Below, piece by piece: positions 1 to 64,000 of a stretch of DNA of 64,000 nucleotides. Position 1 is the stretch's first letter. Every line of letters begins with the position of its first letter. This DNA comes from Myxococcota bacterium. Its GTDB lineage: Bacteria > Myxococcota_A > Polyangia > Nannocystales > Nannocystaceae. The position numbers and the translations under genes are program-made. The stretch covers positions 1-64,000 of the forward strand of contig JBCCHT010000018.1 of the NCBI GenBank assembly GCA_039028615.1, read 5' to 3'. A model generated the notes under the pieces. That model saw only the letters and a list, made by a program, of their open reading frames with translations, did not search any database and was not told the origin of the DNA.

Positions 1-229
1 AACAAGGTCATCTCTGGACCGGGCAGGACCCCGAGCCGACCTTCGACCGGGAGACCGAGTGCGGGGAGGGCTAAAGCGAAGCCGCGTAGGATGGAGGGGG
101 CCCGGTCGCGCGGAGGCGGCCCCCACCAGCCGTCGCGAAACACCCAGCTGCAACGGCCGCCGAGCACGTCCGGGGAGGGTTCCATCCGTTAAACAGGCGA
201 GCCCTCCGCTCGAGAACTTCACCACCGCG
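1..229 (+). repeat. Non-coding repeat family, copy R1 (may be truncated by the window edge)
   Basis: About 90% identical by eye to 236-465 (period 235 bp). Shares cores CCGCGTAG, CCCGGTCGCGCGGAGG and GAGCACGTCCGGGG with copies at 62359-62540 and 63819-64000. Confidence 0.9.
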
Positions 230-235
230 ACGTGA

Positions 236-465
236 AACAAGGTCACCTCTGGACCGGGCAGGACCCCGAGCCAACTTTCGAACGGGAGACCGAGCCGCGG
301 GGAGGGCTGAAGCGAAGCCGCGTAGGATGGAGGGGGCCCGGTCGCGCGGAGGCGGCCGCCTACAGCCTTCGAGAAACACCCAGGTGCCACGGCCGCCGAG
401 CACGTCCGGGGAGGGTTCCATCCGTTAAACAGGCGAGCCCTCCGCTCGAAAAATTCACCACCGCA
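236..465 (+). repeat. Non-coding repeat family, copy R2 (tandem with R1)
   Basis: Direct repeat of 1-229 beginning AACAAGGTCA, with substitutions and one extra base. Confidence 0.9.
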
Positions 466-552
466 ACTCCAAGCACCACGCCCTACTCAAACAACAACCG
501 CCCCCAACAAACGCCCAAGCAGACCACAGACGAAGAGCCAAGCCAACCACGC

Positions 553-592
553 AAAAAGCCCGGGCACTTCCGCCAAAGACGAAGCCCCGGGC
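553..592 (-). terminator. Intrinsic terminator after gyrB
   Basis: Minus-strand GC hairpin GCCCGGGGCTTCGTC-TTT-GGCGGAAGTGCCCGGGC followed by TTTTT, about 20 nt after the gyrB stop. Confidence 0.75.
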
Positions 593-611
593 CCTCCTCA
601 CCCCCAACGCA

Positions 612-3206
<2,595 letters not shown>

Positions 3207-3252
3207 TCACGATCTTCGAGGATGGCTCCGAGCGGTGTCGCCGACCCCGGAC

Positions 3253-4449
3253 TCAGGCCTCGGACGGAGGCTCGGGGGAGGCCTGATCGTCGGCCTGTAC
3301 GGTGCCTCGATCGACCCGAAAATGGCGGGAGGCGACATCGGCCGGGAGGTCGATATACCGGGGCGAAGTGGTCGTGAGCAGGCACTGACCCGTATGTGCC
3401 GCAAGTGTCCGAAACAACAGCGCGGTGCGTCTCGGATCCAGCTCGGAGCTGACGTCGTCGAGCAGCAAAACGGGGGGGGTCTGGTCGCGGTCGCGGGCGG
3501 ACTGGACCTCGGCGAGCTTGAAGGCCAGCACCAGGGCCCGAGATTGGCCCTGAGAGGCGAAGTCTCCCGCCGGCTGCCCATCCAGCTCCACCACTAGGTC
3601 GTCGCGGTGAGGACCCATGCTGGTGCCTCCACGGCGCTCGTCGAGCGGGCGCCGCTCGGCGAGCGCCTCACGGAGCACGGACTCGCGCTCGGCCTCGTCG
3701 ACCTCGCCCAGCCGGGCCTGGTAGCGCAGCGACGCCCGGGCCGCGGCAGCATCGCCGGCGTCGGGCTGCTCGCCGAGTTCCCCGTGGATCGCCGCAAACG
3801 CGCTGGTGAAGCGCTCTTGCAGGGAATCGAGCAGGTCGAGCCGCCGCGTCCAGACCCGGGCCCCGCACTCGGCCAGCCCCGCCTCGTAGGTGGACAGCAG
3901 GTGCTCCCGCTCGGCCTTGGGCAGCTCGTCGACCTGGCGCAGCACGCGGTTGCGGGAGCGCAGGAGCTTTTCGTAGGCCTGAATGTCGGTGATGTGGGCC
4001 CGGTCACGGGCGAAGAGCACCCGGTCCATGAATTGCCGACGCCCGGTCGGTGAACCCCTCAACACGCCCAGGTCCTCGGGGGTGAACAGCACCGCCCGGA
4101 TGCGCCCGTAGAACTTCGAGCCCGAGCGCACGACCTTGCCGTCGGCGCTGGCCGTGCGGCGGGTCGATTGCCCGCGCCGCTCCAGCCTCACCTCGAGGGT
4201 GGTGCGAATGCCGAGCGTGTCGTCGAAGGCCTCGACCCCGACCCGGGCGCCGGGGGTGTCGTGGCGGACCAAGACCCCCTGGTCGCTGCTTCGAAACGAG
4301 CGCAGCGTGCTGACGAGGTACAGCGCCTCGAGGATGTTGGTCTTGCCCGCGCCGTTGTGACCCCACAGCACGGTGAAGCCCGGGCCGAGCTCGAGCCGAG
4401 CTTCGGCCAGGTTGCGATAGTCGCGAAGCTCGATCGCCTGGAGCTGCAC
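3253..4449 (-). CDS. recF: DNA replication/repair protein RecF
   Basis: GHNGAGKTNILEA Walker A, GPHRDDL, SQGQSR, LLLDDVSSELD; synteny dnaN-recF-gyrB. Confidence 0.97.
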   Translation of the reverse strand: MQLQAIELRDYRNLAEARLELGPGFTVLWGHNGAGKTNILEALYLVSTLRSFRSSDQGVLVRHDTPGARVGVEAFDDTLGIRTTLEVRLERRGQSTRRTASADGKVVRSGSKFYGRIRAVLFTPEDLGVLRGSPTGRRQFMDRVLFARDRAHITDIQAYEKLLRSRNRVLRQVDELPKAEREHLLSTYEAGLAECGARVWTRRLDLLDSLQERFTSAFAAIHGELGEQPDAGDAAAARASLRYQARLGEVDEAERESVLREALAERRPLDERRGGTSMGPHRDDLVVELDGQPAGDFASQGQSRALVLAFKLAEVQSARDRDQTPPVLLLDDVSSELDPRRTALLFRTLAAHTGQCLLTTTSPRYIDLPADVASRHFRVDRGTVQADDQASPEPPSEA

Positions 4450-4456
4450 GCGTTCT

Positions 4457-5578
4457 TCAGATCCGCATGGGCATGACCACGCCGAGGAAGTCGGTCTCGT
4501 CGGCGGGCTTGATCACGCAGGGATCGAGTTCCTTTTGGAACTGGAGCTTCACGTCTTCGCCGTCCATCACCTCGAGCGCGTGCATGAGGTAACGAGCGTT
4601 GAAGCCGGCCTCGAGCGGCTCGCCCTCGAGCTCGACGCTGAGCTCCTGGTGGGCGACACCGAGGTCGGGGTTGTCGGCGGTCAGCTCGAGCGTGCCCTCG
4701 GAGAGCCGAAGCCGGACGGTGGCCGTCTTCTCCGGGGCCATGACCTCGGCGCGACGCAGCGCGCCGACCAGCTCGGCTCGACCCACGGTGACCTCGCGCT
4801 TGTGCCCCGCGGGGATGACCTGCTGGTAGGGCGGGAACTTGACGTTGTTGAGCTTGACCGACAGCAGCAGCGCCCCTGCGCGCAAGAACAGGTGCTGATC
4901 GCCCACGCCGACTTCGACCTCACCGGGGATCCGGTCGAGCACGCGACGAATCTCCACCATGCCCTTGCGGGGGATGATGATGCCCTTGTCGAGGGTCAGG
5001 CCCTCCATGGGGCGCGAGTACTTGGTGAGCCGATGGCCATCGGTGGAGACCATCGTGGCGGTGGTGCCGTCGCTCTCGAGCAGCACGCCGTTGAGGTTGA
5101 CCCGCGCCTCGTCGGTGGAGACCGAGAACTCGGTCTTGTTGATCAGGTCGGAGAGGATGTGCCCGGTGATGGTCGCGAACTCGACCGGCTTTTTGCCCTT
5201 GCCCGAGGTCTTGGGATCGGGAAGCTCGGGGAAGTCGCCCTCCGGCATGCCCATGAGCTTGAACTCGCTCTTGCGCGCGGTGATCTGCGCCCAGTGATTC
5301 TCGAGACCCTTGAAGCCGAGGTCTCCGCTGGGGAGCGTCTTGACCACCCCGTGCAGATGCCGGACGCCCACGGTGAGGCTGCCCGAGTTCTTCACCTCGG
5401 CGGGGATGGTCTCGGTCAGCGAGATCATCATGTCGGTGGCCGAGCAAACCACGCTGTCTTCGCCACTCGCTCGCAGCAAGACGTTGGCGAGCACGGGCAT
5501 GGTGCTGCGCTTGTCGGCGACGGTTTGCGCCAAAGAGAGTGCGGACAGGAATCGGGCCTGATCGATCTCGAATTCCAT
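4457..5578 (-). CDS. dnaN: DNA polymerase III beta sliding clamp
   Basis: STMPVLANVLL, STDGHRL, FPPYQQVIP, GFNARYL, C-terminal VVMPMRI. Start trimmed to ATG 5578 (MEFEIDQ). Confidence 0.97.
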   Translation of the reverse strand: MEFEIDQARFLSALSLAQTVADKRSTMPVLANVLLRASGEDSVVCSATDMMISLTETIPAEVKNSGSLTVGVRHLHGVVKTLPSGDLGFKGLENHWAQITARKSEFKLMGMPEGDFPELPDPKTSGKGKKPVEFATITGHILSDLINKTEFSVSTDEARVNLNGVLLESDGTTATMVSTDGHRLTKYSRPMEGLTLDKGIIIPRKGMVEIRRVLDRIPGEVEVGVGDQHLFLRAGALLLSVKLNNVKFPPYQQVIPAGHKREVTVGRAELVGALRRAEVMAPEKTATVRLRLSEGTLELTADNPDLGVAHQELSVELEGEPLEAGFNARYLMHALEVMDGEDVKLQFQKELDPCVIKPADETDFLGVVMPMRI

Positions 5579-5689
5579 GAACGTTGGCTTTCCTCGATGA
5601 GAGGGCAGGTCAGCTGCGGGTGCAGGAGGCAAGTGAAGCGCGAAGCGTCGGGCTGGGTCCAGACCAAGCTTGGCCAAGGTCGCGGACAG

Positions 5690-5945
5690 ACACTTAACCC
5701 TTAGTTAAAATTAATAAAGTCCTCGTCTTGATCTGCTCTGTGGAGATGTGGCGTACTGCCTGGTCCTGCGCCCCAAGTTTATGATTTTATGCCGAAATCG
5801 GGAACCCGCAGCCTGGGGATAGCGGGGGGGATCGATCTGTGGACAGCAGGGGAGAACCGGTGGCGGCGGGGGATCCCCAGAATGCTCCCCGGGTTGCTCC
5901 CAGGGATATCCACCGCTCATCCACAGGATCGTGTCTCCACGACCG
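5690..5945. other. Putative chromosomal origin (oriC) in the dnaA-dnaN spacer
   Basis: AT-rich tract TTAGTTAAAATTAATAAAG at 5701-5719 in a very GC-rich genome. Degenerate DnaA boxes at 5739-5747, 5814-5822, 5838-5846, 5906-5914 and 5917-5925 (TCATCCACA). Confidence 0.7.
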
Positions 5946-6052
5946 GTTGCTCGACCCGGCAGCACGAAGATGCACGCCGGCTCGAGGGGAAATTTCTGAG
6001 GGTGGATGGGTTCGGCCCGGCCCAAAAAAGAGACGGGGGAGGGGGGCGAGGT

Positions 6053-7438
6053 TCAGGAGCGACGGGCTCGAACCAGCTGAGTGCGAAGCGTCGAGATGGT
6101 GGCGCGCAGCTCGGGGTCATCCTCTTGGATGGCGGTCATTCGCTTGCACGCGTTGATGACGGTCGAGTGGTCTTTGCCGCCGAAGCGAAGCCCGATCTCG
6201 GGGAAGCTGGCCCCGGTGAGCTCGCGGCTGAGGTACATGGCGATCATGCGGGGGCGAGCGATGCCCTTGTGGCGGCGCGGGCCCTTGAGGTCGGAGATGC
6301 GCACCGAGAAGTACTGGGCCACCGTCTTTTGGATGGCCTCGACGGTGAGCGGCGCCCCGCGGTGCTGAGGCTCGGCCGATTCGCCGAGGACCTCGCGGAC
6401 GAAGGCTTCGGTGATCGGCTTGCCCTTGAGCGCGGCGAAGGTCGACACGCGGACCAGGGCGCCCTCGAGCTCGCGGACGTTGGACCGCACCAGGCTGGCC
6501 AAGTACACGCAGACGTCGTCGGGGATGCCAATTCCGTCTTGTTCGGCCTTCTGGCGCAAGATGGCGACGCGGGTCTCGAGGTCGGGCGCCTTGACGTCGG
6601 CGACGAGGCCCCAGTTGAGACGCGAGGTGAGCCGCTCCTCCATGCCCTGCATTTCGCTGGGCGTGCGGTCGGCCGTCACCATGATCTGCTTGCCCGCCTC
6701 GTACAGCGCGTTGAACACATGGAAGAACTCATCCATGGTCCGGTCGCGCCCGGAGATGAACTGGATGTCGTCGATGAGCAGGACGTCGCAGTCTTCTCGG
6801 TAGCGCTTGCGGAAGTCGTCGAACTGGTTATAGCGGACCGCCGAGATGAACTCGTTCATGAAGCGTTCCGCGCTCAGATAGACGATGCGCTTTTCGGGGT
6901 GCGTGCGGTGGATCGAGTGACCGACCGCGTGCAGCAGGTGGGTCTTGCCCAGCCCGACGCCCCCGTACAAAAGCAGGGGGTTGAATCGATGGCCGGGCTC
7001 CTCGGCGACCGCGGCGGCGGCCGACGATGCGAGCTCGTTGCTCGCCCCGGTGATGAAGGTGTCGAAGCGGTAGCGCTCGGCCAGGCCCATCGGGGGTGGG
7101 GCGCTCCGCGTCGTTGCCGCGGGAGTCGGCGCGGGGGCGTGGGGGGAAGGGGTGTCGGAGGAGGTCGAGGGCTCGGCGTCGGTCGAGCGGGTCGTCGCAT
7201 CAGGCGCCACCTCGAGCTCGATGACCGGGAGGATGCGTCCCTGGCTCTGCATCTCCTCAAGGACGGCGGCCTTGTAGTGGTTCTCGAACCACTCCTTCAT
7301 GAACTGGCTGGGCGCGCGAAGCCGCACCAACGTCTCCTCCGCCTCGAGCAGTTCGAGGGGTCGAAGCCAAAGGTCGAAAGTCTCGGCCCCTAGACGGGGT
7401 TGCAGGCCGCGCAGCGCCTCGGTCCAGATGTTCGTCAT
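6053..7438 (-). CDS. dnaA: Chromosomal replication initiator DnaA
   Basis: FNPLLLYGGVGLGKTHLLHA, LLIDDIQF, SNVRELEGAL, FGGKDHSTVI. Start trimmed to ATG 7438 (MTNIW). Confidence 0.98.
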   Translation of the reverse strand: MTNIWTEALRGLQPRLGAETFDLWLRPLELLEAEETLVRLRAPSQFMKEWFENHYKAAVLEEMQSQGRILPVIELEVAPDATTRSTDAEPSTSSDTPSPHAPAPTPAATTRSAPPPMGLAERYRFDTFITGASNELASSAAAAVAEEPGHRFNPLLLYGGVGLGKTHLLHAVGHSIHRTHPEKRIVYLSAERFMNEFISAVRYNQFDDFRKRYREDCDVLLIDDIQFISGRDRTMDEFFHVFNALYEAGKQIMVTADRTPSEMQGMEERLTSRLNWGLVADVKAPDLETRVAILRQKAEQDGIGIPDDVCVYLASLVRSNVRELEGALVRVSTFAALKGKPITEAFVREVLGESAEPQHRGAPLTVEAIQKTVAQYFSVRISDLKGPRRHKGIARPRMIAMYLSRELTGASFPEIGLRFGGKDHSTVINACKRMTAIQEDDPELRATISTLRTQLVRARRS

Positions 7439-7445
7439 AAACCTC

Positions 7446-7533
7446 GCATCCACAGGTGAGCCAACCTGTGGAGAAATGGGGAACGCGTTGAAAAAACACG
7501 CATTTTGCTGGGGGCAAAATGCCCCTATCCACA
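7446..7533. promoter_or_regulatory. DnaA boxes upstream of dnaA (autoregulation or second half of a bipartite origin)
   Basis: GCATCCACA 7446-7454, TGTGGAGAA 7467-7475, CTATCCACA 7525-7533; 1-2 mismatches to TTATCCACA. Confidence 0.65.
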
Positions 7534-8188
7534 GGCTGTTCGAGTTGCTCAGCCTATGAGCAGTAGGGACCCGGACGGGGGTCACGAAGCGTGTTTTTCG
7601 GGATGGCCGACGGCGCGAACGACAGTGCCGCGGCCAAGGGAGAAGGCTTCTACTCGGGGACTTTCGAGATCTCAAGCACGCTGCTCCCGCACGATCGCAA
7701 TCGAGCGAAATCACTGCGCTTTTTGATCGAAGTGCGCGGGCGGAACCGAAAACGAGATCTTCGGCCCGCGGGCTCGAAGTGCGGATCCGTTGAAGATCAC
7801 TAGCGAATTTTCGCGGCGGATCGAGGCCGTTTCGTACTCGCTCGGTGGCAAGCGACTTTGCGTGCACGAGGGCCCGCAAGTCGGCTTGCCAAGCGGGTTT
7901 GCGGGCGCGGCTTCGATCCAGAATCCGTGTCGATCAATCGCGTGCCAACTGTCCCAGGAATGTAACGACAGAGAACACCGTACGCCGAGTCAAGATGTAG
8001 GGAAATGAGCGTGCAGATGGGTGCGCGGCGGTCTTCTCTGGGGAACTGGCCGGCGGCCACCCCGTGATCGGCGGATCCACACGGTCCCATGGCCGCGGGT
8101 TCGGTCGGCCGGACCGAAAAGAAATTTAGACTCCGCGGTGTCGGCGAGATCTCGTGAGCCCATCGCGATCGCGGCCGAGGAGATCGGT

Positions 8189-8217
8189 TTGACACGGTAC
8201 AAGGCCACTGCTATCGA
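8189..8217 (+). promoter_or_regulatory. Possible sigma70-type promoter for the rpmH operon
   Basis: TTGACA, 17-nt spacer, then a weak -10 (TATCGA preceded by TGc), about 85 nt upstream of rpmH. Confidence 0.4.
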
Positions 8218-8301
8218 TCCGCGCCCGGAACCGGGGCCTAGCCCCCGACCGCACTACAAAGACCCGGCGAACCATCGCCGCTTTGTAAAGGAGCTTCAGT
8301 C

Positions 8302-8451
8302 GTGAAACGGACCTATCAGCCCCACAGCACCCGCCGTAAGCGTACCCATGGATTCCGCGCCCGCATGGCCTCTCGCCACGGTCGCAAGATCCTCTCGGCT
8401 CGTCGCAGGCGCGGACGCAAGCGCCTCACGGTTGGCACCGGATCCAAGTAA
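8302..8451 (+). CDS. rpmH: 50S ribosomal protein L34
   Basis: Not in the ORF track (49 aa). Hand translation from [58 protein letters not shown] Shine-Dalgarno upstream; TAA overlaps the rnpA ATG. Confidence 0.97.
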
Positions 8452-8852
8452 TGAAACCAGAAGGATTCCCGCGGCGCCTTCGGCTCCGGCGGCGGCGGGA
8501 ATTCCTTCGTGTTCAGCGTGGCGGTCGTAAGCACCACACGCGTTTCTTTCTCGTGTTCGTCGCGCCCACCAAACGCGACTCGCAGCGCGAGCCGCCCGGC
8601 TCCTCGGAACCCAATGATTTGCCGGGCCCTCGATTGGGCGTCACCGTTACCCGCAAAGTGGGCAAGGCCGTGACGCGCAATCGAATCAAGCGCCTCGTTC
8701 GAGAGGCATTTCGTCGCGAGCGTACTAGGCTCCCCACCGGAATCGACATGGTGTGGGTGGCCAAGCGCGACGCGGCGAACACGACGTTCGAAGCCGTCGT
8801 CGACGATATGCGTGGTTTGGCTTCTCGCTTGGGGAGCAGCAAGAACCGATGA
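8451..8852 (+). CDS. rnpA: Ribonuclease P protein component
   Basis: [28 protein letters not shown] (RNR motif); synteny. Confidence 0.96.
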
Positions 8853-9112
8853 GCATCGTGGGCCGAGCCCTCGTGGGCATGATTCGCCTCTACCAGGTGT
8901 TGATCTCGCCCATGCTCGGACCGCGATGCCGTTTCTATCCGAGCTGTTCCCACTACGCGTGCGACGCTCTGCATCACCATGGCGTGCTGCGGGGTAGTTG
9001 GCTCGCAATGCGGCGTTTGTTGCGCTGCCATCCCTTCCATCCCGGGGGCTTCGATCCCGTGCCCACCGTGCCCACCCGGGACGAGTTGCCCGAAACGAGC
9101 GTCCAGCCGTGA
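8849..9112 (+). CDS. yidD: Membrane protein insertion efficiency factor YidD
   Basis: [41 protein letters not shown] 8849 overlaps the rnpA stop. Confidence 0.96.
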
Positions 9113-10764
9113 ACTTCCAGACACGAATCTTCGTGGCCGTAGCCCTCTGCGCCACGATCTTCATCGTCTTCGATTTCCTCAACCCCCGGCCGCCTCTCGA
9201 GGAGACCGAGACCGACGCCGCCGCCCAAGTCGACGAGTCCAAGGACGGTGAGTCCAAGGACGGCAAGTCCAAGGGCGACGACGCGAAGACGTCCGGCGAG
9301 GCTTCCGCTCCCAGCGAGCCCGCGGCCGCGCCCACCGGGCCGAAGATCGAGACCGAGGAGCACGAGCTTCGCAACGACCTGCTCGCGTTGACGGTGACCA
9401 ACCGTTCGCCGGGTCGAGGCGGCGCCGTCTCGGCGGTGCACCTGCTCTCGCCTCAATTCGAAGGTCACGACACCGCGACCGACAGCCTCGGCCTCGAAGG
9501 CAAGCGCACCCTCGAGATCAGCCTGAGCGATGACGACGGCAACCTCCTCGTGCCCCGCGGTGCCGCGTACGAAGTTCGCGAGACCGCGGACGACCACATC
9601 ACCCTCGCCTACGTCGGCGAGCAGATCGAGGTCGTCCAGACGCTGACCTTGCTCGAAGGCTACGAGGCCAAGGTCCAGGTCGACGTCCACAACCGCGGCA
9701 CGGACTCCCTCGCCGAGCGCGTGCACGTGCGCACCCGCATCGGCGACAGCGACTCTCGCTACGACATCCGCCGCGGCATCTGCCGCACCTCCGACGACAT
9801 CGAGGACGAGGACAAGTCCGACGTCGAGGACGGACCGATCCGGTACGGGGGCGGGATCGATTGGGCCGGGGTCGATGGCAAGTACTTCACGATGCTCGTC
9901 GTCCCGAGCGAGCGAGCCCAGGACTGCGAAATCTCGCAGACCGACGACGAACTCGGGGTCGAGGGTCGCGTCAGCACGGCGGCCGAGACCGTCGAGCCGG
10001 GCCGTGCGAGCACACACGTGTTCGGGCTGTACATCGGGCCCAAGGAGCTCGAGCGCCTCAAGACCTTCTCCGCGGTCGACGCATCGATCGAGCTGGAAGA
10101 GGCCATCGACTGGGGCTTCTTCGGCGGTCTGTCCGAGTGGCTGGGCAAGCTGCTGCTCGGCCTGCTCCGCTGGTTCCACGGGTTGGTCGCCAACTGGGGC
10201 TGGTCGATCGTCTTGCTCACCGTCGTGGTGAAGGGCGCAACCCTTCCGCTGACGCTCAAGCAGATGAGCTCGATGAAGCGGATGAAGGAGATCCAGCCCG
10301 AGATGGCCAAGATCAAGGAGAAGTACGCCGACGACCGGGCAAAACAAGGCCAGGAGATGCAGGCGCTCTTCTCCCGCTCGGGGGTCAACCCGCTGGCGGG
10401 CTGCTTCCCCATGCTGGTGCAGCTGCCGATCTGGTTTGCCCTCTACAGCATGCTGGGCGCCGCGGTGGAGCTGGTCCACGAGCCGTTCCTGTGGCTGCCG
10501 GACCTCACGGAGCAGGATCCCTTCTATATTCTGCCCCTTGCGCTGGGCGCGCTGATGATTCTGCAGCAGCAGATGATGCCCAGCACCATGGATGCGGCTC
10601 AGGCCAAGCTCATGCGCTGGGTCATGCCCATCATGTTCACCGTCTTCATGTTGTTTTTGCCATCCGGTCTGGGGGTCTATATCTTCGCGAATATCGTCCT
10701 GTCGTTGATCCAGACGATGATCCAGATGAGGACGAAAACCGAGACGCAAGAAGCGGCCACCTGA
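9109..10764 (+). CDS. yidC: Membrane protein insertase YidC
   Basis: N-terminal TM, periplasmic domain, [39 protein letters not shown]. Start GTG 9109. Confidence 0.96.
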
Positions 10765-10801
10765 ACGCGGTGGCCATCAGGCGACGAAGGACGAGCGACG
10801 C

Positions 10802-11332
10802 ATGACGGATGAGGGCAAGGACAGCGACGGAAAAAACGAGGACGCGGGCGAGCAGTCCGCGGAGGAGCGTTACGGCGAGGCGGTGCCCGTCGTCCGAACC
10901 TTCCTCGAGACCGTGTTGGGCTTGTTGGGAGTCGACGTCGAGGTCGACATCGACATCGAAGAGGACGGGTTGCACTGCGACCTCAACTGTTCGCCCGATG
11001 ATGGCGGCCTGCTGATCGGTCGGCACGGCGCCACGCTCGACGCTCTTCAGTACCTGACGCTGCGCGTGCTCCAGGCCGAGGGCCACCCGCGGATGCGGAT
11101 CACCCTCGACGTCGCCGGCTACCGCACGCGTCGCGAGAAGACCCTGCGGCAGCTCGCGCAGAGCGTCGGCTCCAAGGTGCTCGACAACCGTCGGCCTTAT
11201 CATTTCGAGCCGATGAGCGCGATGGAGCGCCGCGTCGTGCACATGACCATCGCCGACATGGACGGGCTCGCCACCGAGTCCGAGGGCGAGGGTCGCCGCC
11301 GACACGTGGTGGTGTTCCCCGACCGTCGATAG
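10802..11332 (+). CDS. jag: Jag/KhpB RNA-binding protein (KH + R3H)
   Basis: LLIGRHGATLDALQYL (KH), PMSAMERRVVH (R3H), TESEGEG; synteny after yidC. Confidence 0.92.
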   Translation: MTDEGKDSDGKNEDAGEQSAEERYGEAVPVVRTFLETVLGLLGVDVEVDIDIEEDGLHCDLNCSPDDGGLLIGRHGATLDALQYLTLRVLQAEGHPRMRITLDVAGYRTRREKTLRQLAQSVGSKVLDNRRPYHFEPMSAMERRVVHMTIADMDGLATESEGEGRRRHVVVFPDRR

Positions 11333-11364
11333 ACGACCGGGACGCCTCCGCGGAGGTCGAAACA

Positions 11365-11403
11365 AAGCGGGTGTCGCAGGGTGCGGCGCCCGTTTTTCGT
11401 TTC
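11365..11403 (+). terminator. Intrinsic terminator after jag
   Basis: Hairpin GCGGGTGTCGCA-GGG-TGCGGCGCCCGT followed by TTTTCGTTT. Confidence 0.65.
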
Positions 11404-11465
11404 GAACGCTCGTGGTGCGGGCCCAGGCCCTTTGTTGCCGCGAGGGTTCGAGGTAGGGAAGGAGC

Positions 11466-12785
11466 ATGGAGCGGGCAACGTTGGTCGGCGTGGCGACCGG
11501 GACCCCCGATGGCGGGGTGGCGGTGGTGCGACTCAGTGGCCCGCGAGCGGTGGCCATCGTCGAGGGCGTGGTGGGCTCGCTGCCCGAACCCCGACGACTG
11601 GCGCGACGAAAGATCGAGCTGGGCGCGGGTCGGCACGACGACGGCCTGGTGGTGCTGATGCCGGGGCCGCACTCCTTTACCGGGGAGGACGTGGTCGAGC
11701 TGCACGTGCACGCGGGCGAGCGCAATGTGCAGGCGGTGGTGCGGGTGCTGGTCGACGGCGGGGCCCGAGCGGCGGGGCGCGGGGACTTCTCGCGGCGGGC
11801 CTTTGAGCTGGGGCGGCTCGGCCTCGACGAAGCGGAAGGCATCGCGGCGATCATCGGAGCGCAGACCGATGCGGCGCTCGATCAGGCGCGACGACTGGCC
11901 AGCGGCGAGCTCGGGGTGCAGGTCGGCACGCTGCGAGAAGGTTTGGTGCAGCTGCGGGCGGAGATCGAGGCGAACCTCGACTTTCCCGAAGACGTCGATC
12001 CGGGTGATGTCCAGCGGTGGCGCGAGGAAGCGACGACGAGTCGAGGCGCGGTGCAGGGTTGGCTCGCGCGCTTCGAAGCGGGGCGACGGGCGCGAGCGCG
12101 GGCGCGGGTGGTGCTGGCCGGGCCGCCCAACGCGGGCAAGAGCTCGCTGTTCAATGCGTTGCTTGGGCGCTCGCGGGCGCTGGTCTCCGAGACCCCGGGC
12201 ACGACCCGCGACTATGTGGAGGCGGACTTCGACCTCGGGCGCTACGGCTGCGTGCTCGTCGACACCGCGGGGCTACGCGAAGGCGCCGAGGCGGTGGAAC
12301 GAGCCGGGGTCGCGCTGAGTCGGGAGCAGGTCGACGGGGCCGACGTGGTGTTGTGGGTCGAGGCGGCCGATGTCGGGGAGGCCGAAGCCCCCGCCCTCGA
12401 CGATCGGGTCGCGACCGTGATGCGGGTGGAGAGCAAGCGAGACCGAGGATGCCGTCGACCGGAGTGGATCGGGGTATCGGTCGATCCCGATGCGGGCGGC
12501 GGCGACCTCGAGGCGTTGCGCGGCGCGTTGCTCGAGTGGTTCGCGGCCGGGCACGACCAGGCGTGGATCGGTCTGCTGCGTCATCGCGAGCGGGCGTCCG
12601 AAGCGGTGGAGGCGATGGACGAGGCGCTCGGGCTGTTGCAGGACGACGAGACGCTCGAGCTGGCCGCGTTTGCGTTGGGCGTGGCGTCGTCGCGGCTGGG
12701 AGAGATCACCGGGCGCAGTGAGCTCGGGGCGATGGGGGAAGAAGTGCTCGCGGCGATCTTCGCCCGCTTCTGCATCGGCAAGTAG
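11466..12785 (+). CDS. mnmE: tRNA modification GTPase MnmE/TrmE
   Basis: PHSFTGEDVVELHVH, GPPNAGKSSLFNAL, PGTTRD, DTAGLR, C-terminal FCIGK. Confidence 0.96.
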   Translation: MERATLVGVATGTPDGGVAVVRLSGPRAVAIVEGVVGSLPEPRRLARRKIELGAGRHDDGLVVLMPGPHSFTGEDVVELHVHAGERNVQAVVRVLVDGGARAAGRGDFSRRAFELGRLGLDEAEGIAAIIGAQTDAALDQARRLASGELGVQVGTLREGLVQLRAEIEANLDFPEDVDPGDVQRWREEATTSRGAVQGWLARFEAGRRARARARVVLAGPPNAGKSSLFNALLGRSRALVSETPGTTRDYVEADFDLGRYGCVLVDTAGLREGAEAVERAGVALSREQVDGADVVLWVEAADVGEAEAPALDDRVATVMRVESKRDRGCRRPEWIGVSVDPDAGGGDLEALRGALLEWFAAGHDQAWIGLLRHRERASEAVEAMDEALGLLQDDETLELAAFALGVASSRLGEITGRSELGAMGEEVLAAIFARFCIGK

Positions 12786-12859
12786 ATGAGGATGCGGAGG
12801 CGGACGACGATCGGGCGAGCGGTGAGAGGGTTCGTGCGGTCGATGGTCGCGGTCGTGGC

Positions 12860-13228
12860 TCAAAGGCACAGGTGAGCCAGGACCAGGGCGCTGCCGATGA
12901 CCGCCTCGACGACCAGAGGGGGAAGGACGGCGCGGTCGAATCCGTCGGCCACGATGCCCACGAAGCGGCCGAGCATGACCGCGCCCATGATCATCGCCAC
13001 CGCGAGTAACCATAGGGTCTGACCGGTGAGCAAGCCGAGGGCGAGCATCGAGACGGATGCGAAGAACAGGCCCCCTGCGACGCCGCGAATGGTGCTGAGG
13101 CCGGCGGCGCCGCGTGGTGCGATGGCCATGGCGGTACCCATGCCGCGGGGCGCGAGCATCGAGCGTAGACCGAGGGCGAGCAGAGGCAGGCTGACGATGC
13201 CGACGGTGATTTGAAGTGCGAGTTCCAT
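12860..13228 (-). CDS. Small multi-TM membrane protein (DUF4345-like)
   Basis: About four hydrophobic segments with S-x-x-R-G-x-x-GG and GRxxGxxxDG motifs; co-oriented downstream of the SDR. Confidence 0.6.
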   Translation of the reverse strand: MELALQITVGIVSLPLLALGLRSMLAPRGMGTAMAIAPRGAAGLSTIRGVAGGLFFASVSMLALGLLTGQTLWLLAVAMIMGAVMLGRFVGIVADGFDRAVLPPLVVEAVIGSALVLAHLCL

Positions 13229-13258
13229 GACGAGTCTCCGTTGAGCGAATGCGTGGGG

Positions 13259-14125
13259 TCAGGCGGCGTGGGTGTCGACGGGGCGCATGCCCGGGCTGGG
13301 GGACAGCGCGATCGGGGCCGAGGGCAGCAGGTGCGGCGCGGTGTTGCGGCGCAGGACCGTGCCGAGCATCCAGGCCATGAAGCGGCGGGGCATCAGTCGC
13401 GCGCTCCAGCGATTCATCGCGCCCGCGACGTGGGCGGACTTGCGACGCTGCAGCGCGGTGAGGCCCTCGCGGACCAGGGTCTGCACGCTCATCGCGGGCA
13501 TGGGCAGCTTGCCCATCGCGACGTCGGTGCGCTCGTTGAGACCCTTGGTGTTGGTCGGGCCGGGCAGCAGCACGGTGACGTCGACGTCGATCTCCGCGAA
13601 CTCTCGGTGCAGCGACTCGCCGAGGTTGTAGACGAAGGCTTTGGCGCCCGAGTAGTTGGCTCCGAGGGCGACCGGCTGCAGTGCCGCGGTGGAGGACACG
13701 AGCAACAGGCCACCGCTTCGGCCGCGCGAGCGCAGCTGGCTGCCGAACGCGTGGGCGAGTTCCATGTGGCTGAGCGCGTTGAGGTGCAGGTCGGCGGCGA
13801 GGTCTTCGACCCGGTTTTGCAGGAAGCCGCCCATGCGAGCGGCGCCCGCGTTCGAGATGACCAGCCCGACGTCGAGATCGGCGACCGCTTCGAGGATGGA
13901 TTCGGCCGTGCCGGGGACGCTGAGGTCGGCGCCGACCACTCGGGTCTGGATGCCGTGCTCATGCTCGAGGGCGCGCGCGAGATCCGCGAGCTTCTCGGCG
14001 CGGCGCGAGACGAGCACGAGGTGGTAGCCGCGCCCGGCGAGTTCGCGGGCGAAGCCCTCGCCGATGCCTTGGGAAGCGCCAGTAACGATGGCCCAGGGGC
14101 CGTAGCGTTTGATGTTGTTGGCCAT
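13259..14125 (-). CDS. Short-chain dehydrogenase/reductase
   Basis: WAIVTGASQGIG, ISNAG, catalytic YSGAK. Start trimmed to ATG 14125. Confidence 0.92.
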   Translation of the reverse strand: MANNIKRYGPWAIVTGASQGIGEGFARELAGRGYHLVLVSRRAEKLADLARALEHEHGIQTRVVGADLSVPGTAESILEAVADLDVGLVISNAGAARMGGFLQNRVEDLAADLHLNALSHMELAHAFGSQLRSRGRSGGLLLVSSTAALQPVALGANYSGAKAFVYNLGESLHREFAEIDVDVTVLLPGPTNTKGLNERTDVAMGKLPMPAMSVQTLVREGLTALQRRKSAHVAGAMNRWSARLMPRRFMAWMLGTVLRRNTAPHLLPSAPIALSPSPGMRPVDTHAA

Positions 14126-14223
14126 GGTGTCGGTCTCCGTTGGTTGGGACATCCACACCATGTGGTAAATCTGTGGAAGGAAAAACCGCCAAGATTGCAC
14201 ATTGGTGGTCCGCGGATGAACCA

Positions 14224-15165
14224 ATGGCGCAGAGCGGTCGAACGGCGAACCCCGGGGGTCCCGAGATTCCGTGGTCGGACCTCGAGCTGGTGCTGTCCAT
14301 CGATCGCGAAGGCAGCCTGCGGGGTGCGGCCAAGGCCCTGCGGATCAGCCACCCCACCGTTTCGCGTCGTATCGCCGTGCTGCAGGAAAAGCTGGGGGTT
14401 CACCTGTTCGAGCGTGAGGGTCGGCAGCTTCGACTCACCGCGGCGGGGGAGGACCTGGCTCAGACCGCGGCGCGGATCGAAGCCGAGGTCGATGGGCTCG
14501 GGCGGAGGATCGCCGGGCAGGATCATCGGCTCGAAGGCAGGGTCACCGTAGCCGTGTCGCCGTCGATGCTCGCGGGGTTGATGCCCGCCCTGCCGGACTT
14601 TGCCGCTCGTCATCCGGGGATCGAGCTCGAGTTCGTCACCGGGTTGGCGATCGCGAGTCTCACCCGGCGCGAGGCCGACGTTGCCATCCGTTTCACGGAC
14701 ACACCGCTGGAGACCTTGGTCGGGCGGCGGCTCGGGCTCTTCGAGCAGGCGGTGTATGTCGATCGGTCACTGCGGGCGCGGATGCTCGACGAGGGAAGAG
14801 ACGATCCGCGGACCTGGCCGTGGGTGGATTGGGACGAGGCGCATCGGCATCACGACTCGGCGCGGTGGGTGAGCAAGACGATCGATGCGGGGCGGGTGGT
14901 CGTGCGGGGGGATAGCTCGCTGGCGCTGTATCAGTTGATCAAGGCGGGGGTGGGCGTGGGGTTCAGTCCCACGATGCTGGCCGGGCCGGACCCGCAGCTG
15001 ATGCGGGTGGAGGTGTCGCCGGAGCTCCCGGTCTTCAATCGGAGCATCTGGGTGTTGACGCATGCCGACTTGCGCAACACGGGTCGAGTACGAGCGACGG
15101 TGGACTGGCTCGGCGAGCTGCTGCATGTCGAAGGCGGAGGCGTGTGGCCGGGCTGCTCGCCGTAG
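14224..15165 (+). CDS. LysR-family transcriptional regulator
   Basis: HTH GSLRGAAKALRISHPTVSRRI..LGVHLFER, LTRREADVAIR; divergent from the SDR. Confidence 0.93.
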   Translation: MAQSGRTANPGGPEIPWSDLELVLSIDREGSLRGAAKALRISHPTVSRRIAVLQEKLGVHLFEREGRQLRLTAAGEDLAQTAARIEAEVDGLGRRIAGQDHRLEGRVTVAVSPSMLAGLMPALPDFAARHPGIELEFVTGLAIASLTRREADVAIRFTDTPLETLVGRRLGLFEQAVYVDRSLRARMLDEGRDDPRTWPWVDWDEAHRHHDSARWVSKTIDAGRVVVRGDSSLALYQLIKAGVGVGFSPTMLAGPDPQLMRVEVSPELPVFNRSIWVLTHADLRNTGRVRATVDWLGELLHVEGGGVWPGCSP

Positions 15166-15406
15166 AGAGGTTGGCAGGGTCGAGGTTCGCTTGGGGGCTG
15201 GCGACGATGGAGTGAGGTGAAGAGCCTGATGTCGAGTCGTCGCTTGGCGAGCTCGGAGCTGATGAGTCACGCGTATCGACAGCGGAAAGAATGCGGTCGG
15301 CGGTTTGCGACCACGGACGACACGATGCCCGCGGGTCGGCCACGGCCGCGGCCTCGAGCGGGGAGTTTCGAGACACACGCCGAAGCGAGTCGCAGTCGCG
15401 AATCGG

Positions 15407-16132
15407 TCAGCGGGGCGGACCGGCGGCGGCGAGTCGTGCCAGCAGGGCGTCGAGGAGGTCGTCGGCGCGAGTGGGCTCGGGACCGTGCGGCAGCGTCCCG
15501 AGGTGCGGGATGCCGGAGGCGGTGGCGATGACCGTGGCGTTGTCGCTGACCGAGGGATCGGGTGACGCCTCGGTGTGGTTGAGCATGAAGCCGAGCGGCG
15601 GACGACCGAGCTCACGCAAGCCGTGGATGGTGGCGAGCGTGTGGTTGATGGTGCCCAGTCCGGCACGACCGACCACGAGGGTGTAGGGCGTGAGCGCGGT
15701 GATCCACGACCGCAGCCAGGTGCCGCCGGGCATCGGCACGTGCAGACCGCCCGCGCCCTCGATCAGGGTCAGCGTGGAACCGGTGCGGCGCTCCCACTCC
15801 GCCAGCGCGGTGACGACCACGGGCGGGACGGCGGTGCGGTTGGGGAAGACGGGGTCGAGGAACGGCGCCGGATCGTCGGCCAGGCCGGGGGCGAGCGGCG
15901 GACCGTAGCGAAGCGGACAGGCGGCGTCGAGCTCGGAGTGGTCGAGGCCCGCCGCGGTGAGCAGCCGCTCGGTGTCCGAGGGCGAGTCGTCGCCGCTCTG
16001 GGCGGGCTTGAAGGGAACGATGCACAGGTCGGCGCGGTCGCGTGCGGTGTGCAAGAGCGCAGAGACGACGGCCGTCTTGCCGACGCCGGTGTCGGTACCG
16101 ACGACGAAGATCCGAGGCGGAGATTCGGGCAT
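15407..16132 (-). CDS. bioD: Dethiobiotin synthase
   Basis: GTDTGVGKT, FKPAQSG, IEGAGGLHVP, GLGTINHT. Confidence 0.95.
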   Translation of the reverse strand: MPESPPRIFVVGTDTGVGKTAVVSALLHTARDRADLCIVPFKPAQSGDDSPSDTERLLTAAGLDHSELDAACPLRYGPPLAPGLADDPAPFLDPVFPNRTAVPPVVVTALAEWERRTGSTLTLIEGAGGLHVPMPGGTWLRSWITALTPYTLVVGRAGLGTINHTLATIHGLRELGRPPLGFMLNHTEASPDPSVSDNATVIATASGIPHLGTLPHGPEPTRADDLLDALLARLAAAGPPR

Positions 16133-16147
16133 CGAAGTGGGTGCCGC

Positions 16148-17359
16148 TCAGGCGCCGCGGCGGGTGGGGTGAGCGTCGCGCGAGGCGGAGGCGGGCGCCT
16201 TGGACGGCACGAGTCCGCGTTCGATCCGCAGCGGAAGATCGCACGCTCGCAGGAGGTCGCGAAGGTCGGCCACGAGTGCATCGATCTGCTCGGGCTCGTG
16301 GTCGGCGGTGACGGTGAGTCGGAGTCGAGCGGTGCCGGGGGGCACGGTCGGGGGGCGGATCGCCTGCACGTGCCAGCCCCGCTCGAGCAGCTGGCTCGCG
16401 ACGAACACGGCTTGCTCGTTGTCACCGATGAGGATCGGCATGATGGGCGACGGCGGCTCGGCCTCGGACAGGCCCAAGGCCGACGCGAGGTGGGCGACGT
16501 TGCTCCACAGTCGTTGTCGACGACGATCGCCTTCAGGACCTCGGACCAACGCGACCGAAGCGGAGATGCGCTCGGCCAGCGCGGGGCTGGTGCCCGTGCT
16601 GAACACGAAGCTGCGCGCGCGATTGCGGAGCAGATCGCAGAGCGGCGCAGAGGCGGCCACGAATGCACCCGCGCAGCCGAAGGCCTTGCTCAAGGTGCCG
16701 ACGAGCACGGTGGGGGCGAGGCCGTGGTGTCCGAGCAAGCCGCGGCCGCCGTCGAACAAACCGATCGCATGCGCTTCGTCGACGAACATCGACGCGCCGC
16801 GTTCGAGGTGATGGGCCGCGGCGTCGGGGTCGAGGCGGTCGCCGTCCATCGAGAAGATCGACTCGGTCACCCACCAGTGCACGGCGTCGGTGCGCGCGGG
16901 TCGAGACGACGGCGCGTGGCCATGCGGAAGGATGGAGGGGCGCGCTCGAGCCAAGCGCATGCCGTCGATCAGGCTCGCGTGGTTGAGCGCATCGCTGTCG
17001 ACGAGGTCGTTGGCTTCGAGCAGCGTGGGCAACACGCCGACGTTGAGCTGGAAGCCGCTCGGAAAGAGGATGGCATCCTCGGCGCCGACCAGAGCAGCGA
17101 GCGACGCTTCGAGGTTGCGGTGGTCGGGGAGGTCACCGCAGATCAGGCGCGAAGCACTGGCGCCGGCCGGGCTCGACGTGCCGCGAAGCTCCGGGTGGTC
17201 GGCGAGGCCGAGGTAGTCGTTGCTGCAGAAGCCCACGACCGGCGTGCCGTTCAGCTCGTAGCGAACGCCCTGGCGACGGTCGATCCGCGGCGGGTGACGT
17301 CGCAGGCCCGCGGCCTCGAGGGAGGCGAGTCGCTGGCGGGCACGTTGCGTGGGATCCAT
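16148..17359 (-). CDS. bioF: 8-amino-7-oxononanoate synthase
   Basis: FCSNDYLGLA, SDALNHASLIDG, ESIFSMDGD, VDEAH, GTLSKAFG, AIRPPTVP; adjacent to bioD. Confidence 0.93.
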   Translation of the reverse strand: MDPTQRARQRLASLEAAGLRRHPPRIDRRQGVRYELNGTPVVGFCSNDYLGLADHPELRGTSSPAGASASRLICGDLPDHRNLEASLAALVGAEDAILFPSGFQLNVGVLPTLLEANDLVDSDALNHASLIDGMRLARARPSILPHGHAPSSRPARTDAVHWWVTESIFSMDGDRLDPDAAAHHLERGASMFVDEAHAIGLFDGGRGLLGHHGLAPTVLVGTLSKAFGCAGAFVAASAPLCDLLRNRARSFVFSTGTSPALAERISASVALVRGPEGDRRRQRLWSNVAHLASALGLSEAEPPSPIMPILIGDNEQAVFVASQLLERGWHVQAIRPPTVPPGTARLRLTVTADHEPEQIDALVADLRDLLRACDLPLRIERGLVPSKAPASASRDAHPTRRGA

Positions 17360-17403
17360 GGGCCGGGAGCATAGACCAAGCCTCGGCATGGCAAGATGCC
17401 CGA

Positions 17404-18051
17404 GTGACGCGAAGCGACCTGCGCGAGTGGTGTGAAAAGGTAGGGATCGACGTCGATCAGGACGGCTGGGACCGGGTTGAGCGTCTCGTTGGGCTCTGGC
17501 GGCAGTATGGGCGTGCGATCAATCTGGTTGGGGGCACGGACCCGGCAGTCCTTTATGAACACGTGCAGGAGGCGTTGCTCGGGGTCGGCGTGGTGGATCG
17601 AGTGCTGCCGGCCGGGGACGCCTGTCGATGGGTCGACGTGGGGAGCGGCGGGGGCTTGCCCGCGTTGGTCGTGGCCGCGGTTCGATCGTGGGAGATGGAG
17701 TTGATCGAGCCGAGGGAGCGCCGCGCGGCGTTTTTGGATCTCGGGCTGGCGTCCGTGGGGAAGGGGAGAGGGAGGGTAATTCGGGGTCGTTGGGCCGGTT
17801 CCACGTGGAATGAAGAGGTGTTCAGTGGGCTAGAGTCACGAGATGAAATGCCGTTCTTCGTTTTGTCCAGTCGGGCGGTGTTTTCGGCCGAAAAGTGGTT
17901 GGCGGAGGCCGTGGAGGCTCGGATCCCACGTGGAGTCGTGCTTTGCCACGTGGATTCGGGTGTTCACCACGTGGGGGGGCGTAAATCGGGGGTCGAGATG
18001 GAGTGTTCACGGTGGGGGGTGCTGGGATTTCGGGTCGGCGAGGAGTTGTAA
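17404..18051 (+). CDS. rsmG: 16S rRNA m7G527 methyltransferase RsmG/GidB
   Basis: AINLVG, WVDVGSGGGLPA, LIEPRERRAAFL, SRAV; sits next to the parS cluster. Confidence 0.85.
   Translation: MTRSDLREWCEKVGIDVDQDGWDRVERLVGLWRQYGRAINLVGGTDPAVLYEHVQEALLGVGVVDRVLPAGDACRWVDVGSGGGLPALVVAAVRSWEMELIEPRERRAAFLDLGLASVGKGRGRVIRGRWAGSTWNEEVFSGLESRDEMPFFVLSSRAVFSAEKWLAEAVEARIPRGVVLCHVDSGVHHVGGRKSGVEMECSRWGVLGFRVGEEL
17797..17812. other. Degenerate parS site inside rsmG
   Basis: GGTTCCACGTGGAATG versus consensus TGTTNCACGTGNAACA. Confidence 0.65.
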
Positions 18052-18075
18052 ATCGCGGAAAATGCGCGGTTTGGG

Positions 18076-18091
18076 CGTTTCACGTGGCACA
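18076..18091. other. Degenerate parS site
   Basis: CGTTTCACGTGGCACA. Confidence 0.6.
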
Positions 18092-18446
18092 GCGGTGGGG
18101 GGATGGTGACCACGTGGGGGTTCGAGATGGTCGCCGCGGCCACGTGGGAAGGTGGAGGTGGCTCCGGTCCCACGTTGGGCGGATGGGGGCCGCGGTCTCT
18201 TGGTCTATTTTGCGGAAAGGGCTGGGTTGGTGGGCTGGGAGGGCGCGCTGTTCCGTGGGTTCCTGCTCGATTTAGCCAGCCGGTTGCTAGGCTCGCGCTT
18301 TGGGTCTCGATGGTGTGCTCGTGGGGCGCTGTTCGACGGGGATGAGCGCCACGTTGGGTTGGGTGCCGGCTTCGGCTCTTCGCTTTTTTGGCTGTGAAAC
18401 GCGGAGAATCGCCTTGGGCGGGGGCGAGGGGCACTTCTTCTGGCCA

Positions 18447-18462
18447 TGTTTCACGTGAAACA
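18447..18462. other. parS centromere-like site (perfect palindrome)
   Basis: TGTTTCACGTGAAACA. Confidence 0.93.
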
Positions 18463-19091
18463 CTCTGCGTCCGTGGCTTGATGCGGCGACATCCAGGGTG
18501 CTCGAGCTGCTCGTCGAGGACATCGCGGGTGCGGGCCTTCGTCGGGCATCAACCGTTCTCCCTGGCGAGATGACTCTGTTTCGAGATGCCCTGAGACACT
18601 CTCAGATCAATTCAGATCGGCTTTCTGAGCCTCGGAAGGGCTGTGGTGCGGCGAGAGCATGAACGCTCTCAGAATTGGATCTGAGAGCGCCTCGCGCATT
18701 TGTATGCCTGCGTGGCCTTCTACGCCTATTTACGGCCGATTTGCGGCAAAGAGGCCGCGTTACCTCGGGTGCGCACTCCCGTTTAGGTTCCGGCCCCTTG
18801 CCGGGGTAACCACCGGCCAACCTGCTCGCGATCTGGACCTCCAGGCGTCGCCCGTTGGGTACGGGTCCGGCGTATTGGCGAGGCTACGGAATGGAGCGAG
18901 GTCCCGCGTGGCCGCGGATCGTAGCCTGGCGGCTGTCTTCGGTTGCCACGGACAGCCTGCTCGGGTTGTTGGACTCTAGCGGGCGTCGGTTCGCCCAGCG
19001 CCTTGCGGCGCTTCCTGCCGACTGCGGGGGCGTGCCCTTCGGTGCCGTCTTTGGCACGCGGGAAGCCGAGTGCGGGACTGGCTGGCCGATG

Positions 19092-19107
19092 TGTTTCACG
19101 TGAAACA
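19092..19107. other. parS site (perfect palindrome)
   Basis: TGTTTCACGTGAAACA. Confidence 0.93.
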
Positions 19108-19193
19108 TCGAGCCTCTGCCCCCCGTGCAGAGCACATCCTCGCTTGGGACTCGAGGGCCCTCCGGTCCTAGCCTGAGCCGCAGATTGCTGGAC

Positions 19194-19209
19194 CGTTTCA
19201 CGTGAAACA
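19194..19209. other. parS site
   Basis: CGTTTCACGTGAAACA (15/16). Confidence 0.9.
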
Positions 19210-19570
19210 CCAGCGCGGGAGTGTATCGGTTAGGGCTCCCGCGGTCCCTGTAGGTCCACCACCCTGCGCCCCCTCGTGGGCAAGGGTCAGAGGGCTGAGG
19301 CCTGACGAGGTCTCCATTTGGGCTTCATTCGACTCCTCGATTCCAAGTCGGAGCCGCAGCCCGGGGCGAGGTCTTTTGGCCGGCCGCTAGCCAACATTCG
19401 GCTCCGTAACTCCAGCCGAGGCGGGGACGGGCGCACAGCTTCTGGGTATTCGGCGTCGTCTTCGAGGGCCCGTTTCCTCGCGCTAGGACAACGAGGACTC
19501 ATGCCCGAGCAGCCCGTGGCCTCCTCCCCGGGTGCGCCTCACTCCGCTACCTTGGCTCCCCGCCGGTCAG

Positions 19571-19586
19571 TGTTTCACGTGAAACA
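19571..19586. other. parS site (perfect palindrome)
   Basis: TGTTTCACGTGAAACA. Confidence 0.93.
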
Positions 19587-19596
19587 CCGCCGGACT

Positions 19597-20739
19597 TCAC
19601 CCCTCGACACCCACCGAACCGCAGTCCTCGAGGTGCCCCTCGATCTCCTCGTCCTCCCCCTCGGAGAGCTCGGACGCCTTCTCCAACTCCACCCGCCCAG
19701 CGTCCTCGGAACCCCCGCGGCAAAGCACCCAGCCAAGCGTATCCAAGTACGACGGGTTCTCTGGCTCCTGCACCAGAGCCAGCCGCACCAGATCCTCGGC
19801 ATACCCCAGCTGCCGCCCCGCCTTCGCCAGGCTGTACGCGACATCATTCGCCAGCGAAGGCTCCTCGGGCCGTCGCTCGAGCGCCCGCCCAAAGGCCGTC
19901 GCCGCTTCCTGGTCCATCCCTCGATCCAGATACCCCTGGCCCAAGTACTCGTAGTACCCCTCGCGACCCGACGACTGCCGAGCCGCGAGCACCAACCCCG
20001 AGATCCCCAGCGCCAACCCCAGTCGTCCGCTCACCGCGATGACTGCCTCTCGACCCGACCACGCGAGCCCGAGGAAGAGTCCACCCGCGAGTCCGCCGAG
20101 GTGCCCGGCCTGCGCGATCATGTCGATGAAAAACCCGAGCGCCACCAGCACCCCGAGCCAGACGCCGAGCACACGTGCCGAGATCGGCCGCAGCCTTACC
20201 GCCACGTGACCCCTGCCGAGCAGTCGCCCGACGAAGAGCGCCCCCGCCATCCCCATGATCCCCGCCGATGCCCCCACGACCATCGGCGCTTCCACCCACG
20301 CGGCCGAGGCGAGACAGCCGCTCACGCTGGCGAGCAGGAACAACACCACGGTCCGGCGGTGACCCCACGTGATCTCGCACCACTCTCCGACCACCCATAG
20401 GCTCCAAGTGTTCAGTACGAGGTGGAGCACCGAACCATGGAGCAGTCCGGCGCTAACTACGCGCCACCAGGCACCGTCCAACCATAGGTTCGAGAGACGA
20501 AGCGCCCCTGCGTCTTCGAGCGTTGGGCGACACACGCTCAGGTCGAGCAGTGAGTCGGTGAGCATCTCGGCCGGTTGTTCCACCCGCCCGGCACAGACCC
20601 CCACGGTGGCCGCAAACGCGACGATGCAGATGCCCATCAGCACCACGGTGACCCAAGCGGCTTTGACTCGCGGTCCAAAGCCCTGCGGTGGTGCCCAGGC
20701 CGGCGTTGCGGGGCCTTGGCTTCTTTGCGGTGCGGACAT
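19597..20739 (-). CDS. Rhomboid intramembrane serine protease with C-terminal TPR
   Basis: WWRVVSAGLLHGSVLHLVLN, catalytic VGASAG and AGHLGG, TPR segment PENPSYLDTLGWVL. Confidence 0.9.
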   Translation of the reverse strand: MSAPQRSQGPATPAWAPPQGFGPRVKAAWVTVVLMGICIVAFAATVGVCAGRVEQPAEMLTDSLLDLSVCRPTLEDAGALRLSNLWLDGAWWRVVSAGLLHGSVLHLVLNTWSLWVVGEWCEITWGHRRTVVLFLLASVSGCLASAAWVEAPMVVGASAGIMGMAGALFVGRLLGRGHVAVRLRPISARVLGVWLGVLVALGFFIDMIAQAGHLGGLAGGLFLGLAWSGREAVIAVSGRLGLALGISGLVLAARQSSGREGYYEYLGQGYLDRGMDQEAATAFGRALERRPEEPSLANDVAYSLAKAGRQLGYAEDLVRLALVQEPENPSYLDTLGWVLCRGGSEDAGRVELEKASELSEGEDEEIEGHLEDCGSVGVEG

Positions 20740-21066
20740 TGTCCGGCCATCCTACCGCTGCCCTCGTCGATCGCCGCGAAACCGGTTCGCCCACTCCCGG
20801 TCGTGGTCTACCCGGGGCCTGTCCAGAACTCCCCTAGCCCTCGGCTAGGCTCACGGAGCTTTCCTTCCTCGCCCTTCCGCCCACGACTTGCGATGCGCAT
20901 CCCCCGGTTGTTATCGTCGGACAGTTTCTCCGTGGCACGCACACGCGAGGCAATCATCACTGATCGTGCAGGGCAGACGCCGTCCTTCGAGGCAGGAGCC
21001 CCTGGCCGACCGACCACCCTCTTCTACGAGCGTTTAGTTCGGTAGCGGCTTCCTGGGACGGCTGGT

Positions 21067-24078
<3,012 letters not shown>

Positions 24079-24083
24079 GCCCC

Positions 24084-25136
24084 GTGTCCGAGGCGTCCTC
24101 GGCCGGGCCTCGCGTCCTGGCGATCGAGAGTTCGTGCGACGAGACGGCCGCCGCCGTGGTCCACGGTCGCGTCGTTCGGTCGTCGGTGGTTCGAACGCAG
24201 ATCGAGGTCCACGGTCGCTTCGGCGGCGTCGTGCCGGAGCTGGCCAGCCGCCACCACCTGGGCGCGGTCGTTCCCGTGGTCGACGAGGCGCTTCAGCAAG
24301 CCAAGGTCACGCTCGCCGACCTCGACGCCATTGCAGTCACCGAGGGTCCCGGCTTGGTCGGTGCGTTGCTCGTCGGCGTTCAGATGGCGCGCGGCCTGGC
24401 GGCGGCGGCTGGGCTCCCGCTGGTCGGCGTGCATCACATGGAAGGCCACATCATGTCGGCGTTCCTCGGCGACGACACCCGACCGGCGCAGCCGCTGTGC
24501 CCCCACTTGGCGCTGTTGGTGTCGGGCGGACACACCGAGCTGGTCGACGTCGCCGGTCTCGGTCGCTACGAGATCTTGGGCGCGACCCGAGACGACGCGG
24601 CGGGCGAGGCCTACGACAAGGTCGCCAAGATGCTCGGCCTCGGCTACCCGGGCGGTCCGGTCATCGATCGGCTCGCCGCCGAGGGCGATCCCACCGCGAT
24701 CGCGTTCCCGCGGGCGATGGCGGAACACCCCTCCTTCGATTTTTCGTTCTCTGGACTCAAGACCGCGGTGCGGGTGCACGTCGACCAGCACGGTCAGCCG
24801 AAGTCCCGCCAAGAGCTGCTCGATCTATGCGCCTCCTTTCAGGCCGCGGTGGTCGATGTGCTCGTGCTCAAGGCTCGCCGCGCGCTGAAGAAGGCCGGCC
24901 GCGATCGACTGCACATCGTCGGTGGTGTCGCGGCCAACCGAGGCCTGCGAGCGGCCGCCGACGCGGCGGGCAAGGCCCACGGCTTCACCTTCGGCGCGGT
25001 GCCGCTGCGCTACTGCGGCGACAATGCGGCGATGATCGGCGCCGCGGCGACGGCCCGGCTCCAAGCGGGCGCCCGCGATCCCATCGACGTGCACACCAGC
25101 CTTCCCCTCGACGACCCCCGGATGCAGATCGCGTGA
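24084..25136 (+). CDS. tsaD: tRNA N6-adenosine threonylcarbamoyltransferase TsaD
   Basis: LAIESSCDETAAA, GGVVPELASRHH, HHMEGH, VSGGHT, DDAAGEAYDK, DNAAMI. Start GTG 24084. Confidence 0.97.
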   Translation: MSEASSAGPRVLAIESSCDETAAAVVHGRVVRSSVVRTQIEVHGRFGGVVPELASRHHLGAVVPVVDEALQQAKVTLADLDAIAVTEGPGLVGALLVGVQMARGLAAAAGLPLVGVHHMEGHIMSAFLGDDTRPAQPLCPHLALLVSGGHTELVDVAGLGRYEILGATRDDAAGEAYDKVAKMLGLGYPGGPVIDRLAAEGDPTAIAFPRAMAEHPSFDFSFSGLKTAVRVHVDQHGQPKSRQELLDLCASFQAAVVDVLVLKARRALKKAGRDRLHIVGGVAANRGLRAAADAAGKAHGFTFGAVPLRYCGDNAAMIGAAATARLQAGARDPIDVHTSLPLDDPRMQIA

Positions 25137-25963
25137 TCGAACCACCGAGCCGAGTCCTGCGTCGCCATGGTCTGGCCGCGCGCAAACAGTGGGGCCAGCA
25201 CTTCCTGCGCGACCCCTCGGTACACGCCGCGATCGTCGGTGCGGCGGGCATCGGCCCGGGTGATCACGCGGTGGAGATCGGTGCGGGCCTGGGCACGCTG
25301 ACCGCCCACCTCCTTCAGACGGGTGCCGAGATCCAGGCGATCGAGCGGGACCGCGACCTGTGCGAAGTGCTGCGGGCCGAGCTCGGCTCCCACCCTCGCT
25401 TCCGCCTGCACGAGGCGGACGCGGTCGGCTTCGACTACGCGGCCAATGCCGCCGAGCATCGCACCACCGTCGTCGGCAACTTGCCCTACCACCTCACCGG
25501 GCCGCTGCTCTTTCGCTTGCTCGAGGCGCACCACCAGACCGGGCCGTGGATCGTCATGATCCAGAAAGAAGTCGCCGATCGACTCTGTGCCTCGCCGGGC
25601 AACAAGACCTACGGTGGCATCACGGTAGCCCTGTCTCGGGTGCGCGACATCGTAGGCGTGGTCAACGTGCCGCCCGGCGCCTTCCTGCCGCCGCCGCGGG
25701 TCGACTCGGCCGTGATTCGCCTCGATCCTCGCGAGACGCCGCGCGGCGAGGTGGCCAGCGAGGCGGGATACCTCTCGCTCGTGCGCACCGCCTTCCAGCG
25801 TCGTCGCAAGACCTTGATCAACGCCCTCGGGGGCGTCGGCTCTCGCGAGCAAGCCCGCGCGTGGTGCGAAGAGGCGGGCGTCGATCCGAAGCTTCGCCCC
25901 GAGCGACTGACCCCCGAACAGTTCGCTGCCCTGCAGCGCGCCCGCGAAGCCACCGGTGCCTGA
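25133..25963 (+). CDS. rsmA: 16S rRNA dimethyltransferase RsmA/KsgA
   Basis: KQWGQHFL, VEIGAGLGTLT, VVGNLPYHLT, MIQKEVADR, AFLPPPRVDSAV. GTG 25133 overlaps the tsaD stop. Confidence 0.96.
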   Translation: MIEPPSRVLRRHGLAARKQWGQHFLRDPSVHAAIVGAAGIGPGDHAVEIGAGLGTLTAHLLQTGAEIQAIERDRDLCEVLRAELGSHPRFRLHEADAVGFDYAANAAEHRTTVVGNLPYHLTGPLLFRLLEAHHQTGPWIVMIQKEVADRLCASPGNKTYGGITVALSRVRDIVGVVNVPPGAFLPPPRVDSAVIRLDPRETPRGEVASEAGYLSLVRTAFQRRRKTLINALGGVGSREQARAWCEEAGVDPKLRPERLTPEQFAALQRAREATGA

Positions 25964-26819
25964 GCTTCCCGAGGTCGAGTCGGTCCGCCGCAGCCTGGTG
26001 CGTGCCAAGCTGCGAGCACCGATCGTTGGCTTGTGGCGCAGCGAGCTCGACCTGCGCACGGGCACGCTGTGGCGGGACGAGCGACTGGCTCAGCTCCGCG
26101 GGTGCACGCCCAAGCGTTGGCTCCGCCGCGGCAAGCACCTGCTGTGGCGACTCGACGGCCCAGACGATGGCGATCGCGGCCTGCTCATCCACCTCGGCAT
26201 GACGGGTCGCGTCGAGATTGCCCACCCCGGCGATGCTCGAGCCGATCATACCCACGTCGAGTTTCGTCTCGGGGACGATCGCCTGCTGCGCTTCGTCGAC
26301 GCGCGGCGCTTCGGTGGGGTGCGGGCTCGCCCGTGGGCCGACCTTCTCGCCGAGCCACCATTGTGCGACCTGGGCCCCGAGCCGATGGCCCGCGAGTTCG
26401 ACGGGGCGCACCTTCAGGCGGCGGCGGGCACGAGCCAGCGGGCGCTGCGAGACATCCTGCTCGACCAGAGCGTCGTGGCCGGCGTGGGCAACATCTACGC
26501 GGTCGAGGCGCTGTTCGTCGCTCGCCTCCATCCTCTATTACCCGCCCGTCGCCTCGGGCCCACCGCCTGGGAGCGGCTGGCCGACGCGGTCCGAGAGGTC
26601 ATCGACCAGGGCCTACGCAACGGCGGCACGACCTTCCGGGACTATCGCGATGCCGACGGCAAGTCGGGTCGCAACCAGGGGGCGCTGTGGGTCTACGGCC
26701 GAGCGGGGCAGCCGTGCCGCGAATGCGGGACCGAGCTTCGCGGCTTCACCCACGGCGGTCGAAGCGGCGTGCTCTGCCCCGAGGATCAACGCCGCCCGCG
26801 GGCACGCACCATTCGCTAG
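25956..26819 (+). CDS. mutM: Formamidopyrimidine-DNA glycosylase
   Basis: MPELPEVE, RRGKHL, HLGMTG, DARRFG, LLDQSVVAGVGNIY, C-terminal zinc-finger-like region. Confidence 0.97.
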   Translation: MPELPEVESVRRSLVRAKLRAPIVGLWRSELDLRTGTLWRDERLAQLRGCTPKRWLRRGKHLLWRLDGPDDGDRGLLIHLGMTGRVEIAHPGDARADHTHVEFRLGDDRLLRFVDARRFGGVRARPWADLLAEPPLCDLGPEPMAREFDGAHLQAAAGTSQRALRDILLDQSVVAGVGNIYAVEALFVARLHPLLPARRLGPTAWERLADAVREVIDQGLRNGGTTFRDYRDADGKSGRNQGALWVYGRAGQPCRECGTELRGFTHGGRSGVLCPEDQRRPRARTIR

Positions 26820-26829
26820 CGCGTCGGGC

Positions 26830-27666
26830 TCAGTGCTCGAGCCGACCGATGCTCTCCAGGTACTCGCGGGCCAGGTCGTCTGTCTGCAGATCGTCGGGGT
26901 GAAAGCCGGGCCGCAGGTACGAACGCATCGCGCGTAGCAATGCCTGCCGATCTTGGCCGCGGTCTTCGGCCGTCTTGCGATCGTGCCGGATCTGCTTGCG
27001 CGTGTAGCCGGGCTCCTGCTTCAGCAGGTTCTTGGTCGACGAGCGCCAGAACAGCATGAGCGCGGCGCCGCCCAGCACCATGCCGAGCATGCGAACCCAG
27101 TAGCGAGGATCGACCTGCTGCAGCACGTCGAAGGCTACCGACTTGTGCTCGATCTCCTCGGCCGCATGCCAGCGCAGCAGCTGCCGCATCTGCGGAGGGG
27201 CATTGTCGAGGAACTCGGTGGTCAGCGCGACCTCGGCCATCGACGCGGTGAAGTGCTCGAGCGCCACCGTGACCGAGAGGTTGATGTTGGGCGGCATCAT
27301 CTTCTCGAGCACGCCGTAGGCGACCTTGTCGTACCAGTCCAACCACGCCCGGACCTCGTAGCCCTGGGACTCGAGCATCTCGAAGATCTGCTCGTGCTCG
27401 TGACCGTGGCTGCCCTCTTGACCGAAGAAGCCGCGCACGCGCTTGCGGAGCACGGGGTCGGTGATCTGCGGGAGGTAGTGCTTGACGCTGCGAACGAAGA
27501 ACCGCTCGCCCGCGGGAAACAGGATGTTCAGCGCGTTGGCGCTGTGGGTGATGAACCGGTTGCCGTAAAACCAATGGCGGGGGATGTCGGCGAACGACAG
27601 GCCCATCTTGCGAACGCGGGGCACGGTGCCTTGGGGGCGGGGCGGGGACACGGATCCATCGGGCAT
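26830..27666 (-). CDS. Predicted metal-dependent hydrolase (ferritin-like di-metal family)
   Basis: LFPAGERFFV, QEGSHGHEH, LEHFT, WHAAEEIEHKSVAFD. Start trimmed to ATG 27666. Confidence 0.88.
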   Translation of the reverse strand: MPDGSVSPPRPQGTVPRVRKMGLSFADIPRHWFYGNRFITHSANALNILFPAGERFFVRSVKHYLPQITDPVLRKRVRGFFGQEGSHGHEHEQIFEMLESQGYEVRAWLDWYDKVAYGVLEKMMPPNINLSVTVALEHFTASMAEVALTTEFLDNAPPQMRQLLRWHAAEEIEHKSVAFDVLQQVDPRYWVRMLGMVLGGAALMLFWRSSTKNLLKQEPGYTRKQIRHDRKTAEDRGQDRQALLRAMRSYLRPGFHPDDLQTDDLAREYLESIGRLEH

Positions 27667-27759
27667 GGGCTCGTTCCTACGGAGGGTGACGGGTCGAACG
27701 CGGAGCTGGCGCCCTGTCGGCGGCCTTGGCGATAGCCTCGAATCGGGCGTTGGAAGGGT

Positions 27760-27832
27760 TCTTGCGCGATTCAACTGGACTTGAATCGAGTTCAACATCA
27801 TGGTTAGCACCGAGTTGAATCAGGGTCAACTC
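27760..27832. promoter_or_regulatory. Putative TetR operators in the divergent promoter region
   Basis: Palindromes TTGAA-TCGAG-TTCAA (27781-27795) and GAGTTGA-ATCAGGG-TCAACTC (27812-27832), both TTGA-N7-TCAA; a further half-site CGATTCAA ends at 27774. Confidence 0.7.
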
Positions 27833-27851
27833 ACCGGCATCATGCAGATTC

Positions 27852-28490
27852 GTGGGCACACCCCTGCGCAGTCGCCTCGACATGGGTCGCCGCCGGGCAC
27901 AGCTGCTCGAGCTCGGGCTGCGCTTGTTCGGCCGTCGTGCCTACGACGAAGTCTCCATCGACGACATCGCGGCCGAGGCCAACGTGTCCAAGGGGCTGCT
28001 CTACCACTACTTCGGGGGCAAGCGAGCGTTCTACGTGGCGGTCGTTCGCGATGCGGCCAAGGGCTTGGTGCAGGCGATCGATCCCGACCCGACGCTCGAC
28101 CCGAGCGTACGCGCCTCCGAGGGTATCGATGCGTACCTGCGCTTCGTGGAGGAGCGCGCCGATGCCTACGCGGCCCTGGTCACCGGGGGCTTGGGCGCCG
28201 ATCCGGAGATCGCCCAGATCCTCGAAGAGACCCGGCAAGAGATCGTCGGCAACATGCTCACCGGGTTGGGCCTCGACGCTCCGCGGCCCGCGTATCGCAT
28301 CGCCATGCGAGCGTGGATCGGCGGCGTCGAAGCGGCATGTGTCGACTGGCTGCGGGGTCGCGACCTGCCGCGCGACAAAGTGGTCGAGTTGTTGCTCGGC
28401 AGCCTGCAGGGTTCCCTGGCCACAGCCTATGCGGTCGATCCGGTCGAGGGCCTGGTGGTGCAGCCGCCGCGCATCGTCGAACCCGAATGA
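27852..28490 (+). CDS. TetR/AcrR-family regulator
   Basis: YDEVSIDDIAAEANVSKGLLYHYFGGK helix-turn-helix. Confidence 0.93.
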   Translation: MGTPLRSRLDMGRRRAQLLELGLRLFGRRAYDEVSIDDIAAEANVSKGLLYHYFGGKRAFYVAVVRDAAKGLVQAIDPDPTLDPSVRASEGIDAYLRFVEERADAYAALVTGGLGADPEIAQILEETRQEIVGNMLTGLGLDAPRPAYRIAMRAWIGGVEAACVDWLRGRDLPRDKVVELLLGSLQGSLATAYAVDPVEGLVVQPPRIVEPE

Positions 28491-28535
28491 CAGGGGCCTG
28501 CGCTGAATTGCGCGGGCCCGAGGTGATGTTTCGCC

Positions 28536-30398
28536 ATGCATGACGACTGGTCGATGGGTCGCCGCCTGCTAGCGTGGCCGACCGTGAACGCCTCCTTCGC
28601 TCCCGTGGCTGCGATCGCGTTGCTGTGCGCCTGCGGGCCCTCGGTGGTCATGACCGACGATTCCGACGGCGGCACGGGTGATGGCGGCGATGCCAGCGGT
28701 TCGACCGCGGACGACAGCACGGGTCCACAGTCCGACGCGGAGTTCGGCGAGGAGCAGCGCTACACGCTGCGGCTCAACGAAGACGTGCCGCCCCCGCTCG
28801 GGCTGCAGATGAACCGCGGCGAAGTCGAGGAGCTCTTCGGCGAATTCGCCGACGAAGTGCAGCTGATCGAGCTCGACCCGAGCACCATGCTCCAGGGCAC
28901 CATCGCCGCCCTTCGTCATGCGTGTGGTACCGAGTGGAGCACCGACGCTCCCGATCCCGAGTACGACTGCTCGCTCACCGCGTTGGGACAGAGCTTCGGC
29001 GAGGACGGGCAGTGGCAGCTCAGCCCCGAGTTCGCGCTCATCCGCCTGCTCACCATGACGCCGGCCAACGTCGACGTCAGCGGCTCGTCGCTTCAGCCCG
29101 TGGAGGAGACCTTCGAGTTTCCCGCGTCCCCCGAGGTGTTCTCGGACGTGCTCGCCGACGCGCTGGGCATCGCTCGCACCGATCCCATCGTGTCCAATGG
29201 AGCGCTGGTCGCTTCGCTGCACGAAAACCTCGTGCAGTCCCATCCCGCGGTGGGTGGCAGCGGCGCCCTCGAGATCACGCTGGCCGACGCCCTCGCCGAC
29301 TTCGCGCCGCTCGCCGAGCGCTACGGCGCCAGCGGTCCGCATCCCGGCTTCATCGTCGACGACGTGTACGGTGAGCTGTTCAGCCCCGCGTTCGAGATGC
29401 ACGTGGTCGCCGAGTCGAACCTGCGGATCGTCGATGGGGTCGACGCGAGCGCGGGCAAGGGATTCGCCACCGTCGTCGACGACCGGGTCGGCCCGAGCTT
29501 CGACGACGAGCTGGAGTTCGACTTCTCCGATCCCGAGCGCTTCTCCATCGACGGAGTGATCGGCGATCTGCTCATCGACATGCGCGCGGGGCTCCCCGAG
29601 GACCACGCCTTCGTTCCCTCGTGTATCGATCAGGTCCAGTGCCACGGCAACCTGCCGGGCTCACCGATGTCGTCGAACTCCGTGTGGGGGCTGGAGCCAT
29701 GGACGCTCGAGTACGTCGTGACCGCGGCGGCCCATCGCGACTACGCGGACCGCCAGTTCACGGGGGACTACGTGAACCTCGACATCTTCATCGGTGGCGA
29801 GAACCCACCCGGCTGGGTCGAATACGATCCTGGATTTGCGGTCGGAGTCGACTACGACGACCACTACATCTGGGAGGCGGTCATGGAGGTCTTCCAGATC
29901 CGCTTGCACGATACGCCTCTCGGAGCGATTCCCGAGGGCGGAGCCGATGTCGCGTTCACGCTGGCCGACATCCCCGTGGGGCTGACGGGCGCCGAGGTCA
30001 CCGAGGCGCTGCGGCCCCTGCTGCAAGATCAGGCCAGTCAGCTCTCCGATCTGCTGCTCGGCAATCACTCCGAGGACGACGACCCCGTCGACTTCTACTT
30101 CCGTCGCGCCAACGATGGTGCCGTCTATCTGTTCTTCGCCGCGGCCGAGCATCGACCCGAGGGCGCGGGCTACGACTACGTCGATCCCGGGTTCTTCAGC
30201 GATCCCGATCTCACCGACAAGGTCTCGGCCACGCAGATCGATGGCGTCACCGACCAGGCGCACGAGAAGGTCGCGCTCACCGTCGCCGAGACCACGCTCT
30301 ACTTCGCCGACGACACCGGTCAGACCTACCGGGCCCAGATCGAGATGGGCATGGACGACGGCGAGATCGAGGTCTCGCTCGCCCCGCGCATCGACTGA
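28536..30398 (+). CDS. Hypothetical acidic lipoprotein
   Basis: Lipobox-like IALLCAC followed by a D/G/S/T-rich tether; GC3-rich codon usage; no family recognised; start uncertain. Confidence 0.7.
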   Translation: MHDDWSMGRRLLAWPTVNASFAPVAAIALLCACGPSVVMTDDSDGGTGDGGDASGSTADDSTGPQSDAEFGEEQRYTLRLNEDVPPPLGLQMNRGEVEELFGEFADEVQLIELDPSTMLQGTIAALRHACGTEWSTDAPDPEYDCSLTALGQSFGEDGQWQLSPEFALIRLLTMTPANVDVSGSSLQPVEETFEFPASPEVFSDVLADALGIARTDPIVSNGALVASLHENLVQSHPAVGGSGALEITLADALADFAPLAERYGASGPHPGFIVDDVYGELFSPAFEMHVVAESNLRIVDGVDASAGKGFATVVDDRVGPSFDDELEFDFSDPERFSIDGVIGDLLIDMRAGLPEDHAFVPSCIDQVQCHGNLPGSPMSSNSVWGLEPWTLEYVVTAAAHRDYADRQFTGDYVNLDIFIGGENPPGWVEYDPGFAVGVDYDDHYIWEAVMEVFQIRLHDTPLGAIPEGGADVAFTLADIPVGLTGAEVTEALRPLLQDQASQLSDLLLGNHSEDDDPVDFYFRRANDGAVYLFFAAAEHRPEGAGYDYVDPGFFSDPDLTDKVSATQIDGVTDQAHEKVALTVAETTLYFADDTGQTYRAQIEMGMDDGEIEVSLAPRID

Positions 30399-30410
30399 GT
30401 TCGCGTCCGC

Positions 30411-31586
30411 CTACGACCCGCGGAAGGCCCGGTGCAGGGCCTGGGTCAGGCCGTCGACATCGTCGGCATCACAAAAGAAGGTCGCGCGCAGCGGCGAGGT
30501 GGCCATGGCCTTGATCACGATCCCCGCGCCCGCGGCCACCGAGCGTGCCCGCGCGAGCTTGGCCGCGTTGCGCCCGAAGAAGTCGCCCACGATCGACACC
30601 GCGCCGCAGCCTTCGTCGATCTCGACCTGACCCATCAGCTTGCCTCGCACGCGACCCCAGTCGGGCACGTCCGTGGGCGAAAACCACAGGTCGGCGATCT
30701 CGTGGTCGGCATCGAGGTGCAGCACGGGCAGCGAGGCGTCGGCCGCGACCGACAGCATGTGATCCATGCTCTGGCTGATCCGCGCCCGCAGCCGCACCAA
30801 GTTGCGCATCCCGGCTACGCCCGTGATCGGGTGCCCTTGCTCGAAGTTCTCGGGGCGATCGATCCGCGTGCCTCCGCCTTCACCCGCGGTGGCCCGGGCC
30901 CACAGTGCGATGCCCGTCCGTCGGGCGAACTCCACCGACTCGGCGTGCAGCACCTTCGCCCCGTGCGAGGCCAGCTCGAGCATCTCGTCGTGCGAGATGG
31001 CCTGCACCAGCGCGGCCGCATCCACCACGCGGGGATCGGCCGAGTACACCCCGTCGACGTCGGAGCAGATCTCGCAATACTCCGCCCCCAACGCCCCAGC
31101 CAACGCCACCGCCGTGGTGTCCGAGCCGCCGCGACCCAGCGTGGTGACCTCGCGCTTGTACGACACGCCCTGGAACCCGGCCACGATCACGACCTTGCCG
31201 TCCTCGAGCTCGTCTTGGACTCGGAAGGGCCGCACGTCGATGATGCGCGCCCCCGAGTGCCGGCTGTTGGTCATGATCCCGCACTGCGACCCGGTCAGCG
31301 AGATCGCCTCGTGTCCGAGCTCGTGGATCGCCATGGACAGCAACGCCATCGAGGCTCGCTCACCGCACGACAGCAGCATGTCGAGCTCGCGCCGCGATGG
31401 CGACGGCGAGATCTCCTTGGCGCGCGCGAGCAGCTCGTCGGTGGTCTTGGCCATGGCCGACACGACCACCACCACCTGGGCGCCGTGCTTCTGGGTCTCG
31501 ACCACGCGGCGCGCGACGAGCCGGATCTTCTCGACATCGGCGACCGAGGAGCCCCCGTACTTCTGGACCACGATGCGCTGGTGCAT
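30411..31586 (-). CDS. lysC: Aspartate kinase
   Basis: [49 protein letters not shown]-like C-terminus. Confidence 0.93.
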
Positions 31587-31706
31587 GAGCAGACCCACCA
31601 ATAGGGCAGGTTTCGCGGTCCGACAAGCGGCAGCCCGTGCTCACGGCAAGGCCGGCCAAAACCGCCTCCGAGCCGGGGCGGGCGTTCGCCTGTCGCGCTG
31701 CGTTCG

Positions 31707-32768
31707 TCAGTCGCGGGGGTGGGCGTCGAAGAAGTCGAGCACGGTGTCGCCCCAGTGCAGGTCGGTCGGCTCGACGCACGCATACGACAGCAGCTGCCCG
31801 GTCGCATCGCCGGGGTCGTCGCTGCCCGGGAAGCAGTGCCCGCCGAGCACGATCAGGTTCGCGGCCGCGTACTCGTGGGTGATGAACTCGAACACCGTGC
31901 CGTCGTCGCCGGTATGTCGGGTCCAGCGATACTCTTCGTTCTCGGTCAGCACTTCTTCGTCGCCCAGGGCGTAGGCGGCCACCACCGCGTCGCGGCGAAC
32001 GGGTGCACAGGCATAGGGCACGAGCACATCGCTGGTGCCGTGGATGAACAGGATGTCCACCGACTCGGCCGGCGCCTTGTCGGCGGTGAACAGACAGTCA
32101 CCGAGCGGGTCGGCTCCACAGGCCGCCGCGGGGGCCACCGAGGCGAGGACGTCGGCGTGCTCGCACACCGCACGCCAGGTCATGTAGCCGCCCTGCGAAA
32201 ACCCGGTGAAGTGCAGGCGGTCGCGATCGACATGGAAGGCGTCGGCCATGCGCAGCATGAAGTCGAAGACGGGGCCGTCGTCGATGCCCGGGTTCCAGCT
32301 CGACGCGGGCGGGGCCGGGTTGGCGTTGGGCTGCACCACGATGTAGCCCCGCTCGGCGCCCCGCTCTCGCATGTGGGTATTGGCCTCCTGCATTGCCCCG
32401 TTCATCGTGAAGCCGTGCACGTCGAAGATCAGGCCGCAGGCTTGCTCGAGGCACGCGGGGGGAATGGTGACGTCGTAGCTGAAGTCGCCGCACTCGTAGA
32501 CGTGATCGCCGGCCGAGACGTCGTCGATGCACTCGTCGGCGATCGGATCGGGGAAGCCCCCGCCGCTCGATCCCTCCGACGACCCTTCGCTCGTGTCCGC
32601 GGCGCCGCCGGTCGTACCGTCCGTGACCGAGCCCGAGGTGTCGCCTTGCGGCGTGGCGCTCGAACTCGAGCCCGAGCTGGATGCGTCCGAGTTCTCGTCC
32701 TCGCCCCCGGGGTCCGCGGGGCAGGCGGTGAGCAGCAACAGGGCGGAGGCCGCGATGGAGGATCGCAT
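31707..32768 (-). CDS. Lipoprotein esterase (alpha/beta hydrolase, PHB-depolymerase/LpqC-like)
   Basis: Lipobox LLTAC, Ser-rich linker, DVHG, nucleophile GFSQGG, IHGTSD..VP, GGHCFPG. Confidence 0.82.
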   Translation of the reverse strand: MRSSIAASALLLLTACPADPGGEDENSDASSSGSSSSATPQGDTSGSVTDGTTGGAADTSEGSSEGSSGGGFPDPIADECIDDVSAGDHVYECGDFSYDVTIPPACLEQACGLIFDVHGFTMNGAMQEANTHMRERGAERGYIVVQPNANPAPPASSWNPGIDDGPVFDFMLRMADAFHVDRDRLHFTGFSQGGYMTWRAVCEHADVLASVAPAAACGADPLGDCLFTADKAPAESVDILFIHGTSDVLVPYACAPVRRDAVVAAYALGDEEVLTENEEYRWTRHTGDDGTVFEFITHEYAAANLIVLGGHCFPGSDDPGDATGQLLSYACVEPTDLHWGDTVLDFFDAHPRD

Positions 32769-32787
32769 GAAGCGATCCTAACGCCTC

Positions 32788-33345
32788 TCAGGCTGCGTCG
32801 GGGATCGCGTCGTCGTGCGTGGTCGTCGCTTCGTCCGAGAGCGTGGGCTCTTCTTTGCGCGAGGGCTTCGGCATGGGCCGGATCCAGTGGACCCCGACGA
32901 GCACCGCCATCAGCACGAGGACCGCGATCGAGCCCAGTCCCAGCCAGTACGCTTCTTCCGCGAGGCCTTCGGCGCGCACCATCCGGTCGTAGGGGGCCTG
33001 CGCGATGCGGTCGACCCGGGCCCACGCGTCGTAGACCGAGGGCAGCGCGACCATGCGCAGGACTCCCGTGCTGCCGACCGCCAATAGGGCCAAGGTCATC
33101 GCGAGGCGCGAGCGCAGCCACTGCGGGGTGAGCCCCACGAGCAAGACCGAGCTCACCAGCGCCAGCTCCACGCAGCGCAGGTGCACGGGGGCCACCGCTC
33201 GCGTCAGCAGGTTGGCGTCGATGAGCCCGTGTTGGCTCTCGAGCCCCGGCAGCACGACCAGCTGACCCACGACCATCGCTCCGAGAGCGGTGGCGAGGGC
33301 GACAATTCCCAAACTGGCGGCGAAGCGTCGCACGAGGGCAACCAA
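32788..33345 (-). CDS. Hypothetical 4-TM membrane protein
   Basis: Four hydrophobic segments; co-oriented with the esterase. Confidence 0.6.
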   Translation of the reverse strand: MVALVRRFAASLGIVALATALGAMVVGQLVVLPGLESQHGLIDANLLTRAVAPVHLRCVELALVSSVLLVGLTPQWLRSRLAMTLALLAVGSTGVLRMVALPSVYDAWARVDRIAQAPYDRMVRAEGLAEEAYWLGLGSIAVLVLMAVLVGVHWIRPMPKPSRKEEPTLSDEATTTHDDAIPDAA

Positions 33346-33491
33346 TCACGAGGCCGCGACCACCCGCCAATTTCCGACGAAGCGGTTGCCGATGTCGCCC
33401 GACGGGCGCTGCAAATTTTCGACGAAATGGCGGTCGTCGCTCGCGGTGGTGCGCCGGTCTTGCGGGGATCGGCGCGGTCGCTGCTACGCTG

Positions 33492-34496
33492 ATGCTCGTG
33501 ACCCTTCGTCGACGCGCATGGCTACGAGGTGCAGGTGCCGGTCTCGGCTTGGCGAGCTACGGGCTCGGCGTCCCCGGCTTGCCCCTTCGCCGCGCGCAGG
33601 CTTCGATGGCACCGCGAGAGACGGTGCTCGAAGAAGCCAAGTCGCCGTACAACCACATCGTGATCGCCGAGAACGGCGACATCGTCACCATGTACTTCGT
33701 GGTCGACGGCGTGTTCTACATCGAGTCGCGGCTCGACCGTAGTCACCCCAAGAGCCTCGACCTCGACTACACCCGCACCATGATGGCGGGCTTCCTGCTC
33801 CAGCCTCGGCCCAAGCGTCTGTTGATGATCGGCTTCGGCGGGGGGCAGATCAGCAACTACTTGTTCGAGCGGGTCCCCGACCTGGAGATCGACGGCGTGG
33901 ACATCGATCCCGAGGTGATCCGCCTGGCTCGCAAGTACTTCGACGTCCCCGAGAGCCCGCGCTACCGGACCCATGCCGCCGACGGTCGGCTCTTCGTGGA
34001 GAAGGCCGCGCGCGAGCCCGGCTGGGACATGATCTTGCTCGATGCGTTCCGCGGGGTGTTCGTGCCGCTGCACCTCAAGACGCGCGAGTACTACCAGGCC
34101 TTGTACGAGCACCTGTCGCCCAAGGGCGTGGTCGTGGCCAACCTTCATAACGGCACGCCCATGTACAAGCACGACCGCACCACCTTCGCCGACGTGTTCC
34201 CGCACGGCTATGCGTTCCATACCGAGCGGGGGCGCCAGACCGTGTATGTGGCCTCGGCCGACAAGGAGATCGCCAACACCTACGAGATGCGGGCGAATGC
34301 CGTGAAGGCGCAGCCCGCCTTCGACTTCGACATTCGCGGGATCTCGTCACGCTGGTATCTCGAGGAGGACTGGGACAAAGAGCGCGCCCAGGTCCTGCAC
34401 GACGACTTCTCGCCCGAGAAGCTCGAGCAAGGCATCGATCGCCACAACCAGATCTGCGACGGCGAAGACTGCGACTACGCCTACCCCACGCGCTAG
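33492..34496 (+). CDS. Spermidine-synthase-like SAM-binding protein with Tat-type signal
   Basis: SPYNHIVI, LDLDYTRTM, LMIGFGGG, VDIDPEV, DGRLF, ILLDAF; N-terminal RRRAWL..AQA. Confidence 0.82.
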   Translation: MLVTLRRRAWLRGAGAGLGLASYGLGVPGLPLRRAQASMAPRETVLEEAKSPYNHIVIAENGDIVTMYFVVDGVFYIESRLDRSHPKSLDLDYTRTMMAGFLLQPRPKRLLMIGFGGGQISNYLFERVPDLEIDGVDIDPEVIRLARKYFDVPESPRYRTHAADGRLFVEKAAREPGWDMILLDAFRGVFVPLHLKTREYYQALYEHLSPKGVVVANLHNGTPMYKHDRTTFADVFPHGYAFHTERGRQTVYVASADKEIANTYEMRANAVKAQPAFDFDIRGISSRWYLEEDWDKERAQVLHDDFSPEKLEQGIDRHNQICDGEDCDYAYPTR

Positions 34497-37400
34497 GGGA
34501 ACAGGTCGACCTTCACGCCGAAGCTGAAGGTCAGCGGTGCGCCGGGGCGGATCCCGAAGGGGCGGTACGACGCGACGTAGGCGTTGTTGGTCAGGTTGGC
34601 GCCCTGTCCATAGACCCGGAAGCGATCGAGCACGCGGACCTCGACCGAAGCATCGAGCACGAAGAAGCCGTCGATGCGCTCGCCGTCGGGGATGTCTCCC
34701 TGGCCGGCGATGTCGCGCATGGCTCCGGTGTAGCTCGGGCTGACCACGACGTCCCAGCGCGACCCGCCGACGCCGACGGTGCCGCCCGCGAGATGCTCGG
34801 GCAGGTAGGGGAGGGCATCGCCTTCCTCGATCTCCCCCCACTGGGGGAAGGCCGACGAGAAGTCGCTGCGGAAGCGCGACCCGGTGTACGTGTAGCGAGC
34901 GCCGAGCTCGAACCCGAAGCCGTTGTCGAAGCGGTGGCGATAGCGGGCGAGCGACTCGAGGCCGTACACGAGCACCGCGCCCGCGTTGAACTGGTCGCTG
35001 CCGTCACCGTCGACGCAGCCGGCGGAGAAGGTACATGCGCCGATGAGGTTGTTGTAGTCGCTGGCGAAGCCCACCGCCTCGACCCATAGCCCTTGCCAGA
35101 TCGAGCGCAGACCTGCCTCGTAGTTGAGGCTGAACTCCGGCTCCACCTCTTCGGGCTGACCGGGGGCGACGGGCGAGAACCCGCGGTGCACTCCGGCGAA
35201 GGCCTGCAGCCACGGGGTGGCCTGGAACAGCGTGCCGATGCCCGGCGTCAGAGCGGTGTCCATGCGGCGGTCTTGGCTGTCGGCCAGCTCGTTGATGAAG
35301 CGCGACGACACGATCTCCATGCGCAGGCCAGGGGCGACCGTGAAGCGATCCCAAAAGGTCAGCGCATCGTGCACGTGGAAGGCGGCCGCCACGGACGAGC
35401 CTTGGTTCGTCACCGTCGGCGTTCGCGGGCCACCATCGGAGACCATCACACCCGAGATCATGTTGAACGAGTCGGAGGTGTGGTTGCGGTTGATCCGGTC
35501 GTGGTGCACCCGGGCCCCGACCTCCAGCTCCTGCTTGATCTTCTCCCACTTGGGCTTCCAGCGGAACGCGGACTGCACACCTTGGCTGACGAAGCGGCGG
35601 TCGTTGTTGGCGACCAGCAGGGTGTGCTGGGGTAGCTGCGAGTCCTGGTCGCCGCGGAGGATGGCCGCGAACACGGCGGCCTGGCCCCCGTCGGGCTGAG
35701 CCAGGATGTCGGTGAGGGCGGGGCCTCCAGAGAAGCGATCGAGCCTCCGCCACACGCGAGCAAAGTCGTGACGATAGAGCCGGGCCTCGACCTCGAGGGT
35801 GTCGCGCTGACGCAGCAAGTAGGTCAGCTCGGCCTGCGAGCGCCACCAGCTCATGTTGTCCTCGTCGCTGGCGGCGTAGCGGCGATAGGGCGTGCTCTCG
35901 AAGTCGGCCCGGGTCAGCCCGAGATAGGTCTCGTTCGAGTTCTCGGAGCCGAGACCCACCTTGGCTTCGACCTCGTGGGTGATCCGTCGGCCTTCGCCCG
36001 GGGTCCGGTAGCCGAGCTTGAGCATCGAGTCGTTCTTGATGAACCCGGTGTTGCCCCCGGTGTCGAGCTCCTTGAACCCGTTGGTCTGGATCCGTGCCGC
36101 CTCGATCAAGATGCCGAAGCCCTTGTAGCGGGTGCCGTAGTAGGCGTGGCCCTTCGCGTAGCCGAAGCGACCGCCGGCCAGGTCGACGCCGCCTTGGTGC
36201 TCGTCGGGGATCTCGCGGGTGCGCAGGTTGATCGAGCCGCCGATCGTGTTGGGCCCGTACTGGATCGAGCCGGGCCCTTTGTAGACCTCCATGCCGACCA
36301 AGCGGGTGGTGAGCGGGAAGTAGTAGGCGGCGGGTGCCGAGTAGGGGGCGGGGCCGAGGAGGATGCCGTCCTCGAGCAGGTTGACCTTGGCGGAGCGATC
36401 CGGGTTGGCGCCGCGCAGGCCGATGTTGGGGCGCAGGCCGAAGCCGTCCTCGCCGCGCACGTAGACGCCGGGCACCGTGTTGAGCACGCGGTGCACGTCG
36501 TCGTACTCGTGCCGCTCGAGTTCCTTCTCACCGATGATGTGCGCCGAGCCGGCGACGCGGGGGATCTCGTCGGCGGGGAACATCGAGCCGACCTTCACCA
36601 TGCGGACTTCGCTGTCGTCGTCGTCGGCGACGGCATCGGCGGGGTCTTCGAGCGGGACCTCTTCGGTGGGGATGAACTCGGGCTCGGGCTCGGGCTCGGC
36701 GGCGGGTTCGGGCTCGGGCTCGGGCTCGGGTTCGGGTTCGGGCTCGGGTGCGGGCGTCTCGGGCTCGGACTCGGTCGGTTCGCCTTCCGCAGACGTGGGC
36801 TCGGTCGGCTCGGACTCGGTCGGCTCGCTCGAAGGCTCTGCCTCGGCGCCGGGCTCCGCCGACTCCGGCGAAGCATCGGGAGCCGCGGTGTCCTCGGGTG
36901 CGTCGCCGGACGGCTCGGTCCCTTCGGAGGATGTTGGCTGTGCAGCGGCAGGGCGAGCCACCAACAGTGCGAGCAAGAGCGCGGCCGTCGTCGTCGTAAC
37001 GCGATGGCTTCGAACACTATCGACCAGAGGACCCAAGAGCATGGACATGACGCGATCGAATCGGTGGTTGGCTTCCTCGAGACCGTAGTCCTGCGGCGCT
37101 TCGTCGGGGCTGGGCGCCCAGCTGCCGAAGATCCGGTCCCAGAGTGCGAGCCATGTACCAAAATTTGCGTGTTGTTGTTCGAGCAGCCGCCCGTGATGGA
37201 GCTGATGCTGCGCGGGTGAGATGAGCCACCGCTCGACTCGGCCGAAGCTCAGCCAGACGTGGGAGTGCCGGAGGTTCGCGCCGAAGAGGTTGAACGAAAA
37301 CCCGAAGACGCCGATGCCCAGCAGCTCGATCGGCCGCGCCGAGCCAGCGAAGAGGTAGGCGAACAAACCGGTGATCGACGCGGTGACGAGCAGTCCGCGT

Positions 37401-37933
37401 CCGTCGTAGAGCAGCGTCTCCACCGGATGCGTGCGGTACAGCGTCAGCGGGGTGAGCACCCGCGCGGAGTGGTGCACCTGATGGAACGCCCACAGCCGCC
37501 GCACGCGGTGCATCAGCATGTGCAGGGCGAAACGACTGAAGTCCCAGCCGACGAACAGCACGCCCGTGTAGAGGATGGCCACCGTCATACGGTTCCAACC
37601 CAGCTCGGGTGGAGGACCGAGCCATCGGTGCAACGACAGTCCGACCCACAGGGTCGCGGCGGTCGTCGCGGCGAGCCACGGGATGCGCCACAGCCCGAAC
37701 AACAACGCCTTGATGAACAGCAAGGTCACGTCGGCGCGGCTCGAGGTGCTCGTCCACGTGGAGGGCCGAAACAGCCCCTCACGCAGGGCACGAGTGCCCC
37801 GACGCAGCCCCAGCAGCAGCCAGGGCAGGACGATCGCCGTGGCGAGGAAGAGCCAGAAGATCCGCTCGCCCGGATCGTTCAGGGCGCGCAAGGGCTGCGA
37901 CAACGCGTCGAGGATGTCGCGCCCGAACTCCAT
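34493..37933 (-). CDS. Fusion of sterol desaturase/fatty-acid hydroxylase domain and FecA-like TonB-dependent receptor
   Basis: His boxes HMLMH, HQVHH, HQLHH; signal-like AALLLALLVARPAAA; PE linker; plug VPGVYVRGEDGFGLRPNIGLRG, EVYKGPGSIQYGPNTIGGSINL; barrel end NLTNNAY..PGAPLTFSFGVKVDLFP. Confidence 0.88.
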   Translation of the reverse strand: MEFGRDILDALSQPLRALNDPGERIFWLFLATAIVLPWLLLGLRRGTRALREGLFRPSTWTSTSSRADVTLLFIKALLFGLWRIPWLAATTAATLWVGLSLHRWLGPPPELGWNRMTVAILYTGVLFVGWDFSRFALHMLMHRVRRLWAFHQVHHSARVLTPLTLYRTHPVETLLYDGRGLLVTASITGLFAYLFAGSARPIELLGIGVFGFSFNLFGANLRHSHVWLSFGRVERWLISPAQHQLHHGRLLEQQHANFGTWLALWDRIFGSWAPSPDEAPQDYGLEEANHRFDRVMSMLLGPLVDSVRSHRVTTTTAALLLALLVARPAAAQPTSSEGTEPSGDAPEDTAAPDASPESAEPGAEAEPSSEPTESEPTEPTSAEGEPTESEPETPAPEPEPEPEPEPEPEPAAEPEPEPEFIPTEEVPLEDPADAVADDDDSEVRMVKVGSMFPADEIPRVAGSAHIIGEKELERHEYDDVHRVLNTVPGVYVRGEDGFGLRPNIGLRGANPDRSAKVNLLEDGILLGPAPYSAPAAYYFPLTTRLVGMEVYKGPGSIQYGPNTIGGSINLRTREIPDEHQGGVDLAGGRFGYAKGHAYYGTRYKGFGILIEAARIQTNGFKELDTGGNTGFIKNDSMLKLGYRTPGEGRRITHEVEAKVGLGSENSNETYLGLTRADFESTPYRRYAASDEDNMSWWRSQAELTYLLRQRDTLEVEARLYRHDFARVWRRLDRFSGGPALTDILAQPDGGQAAVFAAILRGDQDSQLPQHTLLVANNDRRFVSQGVQSAFRWKPKWEKIKQELEVGARVHHDRINRNHTSDSFNMISGVMVSDGGPRTPTVTNQGSSVAAAFHVHDALTFWDRFTVAPGLRMEIVSSRFINELADSQDRRMDTALTPGIGTLFQATPWLQAFAGVHRGFSPVAPGQPEEVEPEFSLNYEAGLRSIWQGLWVEAVGFASDYNNLIGACTFSAGCVDGDGSDQFNAGAVLVYGLESLARYRHRFDNGFGFELGARYTYTGSRFRSDFSSAFPQWGEIEEGDALPYLPEHLAGGTVGVGGSRWDVVVSPSYTGAMRDIAGQGDIPDGERIDGFFVLDASVEVRVLDRFRVYGQGANLTNNAYVASYRPFGIRPGAPLTFSFGVKVDLFP
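36680..36752 (-). repeat. Coding Pro-Glu hexanucleotide repeat in the receptor linker
   Basis: (GGCTCG/GGTTCG)n on the plus strand encodes PEPEPE... Confidence 0.8.
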
Positions 37934-37945
37934 CGACCCCCGGCG

Positions 37946-39232
37946 TCAGTCGTGATCGCCGGCACCCTCGGCGGGGATCGTCAGCATCAGCGCCATCACG
38001 AAGGGTCCCTTGAGGGTGTCGGTGACGTTCTTGACCGCGGCGTGCACCGCTTCGCCCTGCGCCGTGTCGGAGGCGATGACCTGCGCGAGCGGGGCATCGA
38101 GCGCTTCGATGGTGGCGATGGCCGAGTCGATGTCCGCGAGCAAGGTCGAGGCGATCTGCCCTTCACCCATTTGCTCGAGCAGGTCGTCGAAGCCATCGGC
38201 GGTCTCGGGATCGGAGCCGCCCTGGATGAGATCTCGGAGCACGCTCAGGTTGGCGACGATGGCCGGTCCGGCGTCGGCGCTCCAGGGGTTCTCGAGAAGG
38301 TCGAGGCAGGGCACCGCATCGCAACCGGTGACGAGCCCGAGCGGCAGGCCGAGCTTGGCGTCTTTGGTCTGCTTGTCGACGTAGAACATCGACCGGAAGA
38401 TCTCGTCGAGGGCCTCGACATCGCTGGCGTAGGGCGAGTCGCCGGATCCGGGATTGGCGAGGAGCGCCGCGTAGTCGTCACCCGCCGGGTCCCAGCGCGT
38501 TGCGAGGGTGCTGGCCTGATCGGCGATGTGTCCCGCGAGCACGGCCGCGTAGGTGGCCCGTCGACTGGCCCGCTCGTCGTCACTCAGCGCGGCCCAAGGC
38601 CCGTCGAGCTGGACCTGCGTCGGGCACGTGTGCTCGTCACCCGCGGCGAAGAGCAAGTACTCGAGCGCATCGAGACCGTAGGCCCAAACGAGCTCCGTGA
38701 CGAAGAACGTGTCAGCCGCGTAGTCTTCGTCGGCCAGCGCTCGATCGACCGCACAGGTGTCGGCCGTGGGCCACGAGTAGATCTCGTCTCGAACGTCTTC
38801 GCCCGCGATGCCGGCGAGCGACGACGCGGCCGGACCGACCTGCATCAGCTCGAGCCGCTGCCACTGCGACATCGTCTCGCGCCACGAGTCCTGGGCGGCT
38901 TGCAGGGTGGCCTCATCGGTATGCGCGGCGGCGTAGGCATCGACGGCGCTCTGCAGCGACGCGGCCTGGGTGGCGAAGTCGGCCGTGCTCGGCACGATGA
39001 CCTGGGTCGCGATGCTGGCGAGCACATCCTGGCGGGTGACTTCGCTCGAGCCGTCCGAGGTCCCGTCGGCAGACTCTGTGCCATCCTCATTACCCGAGTC
39101 GTCGTCGCTGCTGTCGTTGCTGCCCCCGGAGTCCTGGCAGGCCCAGCCCAGAACACCGAGGCCGGCCAAGACGAGAGGGAGGAACCAGGCTCCGCGGGAT
39201 GCGGGCGAATTGGATTGAGAGTGCGCAGGCAT
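37946..39232 (-). CDS. Imelysin-family (IrpA/IruB-like) lipoprotein
   Basis: Lipobox LGWAC; AAQDSWRETMSQWQRLELMQVGP, IYSWP, GLDALEYLLF, C-terminal EGAGDHD. Confidence 0.88.
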   Translation of the reverse strand: MPAHSQSNSPASRGAWFLPLVLAGLGVLGWACQDSGGSNDSSDDDSGNEDGTESADGTSDGSSEVTRQDVLASIATQVIVPSTADFATQAASLQSAVDAYAAAHTDEATLQAAQDSWRETMSQWQRLELMQVGPAASSLAGIAGEDVRDEIYSWPTADTCAVDRALADEDYAADTFFVTELVWAYGLDALEYLLFAAGDEHTCPTQVQLDGPWAALSDDERASRRATYAAVLAGHIADQASTLATRWDPAGDDYAALLANPGSGDSPYASDVEALDEIFRSMFYVDKQTKDAKLGLPLGLVTGCDAVPCLDLLENPWSADAGPAIVANLSVLRDLIQGGSDPETADGFDDLLEQMGEGQIASTLLADIDSAIATIEALDAPLAQVIASDTAQGEAVHAAVKNVTDTLKGPFVMALMLTIPAEGAGDHD

Positions 39233-39271
39233 GGCGAAAACCGAGCCTCATCATAGATGAGCGCCGAAGGT

Positions 39272-39290
39272 GATACTGATATTCAGTATT
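39272..39290. promoter_or_regulatory. Fur box
   Basis: GATACTGATATTCAGTATT matches 15/19 of GATAATGATAATCATTATC; upstream of the imelysin gene. Confidence 0.75.
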
Positions 39291-39348
39291 GCCCGCTACT
39301 GCTCGTAGCAAGGCGAAAAGTTGTGCGCAATCTCTATTCTTTTTAATT

Positions 39349-39363
39349 TGAAATTGATTATCA
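39349..39363. promoter_or_regulatory. Second Fur box (7-1-7 form)
   Basis: TGAAATT-G-ATTATCA matches 12/14 of TGATAATnATTATCA, in an AT-rich divergent promoter region. Confidence 0.7.
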
Positions 39364-39428
39364 TCTATCGTAAGCCTCGGCGCGCGAGCGTGGGCCTGCA
39401 CCCGCGACGCGATCAAAGGCAATTGGCC

Positions 39429-40724
39429 ATGAGACTGCTGACCGAGACTTCCAAGACTTTTTCGCTGCTCACCGGCGCTGCGTTGATCGCGGCTCTTTCC
39501 GGGGGCTGTGGCGACGATAGCTCCGCTGACACCGATACCGGCAACGACGGGACGACGACGACGGACACGCCCGCGACGACCGACACGCCGGACACCGACG
39601 ACGCCACGCCGCAGACGACCGGCGAGACCGAGGCTGACACCGAGGCTGAGGACGAGACGACCGCCGGCGAGACCGGCGAGCCCGCCTGCGAGGTCGAGCC
39701 CGGCGAGTGGGACGCACCCGACTGGGATGCCAACGCCGCCGACGCGCTGGCCGTCCGCGCTGCCCTCGACACCCTGACCGGCGGCACCACCATGCGTGGC
39801 GCAGAGACCGGCGACGTCGACATCGCTTCGATCGACGAGCTCACCGCCCTGTGGGACGGCGACCCCAGCCTCGCCGACGCCGCCAACCCCGGCTTCCTTC
39901 CCGTGGTGCAGGACTCCTTCGAGGAGTTCATGACCATCCTCGCCGCGGGCGAGCAGGACCTCACCGACGAGATGGGCGTGTGGACGCCGGGTCCCGACGG
40001 CGGCATCTGGGCCGAGGACTTCCGCGGCATCAACGAGGGTGGCATGGAAGTTCGCCAGATCGTCGACAAGGGCGGTTACTCGGCGGGCCTCATGTACCAC
40101 TACGCCGCGACCCAGACCGAGGGCGACATCACCCCGGCCACCATGGACGCCATCGCGGCGGCGTGGGGCAACAACGCCGACCTCGACCCGGAGGGTGACC
40201 TCACGGACGCGGCCGGCTACGCGCTCGGCATGGGCTTCCACGCCGACATGGCTTCGGCCCTGACGCGCGCCAAGGCCTTCGCGGGCGACGAGGCCTGTGG
40301 TGCCGAGCGTGACGCCGCCGTGGTGCAGTTCTTCAACCTGTGGGAGCAGTCGATGTACGCCCGCATGGTGTTCTACGGGAACCGTGCCGAGGGTCGCCTG
40401 CTGAAGGCCACCGAGGACGCGAACTTCGCCGCCGTCCTCCACGACCTCTCCGAGGGCGTGGGCCTCATCGCCGGCTTCACCGGTCTGCCCGACTACGAGG
40501 GTCCCCTTGCCGGCACCCGGATCTCCACCCAGGCCGACGTGGACGCGGTCATGGACGTCTTCGGCGTCGATCTCGGCGACCTCGGTGCCTCCACCAGCGG
40601 CCCCTTCGTCGAGAGCCTTCCCGACTTCGAGGCCGCGGTCACCGGCTCCGAGGAGATCGTCATCGACGTGTTCGGCGTGACTCCCGAGGAGATCGCCGAG
40701 TACGCGATGCCCACCCCGGGCTGA
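39429..40724 (+). CDS. Iron-regulated helical lipoprotein (DUF4856-like)
   Basis: Lipobox LSGGC, T/D/E tether, motifs RQIVDKGGYSAGLMY and HDLSEGVG reminiscent of DUF4856; divergent from the imelysin gene. Start ATG 39429. Confidence 0.65.
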   Translation: MRLLTETSKTFSLLTGAALIAALSGGCGDDSSADTDTGNDGTTTTDTPATTDTPDTDDATPQTTGETEADTEAEDETTAGETGEPACEVEPGEWDAPDWDANAADALAVRAALDTLTGGTTMRGAETGDVDIASIDELTALWDGDPSLADAANPGFLPVVQDSFEEFMTILAAGEQDLTDEMGVWTPGPDGGIWAEDFRGINEGGMEVRQIVDKGGYSAGLMYHYAATQTEGDITPATMDAIAAAWGNNADLDPEGDLTDAAGYALGMGFHADMASALTRAKAFAGDEACGAERDAAVVQFFNLWEQSMYARMVFYGNRAEGRLLKATEDANFAAVLHDLSEGVGLIAGFTGLPDYEGPLAGTRISTQADVDAVMDVFGVDLGDLGASTSGPFVESLPDFEAAVTGSEEIVIDVFGVTPEEIAEYAMPTPG

Positions 40725-40748
40725 TCACTTTTCCGCTCAGTCACGCGG

Positions 40749-40797
40749 CGCGGGCCCGAGCCTCCTCCTCCGAGGCGCGGGTCCGCGTTTTTCTTTT
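40749..40797 (+). terminator. Intrinsic terminator
   Basis: CGCGGGCCCGAGCCTC-loop-GAGGCGCGGGTCCGCG followed by TTTTTCTTTT. Confidence 0.8.
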
Positions 40798-40815
40798 GGT
40801 TCGAGCCGGTCGCGT

Positions 40816-42087
40816 TCAGTCCTCGTCGACCGAGAACACCATGCCCGCGCCGCGCAGGCGCTCGAGCAACGCGTCACCCATCGCCGACGCGGGCGTGATG
40901 ACGCCGCCCTCGCTGTCGAGCGGGTCGATGGCCAGGCAGCGCGCCGCCTCGCCCAGCATGATCGCGGTGCCGCCGTAGCCCGGGTCCTTGAAGCCCTGCA
41001 CGCGCCCGCGGAGCTCGACGCTCTTGCCGTTCACCTCGCTGCGGGCGTGCAGTCGCATCTTGAAGAACCCGTTCTCGCGCTGCTCTTCGTTGGGGCCTTC
41101 GCCCGGCGAGGGCAGCACGAAGCGCTGTAGCAGGGCCCGCGTGGGGTCGAAGCCGACCGCGGCAAAGAACCCCCCGAGACCGCCCGTGATGGCGCAGGCC
41201 TTGGCGAAGCCCTTGGGCCCGGCGCGGAAGCTCATGAACTCCTGGTAGCTGAAGTCGGTGCCGTAGGCGTGACCCATCAGGCTGTTGGAGCGACGCACGA
41301 CCCGAGTGTTGACGGCCGCCATCACGAAGGGCGCGGTCCATCCGTTGATGTCCTCGTCGAAGCGCACGCCCATGTAGTCGCCATCATCGGGGCCGCGGGG
41401 GCCTCCCTCCGGCTCGAGCGCATAGGGGTCACCGAGCAGTCGGCGGATGCTCTTGTCTTTGCGCATCTGCTCGGCCAGCTCGAGCATGCTGGCCACGGTG
41501 CCGCCCGACGCCCCGCCCTTGGACGAGGTGACCGCGAGCTTCACCTGCCGCGCGGGCACGCCGTGCCGGGCCTGCATCCCTCGCTGCATCATCAGCGCGC
41601 CGAGGTCGGAGGGGATCGAGTCGAAGCCGCAGCAGCAGACGATGCGCGTGCCCTTTTCGGCCGCGGCCTCGTGGTGCTCGTCGATCATGCGGCGAATGAA
41701 GGTGACCTCCCCGGTGAGGTCGCAGTAGTCGGTGCCCTGGCGGACGCACGCCGCGACCAGCTCGGCCCCGTACTTGGCGTAGGGGCCCACGGTGGTGCAG
41801 ACCACGGTGGCCTTGCTCGCCAGTGCGTCGAGGGCCTCGGCGTCGAAGCTGTCGGCCAGCTCGAGCGGGATGTCGGCCGCGCTGGGGTCGACGATGGCCG
41901 CCAGCTCGCGACGGATCTGCTGGAGCTTGTCGAGGTTGCGTCCGGCGAGGGCGATGCGGAGGTCGCCGTCGCTGCGGGTCCGCACGAGGTGCTCGGCGAC
42001 GAGCCGACCGGTGAAGCCGGTGGCGCCCCAGATCACGATGTCGTAAGGGCGGCTGCGATCGTGTTGGCGCACGGCGGAGTCGGTCAT
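40816..42087 (-). CDS. Saccharopine dehydrogenase-like oxidoreductase (trans-acting enoyl reductase family)
   Basis: YDIVIWGATGFTG, TTVGPYAKYG, YCDLTGE, CGFDSIPSDLG, SGGT, DPGYGGTA. Confidence 0.9.
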   Translation of the reverse strand: MTDSAVRQHDRSRPYDIVIWGATGFTGRLVAEHLVRTRSDGDLRIALAGRNLDKLQQIRRELAAIVDPSAADIPLELADSFDAEALDALASKATVVCTTVGPYAKYGAELVAACVRQGTDYCDLTGEVTFIRRMIDEHHEAAAEKGTRIVCCCGFDSIPSDLGALMMQRGMQARHGVPARQVKLAVTSSKGGASGGTVASMLELAEQMRKDKSIRRLLGDPYALEPEGGPRGPDDGDYMGVRFDEDINGWTAPFVMAAVNTRVVRRSNSLMGHAYGTDFSYQEFMSFRAGPKGFAKACAITGGLGGFFAAVGFDPTRALLQRFVLPSPGEGPNEEQRENGFFKMRLHARSEVNGKSVELRGRVQGFKDPGYGGTAIMLGEAARCLAIDPLDSEGGVITPASAMGDALLERLRGAGMVFSVDED

Positions 42088-42172
42088 GGTGCGCGCTTCA
42101 TGACACGTTCTGCGGGCGAGTGCACGTCGAGGGTCGGTCCGGCCCAGCGAGGGCCAGGACCGAGCCGCGTGC

Positions 42173-43498
42173 TCAGCGTTTGCGACGCCGTGCGGGGCTG
42201 CGGGCGAGGGCAGCCGAGACCGCGCGTTCGCGAGCAGTGGGTGTCGGGCCGAGCTGCAGCTGCCCCTTGGCGTCGACGTACACGCTGCGATGCACCACCA
42301 ACAGCGTGGTCGGTGAGACGAGCTCGAGCGTCACCGGTTTGTCCGCCGCCAGGGCGAGATCGACCTTGGGGTCCGTCCACTTCGGATGGCCCGCCGCCAT
42401 CGCCTTGGCCAACGAGGCGACGGGATCGTCGAGCTGAAAGCACGCGGGCGTGGGCGTGGGCGTGCCCTCCGGGTGGGGGCTGTGCACGGAGATCGCAGGC
42501 GCGTCCCCGTCGGGGGATAGTGACAGCCCGCTCTGGCCGCTGGGGTTGAGCGTGACTCGGCCGAAGGTGCCGCTCCACTCCGGGGTCGCTCGACAGGCAC
42601 TGCTCGCCGTCATGGCGCTGCGAACCGCGGGCTTCTTGGCATCGACGAACACCACGCCGTTCATCTCGGGATCGACGAGCAGGTAGCGGGCGCCGAGGTC
42701 GTGCGGGCGCGTGCGCCATTGCTCGAGCGCGGCCGTGACCCGGTCGATGCGGGCCTGCACGGGCTTTTGTGCGGCAGGCTCGGTGGCGGCGAGTTCCTTG
42801 CGAAGTGCGGCCAGAGCCGACTGCAACCCGGTGTACTCCGCGTGCGATGGTGCATGCCCTCCCATCGCTTCGTGGGCCTTGCCCTCGATGATCGAGGCCT
42901 CCAGCGCCTCGATGAGCGCGTCGTCGATCGCCAGCTTCTGCACGCGAGGCTTCAGCGTCTTCGCGTCGAGCCGGCCCTCGGCGAGGTGGCTGCTCACCAA
43001 CAGCCAACGATCGGTCAGCGCCAGGTCGAGCGCGGCCGGATCTTCTGGATCGGCTTCGGCGGCATCGAGCACATCGAGCCCATAGTGGCTCGGGTCGAGT
43101 CCGTGGCGGCGGAGCTGTCGGAGGGCGCGGAGGACCTGCACCGCATTGCCGTTGAGGTGCCCCTGCCAGGTCCACGCCGGTTGGTGGTCGCGCTGGGCGT
43201 AGAAGCGGCGGACCGCGTCGGGCACGAACAGCCTCGCCGTGTTCGCGGGCTCGGCCAGGTGAGCTTCGATCGCCGCCTTGGCTTTGGGGTCGTCGGTCAC
43301 CTGCGGTACCCCGCCGACGTCGAACTTGACCACCGTCCGCGCCGGTCGAACCCGCGGCTTCTTCTCCGGCTCGGGTTTCTGCAGCACGATCGGCTCGGGC
43401 TTGGGCGCCGGCATCGGGTCGGGCGTGCAGGCCCCGAGCATGGCCGCGACGCCGAGTCCGACCGTGATCGCGCGAGAGCTTCGGTGCGGGTCGCTCAC
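42173..43498 (-). CDS. Lipoprotein related to YcbB/LdtD L,D-transpeptidases (scaffold domain, degenerate catalytic domain)
   Basis: Lipobox MLGAC; RFYAQRDHQPAW, HGLDPSHY, DLALT, P.HAEYTGLQSAL, LEQWR..P.DLG.RYLLV. Start GTG 43498. Confidence 0.7.
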   Translation of the reverse strand: MSDPHRSSRAITVGLGVAAMLGACTPDPMPAPKPEPIVLQKPEPEKKPRVRPARTVVKFDVGGVPQVTDDPKAKAAIEAHLAEPANTARLFVPDAVRRFYAQRDHQPAWTWQGHLNGNAVQVLRALRQLRRHGLDPSHYGLDVLDAAEADPEDPAALDLALTDRWLLVSSHLAEGRLDAKTLKPRVQKLAIDDALIEALEASIIEGKAHEAMGGHAPSHAEYTGLQSALAALRKELAATEPAAQKPVQARIDRVTAALEQWRTRPHDLGARYLLVDPEMNGVVFVDAKKPAVRSAMTASSACRATPEWSGTFGRVTLNPSGQSGLSLSPDGDAPAISVHSPHPEGTPTPTPACFQLDDPVASLAKAMAAGHPKWTDPKVDLALAADKPVTLELVSPTTLLVVHRSVYVDAKGQLQLGPTPTARERAVSAALARSPARRRKR

Positions 43499-43533
43499 GC
43501 CGGGGACCTTAGCGCACTCGCCCGCGCGGGAGC

Positions 43534-44946
43534 TCAGGTCCCCGTCGCGTGCGGCTGTTGACCGTCGATGAGCACCTGCGCCCGGCGGATCGTCGCCTCG
43601 GTGGGATCGGGCCCGAATAGCAGCTGCGCCACCAGGTTGGGGTCGGGCGTGGTGCCGTCGAGGTCGCGTAGGCGATCGCTCAGCTCGCTGACCACGAACG
43701 CATGGGCTCGCTCGCGGAGGTGCTCGGCGGAGGTGATCCCCGGCGCCAGCTTGGCGCTGTGGTTGCTCCAATTGAAGTCGGGCAGGCCATCGCGCGGGCC
43801 CGGGTCGGCGCAGATGAAGCACCCCGCCTTGAAGATCAGGAACAGCGCGTCGTTGGTCGTCTTGCCCGCGTGATCGAGCCGCTCTCCGTTGAGGTGGTCG
43901 ATGGCGGAGCTGCGCAGCTCGTGGTGGAGCACGATCGACGGCGTGCCCTCGGCGGTGGTGGACAGCTGGAACACGTGATCGGTGATGACCGTCCAAATGT
44001 CGAAGCCGTGGATGTGCAGCCGCAGCTTGCCCGGCGACAGCAGCAGGCGGCGATACAGGATCAGGGTGGGCGGCCGTGGCTCGCTGACGGTGAGGGGCAC
44101 GGCCGGCGCGGGCGTGGGCGCCGAGGCGATCGCTGCCGCCGTCTGATCGGGGGGCACCGCGACCTCCCAGTCGAGCGCCGCCTGATTGACGATGACCCCC
44201 AGCGCCTCGGCCCGGTCGCGGAGGAAGCTGCTGAGGGTGTCGCTGCCGAAGCGCGTGGGATCGAAGGGCTGACCCAACGCGCGGTCGAGCAGAGGCTTGA
44301 CCCGGGCGAAGTCCAGGCGACCCCGCTGGGCGAGGATGCCCCGCAGCACGCGGCCGACGTCGTCGAGGCTCCGCGCGGGTGCCGGGGGTCGCTCGTCGGC
44401 GGCCACCAGCGCTTCGAACTCGTGGAACTCGTCGCAGTAGGCGGTGAGCGTGCGCGCGATGCTGCCGTGGGCCCCGAGCCCGACGACGTAGGCGTTGCGC
44501 TGCCGCAGCTCGAGGACGAGCGGGATGAAGTCCTTGTCGCCCGTGACCAGGATGAAGAAGTCGACGTTCGACACCAGGCTGATGGCGTCCATCGCCAGCC
44601 GCATGTCGGCCGCGTTCTTCGACACGCCTCGGCCCCCGCCGGGGAAGCGGAACACCTGCACCGGCTCCATGCCCTGGTCCATCAGCAGGGTGGGCACGCT
44701 CCGCAGGAAGTAGTCGCGACGCGGGCGGCCGACCTCGATGTCGTCGTTGAGTCGCGATGCGCTGAAATCGGCGTAGGCTCGGCGCACGATCAGGCGACGT
44801 TTCTCGCCGACCAGCTCCCGTGCGAAGCCGGACAGGCGCTCCAGGTCGCGGTTGAACTCGTAGTGGTCGTCGGCGCCGGCCTCCGTGACCTCGCGGGCGA
44901 GGTAGAAGTTCTCGAGGTCGATGAGCAGCGCCGCGTTCCTCGACAT
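43534..44946 (-). CDS. NYN-domain (PIN-like) protein with OST-HTH/LOTUS-like and extra C-terminal domain
   Basis: ALLIDLENF, RRAYADF, KNAADMRLAMDA, LVTGDKDFIPLV..LR, CDEF; FDPTRFGSDTLSSFL. Start ATG 44946. Confidence 0.88.
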   Translation of the reverse strand: MSRNAALLIDLENFYLAREVTEAGADDHYEFNRDLERLSGFARELVGEKRRLIVRRAYADFSASRLNDDIEVGRPRRDYFLRSVPTLLMDQGMEPVQVFRFPGGGRGVSKNAADMRLAMDAISLVSNVDFFILVTGDKDFIPLVLELRQRNAYVVGLGAHGSIARTLTAYCDEFHEFEALVAADERPPAPARSLDDVGRVLRGILAQRGRLDFARVKPLLDRALGQPFDPTRFGSDTLSSFLRDRAEALGVIVNQAALDWEVAVPPDQTAAAIASAPTPAPAVPLTVSEPRPPTLILYRRLLLSPGKLRLHIHGFDIWTVITDHVFQLSTTAEGTPSIVLHHELRSSAIDHLNGERLDHAGKTTNDALFLIFKAGCFICADPGPRDGLPDFNWSNHSAKLAPGITSAEHLRERAHAFVVSELSDRLRDLDGTTPDPNLVAQLLFGPDPTEATIRRAQVLIDGQQPHATGT

Positions 44947-45044
44947 GGTCGACTCAGAGTACCGAAATTCCCGAGTCGATGAACGAGGGCTTCGCTCGAC
45001 AAGGCCGTTTTCCCGCCCGGAATCCGCCATGCTCAGTCGATCCT

Positions 45045-45986
45045 CTAGCCGGTGGGACCGATGGCGGTCGCCGGTGACAGCTCGCCCCAGGTCCGGTGCA
45101 GCATGGCGGGTGGCGCAATGGCTTCCGATGCGAACGCATCGAGAACCCGCAGGTGAACGTCGGTCTCGAACAGTTTTTCGTAGCGGGTATCCAGCACGTA
45201 CGCCTTGACGCGGAGGCGGACCGCCACGTGTTTGTCGAGAATTACCTGGTTGACGAGCACTACGACGGGTTTTTCGAGGAATACGTAGCGACTGGAAACC
45301 GCTGCTTCGGTGACCAGCTCGCGCGCGAGGCGAACGTTTTGGTCCGGTCCGATGTGGAAATCCATGACCACCTGCATGTCCAGGGCGCCGTAGTTGCCGT
45401 TGGAGGTGATCTCGCTGAGGAACTTGTTGTTGGGGATCGTGACCGTGTTGTCGTCGAGGGTCTGGAGCCGCACCGAGCGTAGGCCGATGGCGGTGATGTC
45501 CCCGTATTGCCCACCAAACGAGACTCTATCCCCCACCTGAAAGGGCCGATCGATCATGATCATGATGCCCGCGATGAACGACGCCACGACGTCTTTGATC
45601 GCGAAACCGACGGACACGGCCACCGTGCCGCCGATCAGCGTCAGCACGTTGTCGTTGAGCCGGAAGCTCAGGGCGATGACCGTGACACCCGTCCCGATGT
45701 AGACCAGGAACTGGGCGATGGTCGCGACCTTCTGCAGTAGCAGGCGGCGACTGGGAAAACGCTGGCTGAGTCGCGCCACGCTGTCATGCAAAAAGCGCAT
45801 GGCGAGCGCGACCCCGATGACCACGAAGATCGAGGTCACCACCCCGCTCCATCGCATCAGCCGGGCGATCTGCCCCAGGCTTTCGAAGCTGGTCTCCTCG
45901 CTGGCCCATGCGGGCGCCGACCGCAGCAACGCGGCGAGGGCCGAGCCGAGGGAGAGTACGAGGCGGGGTCGTCGCGACGAAGTCAT
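45045..45986 (-). CDS. Small-conductance mechanosensitive channel (MscS family)
   Basis: VSVGFAIKDVVASFIAG..DRPFQVGDRV..G.I..IGLRSVRLQTLDDNTVTIPNN. ATG 45986 overlaps the upstream TGA. Confidence 0.92.
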   Translation of the reverse strand: MTSSRRPRLVLSLGSALAALLRSAPAWASEETSFESLGQIARLMRWSGVVTSIFVVIGVALAMRFLHDSVARLSQRFPSRRLLLQKVATIAQFLVYIGTGVTVIALSFRLNDNVLTLIGGTVAVSVGFAIKDVVASFIAGIMIMIDRPFQVGDRVSFGGQYGDITAIGLRSVRLQTLDDNTVTIPNNKFLSEITSNGNYGALDMQVVMDFHIGPDQNVRLARELVTEAAVSSRYVFLEKPVVVLVNQVILDKHVAVRLRVKAYVLDTRYEKLFETDVHLRVLDAFASEAIAPPAMLHRTWGELSPATAIGPTG

Positions 45987-48900
45987 GGCGTGGAGAGCAG
46001 GTGCTGGCGCTGCAGCACGGTGGTGATGGTGCGGTACCAGTGCCACGAGAGGCGGAGCCCGGCGTCGAAGGGCTCGATGTAGCCGCGGGCCTGACAAAAA
46101 CGCAGAGCGTCGGAGACGTCGGTGGGCGGGAGCTGAGTGGCGGCGACGACCTCGTGCTCGCGCGCCAGATCGAGGCGGACGATGGCCCGCAGCACGAACA
46201 ACAGCGGCAGCGACAGCGACTCGATCTCGGTGGCGGGCGGCTCCTTGAACAGTCGCACGACGGTGCGCGCGTCGGGCTCGACGAACAGCGACTCGCGGAA
46301 CGCATGCAGAGCCACCGCCGGGTTGCCCCGCGAGTGGTCCCAAAGCAACCGGTAGTAGCTGCTCTCGGTGCGCCCTGCGTCCGGCGTGCCGAGCTGCTCG
46401 ACCTGGCTGGGGACCACGAGGCCTTCGAAGCTCGGATCGATCTTCGCCACCTCGCAGCGCTTGCGGATGAGCCCCCCGAGCTGTCGCTCCGTCCACCGCG
46501 GCAGGTCGATGACCTGCTCGAAGAACACTCGATCGCCGCGGGCTCGCTCCAGGTAGTGCCACGCGGGCGAGCCGATGGCGAAGACCCACGAGACCTTGCC
46601 GCCCACCTGGCGCGTCAGCGCGATGAGATCGTCGAGCTCACGCAGGCCGCGGATCGCAGGTTGGATCAGTCGATGGGCGTCGTCGATCGCCACGATCCGC
46701 AACGAGCTTCGTCGCAGCGCTTCGGCCAGCTGCGGGCCCCGTAAGGTGCTGTCGCCCGCGAGGGCGGCGATGCGGGGGATGAGGCCCTCGAGGCCGATCT
46801 CGGGGCAGGTCACCACCTTGATGTCGTCGGAGCCCACGCGCTGTCGAAGGCGTCGCAGGAAGGTGGTCTTGCCCATGCCGCGCTCGGCCACGATGGCGCT
46901 GAGGGTGGACCGCGGCGTCTCGGCCAGCGTAGCGACCAGCTCGAGCTCCGACTGTGTCGCCTCGACGACCTCGGGGGCGTCGACCTCGTCGGGATCGAAG
47001 CACTCGTAGCAATGGGCATCCACTGGCTCGACCGACTCCGCCTTCGAGGCCGCGGCGGCGCGCTTGGTGACCTCGCGGCGAAACAGGTAGGCCAGCACGC
47101 GGCGGGTGGTCTCGAGGTCCGACGCGTAGCGCAGGATCCACTTGCCCAGGCCGCGTACCATCAGGATTACCGCGCCCACCGTGGCGGCGAAGAAGCCGAT
47201 GCGAGCGTCGGTGCGCGGGCGAAGCCAGCGGGCGAACACGTTGTCCTCGGGCAGCATGCCCAGGCGCTCTTGGATCGTCGGTCGCCAGCGGATCACCAGA
47301 TAGATCGCCACCGGGCCGCTGAGCACCCAGCAGGTCGAGAGCATCCACGAGTAGATTGCCCCTTGGCCGACCATGGCCGAGGTCAGCCCGAGCAGCAGGC
47401 CGACCACGATCACGCTCATGCCCACCAGGCGCAGCGAGTGGATCCGCAGCGCCGACGTGTCCACCCCTTCGCGGGAGAACAGCGCTTGCCGGGCCGCCAG
47501 CGCGTCGAGCAGCAGGATCACCGCCAGACCCAGCAGCACCCAGCGCACCACGATCCACAGCAGCGTCAGCTCGGGCAGATCGTCGAGGTTGCCCGCGAGG
47601 CCCAGCAGCAGCCATAGCGCCAGCAAAAGCTCCAGCGGACGACGAACCCGATCGAAGTACCAAAGGCCCGACGACAGCGTATTGGTCCAGCGCGGTCGAC
47701 CCGGGCGACGGATGAGCCACCGACGGGCGCGCAGCACCAGGGTGTTCGCGTTCTTGCGCCACGCCCAGACCAGCAGCACCACCAGCAACACCTGCACCGC
47801 GCCCACGAACACGCGAATCGGCGAGCTTCGCAGGCGATCGACCAGCAGGTCCTTGTAGTGCGGCAGCTTGAGCAGGTGGAAGCCCAGCTCCACCGAGATC
47901 TGATCGAGCTCGCGTCGGACCTGATCGATGCCCTCGGGGCCGAACCCCGTGACCTCGCCGCGCAGATCCGTACTGGCCAGCTCCAGCAGCGCCAGGCGGG
48001 TGCGGTTGAGCAGCACCACATCGTCGCGCAGGGCTTGAGCGAGCTCCCACGCGACCTCTTGCTCGAGCTGGGTCAGGGCGTCTTCGTTGTCGCGCAGCTG
48101 CAGGCGCAGCGAGGACAGGTCGCCCCGGTCGACATCCGCGGGCAGGTCTCGGTCGAGCCCTTCACCCACGAGCGGCACGCCCGCTCCCGCGTCGCTCACC
48201 CGCCGCAGCTCGTCGCGGAGTCGGGTGCGAGCCAACGACAGGTCGTCGCGGATCGTCCGGTACAGCAGATCCGCTTCTTGCTCGAGGCGCGCGCCAAACA
48301 GCGTGCCCTGCTCGAGGTCGTCCACGCGACGGCTCCACTCCAGCGCGCGGTCGTGGTTTTCGATGCGCTCGGACTTGCGACGGTTGATGTCCGCCTCGTA
48401 CCGGGCCTGCGCTTCCTTGATCGAGAACAGCCGCGCTCGCTCTTCGGCCAGCGTTCGGTTCGCGTTCGTGCTGGCTCGACGCGCCGCTTCCAGCGCTTGC
48501 TCGCGGTCGACGGCGGCCTGGTCGGCCTCGGCCTCCGCTTCGGAGATCTGCTGGATCGCGTCCTCGCCCAGCGCTTCGGCCTCTTCTTCGGCTGCCTTGG
48601 CTGCTTCGACCTCCGCGGCTTCGGCTGCGGCCTGAGCCTCGGCTTCGGCCTTGAGCGCTTGCTCGCGTCGCGTCTCGTGCGTGGTGAACAGGACGGCGCG
48701 CTCGGAGTCCGAAAGCGCGAGGAACTCGCGGCGAAGACCATCGAGGCGTGCCTCGGCGCGGGCCAGGGATTCGGTGAGAGCGTCGGGCTCGTCGGCGGTC
48801 GGCGTCTCGGGCTTCGCGTCCGAGTCTGGTTGTTCTTCGGGCTCCGACCTCGCCGGGGCATCGGTCGGCGATGCTTCGGTGGGGCTCGGCCGTGCATCGG

Positions 48901-49621
48901 GCGACGCCGCGGACCCGGCTGGCCACGTGTCGCGCCGACTCTCCGACAGCGCGGCTTCGTGCCGATCGTTGAGGTCGAGCCGCAGCAACGACTCGGGATC
49001 GATCGAAAGCTCGAGCGTCCCGGCCATGAACGCTTCGAGGCGTTCGGCATGGACGGTGATGCGCTCCAGTCGTCGCTGACTCCGAGCCGAAGCCTCTCGC
49101 TCGTCCACCACCGCCGATTGCCGTCGCGCGTGGGTGGCCCACGCCGCTTCGCGTTCGCTCGGGCTCAACCGCAGGTAGGCCCGCAACGCCCGGTCGAGCT
49201 CGGCCGCGGGATCGAGCGCACCCGTCGGCTCCATCGCGGGCTCGGGCACGGGCTGGGCCCGCCGACTCCGTCGCGTGGGTGCGGGCACGGGGGCCGCGGG
49301 CTCGCCGATGGCTCGCAGCAACGCCAACAGCCGCGACCCCTGCGGCCCGACCACCGCGGCATCCCGCAGGTCGATCACGAACAGATCCGCCGGATCGACG
49401 GCCAACTCGAGCGTGCCCGCGATGAACGCCTCGATCCTGCGCGCCCGAACCCTCCGCGGATCCACCGTCGTCGCCGGAGCCTTCGAGGCCCCCTCGGGAC
49501 CCGCTCGAGCCGCCGGGTCCGCCTGCCCCTCACCTGGCGGCTGGGCGCCAGCAAACCCCGCAAACGAGGCCAGAAGCGCCACCAGGGCGAAGATCGGGGT
49601 CAGACGCGACATGAGACGCAC
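45983..49621 (-). CDS. Large membrane protein: signal peptide, coiled coil, multi-TM region, C-terminal P-loop NTPase and winged-helix-like end
   Basis: Signal ..ASFAGFAGA; E/A/R-rich coiled coil; several TM helices; Walker A AERGMGKTT, Walker B IVAIDD, SRGNP motif. Confidence 0.8.
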   Translation of the reverse strand: MRLMSRLTPIFALVALLASFAGFAGAQPPGEGQADPAARAGPEGASKAPATTVDPRRVRARRIEAFIAGTLELAVDPADLFVIDLRDAAVVGPQGSRLLALLRAIGEPAAPVPAPTRRSRRAQPVPEPAMEPTGALDPAAELDRALRAYLRLSPSEREAAWATHARRQSAVVDEREASARSQRRLERITVHAERLEAFMAGTLELSIDPESLLRLDLNDRHEAALSESRRDTWPAGSAASPDARPSPTEASPTDAPARSEPEEQPDSDAKPETPTADEPDALTESLARAEARLDGLRREFLALSDSERAVLFTTHETRREQALKAEAEAQAAAEAAEVEAAKAAEEEAEALGEDAIQQISEAEAEADQAAVDREQALEAARRASTNANRTLAEERARLFSIKEAQARYEADINRRKSERIENHDRALEWSRRVDDLEQGTLFGARLEQEADLLYRTIRDDLSLARTRLRDELRRVSDAGAGVPLVGEGLDRDLPADVDRGDLSSLRLQLRDNEDALTQLEQEVAWELAQALRDDVVLLNRTRLALLELASTDLRGEVTGFGPEGIDQVRRELDQISVELGFHLLKLPHYKDLLVDRLRSSPIRVFVGAVQVLLVVLLVWAWRKNANTLVLRARRWLIRRPGRPRWTNTLSSGLWYFDRVRRPLELLLALWLLLGLAGNLDDLPELTLLWIVVRWVLLGLAVILLLDALAARQALFSREGVDTSALRIHSLRLVGMSVIVVGLLLGLTSAMVGQGAIYSWMLSTCWVLSGPVAIYLVIRWRPTIQERLGMLPEDNVFARWLRPRTDARIGFFAATVGAVILMVRGLGKWILRYASDLETTRRVLAYLFRREVTKRAAAASKAESVEPVDAHCYECFDPDEVDAPEVVEATQSELELVATLAETPRSTLSAIVAERGMGKTTFLRRLRQRVGSDDIKVVTCPEIGLEGLIPRIAALAGDSTLRGPQLAEALRRSSLRIVAIDDAHRLIQPAIRGLRELDDLIALTRQVGGKVSWVFAIGSPAWHYLERARGDRVFFEQVIDLPRWTERQLGGLIRKRCEVAKIDPSFEGLVVPSQVEQLGTPDAGRTESSYYRLLWDHSRGNPAVALHAFRESLFVEPDARTVVRLFKEPPATEIESLSLPLLFVLRAIVRLDLAREHEVVAATQLPPTDVSDALRFCQARGYIEPFDAGLRLSWHWYRTITTVLQRQHLLSTP

Positions 49622-49714
49622 GGCCCCACGGCACCGAAACGAGTACGGACCCGTGGGGGTAGGACTTTATCCCACCTCCCTCCGCAATCGAAAAAACCGC
49701 CCCGCGCCCGGGCG

Positions 49715-50017
49715 TCAGCCGAGGCTGGGCTCACCGGACCGGCTCGCATGCCACAGGGCCACGACATCGACGGCGCTGCCGTCGTCGGTCACCCGGAAGT
49801 ACAGGTAGTAGCGAACCCGGCGCAGATGGACGCGCCGGATGCCTGCCCGTTGCTCCACGCGCGCGCCGACCAGGAGCGGTCGTTCTTCGAGACGCGCGAC
49901 GAGTTCGCCGAGGTCATCGTCGAACGCGAGCGGGGCTTTGTCTCGATGTTTCAGCCACCATGAGCGCGCGCGCTCGATTTCCCTCGCCGCGGAGGGGGTG
50001 AAGCGGACGGTGGCGAT
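49715..50017 (-). CDS. RelE/ParE-family toxin (non-canonical ATC start, or frameshifted)
   Basis: Not in the ORF track. Hand translation: IATVRFTPSAAREIERARSWW..APLAFDDDL..RRVHLRRVRYYLYFRV..VDVVALWHASR*. Lies directly after the antitoxin stop. Confidence 0.75.
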   Translation of the reverse strand: MATVRFTPSAAREIERARSWWLKHRDKAPLAFDDDLGELVARLEERPLLVGARVEQRAGIRRVHLRRVRYYLYFRVTDDGSAVDVVALWHASRSGEPSLG

Positions 50018-50020
50018 GGC

Positions 50021-50245
50021 TCAACCTCCGCTGCGGAGCTGCTGGAGGAACGCGCGGGCGTCGAGCAACTCGCCGCGATCGGCCTCGGCCACGCCGCGAT
50101 CGATGACCTCGAGTTCTTCGCGGCTGACCGTGACGGAGTCGCTCGGACTGTCGATCCACACCGTGACCGCGGCGCCTTCGGTCAAGTCCTCGGTGTCCTC
50201 GAGAACGATGGCGCCGTTGACGACCTTGCCTACTCGCGGCTCCAT
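50021..50245 (-). CDS. Putative antitoxin
   Basis: 74-aa acidic protein GKVVNGAIVL..IDRGVAEADRGELLDA upstream of the RelE/ParE-like frame. Confidence 0.75.
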   Translation of the reverse strand: MEPRVGKVVNGAIVLEDTEDLTEGAAVTVWIDSPSDSVTVSREELEVIDRGVAEADRGELLDARAFLQQLRSGG

Positions 50246-50286
50246 GGATCGACTTTAGCCCGCATCGATGGCGTGGACCAGCCGCG

Positions 50287-51627
50287 TCAGACCTGGATGG
50301 AGGCCCAGCTGCCCTTGCGCCAGATGGCGGCGAAGATGATGGCGGAGAGGCTGCGGTAGCCGATCTGGGCGGTCCAGATGGCGAGCAGGCCAGCGCCGAG
50401 GACGGGGCCGAGGGCGTAGGCGATGGGCAGGAAGAGCAGCCACTGGGTGGCGATGGAGACGACCATGGAGGTCCGAGCGGCGCCGGCTCCCATGAGGGCG
50501 TTCATGAGCACCATGCCGACGGCATCGATACCGATGGTGGCACCGACCAGCCGCAAGGGGCCGCGGGCGACTTCGATGGTCTCGGGCTCGCGCAGGAAGA
50601 CGCCGAGGATGAGGTCGGGGAACAGCAGCATGGGCAGGCCGAGGACGGTCATGATCACGGCGGCGATCTTGACGACGTCCCAGCCCCAGGCCTTGGCGTC
50701 TTCGGGATCTTTGCGGCCGAGGGCCTGACCGACGAGGGAGGCGGCAGCGAGGCCGAGGCCGAGGCCGGGCAGGACGGCGACGAGGGTCACGTTGATGACC
50801 ACGTTGGCCGCGGCGACCTCGGCCGTGGCATGGGCCGCGTCGGCCATGTTGCTGTGCGCGATGATCCAGAACAGGACGTTGAAGCCGGCGGCGAAGAACA
50901 GCTGTTGCAGCGCATTGGGCCAGGCGAGCCGACCGATGGTGCGGAGGTCTTCGGCCTCGGGGAGGCCGCGAAGGAAGCCGTTGGCGCGGGCGTACCGAAG
51001 CCCGAGATAGATGTAGTAGGCGGTGCCGATATAGGTGGCGATGGCCGAGGCGACGCCGGCCCCGGCCGCACCGAGCTCGGGCATGCCCAGGTTGCCGAAG
51101 ATCAGCAGCCAGTTGAGCAGGATGTTGGCCGCGTGCATGACCAACAAGGTGCGCAGGTACAGCTGCGACATGTTGACCCCGTTCCAGTAGCCCCGGAACG
51201 AGAAGTTCATGCCCACGGCCACCATGGCGAAGATGCGTGCCTGCAGGTACGGCACCCCGGCCTCGACCACCGCGGGGTCGGGGTTGAGCACGGGGAAGAT
51301 GTGCGGCACCACGAAGTACAGGCCGATCGACGCAGGGAGGCCGAAGACCAGGGCGATGAGCATGGCGCCGTTGAGCGGGACGGCGGTCTCGGAGTCGCGC
51401 TCCTCGCCTTTGCGCCGCGAGGCGATGGCCTGCACCCCGGCGGACAGCCCGGTGATGAACGCCATGGCCAGGAAATTGGCGAAGCTCCCCGTGCCCACCG
51501 CGGCGAGGGCCTCGTCGCCGAGCGTCCCCACCATGCCGGTATCGACGAGGTTGAGGATGTTCTGCGAGGTCATCCCCCCGATGATGGGGAGGGCGATGGC
51601 CAAGACCTGCCGGATCCGATCACGCAT
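50287..51627 (-). CDS. MATE-family efflux transporter
   Basis: IALPIIGG..LVDTGMVGTLGDEALAAVG, NILLNWLLIFGNLGMPELGAAGAGVAS, LVGQALG; about 12 TM. Start ATG 51627. Confidence 0.93.
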   Translation of the reverse strand: MRDRIRQVLAIALPIIGGMTSQNILNLVDTGMVGTLGDEALAAVGTGSFANFLAMAFITGLSAGVQAIASRRKGEERDSETAVPLNGAMLIALVFGLPASIGLYFVVPHIFPVLNPDPAVVEAGVPYLQARIFAMVAVGMNFSFRGYWNGVNMSQLYLRTLLVMHAANILLNWLLIFGNLGMPELGAAGAGVASAIATYIGTAYYIYLGLRYARANGFLRGLPEAEDLRTIGRLAWPNALQQLFFAAGFNVLFWIIAHSNMADAAHATAEVAAANVVINVTLVAVLPGLGLGLAAASLVGQALGRKDPEDAKAWGWDVVKIAAVIMTVLGLPMLLFPDLILGVFLREPETIEVARGPLRLVGATIGIDAVGMVLMNALMGAGAARTSMVVSIATQWLLFLPIAYALGPVLGAGLLAIWTAQIGYRSLSAIIFAAIWRKGSWASIQV

Positions 51628-51700
51628 GGGCTGACGCCCGGACCATAACGTCACCGGCTTCCCCAAAGTTGCGTCCAACCGACAGAACAAGCGGTGGAAC

Positions 51701-52567
51701 TCACGCGGCCTCCGGTTCACCCCGGTGGACCTCCGCGAGCTGTAGGGGAGTGTCGCATCGGGGACATCGCCCGACGGGCACCTCGGAGCGCTTGGAGGGT
51801 GTGTTCAGGGGTTCGGGGAGGCGACGGGTCGCGGGTTGGAGAGCCAGCACGCCGTGTGCGGTCACATCGGGTCGAAGCCGCCCCGCCAGGACCTGCAGAC
51901 GAACGGAAAGCTCGGGCGCCGACAGCTCGACATGGGTGGTGCCGTCGGCGAAGGGGTGCCGCAGGCGATAGCGGAGCCGGCCGTCCCGGCTGGGGTCGGG
52001 CCCGGGGGTGACCTCCACGGGGTGCACGATGGGCCCCGCCACCACCTGATGCACGGCGCGGGCCCGGGAGCGGTTGTCCCCGACCAGCCGATCGAGCGCC
52101 TCGCGGAGCTCGGCCACCATGCGCTTCGAATCGCGACGCCGTGGCCCGGGCAAGGGGTGAAACACGGGCGCGTCGCCGTCCTGCCGGGTATGGACCCCGT
52201 CGAGGGCGAGGACATGCAGATGAACGGGGGCATGAGGAGCGGGGCCGAAGCGACGCAGGGTGCTGACGGCCCCGCACGCGTGCGGCCCGGGTATGGAGGC
52301 CCGACCGGCGGCGCGCCGGAGCCAGGCGAACACGGCCCCGATGCAGGCCCGGGTCACGGGCGAGCGCAGCCGAGGATCGGCCGAGCGCCGGGTCCCCGCC
52401 GACTCGCCGAGCGAGAACACCCAGTGTCGAACGGGTACCCGAGGCAAGAGGCGAGGGCGGGCCGCTGGGCGGGCGCGGATGCAGACGGGGCAGCGCGGGC
52501 GGGCGCGAGAGGATGACGGAACCATGCTCGAGCAACACAGCCAGATCCATGCCGACGTTGCGCGCAC
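51701..52567 (-). pseudogene. Degenerate IS91/ISCR-family HUH transposase
   Basis: CPVC..LPRVPVRHWVFSL, GAVSTLRRFG..VHLHVLALDG, DGRLRYRLRHPFADGTTH, HGVLA resemble IS91 motifs; shortened, catalytic Tyr region not recognisable. Confidence 0.7.
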
Positions 52568-52758
52568 GTAATTTCACCGAAGTGCAGGTGGCTCGATCGA
52601 ACCATGGCCCATGGGTGGGCCGTCCGGGTGGTCCACCCGCGGGCCATCCGGGGCGACGAAGCGAGCGAAGACGATCGCGTGCCTGCCCGTCCCGTGACAC
52701 CATCGATGCAGTCGGCGTGCACGTGCATGGGTCTGTCGTTCATCGGGTCGTCACGGTC

Positions 52759-54276
52759 ATGGGAGCGCGCGTGCTCGCGCTGGTGGGGCTGGCGGTGGTG
52801 CTGTCGGCCTGTGCTTGGAATCGGCCCTACCGCATGGAGGGCAGCCCCGAAGAAGGCTGGACCATTGCCGAGCCCACGCCGGTCGAGCTGACGGGCAACC
52901 CCTGTGCGATGGCGCCGCCCGAGCCCGACAAGCGGGGCGAGTCGTGCGGCGATGCCTTCGCGGCGAAGAACCGCCGCCGCGACCGGCGAGACGACGACCT
53001 CGGGCGCACGGTGGAGTGGGTGCAGCGCGGCGGCGAGGACCTGTACAAGCTCGGCTTCGTCGAGATCGACGACCACGGCAATGCCTTCGATCCCCGCCAG
53101 CTCCAGACCAGCCTGAAGGCGCTCGAGCCCACCGACGGCGCGGGGGTCATCATGGTCACCTACGTGCACGGCTGGCATCACGACTCGCACCCCAACGACA
53201 GCGACGTGGTGAAGATGCGCTGCATGCTGATCAACCTCGCCGCCGACGAAGCGCAGCGAGTGGCCCGTGAAGGCGGCACGCCCCGACAGGTGCGTGGCAT
53301 GTACGTCGGCTGGCGCGGCCGCTCGTATCGCGGGCGGAGCATCTTCACCTTCTGGGCGCGCAAGCGGGGGGCGCATCGGGTGGGGGAGCGCTCCGCCGTC
53401 TCCGTGCTCACGCGGATCCAGCGGTTCGCCGAGCGCGTCACGGTGGCGGCCCCCGAGTCGAGCTTCGTGACCATCGGCCACAGCTTCGGCGCGGCAGTGG
53501 TGCACTCCGCCCTCGAGGCGACCTTGGTGCCCGAGCTGGCGGTGGCGGCCGACGCTGCCTCGCGGGGCGAGCCCGTGCCGATGGTGCACGGCCTGGGGCA
53601 GATCACGGTTTTGCTCAACCCTGCGTTCGAGGCGGGTCGCTACCGTCATGCGCGAGAGCTGGCCCAGGAGATCGCCGCCAACGGTGGCTTTCATCCCAAG
53701 CAAAAACCGGTGCTGTTGATGCTCACCACCAACAAGGACTGGATGACGCAGACCCCCTTCACCATGGGCATGCGGGTCCGGGGGCACAGGGGCAAGTTCA
53801 TCAAGGACGCCCGAGGCGACGAGAAGAAGGAGTACCTCACCGCGGTGGGGCACTACACGGACTATCACGAGCCCGGTGTCGGCATTGAATGTGTCAGCGG
53901 TGATGCGCTCGAGACCTCGGCCCGGGCGGCCGCGCACGCGCATGCCTTCGAGACGCCGAGCAAGCGCTGCTGGATCGACGGCTGGGAGCGGGCCCCGACC
54001 CCGCTGATGTCCGTCTACGACAAAGGCCAGGTCATGTGTGGACACAACGACGTGTTCAACTCGACCTTGCTGACGCTGCTGACGGACTTCGTGATGGACA
54101 TCGACGCGCCGCCGATCGTCGACCGCCCCGTGCCGCCACGAACCACCGTCGTCGAGGCGCCGCCCGAGCCGTTGAGCGCCACCCCGCCGGTCGAGCCTTC
54201 CCTCGAGCCGACGACGCCGAGCGAACCGCCGCCGTCGGCGAGTCCCGCCGAGGCGATCAGCCCGCCGGAGGATTGA
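52759..54276 (+). CDS. Lipoprotein alpha/beta hydrolase
   Basis: Lipobox VLSAC; LGFVEIDDHG, YVHGWHH, nucleophile IGHSFG, LLNPAFEA, GHNDVF; Pro-rich tail. Start ATG 52759. Confidence 0.8.
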   Translation: MGARVLALVGLAVVLSACAWNRPYRMEGSPEEGWTIAEPTPVELTGNPCAMAPPEPDKRGESCGDAFAAKNRRRDRRDDDLGRTVEWVQRGGEDLYKLGFVEIDDHGNAFDPRQLQTSLKALEPTDGAGVIMVTYVHGWHHDSHPNDSDVVKMRCMLINLAADEAQRVAREGGTPRQVRGMYVGWRGRSYRGRSIFTFWARKRGAHRVGERSAVSVLTRIQRFAERVTVAAPESSFVTIGHSFGAAVVHSALEATLVPELAVAADAASRGEPVPMVHGLGQITVLLNPAFEAGRYRHARELAQEIAANGGFHPKQKPVLLMLTTNKDWMTQTPFTMGMRVRGHRGKFIKDARGDEKKEYLTAVGHYTDYHEPGVGIECVSGDALETSARAAAHAHAFETPSKRCWIDGWERAPTPLMSVYDKGQVMCGHNDVFNSTLLTLLTDFVMDIDAPPIVDRPVPPRTTVVEAPPEPLSATPPVEPSLEPTTPSEPPPSASPAEAISPPED

Positions 54277-55669
54277 TGACCAGGTTGAGCCCCGCCCCGG
54301 TCATGTCCGAGTAGGTGTAGGGCGCCTGCAGTCCCGGCACGGTCAGCTGCACCTGGTACGTGTCGGGGTCGACCTTGAACGCCTGGTTGGAGCCCTGGTC
54401 GACGATCCACACGAAGCCCTCGACGTCGATGCTCACCCCCACCGGAGTGATGCAGCCGGGCAGCTGGATCGCGGGCGCGACCACGCTGCGGGTGTTGACG
54501 TCGATGAGCCCGATGCCACAGCCGCCGAGCAGACCGGTGGAGTCCACGGCAAACCACGCGCGGTCCTCGGTGTCGACCATCACCCCGCGCATGGACTGGT
54601 TGCCCGTGCTGACGAACTGCCACTGGCCCGCGGTGATGTCGTACAGCGCCGCCGCGCCGCCGCTGGCGATCCACGGGTTGCCGTACTGATCGAGCGACAT
54701 CCCGTAGGACCACTGCTGATCGGGCAGGGGCGGGGAGGGCATCTCGATGCGCTCGACGTCGAGGGTGTCGCCGTCGATCCGCACCAGCGGCCCGAGCTGC
54801 CAGCCGATGACCCACAGGTCGCCGTCCTTGTTCACCGCGCCGCCGTAGGGCCCGAAGTTCAGCCCGTTCCACGGGATCTCCACCGTGTCTTCGATGGCCC
54901 CCGTGCTGCCGTTCATGCGATGGAAGACGCCGAGGCCTCCGGCGAAGTTGTACCAGCCGACCCACAGTCGCGGGCTGGGGGAGGCGCAGCCCTGCTGGGT
55001 CACGGTGCCCTCCCACGCGGTGGGGCGCGGGCCGTGCTCGTACGAGTTCGAAGGCAGCGGGATGTTCCACAGCACGCACTCGTCCGAGCCCCACGGCAGC
55101 ACGTCGGTGGCCCCGCTCGAGGTCTCGATGGTCCCGTTGCCGTTGGTGTCGACGCAGTCGTCGATGCGGGCCGCGATCTTGGTGACTCCACCACCGCCGC
55201 CACCCTGCGCTCCGCGGTTGGTCACCGCCACGTCGCCGTACAGGTTCACCGAGGTGCGCGACGGCTCGGACTGCGTGGCGGGGCCCGTCGCATAACGGCC
55301 CACCTCCGTGCCGGTCATGGTGTCGATCTTGGAGACGGTGCCTTGCGGGGAGTTGGCGACCCAGATGTAGCTGAACTCGACGTCCTCACCCATCATGCCG
55401 TTGCCGCCGCCGGGGCAGTCACCGCCGTTGGGTCCGCCTGCGTCGGTGCCCCCGCCCACGTCGAGCTTGTCGCCGCCGTCGTCGTCACCGCTGTCGTCGG
55501 CGGACTCGCCCGTGTCCTCCATCGGCGTGGTCAGGATGCCGGTCAGTCCGGTGGTGCCCGTGGCACTGCTGCCGTCGGCCGGGGTGCCACAGGCCATGCC
55601 CAGACACAGGGCTCCGAGGGCCCCTAACGCCATTCCGTTCCGCACTCCCAGGGTCACACACGCCATCAC
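54257..55669 (-). CDS. Beta-propeller lipoprotein (Vgb/YncE-like repeats)
   Basis: Lipobox GMAC; IWVANS..GTVSKIDT, PSRTSV, PYGGAV, PVGVSID, PYTYSDMTG. Confidence 0.78.
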   Translation of the reverse strand: MMACVTLGVRNGMALGALGALCLGMACGTPADGSSATGTTGLTGILTTPMEDTGESADDSGDDDGGDKLDVGGGTDAGGPNGGDCPGGGNGMMGEDVEFSYIWVANSPQGTVSKIDTMTGTEVGRYATGPATQSEPSRTSVNLYGDVAVTNRGAQGGGGGGVTKIAARIDDCVDTNGNGTIETSSGATDVLPWGSDECVLWNIPLPSNSYEHGPRPTAWEGTVTQQGCASPSPRLWVGWYNFAGGLGVFHRMNGSTGAIEDTVEIPWNGLNFGPYGGAVNKDGDLWVIGWQLGPLVRIDGDTLDVERIEMPSPPLPDQQWSYGMSLDQYGNPWIASGGAAALYDITAGQWQFVSTGNQSMRGVMVDTEDRAWFAVDSTGLLGGCGIGLIDVNTRSVVAPAIQLPGCITPVGVSIDVEGFVWIVDQGSNQAFKVDPDTYQVQLTVPGLQAPYTYSDMTGAGLNLVINPPAG

Positions 55670-55888
55670 GATTTCACCATTGCACGTGCAAGAACTGCAT
55701 GTCGAGAACGATCCGAGCTGAAGGGACCGTGCCGCTGCCTCGGATCACGACCCGATCTTGAACTCGATCGAGATGGCGTGCGCTTCGTCAGGCATCACGC
55801 AATGGCGAGTGTCATTGATGTTCGTGCCCTGACTTCGGACACGTCGGGTGCACGCGACTCGTGTGGGAAGTCGCGCGGCGACACGAGC

Positions 55889-57595
55889 TCAACGACGCTG
55901 CGTCGCGTCGGGCTCGATGACCAGACTGCGGAGTCGATTGATCGCCGCGACCAGCTCGTAGCGTCGCACGCCCGCGAGCTCGGGGAGGGCATCCAAGTCG
56001 TAGAGCCCTCGCTCGGCCGCGGCCGTGAGGGCGGCGTCGGCCAGCGCCCGCACCGAGTCGCCGCGCCGCCCGTGGCGGCCGATGAAGGTCAGCAGCACGC
56101 CGATCGCTCGGGCCTGGCTGTCGTCGACCAGCTGCTCCAGCGCACCCAGGTCGATGGTCTGCTCCCCGAAGCTCAGCTCCCGCAGCCCTCGTGCGCGTAC
56201 CTTGGATCGTCGACCGCGATCGCGACGCGGGTCGAAGGAGCGGAGGCTCGGGTGTCGCGGCGCGGGCTCGACGGGGCCGACCGGCGGCACCACGGCGCGC
56301 CCGGTGGGGTGCTCGGCCGCGACCGCACGGGCGCGCTCGGTGACCTCGTGCGGTCGATAGTCCTCCATCGCGATCACCGTGTCCGCGACCTCGAGGTAGT
56401 CACCGCTGCCGCCGACGACGAGCACGGTGGAGACGCCTGCCTCGGTGTGGAGCTGGCCGACCCGATCGATGAGCGGGGTGATCGTCTCGCGGGCGACCAG
56501 CGCCTGCATGCGAGCGTCGCGGATCAGCAGGTTGGTGGCGCAGCTGTCCTCGTCGAGCAGCAAGGCGGTGGCGCCGATCTCCAGCGACTCGATGATGGCG
56601 GCGGCGAGGCTCGTCGAGCCCGAGGCGTCAGGGGTGCTGAAGCTCTTGGTGTCACGATCGCCGGGCAGGTCGGAGATGAAGGGCCGCAGGTCGACCCCGA
56701 CCACGCTCCGCCCGTCTTCGCTGCGCAGCTTGACCGCATCGGGGCTGGTGGCGACCCACTCGCGCCCGTCGCCGGGCACGTGCGGGTCGATGCCCCGACA
56801 GATCGCCTCGAGCAGCGTGGTCTTGCCGTGAAAGCCACCCCCCGTGATCAACGTGACGCCGACGGGAAGCCCCATGCCCGTGACCTCCCCGTGGTGCAGC
56901 GTGGGCAAGGTGACGCGAAGGGAAGGCGGGCTCTGAAAAGGCACCGCGTCGCGCAAGGGCGCCGACGACACCCCTGATGAGCGCGGGAGGATCGAGCCGT
57001 CGCGTACGAACGCCACCAGCTCGTGCTCGGCCAGCTGCGACACGAGGTGCGCGTGGTCTTCGGCGAGCCGGACGAACGCCTCCGCCTTCGCGCGATCGAG
57101 CCGAGGCCACACCACCGCTCGGGCGGCCGCGGGTAGATCTTCGGTGAGCAGCCGGGCCGCCGCTCGCCCCATGACCCGACGTCCGCGCGCGGGCAGGCCC
57201 ACGCGAAAGCGCAGCTCGAGGGTGTCGCCCACGAAGCCGCAGCCGGAGCGCGGCAGGATCTCGGCGTCGCCCGAATCGACGAGCACCAGCCCGGACTTGC
57301 CGCTGCCGCTCCGATCGGTGCCGCCCGCCACCGCGCCTGCGAACCGCCGCAGCAGGAAGTCGGCGATCGCCGTGCGCCGCGTTGCCGTATCTCGCAGCGC
57401 CACGGGCACCTGGTGGATCGACACGTCCATGCACACCCGCACCCGCGAAGGGCTCGCGAACGGGTCGCCCTGCACGTGGTCGAGGGCGATGCTCAGCGCG
57501 TCGTCGCCCCAGGTGCCGCCGAGCTGCTTGTAGGCGCCATAGTTGCGGCCGTCGATCTGGGCCAGAGCACGGGCGAAGTCATCGAGCGAGCGCAC
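55889..57595 (-). CDS. Predicted ATPase of the ABC class (ABC_ATPase domain protein)
   Basis: DHVQGDPFASPSR, GSGKSG, GSILPR.SG, ITGGGFHGKTTLL, DASGSTS, LLLDEDSCATN. Confidence 0.9.
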   Translation of the reverse strand: MRSLDDFARALAQIDGRNYGAYKQLGGTWGDDALSIALDHVQGDPFASPSRVRVCMDVSIHQVPVALRDTATRRTAIADFLLRRFAGAVAGGTDRSGSGKSGLVLVDSGDAEILPRSGCGFVGDTLELRFRVGLPARGRRVMGRAAARLLTEDLPAAARAVVWPRLDRAKAEAFVRLAEDHAHLVSQLAEHELVAFVRDGSILPRSSGVSSAPLRDAVPFQSPPSLRVTLPTLHHGEVTGMGLPVGVTLITGGGFHGKTTLLEAICRGIDPHVPGDGREWVATSPDAVKLRSEDGRSVVGVDLRPFISDLPGDRDTKSFSTPDASGSTSLAAAIIESLEIGATALLLDEDSCATNLLIRDARMQALVARETITPLIDRVGQLHTEAGVSTVLVVGGSGDYLEVADTVIAMEDYRPHEVTERARAVAAEHPTGRAVVPPVGPVEPAPRHPSLRSFDPRRDRGRRSKVRARGLRELSFGEQTIDLGALEQLVDDSQARAIGVLLTFIGRHGRRGDSVRALADAALTAAAERGLYDLDALPELAGVRRYELVAAINRLRSLVIEPDATQRR

Positions 57596-57649
57596 GGGGC
57601 CGGAGCATACGCCACCGCGCGACGCTGCCCGGGCACCGCCCCGACCGGC

Positions 57650-58516
57650 TCAGCCCTGCGGGTACAGGCGGCGGATCTCCTCGCCCTCGCGGAGATCGTG
57701 CACCGACCGATATTCCCGCGACAGGTCGAGCCGCAGGTAGGTCTTGTTGCGGTTGTCGCAGCCGAACGAGGTCGACACGCAGATCTGCTCGTTGCCCATC
57801 TTCTCGTAGCCGCGGCGGACCACGTCGTGCCCGTAGGCGACGAACCCGTGGGGGGTATCGCCGCCATGCATGGCACGGAGCAGAGCCTGGGCGTCTTCGG
57901 CCTCGGCGTGTCGCGACCAGAGCAACGCGCCCAGCGTGCCCTCTTCGAACATGTCGTTGATCGCGATGAAGTCGTAGCCGTCGTACTCGATGCGTTCGAA
58001 CGACTCGATGTCGGGCTCGGTCGCTCGCGGTGCCCCGTGGGTGAACACGGCCCCGCACGGCGCCACTGCGACCAGGGGAAAGCGACGGAACAGCTGGTGG
58101 ATGCGCGGCGCCTCGACCCCCAGCGCCGCGTCGAGCACCGCCGCTTCGTCTTGATGAAACTTGCTCACCACGGGCCCGCCGATGTGGGCGTGCTCGTGGT
58201 TACCGAGCAACGCCACCGTGTTGGCGTGCTCGAGCCAGCGCTCGTAGTCGAAGACCAGCTCCGCCGATCGATCGCGATAGAACGTGCCGAGGTAGTCCGG
58301 CCACATCTGGGGGTTGGCCAGCCGATGCCCCGGCCCATGCACCAAGTCGCCGCAGAGCAACAGGATAGGGTCGTGCCCCGCCTCGTACTCACGGACGTAG
58401 AGCTGCTTGAGGGCGGTGTAGTCCTCGAAGTTCCCCTGCAGGTCGGTTGCGACCAGCAATACCCCGCGCTCCGGCAGCCGGGCGACCTTGCGGCCCCACC
58501 ATGGGCTCCGATGCAT
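57650..58516 (-). CDS. Calcineurin-like metallophosphoesterase
   Basis: TDLQGN, CGDLVHG, LGNHE, FTHGAP, LLWSR, YGHD. Confidence 0.85.
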   Translation of the reverse strand: MHRSPWWGRKVARLPERGVLLVATDLQGNFEDYTALKQLYVREYEAGHDPILLLCGDLVHGPGHRLANPQMWPDYLGTFYRDRSAELVFDYERWLEHANTVALLGNHEHAHIGGPVVSKFHQDEAAVLDAALGVEAPRIHQLFRRFPLVAVAPCGAVFTHGAPRATEPDIESFERIEYDGYDFIAINDMFEEGTLGALLWSRHAEAEDAQALLRAMHGGDTPHGFVAYGHDVVRRGYEKMGNEQICVSTSFGCDNRNKTYLRLDLSREYRSVHDLREGEEIRRLYPQG

Positions 58517-58635
58517 CGACTACGCAGGCTACCACCGCCCCGGGTTGCGGTCACGTCCCACGAAGGCCCGGGTCGGGAAAACGCGGGCCGAAAGGGATGC
58601 GTGATTTCGCGACCCGGAACACCCCGAGGCCGGGG

Positions 58636-59454
58636 CTAAAAGGGGCAGGGGATCGGCAGCCGCGGGTTCATGAACGGCAAGACCCCCTCGACGTACGTGA
58701 AGTCTTCGTCGGGGATCACCACCCAGTGGTCGGCGAGCGGAGGTAGTAGCTCACCCTCGTTGTCGGTAACGGGGGCAGCTCCCGCTGCGAGGTAGTGGAT
58801 GTACAGCTCCGCGTTGAAGCCCGGCGGGAACTGGTTGCTGCCGCCTTCGATCGAGTCGCACAGGTTCGAGGTGAGACCGTTGTCGAAGGTCAACCACATC
58901 GTCTCCGGGCGCTCGGGGATTTGCGTGATGGCGACGACCCGAACCGGCGGCCCCGGCGGGTTGTAGCAGTAGTCGTTGCATTCCTCGTAGCAGTAGTCGT
59001 AGTCGCAGTACTCGTAGCAGTACTCTTCGCAGTTCCCGTCGCCGTTCATCTGGCCGACCTCCTGGTACACCGTCCCGTCGAAGCCGTAGTCTTCGTCGGC
59101 GGTGACGGCCGTGCTGAGTCGGAACTGGCGGGGATCGACCGCGTCCGCGGGCGCCAGCGCTTCGGTGAAGGTCAGCTGCAGCGTGAGGTTGTCGGTGAAC
59201 TGCGCGTCGATGAGCGCGGGCGGACCGGGGATGCCGGGCGGGATCGGAGGATCGACCGGGTCGACCGGGTCGTTCGGATCATTGGGGTCGTTCGGATCAT
59301 TGGGGTCGCTCGGATCGCTGGGGTCGCTCGGGTCGTTCGGATCGAACGACCCCGAGTCACCAAAGTCGTACGCGCGATCGACACAAGCGCCGAGGGTCAA
59401 AGACCCGCCCGCGATCGATACGTGGACCCAGCGACCGAATTTCAAACCAAGCAT
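58636..59454 (-). CDS. Hypothetical lipoprotein with DPx repeats and a Cys/Tyr-rich insert
   Basis: Lipobox TLGAC; (DPN/DPS/DPV)n; CEEYCYEYCDYDYCYEECNDYCY. Confidence 0.7.
   Translation of the reverse strand: MLGLKFGRWVHVSIAGGSLTLGACVDRAYDFGDSGSFDPNDPSDPSDPSDPNDPNDPNDPNDPVDPVDPPIPPGIPGPPALIDAQFTDNLTLQLTFTEALAPADAVDPRQFRLSTAVTADEDYGFDGTVYQEVGQMNGDGNCEEYCYEYCDYDYCYEECNDYCYNPPGPPVRVVAITQIPERPETMWLTFDNGLTSNLCDSIEGGSNQFPPGFNAELYIHYLAAGAAPVTDNEGELLPPLADHWVVIPDEDFTYVEGVLPFMNPRLPIPCPF
59249..59344 (-). repeat. Coding 9-bp tandem repeat (Asp-Pro-X)
   Basis: About ten imperfect GAYCCNNNN units encoding DPNDPSDPSDPSDPNDPNDPNDPNDPVDPVDP. Confidence 0.8.
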
Positions 59455-59589
59455 GGGATCAGCGTTTCAGATGGTCACCGCCAGGTCAACCGATCGCCCG
59501 TTTAGGTGGGATGCACAGCCATGGAATGCGTGGTCTCTGCGGCCGGTATTGGGCCCGTGCGAGACTCGCGACCTGATATCCTACCTTCG

Positions 59590-60405
59590 ATGACGGGGCG
59601 ATCGCGGATCTATCACTGCCCCTCGTGCGGGGGTCCTTGTGCCAATCCGCGGGCGACCGTGTGCGAGTTCTGCGAAGGCCCGCTGTTGCCCATGGGCACG
59701 CCGGACCCGCGGAACTCCATTCGCTGCTCCGCCTGCACCGCGCTCGTCAGTGCCGGCGCCAGCTTCTGCCCCTCATGCGGCGATCCGCTCGCTCAGGCCG
59801 CCAGCACCCAGCAATCCCGCGCCTGCCCGGCCTGCCCCGGTAGCGAAATGGAAGGCTTCCGGTTGCAGCCCACTGCCGCGCACCCGCAGGGCTGGGCCGT
59901 GTTCGGCTGTCGCGGATGTGGAGGCGTGTGGGTCGATCTCGAGACCCTCGACGCCATGCTCGCCTCCGCCGCCAAGCAAGGCAGCGGTGATGGTCGGGCC
60001 ATGTCCGTCAAGCGCCGCGCGCTCTCGCTGAACGGCAAGGTCGTCTACCGCCCCTGCGCGGTCTGCAAGGAGACCATGATCCGCCGCAATTTTGCCCAGA
60101 TCTCCGGGGTCATCGTCGACCAGTGCCGCCTGCACGGCACCTTCTTCGACGCCGGCGAGCTCGAGGACGTCCTCGCCTTCGTGCGCAGCGGCGGAATGGT
60201 CTTGGCCCGTCGTCGCCAGCACGAATCCCTCGATCGCGAGCGACGGCGCGCCGAAGCCCAGCAGGCCGCCAGCCACCGCAGCGTGCTCATGACCGAGGTC
60301 GAGCCCATGAGTGGTCTCCCCGTCGATGCCTTCTCCCACGAGCCCGACCTCGGCCTCGCCTTCGTGCGCTGGGCGGGCCGATGGGTCCGCACGATGTTCA
60401 AATAG
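59590..60405 (+). CDS. Multi-zinc-ribbon protein (double zinc ribbon + zf-TFIIB-like)
   Basis: CPSC, CEFC, CSAC, CPSC, CPAC, CRGCGGVWVD, YRPCAVC..M.RRNF..SGVIVDQC..HGTFFDAGEL. Start ATG 59590. Confidence 0.85.
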   Translation: MTGRSRIYHCPSCGGPCANPRATVCEFCEGPLLPMGTPDPRNSIRCSACTALVSAGASFCPSCGDPLAQAASTQQSRACPACPGSEMEGFRLQPTAAHPQGWAVFGCRGCGGVWVDLETLDAMLASAAKQGSGDGRAMSVKRRALSLNGKVVYRPCAVCKETMIRRNFAQISGVIVDQCRLHGTFFDAGELEDVLAFVRSGGMVLARRRQHESLDRERRRAEAQQAASHRSVLMTEVEPMSGLPVDAFSHEPDLGLAFVRWAGRWVRTMFK

Positions 60406-60467
60406 CCCGCCCTTCGTTTTTCTCCCGCCGCGTGATCGTTCACCACGGTCTGGGCACTATCGAGGCG

Positions 60468-60971
60468 ATGCCTGCTCGCCGCTCGTTCCGTCGCCGTGTG
60501 TCTTCGCCCTGGGTTCGGCGGCTAGGGGCCGGATTCCTGCTCGGCATGGTCATCGCCAGCTGCGAGATCAACGACCGCGAGTCCTTCAACGAACGCGCCG
60601 CCGAGCTCGTCTGCGAGATTCACTCCACCTGCGGCGAGGATGTGACCGCCGCCATCCAGATCGACGGCGACGCCCTGACCGAGTCCTGCTACACGACCGT
60701 CTGGGACAACTTCGAGTCCTGTCGCAACAACTGCGGCTTCAACAAGCGCCAGGCCCGTCGCTGCATCCGTCGCCTCGAGAAGATGTCCGACAACTGTGAC
60801 ATCAGCCGCCTCGCCCCCTGCCGTCAGGTCTACGAAGACTGCGAGCCCGGCTTCGATCCCGTGCAGGAATGCGGCCTGTGGAACTGCTCCGTCAGCCCCG
60901 AGGGCAGCGGCTGGGGTGGTGTCATGGCGCTGGGCTTGCTCGTGCTGGGTTGGCGACGACGCCGAGCCTGA
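60468..60971 (+). CDS. Cys-rich exported protein with MYXO-CTERM sorting signal
   Basis: N-terminal signal/lipobox VIASC; C-terminus C..NCSVSPEGSGWGGVMALGLLVLGWRRRRA (Cys motif, TM, Arg tail). Confidence 0.75.
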   Translation: MPARRSFRRRVSSPWVRRLGAGFLLGMVIASCEINDRESFNERAAELVCEIHSTCGEDVTAAIQIDGDALTESCYTTVWDNFESCRNNCGFNKRQARRCIRRLEKMSDNCDISRLAPCRQVYEDCEPGFDPVQECGLWNCSVSPEGSGWGGVMALGLLVLGWRRRRA

Positions 60972-60977
60972 GCGAGC

Positions 60978-62150
60978 ATGGTCCTCGTGACCGCGCAGCC
61001 GAGCGTCATCATCGTCGGAGGAGGGGCGATCGGTCTCGCTTGTGCGTGGTCGCTGGCGCGACGCGGGGCTCGGGTCACCGTGCTCGAGCGCTTCGGCCAC
61101 GTACACGATCGCGGCAGCCATAGCGGCTACACCCGGGTCATTCGCCAGGCCTATCACGAGGGGTCTTCGTACGTGCCGCTGATTCAGCAGGCCGACGCGC
61201 ACTGGTCCGCCATGCAGCAGCGCAGCGGCCGTTCGCTCTTGCACCGCACGGGCCTGCTGCTCTTTGGCCCCGACGGTGGGCGGGACATGCTCGCGGCGAT
61301 CGAGACCTGCCGCGAGTGCGACCTGCCGCATACCCTGCACGACGGGATCGATGCGCGGGAGCGCTGGCCGTTTCGGATGCCCGACGACTGGATCGCCTGC
61401 TTCGATCCGTCCGGCGGCTATCTCTCCGTCACCGCGTGCATGGACGTCATGGCCGAGGAGGCCGTGCAGGCGGGGGCGCGACTGCGGTACGGCGTGCAGG
61501 TCGTCGGGATCGATCGCGGGCCGCGGCGTGGGGTTCGGTTGTCGAGTGGAGAGACGCTCACTGCGGATGCGATCGTGCTGGCGGCGGGGGCTTGGCTGTC
61601 GACGCTCGTGCCCTCGTTGAAGTCGGTGCTCACCGAGCGGCGGCGGATCCTCGCGTGGAGTACTCCGGCGGCCGAGCATCGAGCTGCGCTCGAGGCGATT
61701 CCCGTGTGGGGGGCGTTGCTCGACGACGGGTTCTATTATGGCTTTCCGTACAACGAAGAGGGGATCGTTGGGCTGAAGGTTGCCGTGCATACCTCCGATA
61801 CGCAGCCTTGGCTCGATCGGTCGGTGGAGGCGGATACCGTGGATCGGGGGGCGCATGCGCGGGATTTGGATCCGTTGCGGCGGGTGTTGGATGAGCATCT
61901 GCCGCTAGGGCGGGGGGAGTTTGGGGCTACGCATGCTTGTCTCTATTCTTGTACGCCGACTTGGGATTTCTTGATCGATCGGGATCCGGAGGATGCTCGG
62001 GTGATCTTGGCGGGGGGGTTTTCGGGGCATGGGTTTAAGTTTGCGCCGGCGGTTGGGGATTATGTTGGGGGGTTGTTGTTGGATGAGGGGGAGGTGCGGG
62101 GGGATTTGAGTCTGGCGGCGGCGGTGGGGGCTGGAGGTTCGCCGCGATAG
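60978..62150 (+). CDS. solA: N-methyl-L-tryptophan oxidase / monomeric sarcosine oxidase family
   Basis: IIVGGGAIG, HDRGSHSGYTRVIRQAY, CLYSCTP..DFLID, GFSGHGFKFAPAVG. Confidence 0.88.
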   Translation: MVLVTAQPSVIIVGGGAIGLACAWSLARRGARVTVLERFGHVHDRGSHSGYTRVIRQAYHEGSSYVPLIQQADAHWSAMQQRSGRSLLHRTGLLLFGPDGGRDMLAAIETCRECDLPHTLHDGIDARERWPFRMPDDWIACFDPSGGYLSVTACMDVMAEEAVQAGARLRYGVQVVGIDRGPRRGVRLSSGETLTADAIVLAAGAWLSTLVPSLKSVLTERRRILAWSTPAAEHRAALEAIPVWGALLDDGFYYGFPYNEEGIVGLKVAVHTSDTQPWLDRSVEADTVDRGAHARDLDPLRRVLDEHLPLGRGEFGATHACLYSCTPTWDFLIDRDPEDARVILAGGFSGHGFKFAPAVGDYVGGLLLDEGEVRGDLSLAAAVGAGGSPR

Positions 62151-62225
62151 AGCGCGAGGCGGAAGGCCTCGGCGTGGGCATCCGGGCTTTGATGGTGTGC
62201 TTGGATGCGTGAGTCGGAGAAGGCG

Positions 62226-62349
62226 GGCCTAGGGAGTGGACACTTTGGCTTCTGCTCGTGGGCGCAGATTGATGGACCTGGGGAGCGGGCACTTGGGCTC
62301 TTCTCGCGGGTGCAGAATGGGAGACCTGGGGAACGGGCAACTAGGCTTC
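62226..62349 (+). repeat. Degenerate 48-49 bp tandem repeat (about 2.5 units)
   Basis: Units start at 62226, 62275 and 62323 with GRCCTRGGGARYGGRCA.. Confidence 0.65.
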
Positions 62350-62358
62350 GATGGGGGG

Positions 62359-62540
62359 AGGGGGGCCCTGTTGACGCCAGACGCCTACCCCGGACGTGCT
62401 CGTCGGGGAATTGGAGAGCGGGGTGCTTGTAGAGGCAGGTAGTCCCCGCCTGCGCGCGACCGGGGGCCCCTTCCGGCTACGCGGGTGCCCCCCGCGGCTT
62501 GAAGCCCGACTTTGATCGGGCTTCTGGTACGCATTGCTGC
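62359..62540 (-). repeat. Non-coding repeat family, copy R3 (left inverted repeat)
   Basis: Reverse complement of 63819-64000 with 17 mismatches in 182 bp by hand count. Confidence 0.92.
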
Positions 62541-62652
62541 GTAGGCCTTTTGCTTGCCTTGTGGTGAGGGAATGCTTGCGTCGTTTCGGGGCGCAACCTG
62601 CCGGCTCGCCGGGCGCTCGGCGATCTGATATACCAGCCCCGGAGAAAACGGC

Positions 62653-63645
62653 ATGAGCGGTCTGGTAAAACTGCAACTGAGTGACCTGTTCGATGGAAGT
62701 GCTGATTTGATCGTACTCCCATGTTCGACAAGTGGCACGATCACGCCAATGGTTGCTGTCAGGCTGGTGGAATATAGGATACCGGGCCCACCTCCCATGA
62801 ATCTCGGAGATGTCAGTATGTTGCCATTCGATGGCGCAGAGAATATTGCCCAATATGTTGCGTTTGCGACGTCTGTCCGTGGGATGGGTTCAGATCGACG
62901 GGAGATCCGTCGCATAGGAGAACAACTAGGTCAGTTCACCGTTTCGAACGAATCCATCCGGACGATATCTGCACCCTTGCTTGGAGCCGGGGCGGGGGGG
63001 CTATCCAGTAAGGTCGTCGTTGATGCACTGGCGGAGGGGTTTCGTAGCTGTGCCGAGCGTGATGCAGTCTTGACGATCCACGTGTTGCACCGCAGCGTTT
63101 ACGAGAAGCTCAGTGCGGAGGCCGTGCAACCCGATGCGAACGATCGGTTACGTTCGGCGGTGCCGATTCGTATCTTTCTCAGCTACTCGGGCACGAGCGA
63201 GCGCCACAAGGGCTGGGTGGCTGAGCTCGGGATTTTCTTGAGACAGCAAGGGATCAACGCTCGTCTCGACCAGTGGCACCTGCGTAGAGGTATGGATATG
63301 CCGCAGTGGATGAGCAATGAACTTTCGATGGCCGATCGCGTCGTCATTGTCTCGGATGCGAGGTATACGGAAAGAGCAGATGGCCGCATGGGTGGAGTGG
63401 GTTGGGAAACCATGCTGATTCAAGGCGAGATGTCCGGCCTCTCGCCCGATTCGACCAAGTATTTGGTGATCGTTCGTGAAACAGAAATGGACGCTGGGAC
63501 GCCTAGGTACCTGAAGACCAAGTTCGCGATTCACTGGCCAGAGGGAGCCGACGACAATTCGCTCCGGGATGTGCTCATAACGGAACTCTACGAAGTCGAG
63601 TTGGAGCCGCCACTAGCCTCACGACCTGCGCGCTATCTCGTGTGA
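62653..63645 (+). CDS. Macro domain + SEFIR/TIR domain protein (candidate anti-phage effector)
   Basis: Macro-like DLF..ADLIVLP and ISAPLLGAGAGGL; SEFIR/TIR IFLSYS..HKGWV..L..LRQQGINARLDQW..ADRVVIV..Y..RADG..GGVGWE; visibly lower GC than host genes. Confidence 0.85.
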   Translation: MSGLVKLQLSDLFDGSADLIVLPCSTSGTITPMVAVRLVEYRIPGPPPMNLGDVSMLPFDGAENIAQYVAFATSVRGMGSDRREIRRIGEQLGQFTVSNESIRTISAPLLGAGAGGLSSKVVVDALAEGFRSCAERDAVLTIHVLHRSVYEKLSAEAVQPDANDRLRSAVPIRIFLSYSGTSERHKGWVAELGIFLRQQGINARLDQWHLRRGMDMPQWMSNELSMADRVVIVSDARYTERADGRMGGVGWETMLIQGEMSGLSPDSTKYLVIVRETEMDAGTPRYLKTKFAIHWPEGADDNSLRDVLITELYEVELEPPLASRPARYLV

Positions 63646-63818
63646 CCCGGAGAGTGCTGATCGCGACCGACCCAGCTTTGGCCCCCGTACCAGGTTCTCA
63701 ATAGCGCCATTGGGTCTGGCCACGTCCGTATAGGCTCTCTCCTAGCCGGGAGTAGTCGACGTATCGTTCCTGTCAACGAGTGTTCGTGAGCGTAGCTGAG
63801 CCGCAGGCACCACTCAGT

Positions 63819-64000
63819 GCGGCAGTACGTGCCAGGAGCCCGATCAAAGTCAGGCTTCAAGTCGCGGGGGGCACCCGCGTAGCCGGAAGGGGCCCCCGGT
63901 CGCGCGGAGGAGGTGACTAGATGTTTCTACAAGCAGCGCGCTCTCCAATTCGCCGACGAGCACGTCCGGGGTAGGCGTCTGGCGTCAACAGGGCCCCCCT
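63819..64000 (+). repeat. Non-coding repeat family, copy R4 (right inverted repeat, truncated by the window edge)
   Basis: Inverted copy of 62359-62540; homologous cores with R1 and R2. Confidence 0.92.

Follow-up and report, generated by a model that had tools for sequence, protein, structure and literature searches.

The stretch of DNA analysed here (the window; positions 1 to 64,000 of contig JBCCHT010000018.1 from a Myxococcota bacterium, assembly GCA_039028615.1) contains a fused gene, P0001, in which a desaturase-like membrane domain is followed in one open frame by a TonB-dependent receptor. The gene lies close behind an imelysin-family lipoprotein gene, and a divergent gene for a predicted lipoprotein shares the control region (Table 1). 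An assignment of the latter to DUF4856 was dropped, as there was neither BLASTP similarity nor a Pfam match.

Table 1. Features of the fused gene and its surroundings (positions in the window).
Feature	Coordinates	Strand	Evidence
Fused gene P0001: desaturase-like domain, internal signal, acidic linker, plug and barrel	34493..37933	-	single open frame, 1146 aa
Membrane His-box domain (FA_hydroxylase/sterol desaturase family), residues 1-307, about five transmembrane segments	37013..37933	-	PF04116 E 6.7e-22; hydropathy and Lys/Arg profile
Desaturase C-terminal helix, residues 295-304, with both internal Met codons	37022..37051	-	alignment A2; model helix 295-308
Putative internal Sec-type signal with basic n-region, core at 312-326 (hydrophobic) and Ala-x-Ala motif; A331/Q332 as predicted site for signal peptidase I	36941..37012	-	sequence; homologue pattern; cut inferred
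Pro/Glu-rich disordered N-terminal extension of mature receptor	36566..36940	-	pLDDT <50; like extensions on stand-alone receptors
TonB-dependent receptor plug	36236..36556	-	PF07715 E 1.3e-13
TonB-dependent receptor beta-barrel, FecA-like fold	34505..36196	-	PF00593 E 8.8e-29; Foldseek
Imelysin-family lipoprotein gene, 12 nt upstream of fused gene	37946..39232	-	PF09375 E 6.3e-34
Conserved G-D-x-D C-terminus of imelysin, predicted to reach desaturase His boxes	37949..37960	-	G362, D363, D365 invariant in 52 rows; complex model
Fur-box-like site, 4 mismatches, about 40 nt before imelysin start	39272..39290	.	match to Fur consensus
Second, weaker Fur-box-like site, 6 mismatches	39350..39368	.	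match to Fur consensus
Divergent predicted lipoprotein gene, common control region, no family	39429..40724	+	no Pfam match

The uninterrupted 1146-codon frame described in the first-pass annotation was confirmed, with Pfam domains in the order FA_hydroxylase (residues 125-271), Plug (460-566) and TonB barrel (681-1114). The desaturase domain scores 78.8 bits against PF04116, where the cut-off is 31, and Atlas feature matches point to the same FA_hydroxylase/sterol desaturase family (0.96). Its intact His boxes, H138-H142, H151-H155 and H243-H247, and the signal-like segment R308-A331/Q332 fall where that annotation had placed them, and H138, H142, H151, H154, H155, H223, H243, H246 and H247 are invariant among 106 aligned fused proteins. 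Low confidence in the AlphaFold2 model of P0001 (mean pLDDT 86.4) is limited to residues 323-355 and 362-457. A Pro/Glu linker is present as described, but it measures 127 residues, counted between the putative cleavage site and the plug, rather than about 110. Plug and beta-barrel are both found by Pfam (PF07715, PF00593), in the model and by Foldseek, and the description of the receptor as FecA-like holds at the level of the fold (best Foldseek match FecA, PDB 1kmp, E 7.5e-33); identity to FecA is 19%, however, P0001 carries an acidic disordered extension before the plug, and its 75.5 bits against the FecA equivalog NF041676 fall far below the cut-off of 1100.

The fusion of desaturase and receptor is real and conserved. 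The junction is covered by a Logan contig of run X1 (36759-39500, depth about 23) with zero differing letters; X1 is possibly the source of the assembly itself, and 36670-36758, in the Pro/Glu repeat, was skipped as repeat. The architecture recurs: of 573 homologues, the best 120 include 108 in which PF04116 and PF07715 occur together, at identities down to about 40%. Homologue counts given here overstate independence because the homologues are interrelated and were gathered with fused queries. Contig and homologues together rule out an assembly error. In a sample of 301 genomes, 31 of the 57 desaturase matches are receptor fusions, and on a FastTree tree (373 rows, 282 columns; rows with X or with a match starting after position 12 omitted) the labels change 31 times, against 167 in shuffles. 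Three relatives have the genes split, with overlapping stop and start, and their receptor begins at the same spot as the junction. An apparent split at locus L013 is accounted for by consecutive N letters within the linker, and gammaproteobacterial loci matching both halves carry two separate genes, receptor first. Among the papers listed in literature searches, none deals with a desaturase-receptor fusion as judged by title and abstract start, and the portions covered of PMC8552747, PMC8055020, PMC7567364, PMC9360617 and PMC2964297 hold nothing on it.

Judged from sequence, the junction is a retained Sec-type signal. By a simple rule set of our own making, the receptor fusions have a hydrophobic core in 129 of 131 cases, a basic n-region in 121/129 and an AxA-like site in 119/129; the same pattern is seen in 4 of 79 stand-alone desaturases (3/32 among tails of 22 or more residues). 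A strict A-x-A is present in 94/131 receptor fusions, compared with 58.6 in shuffles (maximum 73). The Lys/Arg charge pattern and hydropathy would fit a cytoplasmic location of the segment before the signal. Genome G000 has matches to signal peptidase I, Omp85 and Fur.

Further fusion partners of the desaturase are imelysin (via a lipobox), Fe(III)-binding proteins and di-haem peroxidases, and the predicted signal type tracks the fusion partner: a Cys follows the hydrophobic core in 73/75 imelysin fusions vs 6/131 receptor fusions. The first-pass annotation had missed these additional partners, the split genes and a connection with the imelysin tail, which is taken up further on.

The two internal Met codons of P0001, ATGs at 37048 and 37042, had been described as lacking an obvious Shine-Dalgarno sequence, and this is the case: their pairing with an anti-Shine-Dalgarno 8-mer is +0.3 kcal/mol, and the most favourable of the candidate starts at the 5´ end of the gene reaches -8.0 (the 16S end was not found in G000). 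They sit 16 and 14 codons ahead of the hydrophobic core, in a helix that stand-alone desaturases also possess and that has Met there in 35/131 fused and 13/79 stand-alone proteins. An in-frame ATG occurs at the junction in 15/45 loci; among 919 control windows the share is 36%, and 54/72 stand-alone receptors have one. Met is kept there in 30/129 receptor fusions (28.8 expected) and 22/75 imelysin fusions (19.6 expected). Since ATGs are thus at background level, internal initiation is unlikely. The test is able to detect real starts, as SBP fusions retain the internal Met in 13/14 cases vs 1.5 expected; of five such loci read, three combine the retained ATG with a strong Shine-Dalgarno sequence (-6.4 to -9.3 in L203-L205). 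A main receptor start inside the receptor fusions is therefore unlikely, and a minor one is possible, as 38/45 loci have some ATG, GTG or TTG in the junction window, 13/45 with a Shine-Dalgarno energy of -4 or below.

These figures bear on the possibility that the two genes overlap in frame, with most of the receptor translated from a separate start inside the frame and the fused chain arising as a side effect of the loss of a stop codon. The SBP fusions show just such a pattern, P0001 offers two ATGs shortly before the core, and the receptor of the split relatives starts at the same spot. However, starts in the receptor and imelysin fusions are at background level, the junction ATGs of P0001 lie without a Shine-Dalgarno sequence inside a conserved desaturase helix, 7/45 loci have no canonical start in the junction window, and the desaturase would still come out as a fused chain even with an internal start. 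We consider an in-frame overlap quite improbable.

The best reading, and in our judgement a likely one, is a chain cut by signal peptidase at its buried signal. The retained signal, the background-level starts and the lipobox of the imelysin fusions all support the cleaved polyprotein that had been put forward for this gene. An operon under Fur control, for iron acquisition, would yield a single chain, of which the desaturase part would enter the inner membrane during translation, its His boxes and C-terminus facing the cytoplasm. The following hydrophobic segment would serve as internal signal, the receptor would be threaded to the periplasm by Sec, signal peptidase I would cleave at A331/Q332, and BAM would take the receptor into the outer membrane, while the spent signal would remain attached to the desaturase. 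The fusion may have derived from translationally coupled neighbours, the products of which need not be tethered. A 1:1 stoichiometry, also suggested at first, would be a candidate purpose of the arrangement; three relatives have the genes split.

The other option raised was that the chain stays uncut, the hydrophobic segment acting as anchor and the linker bridging the periplasm, thereby tethering both membranes. The long Pro/Glu linker of P0001 would suit this, uncharged stretches of 19 or more residues in 48/131 receptor fusions are long enough for an uncleaved anchor, and fusion of the EfeU permease to some EfeO imelysins is described in PMC3143127. Yet the distance from cut site to plug is 25 residues or less in 7 of the 118 fused receptors with measurable linkers and 40 or less in 34, and equally long acidic linkers (66-204 residues) are carried by 10/10 stand-alone receptors. 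The conserved cleavage motifs and lipobox Cys and the occurrence of split forms also speak against an uncut chain, which we regard as highly improbable.

Signal peptidase-cut polyproteins are rare in bacteria. A parallel to the cleaved chain proposed for P0001 is FbcH of Bradyrhizobium japonicum, reportedly described by Thony-Meyer and colleagues in 1991 as one gene with two products, a cytochrome b-c1 precursor. In both, a polytopic inner-membrane protein is followed by an internal signal with Ala-x-Ala and then an exported protein. Both FbcH products are part of one inner-membrane complex, whereas P0001 would yield an outer-membrane barrel and its relatives put a lipoprotein (lipobox), a binding protein or a peroxidase at the same junction. 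If cleavage occurs as proposed, a membrane protein inserted during translation would deliver from its tail an outer-membrane barrel, or in relatives a lipoprotein, and such chains could probe how Sec, BAM and both signal peptidases (I and II) cope with them. It would also account for mis-annotation in many myxobacterial genomes, in line with the share of fusions in the 301-genome sample.

Members of the imelysin family lie near the desaturase in 67/83 loci. The Fur-box-like site nearest the imelysin start is one of 13 strand matches at four mismatches or fewer in 12.27 Mb, and none at three or fewer was found in the window. Such a site is present upstream within 5 kb in 32/52 loci and downstream in 1/49, the upstream count being possibly inflated by AT-rich promoters. 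The putative Fur-box-like site at the operon start is conserved, and together with the neighbour genes it supports the role in iron uptake first suggested for this desaturase family. No match to a sigma-70 promoter was found in 34200-41000, and no RNA data set holding the stretch was listed.

In the predicted complex of the two neighbours, the Asp-x-Asp C-terminus of the imelysin is threaded through the desaturase to the His boxes (score 0.83, best control 0.02; the controls were not tail-matched decoys). Beside 124 imelysin matches there is a desaturase in 44 cases, a vitamin-K-carboxylase homologue in 67 and both in 0. Imelysin is present in 49/50 desaturase genomes; 12/57 desaturase rows have none within 4.5 kb. 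At L201 and L205 an acidic E-x-D tail is carried by an upstream DUF4856, with no imelysin in between. The carboxylase homologue found in the same slot is full-length, aligns with human GGCX along 436 residues (E 2.7e-41) and has kept the Lys and His that we take to be catalytic, which would favour chemistry on the tail. MloH is a bacterial GGCX orthologue, reported to carboxylate Asp in malonomycin; the slot homologue resembles these enzymes in its match to human GGCX but is a stand-in, not in the 34493..37933 locus, and its substrate is one that we infer. Long open frames hinted at a carboxylase-receptor fusion, but 0/49 ORFs proved to be one.

For the role of the enzyme our leading, if still tentative, suggestion is that the desaturase oxidises, probably beta-hydroxylates, an Asp in the D-x-D tail of the adjacent imelysin, creating an Fe(III) ligand. 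That the carboxylase homologue as well as the desaturase turns the imelysin tail into an iron ligand is put forward a shade more cautiously. The same caution applies to the full proposal, in which the desaturase would be a protein-modifying di-iron enzyme that draws the Asp-x-Asp tail through a membrane tunnel and hydroxylates it to a siderophore-like beta-hydroxyaspartate ligand, the carboxylase homologue would be its equivalent elsewhere, and the enzyme would repeatedly have become the leading part of signal peptidase-cut polyproteins, joined to the receptor, to the very protein it modifies or to further iron proteins that are exported.

The same complex model is compatible with a His-box protein that acts as inner-membrane iron acceptor (permease or reductase), to which the imelysin tail passes iron through the tunnel, in the way proposed for EfeO and EfeU. 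This would agree with the EfeUOB model as given in PMC3143127, and no permease family was among the recurring neighbours scanned in myxobacterial loci. It fits poorly with a full carboxylase homologue, catalytic residues kept, as the slot alternative, and with the ABC permease and ATPase genes downstream of the desaturase-SBP fusion in L205; we think such an acceptor unlikely. Another explanation is that the protein works on lipids, as a conventional hydroxylase or desaturase that shares the Fur control; the model would then just have placed a hydrophobic peptide in a tunnel that is itself hydrophobic. The invariant His ligand boxes are shared with PF04116 enzymes (Scs7p, ERG3/ERG25, OlsE), from which the protein differs in being predicted to pair with the tail of another protein instead of a lipid. 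The family annotation and a weak match to the ornithine lipid hydroxylase OlsE (NF052566, 43.4 bits, below the cut-off of 475) would favour a lipid substrate, as would the choice of complex controls and the covariation of the desaturase with the 110 C-terminal columns of the imelysin (130 pairs, effective 106), which showed no interface enrichment (1, 2 and 6 in the top 25, 50 and 100 pairs vs 0.9, 1.8 and 3.6 expected). Fold comparison gave weak rows to Scs7p (Foldseek probability 0.20; VIA Z 3.5, rmsd 5.5, 173 aligned) and no match at E <= 0.001 with Foldseek, at Z >= 5 in the wide VIA search or at E <= 1 by PDB sequence; none of these comparisons confirms the geometry of the active site, nor do they make the fold a new one. 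The mutual exclusion of desaturase and carboxylase homologue next to imelysin, the near-constant presence of imelysin in desaturase genomes and the E-x-D tails at L201 and L205 argue against a lipid enzyme, which we likewise hold to be unlikely.

Should tail modification prove correct, two orphan families, bacterial sterol-desaturase-like proteins and vitamin-K-carboxylase homologues, would gain a substrate, and a new bacterial route to iron-grabbing proteins may be at hand. It could also account for the absent ferric binding by recombinant imelysins: ferric ion did not stabilise an imelysin produced in E. coli (PMC3143127). The words desaturase, hydroxylase and carboxylase do not occur in the text of that paper that was searched. 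The imelysins of IPPA and EfeUOB share the imelysin fold (3n8u, 3pf0), and IPPA ends in D-G-D as read here from a primer printed in the same source (PMC3143127). A comparable set of imelysin, membrane enzyme and receptor is found under consecutive locus tags in Riemerella anatipestifer (PMC5609570); that locus differs in having a carboxylase homologue in the enzyme slot, with the genes listed separately and no substrate given. The genes of this locus, RAYM_09794, imelysin, vitamin K-dependent gamma-carboxylase and TonB receptor, are up 2.1-3.1-fold under iron restriction (PMC5609570).

On sequence grounds the desaturase-receptor fusion is real and conserved, and its product is probably a polyprotein cut by a signal peptidase. 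The uninterrupted frame of 1146 codons described in the first-pass annotation was borne out, with matches to FA_hydroxylase, Plug and the TonB barrel within it. The positions that it gave for the His boxes, for the basic-hydrophobic-AxA segment and for both internal ATG codons were also confirmed. A contig from sequencing run X1, possibly the source sample of the window assembly, spans the junction and does not differ from the window, the Pro/Glu repeat being skipped in the comparison. An AlphaFold2 model has two confident domains connected by a helix (residues 314–324) and a disordered linker. The barrel, previously called FecA-like, indeed has FecA as its top structural match, at 19% identity. 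Curated cut-offs ruled out identity with FecA and with OlsE.

The junction of the receptor fusions has the make-up of a retained export signal. In the segment past the last conserved desaturase proline, scored in the 315 of 364 proteins whose match reaches the domain end, a hydrophobic core was found in 129 of 131 receptor fusions; 121 of these 129 have a net positive n-region and 119 an AxA-like site. The same scoring picked out 4 of 79 stand-alone desaturases. Strict A-x-A occurs in 94 of the 131, against 58.6 in shuffles. The predicted type of signal tracks the fusion partner: a Cys follows the core in 73/75 imelysin fusions versus 6/131 receptor fusions. Hydropathy and the distribution of Lys and Arg suggest that the desaturase has five membrane segments with the His boxes and the C-terminus in the cytoplasm, the orientation that a signal needs; structure and PDB sequence searches found no solved homologue confirming this topology. 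The uncut chain could instead serve as a tether across the periplasm, as had also been proposed, but this is unlikely, since the linker is at most 25 residues in 7 of 118 cases and stand-alone receptors also have long linkers (66–204 residues in 10 of 10). The putative polyprotein, with its predicted cleavage, would work like FbcH of Bradyrhizobium japonicum and shares sequence-level features with it. Literature searches aimed at the fusion listed no report of it.

An internal start, as opposed to continuous translation, was assessed from the codons ahead of the core. This region holds an in-frame ATG in 15 of 45 distinct fused loci, any ATG, GTG or TTG in 38 and none in 7; the corresponding figures are 36% (ATG) and 83% (any) for control windows in the barrel, and 54/72 and 70/72 for stand-alone receptors. 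Fusions to Fe(III) solute-binding proteins have a conserved candidate start, with 13 Met observed against 1.5 expected and an ATG with a strong Shine-Dalgarno in three of the five loci read, and the test therefore has power. Receptor fusions (30 Met against 28.8 expected) have no such conserved start, and imelysin fusions gave 22 against 19.6. The earlier remark that no Shine-Dalgarno precedes the two internal ATGs of the window gene holds; both fall in a helix common to stand-alone desaturases. In three relatives (L085, L169, L180) desaturase and receptor are separate genes whose stop and start codons overlap as GTGA at the junction position; by topology they sit among the fused forms in a FastTree tree.

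The architecture recurs elsewhere: among the top 120 out of 573 homologues, 108 contain both domains, with Nannocystaceae, Myxococcota and Paraliomyxa miuraensis, a cultured species, among the source labels. A profile search found the desaturase in 50 of 301 genomes of the phylum, and the 57 match rows comprise 31 receptor fusions (window gene counted), 2 imelysin fusions, 20 stand-alone forms, 2 interrupted but with the signal and 2 split at the junction, shares that may lean toward fusions because fused forms were among the sequences behind the profile. Of 401 genomes in a phylum sample centred on a Pseudoalteromonas genome, 17 matched, with one Fe(III)-binding-protein fusion, one creatininase fusion and no receptor fusion. 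Receptor and desaturase are separate neighbouring genes in loci of Colwellia, Pseudoalteromonas, Thalassotalea, Salinimonas, Halioglobus and Ketobacter. Among the best 120 hits of a homologue search, 84 are imelysin fusions and 11 Fe(III) solute-binding-protein fusions (including Terasakiella sp. A23). Di-haem cytochrome c peroxidase is joined to the desaturase in two proteins. Single homologues show further arrangements: desaturase, internal signal, TonB C-terminal domain and receptor in one chain (P0208); desaturase, lipobox and an unassigned domain that weakly matches an alpha-lytic prodomain (P0234); and a luciferase-like monooxygenase with no signal between (P0222). In locus L200 (G019:C11) and the P0271 clade, the desaturase 3´ end has a leftover signal-like tail with genes of the exbB/exbD/tonB families behind it, an arrangement that looks like the loss of a receptor part.

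Of 83 loci, 67 have an imelysin-family gene in the vicinity of the desaturase and 47 have DUF4856 there. Fur-like sites (at most 5 mismatches to the Fur consensus) were called within 5 kb upstream in 32/52 loci and downstream in 1/49, mostly directly ahead of the first gene. The window genome (G000) has matches to Fur, signal peptidase I and Omp85.

Coordinates of the fused gene, its surroundings and related loci
Feature	Position	Strand	Remarks
Fused gene	window 34493–37933	-	Desaturase, plug, barrel
Spermidine-synthase-like gene	window 33492–34496	+	Convergent with fused gene; 3´ ends share 4 bases
Imelysin lipoprotein gene	window 37946–39232	-	12 nt upstream of fused gene
Fur-like site	window 39272–39290		
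Divergent lipoprotein gene	window 39429–40724	+	No family match; Fur-like region common with fused operon; relatives upstream of imelysin or desaturase in L141, L144, L150
Frames near the locus	window 42173–43996; 43534–45030; 45983–49621	-	Scaffold, NYN, AAA_22 domain matches
Second operon (L196)	G000:C68:29700–40300		Probable DUF4856 gene, imelysin ending G-D-T-D, stand-alone desaturase; Fur-like site upstream
HTTM/carboxylase homologues	G000:C11:114519–115289; G000:C2:12595–13374		Neither adjoins an imelysin match
Creatininase-family fusion	L217:1417–3279	+	Joined to desaturase via basic-hydrophobic segment
DUF5122 beta-propeller lipoprotein gene	L057:13234–14850	-	Upstream of imelysin, as in 13 similar carboxylase-type loci; about the DUF4856 place of other loci

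The imelysins end in D-x-D in 66/67 rows from desaturase loci, 39/39 from loci without desaturase and 73/75 fused forms; the upstream DUF4856 ends E-N-D in two alphaproteobacterial-type binding-protein loci. In 36 of the 39 desaturase-free loci, imelysin is followed by an HTTM/vitamin-K-carboxylase homologue (E 2.7e-41 against human GGCX), in which the residues matching the catalytic K218 and H160 of GGCX are conserved in 95% or more of 49 rows. Among 124 imelysin rows from the 301 genomes, a desaturase lies within 1 kb in 44, the carboxylase homologue in 67, both in none and neither in 13. One possibility, which we hold to be a little short of probable, is that these unrelated membrane enzymes modify the same acidic tail, the desaturase by hydroxylation and the carboxylase homologue by carboxylation, for which MloH is a precedent. 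Either modification would create an Fe(III) ligand of a kind established in siderophore chemistry.

A complex model of desaturase residues 1–304 with the window imelysin scored 0.83, against 0.02 for the best of three controls, which were not tail-matched; this mark was reached by 116/157 solved complexes and 2/215 mismatched pairs, counts that are rough since our own alignments were used. At least 86% of contacts agree between runs, with partner pLDDT at least 88. The predictor is unlikely to have reproduced a similar complex that it had already met, since a sequence search found no solved desaturase of this kind. In the model, the imelysin body rests on loops 99–108 and 192–208, predicted to be periplasmic, its last residues (353–365) pass between the membrane helices, and the desaturase contacts include His-box residues 138, 151, 154 and 243. 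Against tail modification stand the choice of controls, the lack of support from covariation and the 12 of 57 desaturase rows that lack an imelysin within 4.5 kb. Part of the data would also fit a channel for handing over iron, or an ordinary lipid hydroxylase, in place of a tail-modifying enzyme. Iron restriction is reported to raise expression of a carboxylase-bearing Riemerella locus 2.1–3.1-fold (PMC5609570), and ferric ion is reported not to have stabilised recombinant imelysins (PMC3143127).
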